From contig PEWF01000088.1 of assembly GCA_002779595.1 (NCBI GenBank), forward strand, positions 7,669 through 31,764: a stretch of DNA of 24,096 nucleotides, in the 5' to 3' direction. A program made the translations under genes and the position numbers. Shown piece after piece: positions 1 to 24,096 of the stretch (within the stretch, counting starts at the first letter, position 1; every line of letters starts with the position of its first letter). Origin of the DNA: an archaeon CG07_land_8_20_14_0_80_38_8 (GTDB taxonomy: Archaea; Nanobdellota; Nanobdellia; Tiddalikarchaeales; Tiddalikarchaeaceae). The notes below the pieces were generated by a model that saw nothing but the letters and a program-made list of their open reading frames with translations, was not told the origin of the DNA and searched no databases.

Positions 1-1
1 A

Positions 2-652
2 GAATTAGTGAAAAAATTATGCAATTTTTTCAAGAATAAAAAATTAACATGGAACTGCAACGCTCGCGTAAACACTGTAAACTATGAAATTCTAAAATTA
101 ATGAAAGAATCAGGATGCAAAAAAATAAGCTTCGGAGTTGAAAGCGGAAGCGAAAAAATACTGAAACTGATAAAAAAAGGAATAACTATACCTCAGGTTA
201 AAAAAGCAGTCAGTGACGCGAAAAAGGCAGGAATCAGGTACGTGGAATGCACGTTCATGATTGGCTCACACCCCGACGAGACAATGGAAGACATTGAAAA
301 AACAATAAAATTAATGCATGAATTAATGCCTGACTTTCTCGCATTCAGCGTTATGTGCCCGTTCCCGGGAACAGAAGTCTACAACATGATGAAAAAAAGG
401 AAATTATTAATGAATAATCCTGACTGGTCCCAGTTCAGTTTGTTCGGAAACCTGAAAAGATACGAAAAATTAACAAATATGACATCTGATGAAATGATAA
501 ATTTGCAGATAAAAGTATTAAAAGATTATTACAAAACGCCAAAATACGTATTGTCCCAATTATTAAAAATAAGGACGCTGGATGAAATAAAATATTTCAC
601 AAAAATGGGAATATTATACGTGAAAGAATTAATGCTCGGGAAAAAATCATAA
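2..652 (+). CDS. Radical SAM protein, C-terminal part (resembles cobalamin-binding/class B family); 5'-truncated by the window edge
   Basis: Frame is open from position 2. Contains WNCNARVN...LMKESGCKKISFGVESGSEKIL...I.KG, FMIGSHPDET and PFPGTEVY, typical of the TIM-barrel half of B12-type radical SAM enzymes. The CxxxCxxC motif and B12 domain are not in the window. Confidence 0.8.
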   Translation, partial: ELVKKLCNFFKNKKLTWNCNARVNTVNYEILKLMKESGCKKISFGVESGSEKILKLIKKGITIPQVKKAVSDAKKAGIRYVECTFMIGSHPDETMEDIEKTIKLMHELMPDFLAFSVMCPFPGTEVYNMMKKRKLLMNNPDWSQFSLFGNLKRYEKLTNMTSDEMINLQIKVLKDYYKTPKYVLSQLLKIRTLDEIKYFTKMGILYVKELMLGKKS

Positions 653-1501
653 TTTAATCATTTTGAACATTTCATCCAAAGTGTAAGCGCGTACACCTTT
701 ACTTTCCATTTTTGACAATAACAATTTCACTTTCATCGGGCGCGGAGCTTTCTGGCTGGATTTATCAGTGCTGACGCTCTTAATTAAGGAAGAATCAAGG
801 TTGAAATATTCCGCAAATAATTTTGCAAACTCGTAATTATTCACAAAATCCTTCCCTCCTATATTAAAAATGCCCATGGCTTTCTGTTTGATTAATTCCT
901 TAATGCTTTCTGAAATGAAGTCCGCAAGAACAGGATTATTATACTGGTCTGAAACTGCAAAAAATTCCTCACCTTTTTTCAGGGAATTATAAACTCTTGC
1001 AATAAAATTCCTCTCATCATATCCAATGCTGAAAATTTTGCAAGGCCTTACCACCATTGATTTTTCATAGTTAAGAACTTCATTCTCAGCAACCCATTTT
1101 AATATGCCATAATAATTAATTGGCGTAGGAATGTCATCCTCAGAATACTCTACTCTGGAGCCGTCAAAAACGTAATAAGATGAAATGAAAACAAAATAAG
1201 AACCAAAAGATTTGCTTGCTGTTAAAAGATTATTATTGCCCTCATAATTTATTTTATACGCTAATTCCTTCTCAGTCTCGCACAAGTCAGCATTCACAAG
1301 AGCTGCAGCATTTATGACAACGTCCGGCTTAATCTTCTCAAAAATGCTGAAAACTTTTTCCCTGTCAGTAATGTCACAAGCGAACACATTATTTCCATCA
1401 GCAACTTTATCCAAACCATAAACTTCAAAAGAACCAGAAAAAACTCTGCGCATTGAAGAACCCAACTGCCCGTTAATGCCGCAAATTAATAATTTCTTCA
1501 A
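647..1501 (-). CDS. rfbD: NDP-4-keto-6-deoxyhexose reductase, RmlD/RfbD-family SDR
   Basis: GINGQLG Rossmann motif, PDVVINAAA, ISSYYVFDG, YGILK (YxxxK), DQYNNP, APRP. TTG start overlaps the rfbG TGA stop. Confidence 0.85.
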   Translation of the reverse strand: MKKLLICGINGQLGSSMRRVFSGSFEVYGLDKVADGNNVFACDITDREKVFSIFEKIKPDVVINAAALVNADLCETEKELAYKINYEGNNNLLTASKSFGSYFVFISSYYVFDGSRVEYSEDDIPTPINYYGILKWVAENEVLNYEKSMVVRPCKIFSIGYDERNFIARVYNSLKKGEEFFAVSDQYNNPVLADFISESIKELIKQKAMGIFNIGGKDFVNNYEFAKLFAEYFNLDSSLIKSVSTDKSSQKAPRPMKVKLLLSKMESKGVRAYTLDEMFKMIKL

Positions 1502-2565
1502 ATTCTCTCGCCTCTTAATTTTAAAAAATTATTAATCTGGTTCAATGATAATTCGTAAATATCCTCATTTCTAAAATTTTTATACCATTCAACAATCATA
1601 CTGACAGTTTCATCAAGAGTCAGGACAGGCTTCCACCCCAACTTTGAAACTGCTTTCATTGAATTAAGACATAAAAAATTCATTTCATGCACTCCCTTCC
1701 CATTCCCAGAATGCTTCCATGAACCTGAACTCCATTTTTCCAGAATCTTTTCAACCAAAGCCTTGACAGTGACAATATTATCATTTTCAGGGCCGAAATT
1801 CCACGCGCCTGCAAAATCAGCACTTGAAAATAATTTCATACCCAACAGTAAGTAGCCATTAAGAGGTTCAAGAACGTGCTGCCATGGGCGCACGGATTCC
1901 GGATTCCTCACAATAATCTCTTCATTATTAAGCAAAGCCCTCATGCAGTCAGGAACAATTCTGTCCTCGGCCCAGTCCCCCCCACCAATAACGTTCCCCG
2001 CGCGCACAGAAGCAACATTAACACCACTATTTCTGAAAAAAGAATCCCTGCAAGATGAAACAACAATCTCAGCGCATGCCTTGCTTGCACTGTAAGGGTC
2101 AAACCCTCCTAACTCGTCACTCTCACCATAACTCTTAGAATCATCCTTATTCTTATAACACTTGTCAGAAGTAATCATCACCGCAGACTTAACAGAATCA
2201 CTCTTTCTTATGCATTCCAGAACATTAACAGTGCCCATAATATTAGTCATGAAAGTTAGGGCAGGCTCATCATAAGATTTTCTTACTATAGGCTGGGCTG
2301 CAAGATGAAAAACAATTTCAGGATTATGCTGCTTAAAAATTTTGAACAATTCATCAAAATTATTCACATCACCCCTCACGTCAACAATTTTATCCGCAAG
2401 ATTTGCACGCTCAAACAAAGTATCAGCACCCAAGGAATCAATGGAATAACCAATCACTTTCGCACCCATCTTATTAAGCCATAAAGAAAGCCATGAACCC
2501 TTAAAACCAGTATGCCCAGAAACAAGAACTACTTTATTCCTGTAAAAATCATTAAAATCTTCCAT
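1498..2565 (-). CDS. rfbG: CDP-glucose 4,6-dehydratase
   Basis: GHTGFKGSWL, HLAAQPIVRKSY, TSDKCY, DPYSASK, RAGNVIGGGDWA, RPWQHVLEPL. Start moved to ATG 2565 (MEDF...), 5 nt after the rfbF stop; the ORF-track start at 2652 lies inside rfbF. Confidence 0.93.
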   Translation of the reverse strand: MEDFNDFYRNKVVLVSGHTGFKGSWLSLWLNKMGAKVIGYSIDSLGADTLFERANLADKIVDVRGDVNNFDELFKIFKQHNPEIVFHLAAQPIVRKSYDEPALTFMTNIMGTVNVLECIRKSDSVKSAVMITSDKCYKNKDDSKSYGESDELGGFDPYSASKACAEIVVSSCRDSFFRNSGVNVASVRAGNVIGGGDWAEDRIVPDCMRALLNNEEIIVRNPESVRPWQHVLEPLNGYLLLGMKLFSSADFAGAWNFGPENDNIVTVKALVEKILEKWSSGSWKHSGNGKGVHEMNFLCLNSMKAVSKLGWKPVLTLDETVSMIVEWYKNFRNEDIYELSLNQINNFLKLRGERI

Positions 2566-2570
2566 AATAA

Positions 2571-3362
2571 TTAATCCTCTAATTTTGTCCATGGAGCAGA
2601 TTCTTCCCAAATCCTGTTCAAATCCAGATAATCCTTGTAAGTATCCATGCACTTCCAGAAACCATTATGCTTGAAAATAACAAGATTCTTGTCCCTTGCC
2701 ACTTTTTCAAGAGGCTCTTTTTCAAGAATCAAAGAATCATCATCCCTTAAATAATCAAAAAATTTAGGCTCAAAAACGAAAAAACCGCCATTAATATAAC
2801 TCCCATCCACTTGAGGCTTTTCCTGAAAATCCATCACAATATTCTCATCCACATTTAATTCCCCGAACCTTGAAGAAGGCCTTACACCAGTTATTGTGGC
2901 AATCTTGCCATGACTCTTATGGAAATCATAAAGTTTGCGGAGATTAATATTCGCAACCCCGTCTCCGTAAGTAGCCATGAAAGTATTATTGCCAACATAC
3001 TTCTGCAATCTTTTAAGCCTGCCACCTGTCATAGTTTTCAAACCAGTATCAACAAGAGTAACTTTAATATCCTCCTTTAAACCTGACAAAAACTTAACTT
3101 TGTTGCAACTCAAATCAATCTCAACATCATTATTCAAAGCCAAATAATTAAGAAAATACTGCTTAATCATGTCGCCCTTGTAGCCCAAAGCGATTATGAA
3201 ATTATTAAAACCATAATGAGCATAAGTTTTCATAATATGCAGAATAATAGGAATTCCCCCAACAGACACCATTGGCTTCGGCTTATACTCTGTCTCCTCC
3301 CTTAATCTGGTGCCCATGCCTCCTGCAAATATGACAACCTTAACATCCTCATGCTTAGTCAT
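2571..3362 (-). CDS. rfbF: Glucose-1-phosphate cytidylyltransferase
   Basis: AGGMGTRLREETEYKPKPMV, LGYKGDMIKQYF, TMTGGRLKR, TYGDGV, INGGFFV, HNGFWKCMDT. Confidence 0.95.
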   Translation of the reverse strand: MTKHEDVKVVIFAGGMGTRLREETEYKPKPMVSVGGIPIILHIMKTYAHYGFNNFIIALGYKGDMIKQYFLNYLALNNDVEIDLSCNKVKFLSGLKEDIKVTLVDTGLKTMTGGRLKRLQKYVGNNTFMATYGDGVANINLRKLYDFHKSHGKIATITGVRPSSRFGELNVDENIVMDFQEKPQVDGSYINGGFFVFEPKFFDYLRDDDSLILEKEPLEKVARDKNLVIFKHNGFWKCMDTYKDYLDLNRIWEESAPWTKLED

Positions 3363-3364
3363 AC

Positions 3365-4063
3365 TTATTTATTAAAAAAGAATCTATATTTAAATATATT
3401 CTTTGCAAATTCCAGCGCTGTAAAGAAGTTAACGCTTGATTTTCCAGCCTTCCTGTCCTTGGATTTGACAGGAATCTCGCCAACAGAAAAGTTCATCCTC
3501 TTCGCTTTAATCATAATTTCAGCATCCAAAAACCAGTCCTTAGAATTTAAATCCATAGCTTTAAAAACAGATTTTTTCATAATTTTTGGGCAACCATTCA
3601 TATCCATAGAATCAATACCAAACAATAAATTCACGCCAATATTATAAAAAAATGAAGCAATACGCCTCAAAAAACCCTCAGTCCTGCTGACTCTCGCAAC
3701 CTTGCAAACATCCAAATCATCCCTTTTCAGCCTCTTAAAAACACTGATAATAATACTGAGAGGAATCTGGTTATCACCCCATAAAAAACCAACAAAATCA
3801 CCCCTACACTTGTGCAAACCCCTAAGCACGCCGTTGCCATAACCCTCATTCACTTTAACAACCACTTTCCGCACCCTCATATTCCTCTTTGCAAACTCAG
3901 AGATTAACTCCCCAGTCCTGTCAATTGAACCATTATCAACAGCAATAATTTCATAATCCAAATTATTAGCAGACAATAATTTTGCCAGCCTGCCCAATAA
4001 ACCAGCAACGTTCGCTTCCTCATTATACAAAGGTATTGCCAAAGACAATTCAGGATTACCCAT
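3365..4063 (-). CDS. GT2 glycosyltransferase, DPM1-like (polyprenol-phosphate sugar synthase type)
   Basis: IPLYNEE, VDNGSID, NEGYGNGV..G, NGCPK, WFLDAEI, R.AGKS. The DxD position reads WGD. Confidence 0.85.
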   Translation of the reverse strand: MGNPELSLAIPLYNEEANVAGLLGRLAKLLSANNLDYEIIAVDNGSIDRTGELISEFAKRNMRVRKVVVKVNEGYGNGVLRGLHKCRGDFVGFLWGDNQIPLSIIISVFKRLKRDDLDVCKVARVSRTEGFLRRIASFFYNIGVNLLFGIDSMDMNGCPKIMKKSVFKAMDLNSKDWFLDAEIMIKAKRMNFSVGEIPVKSKDRKAGKSSVNFFTALEFAKNIFKYRFFFNK

Positions 4064-4109
4064 TAAAATAATAATAATTTAAAACAATTAAAATACTTTT
4101 TCCTTATTA

Positions 4110-4118
4110 TTTTTAAAT
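4110..4118 (+). promoter_or_regulatory. TATA-like box for the GT4/GT-C/GT4/GT2 operon
   Basis: TTTTTAAAT, 22-30 nt upstream of ATG 4140. Confidence 0.45.
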
Positions 4119-4139
4119 CACATAAACATGAATAATAAC

Positions 4140-5240
4140 ATGAAAATACTGCACTTCTCATGGGACACGCCCATTCCTGGCATTGGCGGAAGCACGCATG
4201 AATGGAACATGGCAAAAGCGTTCAAAAAATTAGGGCACAAAGTCCGCCTAGTGTGCGAATGGGAATATGACAAAAAAATCAGCGAGGACTTGGAAGGAAT
4301 ACAAATCAGAAGAGTGCACTGGAGAACAGGATTCAGGCAGATAAACCCTTTAATACTTTGCGTGAAGGCAAAACTTAACGCGTTATACCACATAATATTT
4401 TTCTCGCCGAATATTATTTACGAAAGGTACAGGATAATGGGAGGATTCGGAGTCCTCATAGGAAAATTGTTCGGGAAGAAAACAATACTCGAAGTGAATG
4501 ACCCAACAATTGAAGCCCCCTACATTGAAGGCAGGATAGGATTGTTTACAAAAATAATTGCAGGCATTTGGGAGCGCCTAATATTCGCATGCAGCGATAA
4601 AATAATCACACATAATGAAGTAATGGCAGGAAGAGCAAACCAGAAAAAAGTCAGAATAATCACAAATGGAGTTGACACAAAAATTTTTAATCCCGAAAAA
4701 TACGCGCGCACAAAATGGGCTGATAAATTCGTATGCTTATTCATAGGCACGTTCGCGGAATGGCAGGGCACTGAAACAATACTAAAAGCAGCGGAATTAT
4801 TAAGAAAGAACAAAAAAATATTGTTCGCATTCGCAGGAAGCAAAGAAGACAATGAAGAAAACACTGAATATTTGGGAAGAATCAAATACTCTGAAATCCC
4901 CCAGTTAATCGCGAACAGTGACGTGTGCTTGTACACTCCTGACACTGAACACTACAAGCCAATGAAAAAATTAGGATTCTACTTCTCACCCCTTAAATTA
5001 TTCGAGTATATGAGCATGGCAAAGCCCGTAATAGTAAGCGATGCAGGAAACCTTAAAAAAATCGTAAAAAATGAAGTGAACGGGTACAGGATAGGAGAAA
5101 ATAATGGCGCAGAACTGGCAAGCAAGATTTTAAAACTTTACAGGAATAAAAAATTAAGAACAAGAATCGGCAAAAATAACCGCGAAGAATGCGAGAAAAA
5201 GTATTCATGGACTAAGATTGCAAAAAAGGTGCTGAAATGA
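4140..5240 (+). CDS. GT4 (GT-B) glycosyltransferase
   Basis: MKILH...GG...H N-terminus, ITNGVD, FIGTF..WQG, SPLKLFEYMSMAKPVI. ATG 4140 is preferred over 4128 because of spacing from the TATA-like box at 4110-4118. Confidence 0.9.
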   Translation: MKILHFSWDTPIPGIGGSTHEWNMAKAFKKLGHKVRLVCEWEYDKKISEDLEGIQIRRVHWRTGFRQINPLILCVKAKLNALYHIIFFSPNIIYERYRIMGGFGVLIGKLFGKKTILEVNDPTIEAPYIEGRIGLFTKIIAGIWERLIFACSDKIITHNEVMAGRANQKKVRIITNGVDTKIFNPEKYARTKWADKFVCLFIGTFAEWQGTETILKAAELLRKNKKILFAFAGSKEDNEENTEYLGRIKYSEIPQLIANSDVCLYTPDTEHYKPMKKLGFYFSPLKLFEYMSMAKPVIVSDAGNLKKIVKNEVNGYRIGENNGAELASKILKLYRNKKLRTRIGKNNREECEKKYSWTKIAKKVLK

Positions 5241-6802
5241 AAATAAAAATAAAATTTGACAATTACGCAATAATATTCCTCTTAATACTTATTGGTTCAA
5301 TCCTCATAAGATTCATTGATTTGAGCGCAGTGGGCTACGTTACTGACGAGCCGGTAATAATCACAGCAGGAATAAAACACTTCCTCAACAACCCATACCC
5401 TGTGTCGCTTTACGATATGGCAACGCCGGGAGGGCAGTGGCCAATAGGATTATCAGTCACACTATTATCAGGAAGGGATTTTTCAATAATAAAAGATTAC
5501 AGCATGATGGATTATGCAAGCATAGACCTGAACAATAATTTATTGAAAGGACTGGAATTCGCTGCGCGCCTTCCGGGCGCAATAATGGGAGTAATCAGCG
5601 GGATAATAGTATTCCTGCTCGTAAAGGAATTATACGGAAAAAAAGCAGGACTAATAAGTTATGCAATGTTCAGCTTCAGCCCAATACTTATTGACTACAG
5701 CAGGATTGCATTGCTGGAAATTTACCAGATAACATACATGCTGATTGCACTATATTTCCTGTACTTAAGCGTTGCAAGAAAAGAAAAAAATAACACTTAC
5801 TTAATACTCGCAGGAATATTCACAGGCTTGACTGCAGCAGCAAAACTAAACGGCTTAATGCTCATACCCTTATTCGCCTTGTTCACAATTGTATCGCAAT
5901 TCAAAATCAAAAAGAAAAATAATGAACTGCAAATTAACTTAATTGGCTTCCTGAAAAATGCAGGAATAATAATACTGACGAGCACAATAATCCTTCTTAT
6001 TGTTTTCAATTTCAACATAAACACCCCCCTCACAGTCTACAATTATTACAGCCAGACGAGCGGAGCTACAGGGTTGCAGTTCGTATTATTCCAATTAATT
6101 TATGACTCCTTATTCTTCTTCAACCCGTTAACGTGGATATTATTAATTGCAGCATTATACTTATTGATAAAAGATTTGGGAAAGATTGAAAAGAATGACT
6201 TATTCTGCCTATTCCTCATCTTATTAATAATTATCAGCGGATTCTTTGACACGCACAGCACCATTAAGAGAGGAATACAGTTCATGTGCTTAATATTCAT
6301 AATAATCAGCAAATTATTCTCCCAGAAAAAATTCATAATCAGCAGAAAATACTGGGCAATAATACCAATACTGATAATAATCATGAACTTAGGATTAGTA
6401 TTATACTACTTCCCGAATACAGGACTGGCAAAAAGCGTAATATGCACTAATCAGGAATGCCTTGACGCGCATAATACGCGCAATTATGACGCGAGAATAG
6501 TCGGGGAATACTTCAACAATTTAGACAATGCAGTCATTTATGATACTGTGAGCACAACAGGATTAACAGCATTCTACCTCAACAAGGAAGGAAATTATTA
6601 CTTAACTGGGGGGATTGCAAAACTGCAGCTGAACAATACGTGCCCAAATTACCAAATACTGAAAAATGTGGGATTCAATTACGTAATAGATAACGGAGGA
6701 TGCTTTGCAGAAATCAGCAAGAATCTGGAAAACTGCACGTACGAAAATATTTACATAAAAAATTATGAAATGGTTAAAATTTACAACATAACCAACTGCT
6801 AA
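5237..6802 (+). CDS. GT-C fold integral-membrane glycosyltransferase (PMT/ArnT-like) with Cys-rich extracellular C-terminal domain
   Basis: N-terminal TM helix followed by TDEP (acidic DE motif), ARLPGA, YSRIALLE, AAKLNG and many hydrophobic helices. ATGA overlap with the upstream GT4. Confidence 0.8.
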   Translation: MKIKIKFDNYAIIFLLILIGSILIRFIDLSAVGYVTDEPVIITAGIKHFLNNPYPVSLYDMATPGGQWPIGLSVTLLSGRDFSIIKDYSMMDYASIDLNNNLLKGLEFAARLPGAIMGVISGIIVFLLVKELYGKKAGLISYAMFSFSPILIDYSRIALLEIYQITYMLIALYFLYLSVARKEKNNTYLILAGIFTGLTAAAKLNGLMLIPLFALFTIVSQFKIKKKNNELQINLIGFLKNAGIIILTSTIILLIVFNFNINTPLTVYNYYSQTSGATGLQFVLFQLIYDSLFFFNPLTWILLIAALYLLIKDLGKIEKNDLFCLFLILLIIISGFFDTHSTIKRGIQFMCLIFIIISKLFSQKKFIISRKYWAIIPILIIIMNLGLVLYYFPNTGLAKSVICTNQECLDAHNTRNYDARIVGEYFNNLDNAVIYDTVSTTGLTAFYLNKEGNYYLTGGIAKLQLNNTCPNYQILKNVGFNYVIDNGGCFAEISKNLENCTYENIYIKNYEMVKIYNITNC

Positions 6803-6803
6803 T

Positions 6804-7886
6804 ATGATGAAAAAAATAAATTTTACAGCAAGAAATTATTACCCAGACTCCCCTGGAGGATGCGAAAAAGTATTCTACGAATTATACAAGCGCGCAAAAA
6901 AAGATTACAATATTAAAATAATCAGCAGTTACGAAAACAAGAAAAAATTCCCGAAAGGAAGCGATACTTTCAGAAAAATAAGAACAAAAAACAGCATAAT
7001 CAGGTACGCGTATTACGCGTGGAATATGAGCCTGAAATCAGTGAAGAACAATCCGGACTTGATTCACGCCAACAACATAGAATGCATCAGGATAAGCAAA
7101 AAAATACCATTCATATTAACAATCCACCACGTGGGGCACTTCCTGAACCCTGAAATCAGGAAGCAGGACTTTTTCACAAAAATTATGGGAAAAATAATTG
7201 TTATGCAGGCAAATAATGCAGACAAGGTAGTAACAGTCAGCAACTCCGTGAAAAAAGACTTGATTCTTATGGGCATAAAAAAAGACAAAATAATAGTAAT
7301 ACCAAACGGCATTGATTTAGAAATATTCAAACCCCTAAAGAAGAAAAATAAGAACAAAAAATTTGTAATCACGCACGCGTCAAGAATAAGCCCTGAAAAA
7401 GCGCAGCACTTCACCATTAATGCAGTAAAAAAACTGCCCGAAAGGATAAGAAAAAATATTGAACTGCGCATAATAGGCTACGTGAGCGACGAAGAATATT
7501 ACAATAAACTTGAAAAAAATAAAAGCGTAAAATATTATACAAATCTTTCGGAAAAAAATTATGCAGAAAAATTAAGGGAAAGTGACTTAATAGTGTTCCC
7601 GACAATGATGAGTGAAGGATTCGGATTAACAGTGCTGGAAGCGCTCGCATCAGGAGCGCCAATCATAGCCAGCAGCCAGGCAAGCATTAAAGAAGCAGGC
7701 GGAGAAATCTGCCAGTACTTCAAGCAGGGCAATGAAGAAGAATTCATCAAAAAAATAATAAAATTGTACGCAAACAGAAAATTAAGAATAAAATTGTCAA
7801 ATGAGGGAGTGGAATGGGTTAAAAAATATTCATGGAAAAAAGTGTATGATGATTACACAAAAATTTATGAGGAATTAATGCAATGA
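6804..7886 (+). CDS. GT4 (GT-B) glycosyltransferase
   Basis: GGCEKVFYEL, VTVSNSVK, IPNGID, SEGFGLTVLEALASGAP, YSW. Confidence 0.92.
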   Translation: MMKKINFTARNYYPDSPGGCEKVFYELYKRAKKDYNIKIISSYENKKKFPKGSDTFRKIRTKNSIIRYAYYAWNMSLKSVKNNPDLIHANNIECIRISKKIPFILTIHHVGHFLNPEIRKQDFFTKIMGKIIVMQANNADKVVTVSNSVKKDLILMGIKKDKIIVIPNGIDLEIFKPLKKKNKNKKFVITHASRISPEKAQHFTINAVKKLPERIRKNIELRIIGYVSDEEYYNKLEKNKSVKYYTNLSEKNYAEKLRESDLIVFPTMMSEGFGLTVLEALASGAPIIASSQASIKEAGGEICQYFKQGNEEEFIKKIIKLYANRKLRIKLSNEGVEWVKKYSWKKVYDDYTKIYEELMQ

Positions 7887-8797
7887 AAATCAGCATAATA
7901 ATACCAACGCACGGCAGGCCGGGAGTGTTCAGCCAGTGCCTGAAATCAATAAATTTACTGAAAAAAGAATTGGACAAATTCAAACCATACGAAATCATAA
8001 TAATCAACAACAATAATGAAAAATTAAGGAACGAAACCAGCAAAGCGTGCAGAGAATACGATTTGCCAATAAAAGAAATAGTCATGAAGAAAGCAGCCGG
8101 AAGCGTGAGAGCGCGCAACGCAGGCATTAAAAAAGCAAAAGGCGACGTGTTAATCTTCTTTGATGATGACACAATAATACTTAAAAATTATTTTACTAAT
8201 TTAATGAAGCACTATAAGGACAAAAAAGTGGGCGCAGTTGGAGGAAGCGAAATAAAGCAAAAGAATACTCTGCTGCATAAATTATTCTTCAAATTCCACA
8301 AACCCGGAAGCATTACGTGGAGCGGAGAAATAATAAGCAATTTCTCGCCAGATTACAACAAGCCAATAATTGTGAAGCACTTACACGGCTCAAATTTCAG
8401 CATCTGCAAACGAGTAATTGATGAAATCGGATTAATGGACGAATTAATGATAGGCCATTACAGGGATGAGACAGAATTTATTTACAGAGTTTACAGGAAA
8501 GGATACACAATTATTTTCGAGCCAGAAGCAGAAGTAATACACACAGAATCAAATATTGGAGGAAGCATAAGTCCCTCAAAGAAGAAAGAATGGGCTTACT
8601 GGTACCACAGGAATACGAGTTATTTCTTCTTCAAACAATTATACACAGGCAATCCATTGCAGTTAATCGCATACATTGCAAGGGAATTAATAACATCAAT
8701 AATCAGGGCAATCATTTACAAAAACTCATACTACTTGTTTGAAATGAAAGCAGTCAAAGAAGGACATGATTTGGCTCTTAAACGAATTTCTTATTAA
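7883..8797 (+). CDS. GT2 glycosyltransferase
   Basis: ISIIIPTHGR, ARNAGI..AKGDVLIFFDDD, HLHGSNFS, RDETEF.YR. ATGA overlap with the upstream gene. Confidence 0.9.
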   Translation: MKISIIIPTHGRPGVFSQCLKSINLLKKELDKFKPYEIIIINNNNEKLRNETSKACREYDLPIKEIVMKKAAGSVRARNAGIKKAKGDVLIFFDDDTIILKNYFTNLMKHYKDKKVGAVGGSEIKQKNTLLHKLFFKFHKPGSITWSGEIISNFSPDYNKPIIVKHLHGSNFSICKRVIDEIGLMDELMIGHYRDETEFIYRVYRKGYTIIFEPEAEVIHTESNIGGSISPSKKKEWAYWYHRNTSYFFFKQLYTGNPLQLIAYIARELITSIIRAIIYKNSYYLFEMKAVKEGHDLALKRISY

Positions 8798-9161
8798 AAG
8801 TTACGTTCTTGTCAAAAAAGTAGCCGAAAAATAATACAAGAAAAGTAGTAGCAGCCCTGCTGATTAAACCATTAAATAATAATATTTCAACCAAAAAATA
8901 CATCAATACCAGCGTGAAAACGTAGGACAAACAAACCATTAACGCGTAAAAACCCAATTGCCTGAACTTCCTTGACTTATCCCTGAAAGTGAATCTCTTG
9001 TTCAAGCCGAATTTGACAAGAGCGCCGCTAATGAAAGCAAAAGAAACCGCGTACTGGTAATACAAGCCGGATAAACTGAACAAAACGAAAAAAACAATCC
9101 AGTCAGTCAAGGTGGCAATTACTCCAACTCCAACATAAGAAAAAAACTGCTTCTTAACCAT
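8778..9161 (-). CDS. gtrA: GtrA-family small membrane protein (putative lipid-linked sugar flippase)
   Basis: 127 aa with 4 hydrophobic segments. QFFSY..VG..AT..D, F.LNKRFTFR and C-terminal K..TF are GtrA patterns. Confidence 0.88.
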   Translation of the reverse strand: MVKKQFFSYVGVGVIATLTDWIVFFVLFSLSGLYYQYAVSFAFISGALVKFGLNKRFTFRDKSRKFRQLGFYALMVCLSYVFTLVLMYFLVEILLFNGLISRAATTFLVLFFGYFFDKNVTFNKKFV

Positions 9162-9185
9162 GAAAAATAATAATCAGTCAATGCT

Positions 9186-9848
9186 TTAAATTTTTAATCT
9201 GAGCATGACTAAATCATAAAGCATGCCAATTGGCGTGAAAATGTTAATCTTGCTCTCCCCTTTGCGCCTCACTGTCTGCACAATAGTATAAGTTGCAATC
9301 CTGAAACCTGACTTTCTGACTTTGTAAATAAGCTCAACATCAAAAACCCAGCCCTTATTCTTCAAAATAATATTCTTAACGCACTCCGTTCTGAACACTT
9401 TCAAGCCTGACTGCGTATCAAACGCTATTCCGAACAATAAGAACACGAAAAAATTAAACAATAACCCTCCAATCCGCCTGTACCACTTCGTCTTCCTCAC
9501 CCTCACACTCTGGACAAAATCATAAAATTTCAGCTTCTTAACCATTGGCAGAATATACTTCGGATGATACTCCATGTCAGCATCAATAATAACACTAATA
9601 CTCGCCTTTAATTCCTTCAAACCCCTCATCACAGCATTCCCCTTTCCCTTCTCACCCCTTCTCTTAATTATTAAAGAATTAATATGCAGTGCTTTGCACT
9701 CCTTCCTTGCAATAACAGCAGTGTTATCACTTGAATCATCCACGAGAATCAGCCTGAAATTATTATTCCTTAATTCTTTTTTCAAAGTTTTAAGAAACAA
9801 AGCAATACTACCCTCCTCATTCAGGCACGGAACAACCACGTCAATCAT
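9186..9848 (-). CDS. GT2 glycosyltransferase, DPM1/GtrB-like
   Basis: VVVPCLNEE, VDDSSD, KGKGNAV..G, IIDADMEY.P, DTQSGLK, GWVFDVEL, ESKI. Confidence 0.88.
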   Translation of the reverse strand: MIDVVVPCLNEEGSIALFLKTLKKELRNNNFRLILVDDSSDNTAVIARKECKALHINSLIIKRRGEKGKGNAVMRGLKELKASISVIIDADMEYHPKYILPMVKKLKFYDFVQSVRVRKTKWYRRIGGLLFNFFVFLLFGIAFDTQSGLKVFRTECVKNIILKNKGWVFDVELIYKVRKSGFRIATYTIVQTVRRKGESKINIFTPIGMLYDLVMLRLKI

Positions 9849-9884
9849 AAAAATATTAATAAAAAGGTATGTGATTTAAAGATT
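9849..9884. promoter_or_regulatory. 36-bp divergent intergenic region with crossed TATA-like boxes
   Basis: TTAATAAA at 9856-9863 (+) is 22-29 nt before ATG 9885. TTTAAAT at 9880-9874 (-) is 26-32 nt before ATG 9848. Confidence 0.4.
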
Positions 9885-10760
9885 ATGATTTCAATAATAA
9901 TCACTGCCTGCAGGGAAGAAAAAACAATAATCAAATGCATCACGTCAATAACTTCCCAGCGCATAAAAGAAGACTATGAATTATTAGTAATCGCGCCTGA
10001 CGAAGCCACGCTAAAAGCAGCCAAAAAAGCCTGTAAGAAAGTTAAAACAATAAAAGACAAAGGATTAGGCAAATGGGACGCCTTAAATCAGGGTTTCAGG
10101 AAAGCCAAAGGCAGAATACTCATATTATTGGACGGGGACACATATTTGCAAAACAGCAGTATAAACTCCTTAATCAACGCCTTTAATGAAGAAGATACCG
10201 GAATTGTGAGCGGCAGAGTCATAAGCCAGAATGCAAAGAATAACATGCTCGGATACTGGTCGCACCTGCTCGTAAACGCGGCGCACAAAGAACGCGAAAG
10301 AAGGGACCGGAAGAAGGAATTCATCATATGCACAGGATACCTGCTAGGAATAAGAGCCAATATTATCAAGAAACTGCCTGAAAACCTGTTAAGCGAGGAT
10401 GCTTACATGAGCCATTACGTATGGAGCAAAGGGTATGACACGCGGTACGCTGCTGAAGCAAAAGTAATCGTGAAATACCCCTCAAATTTCAAGGACTGGA
10501 TAAAGCAGAAAAGAAGAAGCACTGGGGGATACCACCAGTTAAAAAAATATTTCAAAAAAAACCCAAGAATGAGAAGCTTCACAATAGAAGCAGTAAAAGG
10601 GCCTTTTTACGCATTAAGTTATGCAAAGAATTTGAAAGAATTAATATGGAGCTTAATATTATTCCCCGCAAGACTATACTTGTGGATATTAACATTTTAT
10701 GACAAAGTTTCGCGCAAGAGTTTCAGGCAGGTATGGCAGAGAGTGGAAAGCACAAAATAA
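9885..10760 (+). CDS. GT2 glycosyltransferase, cellulose/chitin-synthase-like core
   Basis: GKWDALN, LLDGD, CTGYL, LSED (xED), KQKRRS at the QxxRW position, and a C-terminal hydrophobic segment. Confidence 0.82.
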   Translation: MISIIITACREEKTIIKCITSITSQRIKEDYELLVIAPDEATLKAAKKACKKVKTIKDKGLGKWDALNQGFRKAKGRILILLDGDTYLQNSSINSLINAFNEEDTGIVSGRVISQNAKNNMLGYWSHLLVNAAHKERERRDRKKEFIICTGYLLGIRANIIKKLPENLLSEDAYMSHYVWSKGYDTRYAAEAKVIVKYPSNFKDWIKQKRRSTGGYHQLKKYFKKNPRMRSFTIEAVKGPFYALSYAKNLKELIWSLILFPARLYLWILTFYDKVSRKSFRQVWQRVESTK

Positions 10761-10762
10761 AT

Positions 10763-11065
10763 TCACTTCTTATTCTTAATGTTTAAAAAGTTCACAATAA
10801 TAAAAACAATAACCATTAACAGGACGAAATTAATCAACGCGGAAAGAAAAGAGCCTATTCTTAATTCAACAACCCCAATTGAAAGAACTATATTCTCCCA
10901 TTGCCCGTAAGAATTCAAAGGAAGAATTACAGGCATAACAATATCATTAACGAATGATTTAATCAAATCATTAACAGCAATGCCGCTGATAAAAGCAATA
11001 CCCAGACTGACAATTTTATATTCTTTCAGGAAATCCATAAAACTTTTAAAAAAATTAAACACCAT
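10763..11065 (-). CDS. mscL: Large-conductance mechanosensitive channel (short form)
   Basis: F..FL.EY.IVSLGIAFISG...NDLIKSFVNDIVMP and IGSFLSALINF, with 2 TM helices. GAGGT SD-like site upstream. Confidence 0.85.
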   Translation of the reverse strand: MVFNFFKSFMDFLKEYKIVSLGIAFISGIAVNDLIKSFVNDIVMPVILPLNSYGQWENIVLSIGVVELRIGSFLSALINFVLLMVIVFIIVNFLNIKNKK

Positions 11066-11072
11066 AACAACC

Positions 11073-12092
11073 TCATATTAATACAAACAAAACCCATGGA
11101 ATAATGCTCATGATTAACTGCAAACCAGTCAATCTCATAACAATGCCCTTCTCAGTAGCACCCTTCCTGCCCATCACGAAATGAGTCAATGAATACACCT
11201 TATCATACTTATTCCTAACCACACCATTAGCGCCTAATTTGCCCAGACTCACCGCGAAATAACCCAAATCCTTCAAAGAGCGGAGTTTCAAAATCCATTC
11301 AATAATGAACAAAGTCATAGTCACTAACGCGAATTTCTCCATATTGGCAAGAATAGTGCACACTGCAACAATGCCTCCCAACGCGTAAGTCAGACTATCC
11401 CCGGGCAAAATTTTCGCAGGCACAAAATTATAATACAAAAACGCCAGCAAAGCAACAGTGGTTGACAATAAAATAATCGCGGGAATACTCTGCCCCAAAT
11501 ACAACGCGTATAAACCAAGACTGAAAGTGTAAATAATTCCCATTCCTGATTCAGCACCATTAAAACCCCCCAACAAGTTAACCATGTTAGCGCATCCCAC
11601 AATAGCAACAGGAACCACTAATAAAGGATACAATAAGCCAAGATTAACAATGCCAATCAAAGGAATGCTCATAGTAGTAGTTCCTGCATTAATAACCATT
11701 AAAGGAATAACCGCGGGCAGAGTAAACAGCGGCTTCTGCCACTGCTTCAAACCCTTCTTGTAAGAGAAACCCTCATAAGTGCGGGGTTTGCTGTTCAAAT
11801 CATCAAAAAAACCAGCCATGGTAATAATAAGAATTGAAGTAATCGCGCTGAACAATTCAATCATGTTAGCAGAATCATGATAAACAAAAGTTTCCAGAGC
11901 AATGTAAACAAACAAACCCATCAAGACGCCGCTCATAACTGAAATGCCGCCGCTGCTCGCAATTAATGACTTATTCTTCTTATGAACATCAGACGTTACA
12001 ACACCAATGCTTCTGAAGAAATTGATAAAGCCAGGAGTGATAAAATAAGTAACCATGAAACTGACAGTCAAGGTTATCAAAGAAACAATCAT
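11073..12092 (-). CDS. aglH: UDP-GlcNAc:dolichyl-phosphate GlcNAc-1-phosphate transferase (GPT/MraY-like family)
   Basis: DVHK...GG, GFFDDL, NMVNLLGGFNGAE, YN..PAKILPGDS, FIIE..LK.R, multi-TM. ATG 12092 overlaps the aglB TAA (TAATG). Confidence 0.85.
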   Translation of the reverse strand: MIVSLITLTVSFMVTYFITPGFINFFRSIGVVTSDVHKKNKSLIASSGGISVMSGVLMGLFVYIALETFVYHDSANMIELFSAITSILIITMAGFFDDLNSKPRTYEGFSYKKGLKQWQKPLFTLPAVIPLMVINAGTTTMSIPLIGIVNLGLLYPLLVVPVAIVGCANMVNLLGGFNGAESGMGIIYTFSLGLYALYLGQSIPAIILLSTTVALLAFLYYNFVPAKILPGDSLTYALGGIVAVCTILANMEKFALVTMTLFIIEWILKLRSLKDLGYFAVSLGKLGANGVVRNKYDKVYSLTHFVMGRKGATEKGIVMRLTGLQLIMSIIPWVLFVLI

Positions 12093-14713
12093 TACCAAAA
12101 TACGCCCCCAGGCACTTCCCAGTAACTCTTCAAAGGCTCATCAAGAATGAAAGGACTAAGTTCAGTATAATTAATCGCGTAAATCTTAATATCAGTCAAA
12201 CTCTGGCTAAGCATACCCTGAATAGTCAAAGGCCGGCTATTATCATATGCCAAACTAAAACCCGGAACCTTAACATCCAATAAGTACAAGTAAGTGAACA
12301 AATTATCACTCGCATTCTTCGTGATTAAAAGAATGCCGTCATCAAATAATAACGGGCATGCAGGAATGCCGTCATCACGAGTCCAATAACACTGCTCACC
12401 CTTAACGCAGTAGCAGTTGAAAGGAATAATCTCACCCTGATTAGGATAATACTGGTTAACAATAACCCCGTAAGGCTGCATTAACGGACTCGTGCCGTTA
12501 TAAGGATAAATAATGTTGTAAATGTAAGTGGAGCCGCTCTGGAAAATAAAATTATTATAAACAAAAGATTCCTGCAGAGGGAAAGCGCCGTAATACGAAT
12601 TAAACACTAAAAGAGTCGGGTACTCTGTCGCGTTAACCAAATTAACACTATTATCCACTTCCTGATAATAATAACCAGGCACATAATACGTTGGGCGCTT
12701 GCCAATCCTGCCCATCTGCACGTACTTCAAAACGTCATCATCAATAATCAAGAAATAATCAGGCTTTCCGAAAGTTCCTGCAAGAACAGTGGCGGGCTCA
12801 GTCATGTTAAAAAAACCATTATCATAAATTTGGGAAGCAAACAAGTACCTTCCAATCATGTGGTCCAGGTTAACATCAAAATTTCCGCCGTCAAGATTCG
12901 TAGTCCTGTTGCCCATAGTCTGAACCCAGTAGCCATAATCCCACCAGTGAGTGAACACGCTGTCAACAGCAGTATTACCCTGAACCCAAATCATGGCTTC
13001 ATCCCACTCACCAGTAAAGCTTGAATACAAGTTGCTGTTAGCAGCAATTGCAATATTCAAATTGTAAATAAACAATACACCAAAAATTGAATAAGTAATC
13101 ACGGCAGCAAAAACTCCTGACTCAACAAAACCCTTAATCCACTTATTGAATTTCTTAAAAAAATAACCTGACAAAATCATTGCAGGAGGGCACACTGCAA
13201 AAATGATGCGCACGCCACCCCTCGCGCCCACAGCAGAAACGAAAAACCAGAAAAACATGAACAAATAATCAACCCTTATGCTCTTGAAGTTCTCAAACTT
13301 TTCCTGGTTCTTAACCACGAAATAAGCAAGGTAAACTGCGAATGCGAACAAAATAATGTAATGCAACGGCACGCCGAGGACTGACTGGCCGAAAAAAGCA
13401 GTAATGCCCGCGTATTCAGAAGCAGTGCTGAACCTCGAAAAAATAAACAAGATAAGAGTTAAAATATACGTTGAAGTAATGATTAATTTCTGCTTCGGGA
13501 ATTTTTTGAACATTTCAAAAAAGAGTATGAAAGAGCCGAGAATCATCGTGAAAAAAGTGAAATTCATAGGACTCCACCAGTCAACATGCCCGCTCGGGTC
13601 ATAAAAGTAAGGCGCCTGATTCTCATTAACGCTCATAGCGAACGCGTCAGAACCGAAAGGATTGCTCATACGCTCAAAAGCAAAATTCAAAAGATAAGAA
13701 TAAAAACCAAAACCCGGATAAACCAAGCTGACAAGCACCAATAACCCTATTCCCACAATCATTGAATAAAAATGCTCAGACAACTTCTTAGGCTTGTATT
13801 TTTTAATATATTTTTTAATCCTCGGATACAATTCAAACCTGTAAAGGTTCAGAACCAAAGCAACAGGGAAATAAATGAACATGTAACTCTTGAAAATGTC
13901 AACAAAATTGCCGTACCTCCCAACTAAAAAAGTAACACTAATAATTGACAAAACTATTACAGCAAAAACAATTGAATCATTCCTCTTGCTGATTCCCAAA
14001 AATATTGAAACAAGGAATAATGCGCCGAGCGCGATGAAAGTGAAATTAACGCCGCCCCATGAAAGTACTGAACCAATCACGCACAATCCTGCAGGAATAG
14101 AATAGAATAATTTCTTATGCCAGTCATCATTCTTTAACGCCTTAATAATGAAATAAATAAGTGCGAACAAGAACATGACAGCAACTGACTCCTTCTCAGT
14201 GAAGCCCGCGCTCGTCCTGTAAAGGAAGCCATTAACAACAGCCAATAATAATGATGAAGAGAATGCAACAGTGTTGCCGAAAATATCCCTAACGAACAGG
14301 AAAAAGAAAATCATCCCAATACAAGTCACTATTACAGGATAAATAATAGCAGCATTGACAATGTCAACATCAGCGAAAAAGTTCAGGAAATAATAAACTG
14401 CAGCAGTCGCGTAAGAAGGCATTAACAATTCCCTTGAAGTGTCAAAACCTGAAGGGTAATACCTCATAGTATCATTCAACGGCACACCACCCCATTCAAC
14501 AATATCCCTTGCATAGCGCAGGAAAACATGAGGGTCCAATGCCAACAGGAATTCACCGTTAAGATTAGGCAAATCCCTTGTCCTGACATAAGCAGTCAGG
14601 CTGATAATGAGAACCAAGCCTAAAATAATCAGCAACGTCTTATTCTTTTTCAATTTTGAGAAAAGTTCATCAAAATCAACTTCAAAACTCTCCTCATTTT
14701 CTTCCTTAACCAT
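12092..14713 (-). CDS. aglB: Oligosaccharyltransferase AglB (STT3 family)
   Basis: LALDP, RT.AGFTEKE, SVNENQAP, R.....PP, HWWDYGYW, NRTTNLDGGN, DDVLK (DxxK), plus a multi-TM N-terminal region. Confidence 0.96.
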   Translation of the reverse strand: MVKEENEESFEVDFDELFSKLKKNKTLLIILGLVLIISLTAYVRTRDLPNLNGEFLLALDPHVFLRYARDIVEWGGVPLNDTMRYYPSGFDTSRELLMPSYATAAVYYFLNFFADVDIVNAAIIYPVIVTCIGMIFFFLFVRDIFGNTVAFSSSLLLAVVNGFLYRTSAGFTEKESVAVMFLFALIYFIIKALKNDDWHKKLFYSIPAGLCVIGSVLSWGGVNFTFIALGALFLVSIFLGISKRNDSIVFAVIVLSIISVTFLVGRYGNFVDIFKSYMFIYFPVALVLNLYRFELYPRIKKYIKKYKPKKLSEHFYSMIVGIGLLVLVSLVYPGFGFYSYLLNFAFERMSNPFGSDAFAMSVNENQAPYFYDPSGHVDWWSPMNFTFFTMILGSFILFFEMFKKFPKQKLIITSTYILTLILFIFSRFSTASEYAGITAFFGQSVLGVPLHYIILFAFAVYLAYFVVKNQEKFENFKSIRVDYLFMFFWFFVSAVGARGGVRIIFAVCPPAMILSGYFFKKFNKWIKGFVESGVFAAVITYSIFGVLFIYNLNIAIAANSNLYSSFTGEWDEAMIWVQGNTAVDSVFTHWWDYGYWVQTMGNRTTNLDGGNFDVNLDHMIGRYLFASQIYDNGFFNMTEPATVLAGTFGKPDYFLIIDDDVLKYVQMGRIGKRPTYYVPGYYYQEVDNSVNLVNATEYPTLLVFNSYYGAFPLQESFVYNNFIFQSGSTYIYNIIYPYNGTSPLMQPYGVIVNQYYPNQGEIIPFNCYCVKGEQCYWTRDDGIPACPLLFDDGILLITKNASDNLFTYLYLLDVKVPGFSLAYDNSRPLTIQGMLSQSLTDIKIYAINYTELSPFILDEPLKSYWEVPGGVFW

Positions 14714-14715
14714 GA

Positions 14716-15552
14716 TTAAATATTCACTTCAATAAAAGCAGCGATTAATAAAAATATAATCCCACCAATTATTAAATATGAAGTATTCTGAAAGAGTTTA
14801 AAAAAATTCCTGCTCTTATAATGCCTCCTCACAACTGCCGCGCTGATAATGCCTCCAGCCAGACTTGCCAGGAAATAAGCCATTAATTCAAAAATGCCGT
14901 GAAACATGTACTGTCCCAAACCATAAGGCAGTGAAGAAAAATAAACAATAATTCCTGAAAAGTAATCACCAGCAACCACTTTAACCAACTGCTCCCTTAT
15001 AAACAAACCAACAGCAGCTCCAAGAACGCTCGCATTCCACGCAAGGATTAAAACTGCGCCAGCGCCGTAAATGAAAGAAAACAATAAGCAGAAAAATAAC
15101 ACCCTTAAATTGTTCATGAAAATTAACTCAAACAAGCCGTTAAAGACAACGTTGCCGGTAACTAATGACTGCATTGACAAAATATTACCAACCTGCTCCG
15201 AGAAAACACTCTGCAAAGCCCAGTCAGGAAGGAAAGAAAACCACAAAGAGAAAGAAACAGTGTATCCAAGAAATAAGAAGAAGAAAACGCTGATTAAATC
15301 CAATTGCTCATGAAAAACCTGCTCCTTTTTGTCAATTAAACGAAGATTAAGATTCTCCTCATCCTTTAATAAATTCACAAACAAAGGAGTAGTCGCAATC
15401 GCTGTCAAAAAAATTGAAAAAATGCTGGCCTGAGAAGGGAACACTATCAAGGACAATAATATGGCAATGCTCGAATAAATCAAACCCATAAAGAATAAAG
15501 ACCAGCTATTCCTCTTCGCCTCAACAGGGGTTAAAAAACTTTCAAGCACCAA
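14716..15552 (-). CDS. Stage II sporulation protein M (SpoIIM/DUF95)-like multi-pass membrane protein
   Basis: IFMNNLRVL...LFSF.YGAGA..ILAWNASVLG and HG.FEL.AY.LA..AGG motifs. Probable TTG start (MVLES...). Confidence 0.78.
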   Translation of the reverse strand: MVLESFLTPVEAKRNSWSLFFMGLIYSSIAILLSLIVFPSQASIFSIFLTAIATTPLFVNLLKDEENLNLRLIDKKEQVFHEQLDLISVFFFLFLGYTVSFSLWFSFLPDWALQSVFSEQVGNILSMQSLVTGNVVFNGLFELIFMNNLRVLFFCLLFSFIYGAGAVLILAWNASVLGAAVGLFIREQLVKVVAGDYFSGIIVYFSSLPYGLGQYMFHGIFELMAYFLASLAGGIISAAVVRRHYKSRNFFKLFQNTSYLIIGGIIFLLIAAFIEVNI

Positions 15553-15559
15553 ACCATAA

Positions 15560-16618
15560 TCATCTCAAATAAATTTTCCTGCTCTTGCCGCGGAAACCGC
15601 TCCCAGTATCCTCTGTTCTTACAAATTCCAATGTTTCAAGACGATTTAAGTATTTCCTAAAAGTCCTCATACTAACACCTTTATGATTCTCCAAAAACTT
15701 GTCATACAATTCGCCGGTAATAGCACCATTCAAGGTTTTCAGTAATTCAAGAATAACCTGCTCGTGCTCCTCTAACTTCTCAGCCTTCTCCTTAAACAAT
15801 ACGTTCTTAATGCTGCTCACTGCTTCGTCCACGTGCTTCCCAAACACTTTACGGCTTGAATCATTCTCAGCAATCCTCCCGGATTTCAACAATAAAGAAA
15901 TGCCCAGCCTCAAATCATTATGCTTAAAAGAGTAATCCACTACTTTGCTGAACGCTTCATCAGTGAAAACTTCCGGATAAAACGCGTGATTAACCCTCTG
16001 CATTAAAATTTTGCTGACATCATCCCTTGAATAAGGCTTAAAATCCAGATTCTCCACATTCAGCCTTGACAACAATCGCGAGTCAACCTTTTTAAGAAAA
16101 TCAGAATAATTACTGATAAACAACAAACCAATCTTCCTGCCAAAACCCTCAATTAAAGGATAAATAAAATCCAGACTCCTTGCCTTGTCAATCTCGTCAA
16201 AAGCAATAACAATACCCTTCTTATTGTCAATCTTCTTCGTAATGCCCCTGATAATCTCGTCAGTGCTCACACCCTTCCTCGGATAAGGCACGCCGAAAAA
16301 CTTGCTTAACTCCACAAAAACGCTGTGATAAGTCGAGCACTTCCAATTATTAATATAGCAGGGAATAATCTCCTCGCTCGTATTCTTCAATTCATTAAAA
16401 ACGAAGCGCACGCTCAAAGTCTTGCCAATGCCAGGCTTGCCAGTGATGAAAATATTAGCCGGACGCTTCTCAGCAAATAAAGGCTTAATTCCTGAAACAA
16501 TATTCTTAATCTCATCCTCGCGGTTAGTCACCGCAGGAGGCACGTAATCAAAATCTAACACGCTCTCATCAGTAAAAAGTGTCTGCTCGCTACCAAGCAT
16601 ATCATCAAATAAAGACAT
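15560..16618 (-). CDS. cdc6: Orc1/Cdc6 replication initiator (AAA+ with winged helix)
   Basis: LDFDYVP...RE.EI, Walker A GKPGIGKT, YINNW, Walker B IAFDEID, LLSRL, F.PYS..D...IL..R, D.R..I.LL, and C-terminal wH ending RGKSR. Confidence 0.93.
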   Translation of the reverse strand: MSLFDDMLGSEQTLFTDESVLDFDYVPPAVTNREDEIKNIVSGIKPLFAEKRPANIFITGKPGIGKTLSVRFVFNELKNTSEEIIPCYINNWKCSTYHSVFVELSKFFGVPYPRKGVSTDEIIRGITKKIDNKKGIVIAFDEIDKARSLDFIYPLIEGFGRKIGLLFISNYSDFLKKVDSRLLSRLNVENLDFKPYSRDDVSKILMQRVNHAFYPEVFTDEAFSKVVDYSFKHNDLRLGISLLLKSGRIAENDSSRKVFGKHVDEAVSSIKNVLFKEKAEKLEEHEQVILELLKTLNGAITGELYDKFLENHKGVSMRTFRKYLNRLETLEFVRTEDTGSGFRGKSRKIYLR

Positions 16619-16622
16619 ACTA

Positions 16623-16660
16623 TTATAGGAACTTTTAACTATTTAAAAAAATTCCTGTAA
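16623..16660. repeat. Imperfect inverted repeat TTATAGGAA-N20-TTCCTGTAA upstream of cdc6
   Basis: Arms 16623-16631 and 16652-16660 match 8/9 as reverse complements and bracket the AT-rich TATA-like spacer. Confidence 0.55.
16640..16650 (-). promoter_or_regulatory. TATA-like box for cdc6 (likely leaderless mRNA)
   Basis: Minus strand TTTTTTAAATA, 22-32 nt upstream of ATG 16618. Confidence 0.5.
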
Positions 16661-16680
16661 TTAATCACTAATATCAAAAC

Positions 16681-16690
16681 TTTAAAAATA
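16681..16690 (+). promoter_or_regulatory. TATA-like box for the PspC-domain gene
   Basis: TTTAAAAATA, 26-35 nt upstream of ATG 16716. Confidence 0.45.
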
Positions 16691-16715
16691 ATCAGGCAAT
16701 CAATAATATAATACA

Positions 16716-17126
16716 ATGGCAGAAAGAAAAAAGGACAAAACAGCAAAAGATTACTACAAAAAAAATCCTAACACCGTAATACGCGCAGTGAAAGCAGGAG
16801 AATTATCACTAGTGGAGCTGGAAAAATTATTAAAAAATGAAGCGCAAAGGAAACGCAAAAGGAAAACAGTAATGAAAGCAATAAATGACAAAATCACAGA
16901 TTATGAATCAAGGATTAAAAAAATCAGGGCAGAACCAATAATAAAAGTAAAACACGAAAAACCAGAAAATACTGACAATAAAATTCTTGGAGGAGTAAGC
17001 CAGGCAGTCAGCGACGCAACAGGCATAAACGTAGAAGTGATAAGAATATTATTCCTCGTGTCATTCGTGTTCTTAATAGGAATACCAGTATACGCATTAT
17101 TGTCATTATTCATAAAAGAGAATTAG
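16716..17126 (+). CDS. PspC-domain membrane protein with an extra N-terminal basic helical domain
   Basis: C-terminal NKILGGVSQAVSDATGINVEVIRILF...IGIPVYALL matches the PspC pattern (D.KI.GVC.G.A.Y.GID...VR..F...Y). It is preceded by about 85 aa of Lys/Arg-rich helical sequence. Confidence 0.72.
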   Translation: MAERKKDKTAKDYYKKNPNTVIRAVKAGELSLVELEKLLKNEAQRKRKRKTVMKAINDKITDYESRIKKIRAEPIIKVKHEKPENTDNKILGGVSQAVSDATGINVEVIRILFLVSFVFLIGIPVYALLSLFIKEN

Positions 17127-17749
17127 AAACCGTGCTCGCCCTTCAAAGGCACAAACCTGAACTCGCCCAAATCACTCTTAACAACGCCCTTCCTTGTCTT
17201 TTTCAATTTAATCATGGTTTGGATAAAATCGCCGACAGGAATAACCATTACTCCGCCAATCCTTAACTGGTAAACCAAAGGCTCGGGAATTTTAGGAGCA
17301 GCAGCAGTGACAATAATTTTGTCAAAAGGCGCGCCCTCAGGACAGCCTTTGCTCCCGTCACCAAGCAAAACAGTGACATTAGAATAATTTTTCAGGTTCT
17401 TCCGCGCAAACAAAAATAACCCCTTCAGAAATTCAACTGAGAAAACTCTTCCCTCTTTGCCAACGCACTCGCTCAATATTGCTGCCTGGTAACCGCTCCC
17501 AGCGCCCACTTCCAATACCTTCTCACCCTTTCTGGGGCTTAATGCCTGGGTCATTATTGCAACAGTGGTGGGCTGGCTAATAGTCTGCCCCTCCCCAATG
17601 TGCAGTGGAGCATCATCATACGCGTAATCATGCAAATATTCAGGGATGAAATTTTTTCTGTCAACTTTCCTGAAAGCATTAAGAATATTCTTAGTAGTAA
17701 TAATTTTGTCTTTTTTCCAGTAATTAATCAAAGCCATCTTCCTGCTCAT
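17123..17749 (-). CDS. pcm: Protein-L-isoaspartate O-methyltransferase
   Basis: AF.KVDR..F, AY.D.PL.IGEGQTISQP, VLEVGAGSGYQAA, GDG..G, APFDKI.VTAAA, RFVPL. Confidence 0.95.
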   Translation of the reverse strand: MSRKMALINYWKKDKIITTKNILNAFRKVDRKNFIPEYLHDYAYDDAPLHIGEGQTISQPTTVAIMTQALSPRKGEKVLEVGAGSGYQAAILSECVGKEGRVFSVEFLKGLFLFARKNLKNYSNVTVLLGDGSKGCPEGAPFDKIIVTAAAPKIPEPLVYQLRIGGVMVIPVGDFIQTMIKLKKTRKGVVKSDLGEFRFVPLKGEHGF

Positions 17750-17771
17750 TATTAATTCTTATGAATCCAAA

Positions 17772-17781
17772 TTTTTTTAAA
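17772..17781. promoter_or_regulatory. Central AT block that could act as TATA box for both pcm and ppaC
   Basis: TTTTTTTAAA lies about 25-32 nt from both ATG 17749 (-) and ATG 17807 (+). Confidence 0.4.
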
Positions 17782-17806
17782 CCTTTTATTATTACTAATC
17801 TAATTG

Positions 17807-18736
17807 ATGAGCAATGAAGTTATAGTAATAGGACATAAGAATCCTGATTTGGACAGCGTGGCAAGCGCCATTGCTTTTGCAGACTTCAAAAACAAGACAG
17901 GAGAGAAAGGATGGATTCCGAAAGCAGCAGGAAAACTGGACAATGAAACCAGATTCGTATTCGACAAATTCAAGATTAAAGCTCCTGAAATAATAGAAAA
18001 TTTGAAAGGGAAAAAAGTTGCACTAATGGACCACTGCACAATGTGCCAAATAGTTAACGGGATAGAAGACGCTGAAATAGTGGAAGTGGTAGACCACCAC
18101 AATATCGGGGATATTGAAACCAGCAAGCCCATAAGGTTCCATAATGAACCAGTTGGCTCAACGTGCACAATCATAGCATCATATTATTTTAACCACAAGA
18201 TTGCAGTACCTGAAAAAATAGCACAATTATTGCTTGCGGGGATTATCAGCGATACTGACCTGTTCAAATCACCCACAACTACTCAGCTGGACTTGGACAT
18301 TAAAAAGAAACTTGAAAAAATAACAGGAATTAATTCCAAAATGCTTGGCGCTGAAATGTTCAAAGTGAAAAGCAATTTCTCCTCAAAAACCACAACTCAG
18401 ATTATTACTGAGGATTTCAAGGAATACGATTTGCCTCTTGGCGTGAAACTTGCATGCTCTCAGGCGAAAACAATGAACAACAAGGAATTCCTCTCAGAGA
18501 GGGGTGATGAAATATTAAAGGTTATGAAAGAATTATCCGCGAAGAACAATTACGACTTATTCGTTGTCATAATTACTGACTTATTTAAGGAGGGGAGCGA
18601 CGTCTTTGCCATTGGCAGGACTGACATTTTTGAAAAAGCAATGGATGCAAAACTGAAAAATAATCACGTTTACATTCCAGGGCTTATGAGCAGGAAATCG
18701 CAGGTCATCCCGAAACTAATAGGATTAAAGGAATAA
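17807..18736 (+). CDS. ppaC: Manganese-dependent inorganic pyrophosphatase (family II, DHH/DHHA2)
   Basis: IGHKNPDLDS, ET.F, VVDHH, EPVGST.TI, GIISDT.LFKSPTTT, D.KEY, ITD, SRKSQVIP. Confidence 0.94.
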   Translation: MSNEVIVIGHKNPDLDSVASAIAFADFKNKTGEKGWIPKAAGKLDNETRFVFDKFKIKAPEIIENLKGKKVALMDHCTMCQIVNGIEDAEIVEVVDHHNIGDIETSKPIRFHNEPVGSTCTIIASYYFNHKIAVPEKIAQLLLAGIISDTDLFKSPTTTQLDLDIKKKLEKITGINSKMLGAEMFKVKSNFSSKTTTQIITEDFKEYDLPLGVKLACSQAKTMNNKEFLSERGDEILKVMKELSAKNNYDLFVVIITDLFKEGSDVFAIGRTDIFEKAMDAKLKNNHVYIPGLMSRKSQVIPKLIGLKE

Positions 18737-18764
18737 AAAAAAGAGAAAAAATAAAAAAATAAAA
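18737..18764 (-). terminator. Oligo-T tract, probable archaeal intrinsic terminator for the thioredoxin-fold gene
   Basis: Minus strand reads TTTTATTTTTTTATTTTTCTCTTTTTT immediately after the TGA-TAG stops. Confidence 0.55.
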
Positions 18765-18771
18765 TTTTCTA

Positions 18772-19869
18772 TCAGCAGCTTCCAGTTGCCTGCGCAACCT
18801 GTATACTGTCAATATTTTCACAACCGCTCAAAGCATTATGCAATGAGCACAATAATCCCAAAGGACCATTAGTCAAAGACAAAGCACTGCTTGTTCCGAT
18901 TATTACGTTGTCAAAAACGTAAGTCGGGCTTGACGAAACACTTAATTCATCAGCAACTAATATGTCTTCAGCGTACAAGTTCCATCCGATTTCTGAATTA
19001 ATGCATTCATTCATTAATGTCTCATTATATCCCATGTTCTGAATTGTCTTGGATATGTTCATGTCATTATTGATATGGGCTGTTATGAAATCTGTCCAGT
19101 TATTGTAATATTTCATTGCGCATAATTGTGCAATATCATTCTCAACCTCTTCAGGGCCGTGCAGGCTGCAGTAATACTTAGTATCATTCTTCTGCTCGCA
19201 CATTCCATAAGACTGGTAGTAATTCTTGTAATCGTCAGACAAAGCATTCCACTGCGCAGCAGTGTAAACGTTCCCAATGTAATGAATGTTCAAATCAAAA
19301 CCTGAAATAGTATCCATTGCATTTATCATTGTCTGCTGAGCTGGCTTCCCATAAGGGCACTCGCTCATCACGAACAAGTCAATAGTTGGAGTATTGGTTT
19401 CATCCCTTACCAAACTCTTTGTTCCCTGAATATTCAATAGGTAATAATCACTTATTGGAATAATCCAGTAATTATCTGAATACAGTGTGAAATTACCAGC
19501 ATCCTGAACATCAGAGGCGAAGAATGCAGCAGGCAGACTCGTAATGCTTAATTCATTAACGAATTCCTGGCCTTCGGGGGTGTTAACGTCAACGTAATGA
19601 GTTTCAACGTTAGCAAAATCCAGCTCCACTCTTGGTTCTATCCAACTACTATCACAAACCGGACACGAAGAATCTGTTAAAACGTAAAGAGTAATTGCAC
19701 CTTCCGAAGAAACAGGGGTTACAATGTTTAATGAGTTAACAATTAATCCAACAGCTATTATTCCTGCAAGGAAAATAACCGGCACTTTCCAGTTAAACCC
19801 CTCACCATTCTTAACCTTCCTCTTTGAATTCTTAACACTCTTACTTTTAACTTTCTTAGTTCGAGCCAT
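18772..19869 (-). CDS. Membrane-anchored exported thioredoxin-fold protein with two domains (CPVC domain, then GILT/DsbA-like CPYG domain)
   Basis: Basic N-terminus plus a single TM helix. LYVLTDSSCPVC...SLP and DLFVMSECPYG...CSLHGPEE...QLC...SSPT.VF. 10 Cys and 5 N-x-S/T sequons. Confidence 0.7.
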   Translation of the reverse strand: MARTKKVKSKSVKNSKRKVKNGEGFNWKVPVIFLAGIIAVGLIVNSLNIVTPVSSEGAITLYVLTDSSCPVCDSSWIEPRVELDFANVETHYVDVNTPEGQEFVNELSITSLPAAFFASDVQDAGNFTLYSDNYWIIPISDYYLLNIQGTKSLVRDETNTPTIDLFVMSECPYGKPAQQTMINAMDTISGFDLNIHYIGNVYTAAQWNALSDDYKNYYQSYGMCEQKNDTKYYCSLHGPEEVENDIAQLCAMKYYNNWTDFITAHINNDMNISKTIQNMGYNETLMNECINSEIGWNLYAEDILVADELSVSSSPTYVFDNVIIGTSSALSLTNGPLGLLCSLHNALSGCENIDSIQVAQATGSC

Positions 19870-19890
19870 AGCATATATATTACTGAATTA

Positions 19891-19900
19891 GATTTAAAAA
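19891..19900 (-). promoter_or_regulatory. TATA-like box for the thioredoxin-fold gene
   Basis: Minus strand TTTTTAAATC, 22-31 nt upstream of ATG 19869. Confidence 0.45.
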
Positions 19901-19929
19901 GTTTTATGTTAATTAAATACTTCATAAAT

Positions 19930-20808
19930 ATGATGGATTTCATAACTGCAGGCAAAATAACTAAGGAAGCAGTGATTCTTGCAAGGAAAAACATACGCGA
20001 AGGAGTAAACATTTACGATTACGTGAAAAAAATAGAAGACTTCATCAAGAGCAAAGGTGCAGGACTCGCTTTTCCAGTGAACATCAGCATTAACGAATAC
20101 GCAGCGCATGACACAGCAGATTATAAGAGCAATAAAATTTTTCAGGCAGGACAGGTTGTAAAAGTTGACATTGGCGCGGAAGTTAACGGTTACGTGGGTG
20201 ACAGCGCATTCACCAGTGAAATAAAAACTAAAGAATACTCTGACTTAATACTCAGCAGCGAGAAAGCACTAAGCGAAGCATTGAAAATAATAAAGCCTGG
20301 GATTAAACTGCGCGAAATCGGCGCAGTAATAAACAGTACCATTGCAATGTTCGGGTACAACCCCATCAAGAACTTGGGAGGGCACGGCGTGGGAAAATAC
20401 TCACTGCATACCGGGATATTCATACCAAATTATGACAACCATGACAACCACGAACTAAAAGAGGATGACATGGTTGCAATAGAACCATTCGCAACAACAG
20501 GCAAAGGGAGTGTGGTGAGCAGCAATTCAGTAAAAATTCACTCATTCACTGAAAAAAAGCCGGTGCGTTCCCCAAGCGCAAGGAAAATTCAGGAATACAT
20601 TATGAAAAATTTCAACACCCTGCCTTTTGCAGAGCACCAATTGCAGCCATCATTCAAAAATTCCGAGATTAGATTCGGAATAGCAGAATTAATCAGGGCA
20701 GGCGCTCTTCACTCATATCCTTTGCTAAGGGAGGCAAGCAACGGAGTAGTGAGCCAGGCAGAGCATACTGTCTTAGTGAAAGACGAGCCGATAATAACAA
20801 CTAACTAA
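19930..20808 (+). CDS. map: Methionine aminopeptidase, type II
   Basis: AFPVNIS.N..AAH.T, KVDIG..V.GY.GDSA, NLGGHG, AIEPFAT.G.G, SQAEHTV. The start is more likely ATG 19930/19933 than 19906. Confidence 0.95.
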   Translation: MMDFITAGKITKEAVILARKNIREGVNIYDYVKKIEDFIKSKGAGLAFPVNISINEYAAHDTADYKSNKIFQAGQVVKVDIGAEVNGYVGDSAFTSEIKTKEYSDLILSSEKALSEALKIIKPGIKLREIGAVINSTIAMFGYNPIKNLGGHGVGKYSLHTGIFIPNYDNHDNHELKEDDMVAIEPFATTGKGSVVSSNSVKIHSFTEKKPVRSPSARKIQEYIMKNFNTLPFAEHQLQPSFKNSEIRFGIAELIRAGALHSYPLLREASNGVVSQAEHTVLVKDEPIITTN

Positions 20809-20809
20809 G

Positions 20810-20818
20810 TTTTATAAA
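20810..20818 (+). promoter_or_regulatory. TATA box for ugd
   Basis: TTTTATAAA, 26-34 nt upstream of ATG 20844. Confidence 0.55.
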
Positions 20819-20843
20819 TGAGAATAATTTAAGTTTTAAACTA

Positions 20844-22100
20844 ATGAATATTGCAATTATAGGAACAGGCTATGTGGGATTAACAACAGGAGTGTGCTTA
20901 GCCAGCAAAGGGCACCAAGTCACGTGCGTGGACCTGGACCAGGAAAAAATTAACATGATTAATTCAGGCACTCCGCCAATTTTTGAGGAAGGCATGAAGG
21001 AATTGCTGGAAGAAGTGATAAGCGCTGGATTGTTAATCGCGACAATTGACTCAGAGAATGCGATAAAGCATGCTGAAATTATTTTCTTATGCGTCGGCAC
21101 TCCAAGCAAAGATGACGGAAGCATTAACCTTGAATATTTGAAAAAAGCAGCAAATACTATTGCAGAAAAAGCAGGCAACCATAAAATTGTAGTAATCAAA
21201 AGCACAGTAGTGCCGGGCACTACAATGAATGCAGTGAAGCCAATACTTGACGCATCAGGCATTAACCACGGATTGTGCATGAATCCTGAATTCCTAAAAG
21301 AAGGCGCAGCAATCAAGGACTTCTTAGAAGGCGACAGAGTAGTATTGGGAGTAACTGACAAAGAAACTGAAACAATAATGCGCGAATTATACAAGGACTT
21401 TCCCCAGCAATTGTTCATCACTAATCCGACAACTGCTGAAATGATAAAATACGCGAATAACAGTTTATTAGCCACTAAGATTAGTTTCGCGAATGAGTTG
21501 GGGAATTTGTGCAAAAAATTAGGTATTGACTCCTATGAAGTAATGGATGGAGTAGGATTGGACAAGAGGTTAAGCAGGCAATTCCTTAACTGCGGCGCGG
21601 GATTCGGAGGCTCATGCTTCCCGAAAGACGTGAAAGCCATTATAAGCAAAGGGTTAGAGGAAGGCGAAGGAATGAAATTGTTAAAAACAGTCATTGAAGT
21701 GAATAATGAGCAGCCGGTTAAAATGATAAAATTATTAGAAAAGCACGCAAATCCTGTTAACAAAAAAATAGGAATACTAGGGCTCGCATTCAAGCAAGGA
21801 ACTGATGATGTGAGGGAAGCTCCGAGCATTGCAATAATTAATGAATTGTTAAAAATGAATTCTGACATCACAGTTTACGACCCTGAGGCAATGAGTAATG
21901 CCAAGAAAATATTCAGTGATAAAATAAAATATGCTGAGAGTGCGCGGGAATGCGCCAATAAAAGCGATGCAATATTAATACTTACTGGCTGGGACGAGTT
22001 CAGGAAGCCGGAATTATACAGTAATAAAATTGTGATTGACGGCAGAAGAATCAAAGAAGCAGAACAAAACGCGAAAATATACGAAGGCATCTGCTGGTAA
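20844..22100 (+). CDS. ugd: UDP-glucose/GDP-mannose dehydrogenase family protein (probable UDP-glucose 6-dehydrogenase)
   Basis: GTGYVG, CVGTP, KSTVVPGT, NPEFLKEG, EMIKYANN, catalytic GFGGSCFPKD, LAFK.GTDD.REAP. Confidence 0.93.
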   Translation: MNIAIIGTGYVGLTTGVCLASKGHQVTCVDLDQEKINMINSGTPPIFEEGMKELLEEVISAGLLIATIDSENAIKHAEIIFLCVGTPSKDDGSINLEYLKKAANTIAEKAGNHKIVVIKSTVVPGTTMNAVKPILDASGINHGLCMNPEFLKEGAAIKDFLEGDRVVLGVTDKETETIMRELYKDFPQQLFITNPTTAEMIKYANNSLLATKISFANELGNLCKKLGIDSYEVMDGVGLDKRLSRQFLNCGAGFGGSCFPKDVKAIISKGLEEGEGMKLLKTVIEVNNEQPVKMIKLLEKHANPVNKKIGILGLAFKQGTDDVREAPSIAIINELLKMNSDITVYDPEAMSNAKKIFSDKIKYAESARECANKSDAILILTGWDEFRKPELYSNKIVIDGRRIKEAEQNAKIYEGICW

Positions 22101-22110
22101 TTTCACAATA

Positions 22111-22118
22111 CTTAAATA
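22111..22118 (+). promoter_or_regulatory. TATA box for topA
   Basis: CTTAAATA, 27-34 nt upstream of ATG 22145. Confidence 0.5.
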
Positions 22119-22144
22119 ATCCTTGAATTAATAATAATCCCTGA

Positions 22145-24096
22145 ATGACTCACACTTTAATGATAAGCGAGAAGCCTGATGCTGCGCACAAAATAGCAAT
22201 GGCACTGGCAGACAAGAACACTATCCATGAAATTAAAATTAACAAGACAAGATACTACACCTTCAAAAGGGGAGGGAAAAATTATGCAGTAGTGCCGGCA
22301 GTGGGGCACTTGTTCACATTAAAAAATTTGAACGGAAAAAAATGGACATACCCGGTTTTTGAAAGCGAGTGGGTGCCGTCATTCGAAGCTGACAAGAAAG
22401 CATTATTCACGAAACAATACTACAAAAATTTTGAAAAAATGGGAAAGGATGCTGATGAGTTCATAGTGTGCACTGACTGGGACACTGAAGGAAGCGTAAT
22501 CGCGTACAACATTTTAAGATTCATACTTAAAAGAAAAACTGCTCAGAGGATGTTCTTCACCACTCTAACAAGCGAGGAATTAAACGAGAGTTTTGAAAAC
22601 GCTAAAAAAACAATAGACAAAGGCATGATAAACGCTGGGCTTGCAAGGCACAGGCTTGACTGGATGTACGGAGTAAACTTGACACGCGCACTAACACTAT
22701 CATTGAAGAAAGCAAGAGGAGGATTCCACCTGTTAAGCACTGGCAGGGTTCAGGGGCCAACCCTGAAAATATTAACAGACAGGGAAGAGGAAATAATGAA
22801 ATTCAAGCCTGAAGATTACTGGGAAATCCGAATCAAATGGAACAAAGACTATGACGCTATTTACGAAGAGAAAAGAATCTTCCAAAAAGAAATAATGGAA
22901 AGAATAGCAAAAGAGTGCTCAAAAGCAAAAGAAGGAGTCATAAAAAAAGTAACCATAAAGGAAGTAAAAGTTCCCCCGCCATTCCCCTTCAATCTTACGG
23001 ATTTGCAGAGCGAAGCATACAACCAGTTCAAATACAACCCCTACAAGACCCAGGAAATTGCGCAAAAATTGTACACCCACGCATTAATCAGTTACCCGAG
23101 AACAAGCAGCCAGAAACTGCCGCCAAGAATTAATTACGCAAAAATATTAAGCAAATTAAAAAACCAGAAATTTTACTCCAAAAACTGCGAGGAATTGCTG
23201 AAAGAAAAAAACTTAAAAGCTAATCAGGGGAAAAAAGACGACTCAGCGCACACCGCTATTTACCCAACAGGGGAAACGCCCAAAAGTTTAAGCGTGCAGG
23301 AAAAAAACCTTTACGACTTAATAGCCAGAAGATTCCTGAGCGTTTTCGGAAAAACAGGGCTTAAAGAAAGCAAAAAAATAATCATAAACGTTAACAATAA
23401 TAATTTTGTAAGCCACGGCTCAACAATACTTGACAAAGGCTGGATGAAACACTACGGAAAATACGCGAACAACAAGGAAACATTACTGCCTGAATTGAAG
23501 GAAGGTGAAAAAGTCAGCGTTGACAAATTCGAAACCCTGAAAAAAGAAACCCAGCCGCCCAACAGGTACACCCACGCTGGAATCGTGAGCGAAATGGAAA
23601 AAAGAGGATTAGGAACCAAAGGAACAAGGGCAAATATTGTAAAAACCCTTAACGACAGGGAATACATCCGCGAGGAAAGCATACACGTAACAAAGTTAGG
23701 ATTGGGAGTCACGAAGGCATTAAAGGAATACTGCCCGAGAATAATCAGCGAGGATTTAACCAAGCGCTTTGAAAAATTAATGGAATTAATCAGCAAAGAC
23801 AAGGAAACCAAGGAAGAAGTAATCGCGCACGCGCAGGACGTCTTAACAGAGATAAGCAATGAATTCAAAGATAATGAGGAAAAAATAGGGAAAGAATTAA
23901 ACAAATCATTGGAGGCAATGTGGGAAGAAGAAAGCAATGTAGGAGAAAAAGCAGGGAAGTGCCCAAAATGCGGGGGCGACCTGGTAATAATGTATAGCAA
24001 AAAGAATAACCAGGAATTCATCGGCTGCGCGAATTACCCAAAGTGCGAAACAAGCTACAGCCTGCCGCTAACAAATTATGAATTAACCAAGAAAAC
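22145..24096 (+). CDS. topA: DNA topoisomerase I (type IA, archaeal); 3'-truncated and absent from the ORF track
   Basis: Read directly from the DNA: MTHTLMISEKP, AVGHL, CTDWDTEG, R...DW.YG.N.TR, STGRVQGP.L, active-site LISYPRTSS, AH.AIYPTG, GLGTKGTR, and C-terminal zinc ribbon CPKCGG...GCANYPKC. Confidence 0.96.
   Translation, partial: MTHTLMISEKPDAAHKIAMALADKNTIHEIKINKTRYYTFKRGGKNYAVVPAVGHLFTLKNLNGKKWTYPVFESEWVPSFEADKKALFTKQYYKNFEKMGKDADEFIVCTDWDTEGSVIAYNILRFILKRKTAQRMFFTTLTSEELNESFENAKKTIDKGMINAGLARHRLDWMYGVNLTRALTLSLKKARGGFHLLSTGRVQGPTLKILTDREEEIMKFKPEDYWEIRIKWNKDYDAIYEEKRIFQKEIMERIAKECSKAKEGVIKKVTIKEVKVPPPFPFNLTDLQSEAYNQFKYNPYKTQEIAQKLYTHALISYPRTSSQKLPPRINYAKILSKLKNQKFYSKNCEELLKEKNLKANQGKKDDSAHTAIYPTGETPKSLSVQEKNLYDLIARRFLSVFGKTGLKESKKIIINVNNNNFVSHGSTILDKGWMKHYGKYANNKETLLPELKEGEKVSVDKFETLKKETQPPNRYTHAGIVSEMEKRGLGTKGTRANIVKTLNDREYIREESIHVTKLGLGVTKALKEYCPRIISEDLTKRFEKLMELISKDKETKEEVIAHAQDVLTEISNEFKDNEEKIGKELNKSLEAMWEEESNVGEKAGKCPKCGGDLVIMYSKKNNQEFIGCANYPKCETSYSLPLTNYELTKK

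Follow-up and report, generated by a model that had tools for sequence, protein, structure and literature searches.

A divergent second Orc1/Cdc6 paralog heads a probable glycosylation operon in a Nanoarchaeia genome

Does a cdc6 gene at the head of a cluster of membrane and glycosylation genes tie replication to envelope growth, or has it come to stand there for another reason? The question is raised by a 24,096-nucleotide stretch of contig PEWF01000088.1 (assembly GCA_002779595.1), which comes from a very small groundwater archaeon and is hereafter called the window. A preliminary description of this DNA took five of its genes for an operon in which replication initiation could be tied to envelope growth and osmotic safety. 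We analyzed gene content, spacing, promoter scores, paralogy, origin location and synteny. The reading that we favor, with a probability of about 0.6, is that the five genes would form one unit transcribed from a single promoter before cdc6, with a trio of glycosylation genes as its core, a second Cdc6 that heads it by virtue of an old gene order, and an mscL gene that was added late. The genes concerned are the following.

9885-10760, plus strand: GT2 glycosyltransferase, convergent, with 2 nt between its stop and that of mscL; the unit reaches its 3′ limit here
10763-11065, minus strand: short MscL-type channel, 100 aa, at the 3′ end of the cluster (Pfam MscL)
11073-12092, minus strand: GT4-family polyprenyl-phosphate sugar-1-phosphate transferase of the AglH/GPT type, 339 aa (Pfam Glycos_transf_4, 4.6e-30)
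12092-14713, minus strand: AglB/STT3 oligosaccharyltransferase, 873 aa (Pfam STT3, 2.9e-20)
14716-15552, minus strand: SpoIIM-like polytopic membrane protein, 278 aa, TTG start (PF01944, arCOG01994)
15560-16618, minus strand: short Orc1/Cdc6 paralog of 352 aa that opens the cluster (TIGR02928; Pfam Cdc6_lid and AAA)
16716-17126, plus strand: PspC-domain gene, divergent, with its own BRE/TATA element, marking the 5′ limit of the unit (Pfam domain, promoter model)

The ORF coordinates agree with the earlier count of five co-directional genes separated by 7, 2, -1 and 7 nt in the minus-strand order cdc6, SpoIIM, AglB, AglH and MscL, with the AglH ATG embedded in a TAATG that overlaps the AglB stop. 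The family assigned earlier to each of these genes was also borne out when the proteins were scored with Pfam, TIGR and NCBIfam models. Since assemblies made independently from other samples cover the stretch end to end without differences, it is not chimeric. Positions 647-12098 of the window constitute an agl-like island with many glycosyltransferases and sugar-nucleotide enzymes. Gaps of 10 nt or less make up 45% of same-strand neighbor gaps in this 810-kb genome, and runs of five or more genes packed this tightly account for 6 of 657 runs genome-wide; the packing of the cluster is therefore in the upper tail and unexceptional. Where genomes are compact, close packing of genes makes a weak case for functional coupling until relatives have been compared.

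Promoters were scored with a BRE/TATA weight matrix learned from the genome itself, in which TATA-like hexamers before first genes peak at -35 to -28. One strong site was detected in the cluster.

16640-16653, minus strand: BRE/TATA promoter of the cluster, AATTTTTTTAAATA, beginning 35 nt before the cdc6 ATG

Its score of 11.8 at the modal position of -35 is in the 98th percentile of first genes, and its placement implies that the predicted transcript is leaderless or nearly so. Scores before SpoIIM (-3.1), AglH (-0.7) and MscL (-1.0) fell in the bottom quarter for internal genes. As a statement about strong sites, the earlier observation that only cdc6 is preceded by a TATA-like element was thus upheld by the genome-trained model; some doubt is left at AglB, where a site scoring 6.6 bits sits at -45 instead of the modal position and could act as a weak internal promoter. 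The -35 site recurred in all four family relatives scored, in which cdc6 reached 7.2-11.1 and downstream genes no more than 4.2, and family members share a conserved stretch of 45 nt preceding the cdc6 ATG. In genomes where SpoIIM is the first gene, it has a good promoter. Stops and starts at the cluster junctions overlap or almost touch in several relatives. These observations suggest that the five genes are probably one transcription unit. A point on the other side is that a clear Shine-Dalgarno match was present solely at the mscL junction (GAGGT at -9).

An alternative is that the genes are packed yet separately transcribed from promoters that lie within the preceding coding sequences, in which case genome compaction alone would explain the arrangement and there would be no five-gene mRNA. 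The frequency of short gaps in the genome and the AglB site at -45 are both compatible with this alternative. So is the situation in one family of relatives (f17), in which a strong SpoIIM promoter lies within the 3′ end of cdc6 (11.8 bits in genome G024), indicating that adjacency does not always mean one transcript. In addition, oligo-T tracts are frequent: the unit's sense strand contains 13 runs of T6 or longer, including one that lies 22 nt past the cdc6 stop, and any of these could terminate some transcripts. Such tracts were rejected as terminator marks because they are uninformative: besides the 13 within the unit, a T-run is found within 60 nt after just 18% of terminal genes genome-wide. 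However, the low scores before SpoIIM, AglH and MscL argue against separate transcription, the contrast between family f1 and SpoIIM-first genomes fits the prediction of a shared promoter, and the TAATG and ATGA overlaps suggest translational coupling. We consider separate transcription unlikely.

Within the unit, the glycosylation genes are the most constant part. The AglB protein matched PF02516 at 73.6 bits and contained WWDYG at residue 590 and a DK-type motif, DVLKYVQM, at residue 660. The GT4 enzyme matched PF00953 at 105 bits, and the NCBIfam MraY models remained far under their cut-offs; it is called AglH by family only, with UDP-GlcNAc and dolichyl phosphate as predicted substrates. 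The SpoIIM-like protein scored 41.6 bits with PF01944 (cut-off 26.9). Homologs of SpoIID and SpoIIP have been reported to be absent from archaea (PMC5898192), and the function of Bacillus SpoIIM is therefore not transferable to this protein. In the same comparative study, archaeal SpoIIM homologs mostly stood alone and no link to AglB was described. In our set of relatives, the SpoIIM-like gene was located directly 5′ of AglB in 25 of 34 genomes (13 families), and AglH directly 3′ of AglB in 20; in one genome (G038), AglH was beside AglB but upstream of it. The order SpoIIM-like, AglB, AglH is thus the conserved core of the cluster. Its nearly constant association with AglB and the initiating GT4 enzyme, seen in 13 families, recommends the SpoIIM-like protein as a candidate for a step still missing from N-glycosylation in archaea.

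The opposite is true of mscL. Its product was recognized by Pfam (52.3 bits, cut-off 27.4), and all NCBIfam equivalog models stayed under their cut-offs (e.g., TIGR00220 at 36.5 versus 71). Within its 100 residues, two hydrophobic stretches were found (three overlapping hydropathy peaks), and the protein appears to be a short, divergent member of the family. The mscL junctions were confirmed in independent assemblies. The gene is outside the cluster in all relatives, including those of the same genus; in the same-genus genome G001, AglH abuts the convergent GT2 gene directly. The channel therefore has to be removed from the module as first proposed, and mscL is best described as an apparent recent local addition in the lineage of this species only.

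The identity of the first gene also needed revision. Its product scored 221.2 bits with TIGR02928 (cut-off 181.3), contained Walker A (GKPGIGKT at 60) and Walker B (VIAFDE at 137) motifs and aligned end to end with Sulfolobus Orc1-1 (2qby_A, 3e-33). Residues G60, G63, G65, K66, T67, D141, E142, N170, R181, R185, R208 and R237 were invariant among 21 orthologs of this short Cdc6. The Pfam Cdc6_C domain stayed under its cut-off (19.9 versus 25.1 bits); the C-terminal region aligned with the 2qby_A winged helix, and most orthologs retained GFRGxSRK, the motif of the wing. Conservation of the ATPase and wing motifs suggests that a DNA-binding function is under selection.

That this is the single Cdc6 of the genome was ruled out by a 134-aa fragment of a long paralog at the end of contig C4, which is all that the present assembly contains of it. 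The long paralog is much closer to characterized initiators, with 338 bits (5e-100) versus 119 bits (3e-33) for the short one against 2qby_A, and 491 versus 155 bits against NF001625. A phylogeny, which the preliminary description had proposed for placing this Cdc6 among paralogs, separated the short and long proteins into distinct clades with 100/99 support. In relatives, the region immediately 5′ of the long paralog contained ORB or mini-ORB repeats at 7 of 8 loci, whereas no match was found in the 24-kb window or in the 186 kb of sequence next to the short paralog at 35 loci. An origin next to the short cdc6 was ruled out as well, as the intergenic region that it shares with the PspC gene is 97 nt long and contains no such repeats. 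From these comparisons, the class Nanoarchaeia carries two Orc1/Cdc6 paralogs of which only the long one is origin-linked, and the Cdc6 of the window is the second, divergent and faster-evolving paralog rather than the main initiator. Its earlier designation as the replication initiator is thus not tenable, the canonical Orc1-1 and the ORB repeats being elsewhere. The distinction has consequences for where origins are sought and for how complete Nanoarchaeia genomes are rotated.

Comparison with relatives revealed that the order of the first four genes is not unique to this genome. At assessable junctions, cdc6-SpoIIM-AglB-AglH was kept in 8 of 8 same-family relatives and in 7 further families; of the five genes, these four thus have a conserved order, and mscL does not share in it. 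The convergent GT2 gene is also conserved as a neighbor of AglH within the family. The short Cdc6 was directly upstream of SpoIIM in 8 families only, yet in every sampled member of these, and the junction persisted across families at 35-45% Cdc6 identity, which may reflect more than inertia. In about 60 of the approximately 83 genomes that have a short paralog, it is apart from SpoIIM. Most families have the glycosylation trio without cdc6, and one (f16) has SpoIIM and AglB without any short Cdc6. Where the cdc6 linkage is lacking, SpoIIM adjoins FEN1 and has its own promoter. Several families have FEN1 and the short cdc6 as divergent neighbors, and the earlier remark that cdc6 usually sits near replication genes is also true of this lineage. 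The same block in relatives also contains unrelated genes, namely PCMT, a TtuA-like gene and DUF357. The arrangement in which FEN1 is divergent from the short cdc6, followed by SpoIIM, AglB and AglH, appears to be an old synteny block. The backbone of the short-paralog tree is poorly supported, and gains and losses of the adjacency amount to at least two changes.

These features can be combined into the following scheme. The single strong BRE/TATA element before cdc6 would drive an mRNA with little or no leader, and this transcript would run through the short cdc6, SpoIIM-like, AglB, AglH and MscL genes and end against the convergent glycosyltransferase gene. The GT4 enzyme is predicted to put the first sugar phosphate on the lipid carrier and AglB to move the finished glycan to protein, with the SpoIIM-like membrane protein as their constant companion. 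The short Cdc6, with ATPase and winged helix apparently intact and no ORB-type origin alongside, would owe its position to the old block, whose order 8 sampled families keep and most others broke. We infer that cdc6 is linked to these genes because the order was inherited and expression is shared in a compact genome, not because a functional coupling requires it.

A stronger version, close to the preliminary description, would be a selected cell-cycle and envelope module in which expression of the initiator is tied to N-glycosylation capacity and, in this genome, to osmotic protection, with the envelope growing in step with replication. The constancy of the cdc6-SpoIIM junction in all sampled members of 8 families, the strong promoter at the same position across the family and the touching or overlapping genes in several relatives are what such a module would be expected to display. 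On the other hand, the cdc6 in question is a non-origin paralog, most genomes with a short paralog keep it away from SpoIIM, family f16 manages without it, no relative links mscL, the block includes unrelated genes, and SpoIIM has a separate promoter in family f17. A functional coupling of replication and envelope finds no support, given that in most families the trio stands without cdc6 and given the case of f16, and we regard the module as improbable. What the cluster evidence probably supports is co-expression, not a coupling of cell cycle to envelope growth. It is similarly doubtful that the short paralog is a non-initiator DNA-binding ATPase whose expression, or whose binding to an inverted repeat at the promoter, would set the level of SpoIIM-like, AglB and AglH, the gene order then being a selected link between chromosome status and surface glycosylation in these very small symbionts.

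The repeat in question flanks the TATA box of cdc6.

16627-16656, minus strand: inverted repeat AGGAA...TTCCT flanking the TATA box, family-conserved in an alignment of 8 family members

It is possibly an operator, or merely the BRE together with a promoter-proximal element. A search for a regulon found none, as only 3 promoter-placed copies are present in the genome. That the short Orc1/Cdc6 is a DNA-binding regulator of its own promoter and of the downstream glycosylation genes, like Orc1-2 of Sulfolobales, has a precedent in a non-initiator Orc1 paralog that is a global transcription regulator (PMC6061795, PMC9738581) and agrees with the repeat, the conserved ATPase and wing motifs and the lack of an adjacent origin; it is nevertheless quite improbable, because the short clade scores nearer to Orc1-1 than to Orc1-2-type proteins, the GGAA before the TATA box may be a plain BRE, and the repeat is only partly kept in other families and rare at promoters.

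If the linkage retained in our preferred reading, that of a co-transcribed unit of inherited order, did prove functional, it would be a rare case of envelope biogenesis being connected to an Orc1/Cdc6 paralog, in a group without a cultured genetic system. Comparison with known systems helps to place the locus. The agl clusters around aglB in Haloferax volcanii and Methanococcus likewise combine AglB with an initiating GT4-type transferase, glycosyltransferases and sugar-nucleotide enzymes; what sets the present cluster apart is the Orc1/Cdc6 paralog at its head and a SpoIIM-like gene that is always included. The window protein belongs to the same family and has the same domain order as Orc1-1/Cdc6-1 at oriC (Sulfolobus oriC1, Aeropyrum, Pyrococcus), but its gene has no adjoining ORB repeats or long AT-rich spacer, and in relatives that role falls to the long paralog. 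Non-origin paralogs, such as the Orc1-2 cluster (Raymann et al. 2014, PMC3914693) and the DNA-damage regulator Orc1-2 (PMC6061795), are likewise second, faster-evolving copies away from the origin; in contrast to these, profile scores against solved structures place the short clade of Nanoarchaeia closer to Orc1-1 (235 bits) than to the Orc1-2 type (94-106 bits). Finally, mixed-function operons of reduced genomes also join unrelated genes by gaps of a few bases under one promoter, and such packing is common in this genome; unlike those operons, however, the cdc6-SpoIIM junction has been retained by families whose Cdc6 proteins have diverged to 35-45% identity, which places it beyond a recent accident of compaction.

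Five consecutive genes on the minus strand make up the cluster, and reading of ORFs, junctions and Pfam families confirmed them as the preliminary description had given them.

15560-16618, minus strand, Orc1/Cdc6 (lid plus AAA; Pfam), first gene
14716-15552, minus strand, SpoIIM-like (Pfam PF01944), second gene
12092-14713, minus strand, STT3/AglB (Pfam), third gene
11073-12092, minus strand, glycosyltransferase family 4, AglH (Pfam), fourth gene
10763-11065, minus strand, MscL (Pfam), fifth gene

In this order the sequence shows gaps of 7 nt and 2 nt, then an overlap of one base (TAATG), then another gap of 7 nt. Cdc6 scored 221 bits with NCBIfam TIGR02928 (cut-off 181), and AglB contains WWDYG (residue 590) as well as a DK-type motif (residue 660). 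The stretch is contained in 24 DNA runs from groundwater or aquifers, and independently assembled contigs of other samples cover 9500-17200, including both mscL junctions, with zero differences, which shows that the arrangement is genuine and no chimera. In the 810-kb assembly (122 contigs, ~91% complete), a simple ORF-based gene call placed 45% of same-strand neighbours within 10 nt of each other, and 6 of 657 runs held at least five genes with such gaps (<=10 nt). The packing of the cluster is not very special for this genome, and close spacing by itself is weakly informative here. Positions 647-12098 form a large glycosylation island with an RmlD-like reductase, a dehydratase, a nucleotidyltransferase, a PMT_2-type transferase, GtrA and several glycosyltransferases (five GT2 and two GT1). 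Within the window's family, those GT2 genes that adjoin AglH are conserved.

Where genes of this genome have an upstream spacer of 50 nt or more, TATA-like hexamers form a sharp peak between -35 and -28 relative to the start codon, indicating that most transcripts have a short leader or none. With an EM-derived BRE/TATA matrix (AA..TTTWWAAA), the site upstream of cdc6 lay at -35, the modal position, and reached 11.8, a score in the 98th percentile for first genes. SpoIIM (-3.1), AglH (-0.7) and MscL (-1.0) scored lower; the best AglB site (6.6) lies off the modal position, at -45. These scores support the earlier view that only cdc6 is preceded by a promoter, although AglB may have a weak internal one. 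Shine-Dalgarno 5-mers preceded 33% of internal and 6% of first genes and, in the cluster, mscL only. In four further genomes of the family, cdc6 scored 7.2-11.1, constantly at -35, with downstream genes at 4.2 or less, and where SpoIIM is the first gene in relatives it scored 4.3-11.0, mostly at -33 to -40. This pattern of head-only promoters in the presence of cdc6, and of SpoIIM promoters where SpoIIM comes first, matches the prediction of a shared promoter. The cluster is a probable operon in which all five genes would share the strong cdc6 promoter; we infer co-transcription from sequence. Separate transcription of these genes from internal promoters is unlikely. In family f17 (genome G024, locus L051), a strong SpoIIM BRE/TATA element (11.8 bits at -34) lies within the 3′ end of the neighbouring cdc6, so genes that sit side by side need not share one transcript in every genome, and identical gene order may be differently transcribed between families. 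The sense strand has thirteen T6+ runs, including one 22 nt past the cdc6 stop; they are too frequent for interpretation.

A search of 40 relatives revealed two Orc1/Cdc6 paralogs per genome: a short one (~350 aa), orthologous to the window gene with 34-76% identity, and a long one (~410 aa), only ~30% identical to it. The two were separated on the tree with 100/99 support. For the long paralog of a same-genus genome, the match to Sulfolobus Orc1-1 (2qby_A) reached 5e-100 and that to Pfam Cdc6_C 9e-29, and NCBIfam NF001625 gave 491 bits; the window Cdc6 matched 2qby_A at no better than 3e-33 and fell short of the cut-off for Cdc6_C. In the window's own genome, the origin region is unassembled and the canonical long Orc1-1 is a 134-residue C-terminal fragment (C4:956-1357, locus L044) truncated where its 1357-nt contig ends, so that this genome only seems to have a single copy. 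The wing motif GFRGxSRK and the ATPase motifs were kept across 21 short orthologs, suggesting that short Cdc6 works as a DNA-binding ATPase of some kind. A short-clade profile scored 235 and 199 bits with Orc1-1 structures, 131 with Orc1-3, and 106 and 94 with Orc1-2-type structures; judged by these scores rather than formal phylogeny, short Cdc6 looks like a divergent Orc1-1-like duplicate and not like an ortholog of crenarchaeal Orc1-2, which in Sulfolobus is a transcription regulator rather than an initiator (PMC6061795).

Origin linkage is typical of Orc1-1 and untypical of the second core paralog (PMC3914693). Directly before the long paralog, 7 of 8 loci from relatives have an AT-rich spacer bounded by classic origin recognition box (ORB) elements (TTCCAnnnGAAAnnnAGGGG) of opposed orientation, a likely oriC.

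ORB elements and AT-rich spacer beside the long paralog
L036:2650-2960
L037:2650-2745
L041
L042

Such elements were absent from the 24-kb window and from the surroundings of the short paralog (35 loci, 186 kb in total), and the spacer 5′ of the window cdc6 measures 97 nt and is occupied by two divergent promoters. Canonical initiator and origin are therefore elsewhere, and the probable operon is headed by the second, faster-evolving paralog, which does not support its first description as the replication initiator.

Gene order was assessed by whole-genome searches of the 40 relatives (23 families) and ORF maps of 35 fetched loci, with a wider check of 150 genomes of the class (Nanoarchaeia). 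The SpoIIM-like gene is directly followed by AglB in 25 of the 34 relatives that have it (13 families), and in many cases the stop codon overlaps the next start (L046-L071, L077); AglH comes directly after AglB in 20 relatives and on its other side in one more. The conserved core is this trio, class-wide. SpoIIM has short cdc6 as its immediate upstream neighbour in 8/8 relatives of the window's family and in f12, f15, f17, f19 and f20, to which the 150-genome sample added f24 and f29; the junction occurs in 23 genomes (window's included) of ~83 with the short paralog, comprising every sampled member of 8 families. In other families the trio is preceded by a divergent archaeal FEN-1 (TIGR03674, 460 bits). 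FEN-1 is divergent from cdc6-SpoIIM in f12, f17 and f19, from SpoIIM without cdc6 in f2, f6, f9, f13 and nearly in f8, and from short cdc6 without the trio in f4. The simplest ancestor of these states is FEN-1 divergent from cdc6-SpoIIM-AglB-AglH, later split at differing points; adjacency needs at least two changes on a tree whose backbone is not resolved. Since the block also holds PCMT, DUF357, an MscS-type helix protein and a TtuA-like PP-loop gene, it is a conserved neighbourhood of a general kind rather than a module built for one purpose. In addition, family f16 has SpoIIM and AglB without short Cdc6, so the trio does not depend on it. The MscS-type protein (PF05552), TtuA-like ATPase and DUF357 lie on the far side of FEN-1 (L051, L057, L058, L066-L070, L072). 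Two AglB orthologs of f13 (G020:C17:57921-60350 and G035:C2:56978-59404) have one in-frame TGA each, which could be a sequencing error, pseudogene or recoding.

The order cdc6-SpoIIM-AglB-AglH thus proved not to be unique to this genome, but the proposed place of mscL, and of osmotic safety, in a shared module gained no support: in every relative that has mscL, same genus included, it lies outside the cluster. In the same-genus genome mscL is on a different contig and AglH directly abuts a convergent GT2; the window mscL is inserted precisely between these two genes, and is probably a recent addition at the cluster end, unique to one species. A mechanosensitive-type gene recurs near the block in other families, possibly by coincidence.

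Inherited gene order would put the second paralog ahead of the N-glycosylation core, and the mscL addition would close the unit. This arrangement supports co-expression; the suggested tie between replication initiation and envelope growth does not follow from it, because the paralog is not origin-linked, most families lack the link, and the osmotic part is limited to one species. A selected cell-cycle and envelope link is accordingly improbable. Similarly improbable is action of the short paralog as a regulator at its own promoter, hinted at by an inverted repeat (AGGAA-N20-TTCCT, 16627-16656) that brackets the TATA box and is conserved in the family. The 45 nt preceding the cdc6 ATG (16619-16663), which include this repeat, are almost invariant in 8 family genomes, and sequence farther upstream is unalignable. 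What f2 and f9 have in common immediately before the ATG is a different sequence, TGTCCAGTRAT. Elsewhere in this genome, promoter-placed GGAA...TATA...TTCC occurs in two copies only (C22:13785-13811 and C102:15046-15071), upstream of genes whose products have 203 aa and 83 aa.

All component families are already known. We found no description in the literature of an Orc1/Cdc6 paralog heading an agl cluster, nor of a constant SpoIIM-like partner, and in a recent survey that covered 208 complete genomes from the phylum, ORC1/Cdc6 figures only as a marker for genome rotation and among the single-copy core genes. Class-wide conservation of SpoIIM-AglB-AglH makes the SpoIIM-like protein a candidate for a new component of N-glycosylation, perhaps one that handles lipid-linked glycans. 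A comparative study describes archaeal SpoIIM homologs as mostly stand-alone and predicts a role in membrane remodelling (PMC5898192); in the relatives studied here the gene mostly borders AglB. Archaeal agl clusters around aglB are known; the present one differs from them in the Orc1/Cdc6 paralog at its head and in its constant SpoIIM-like partner.
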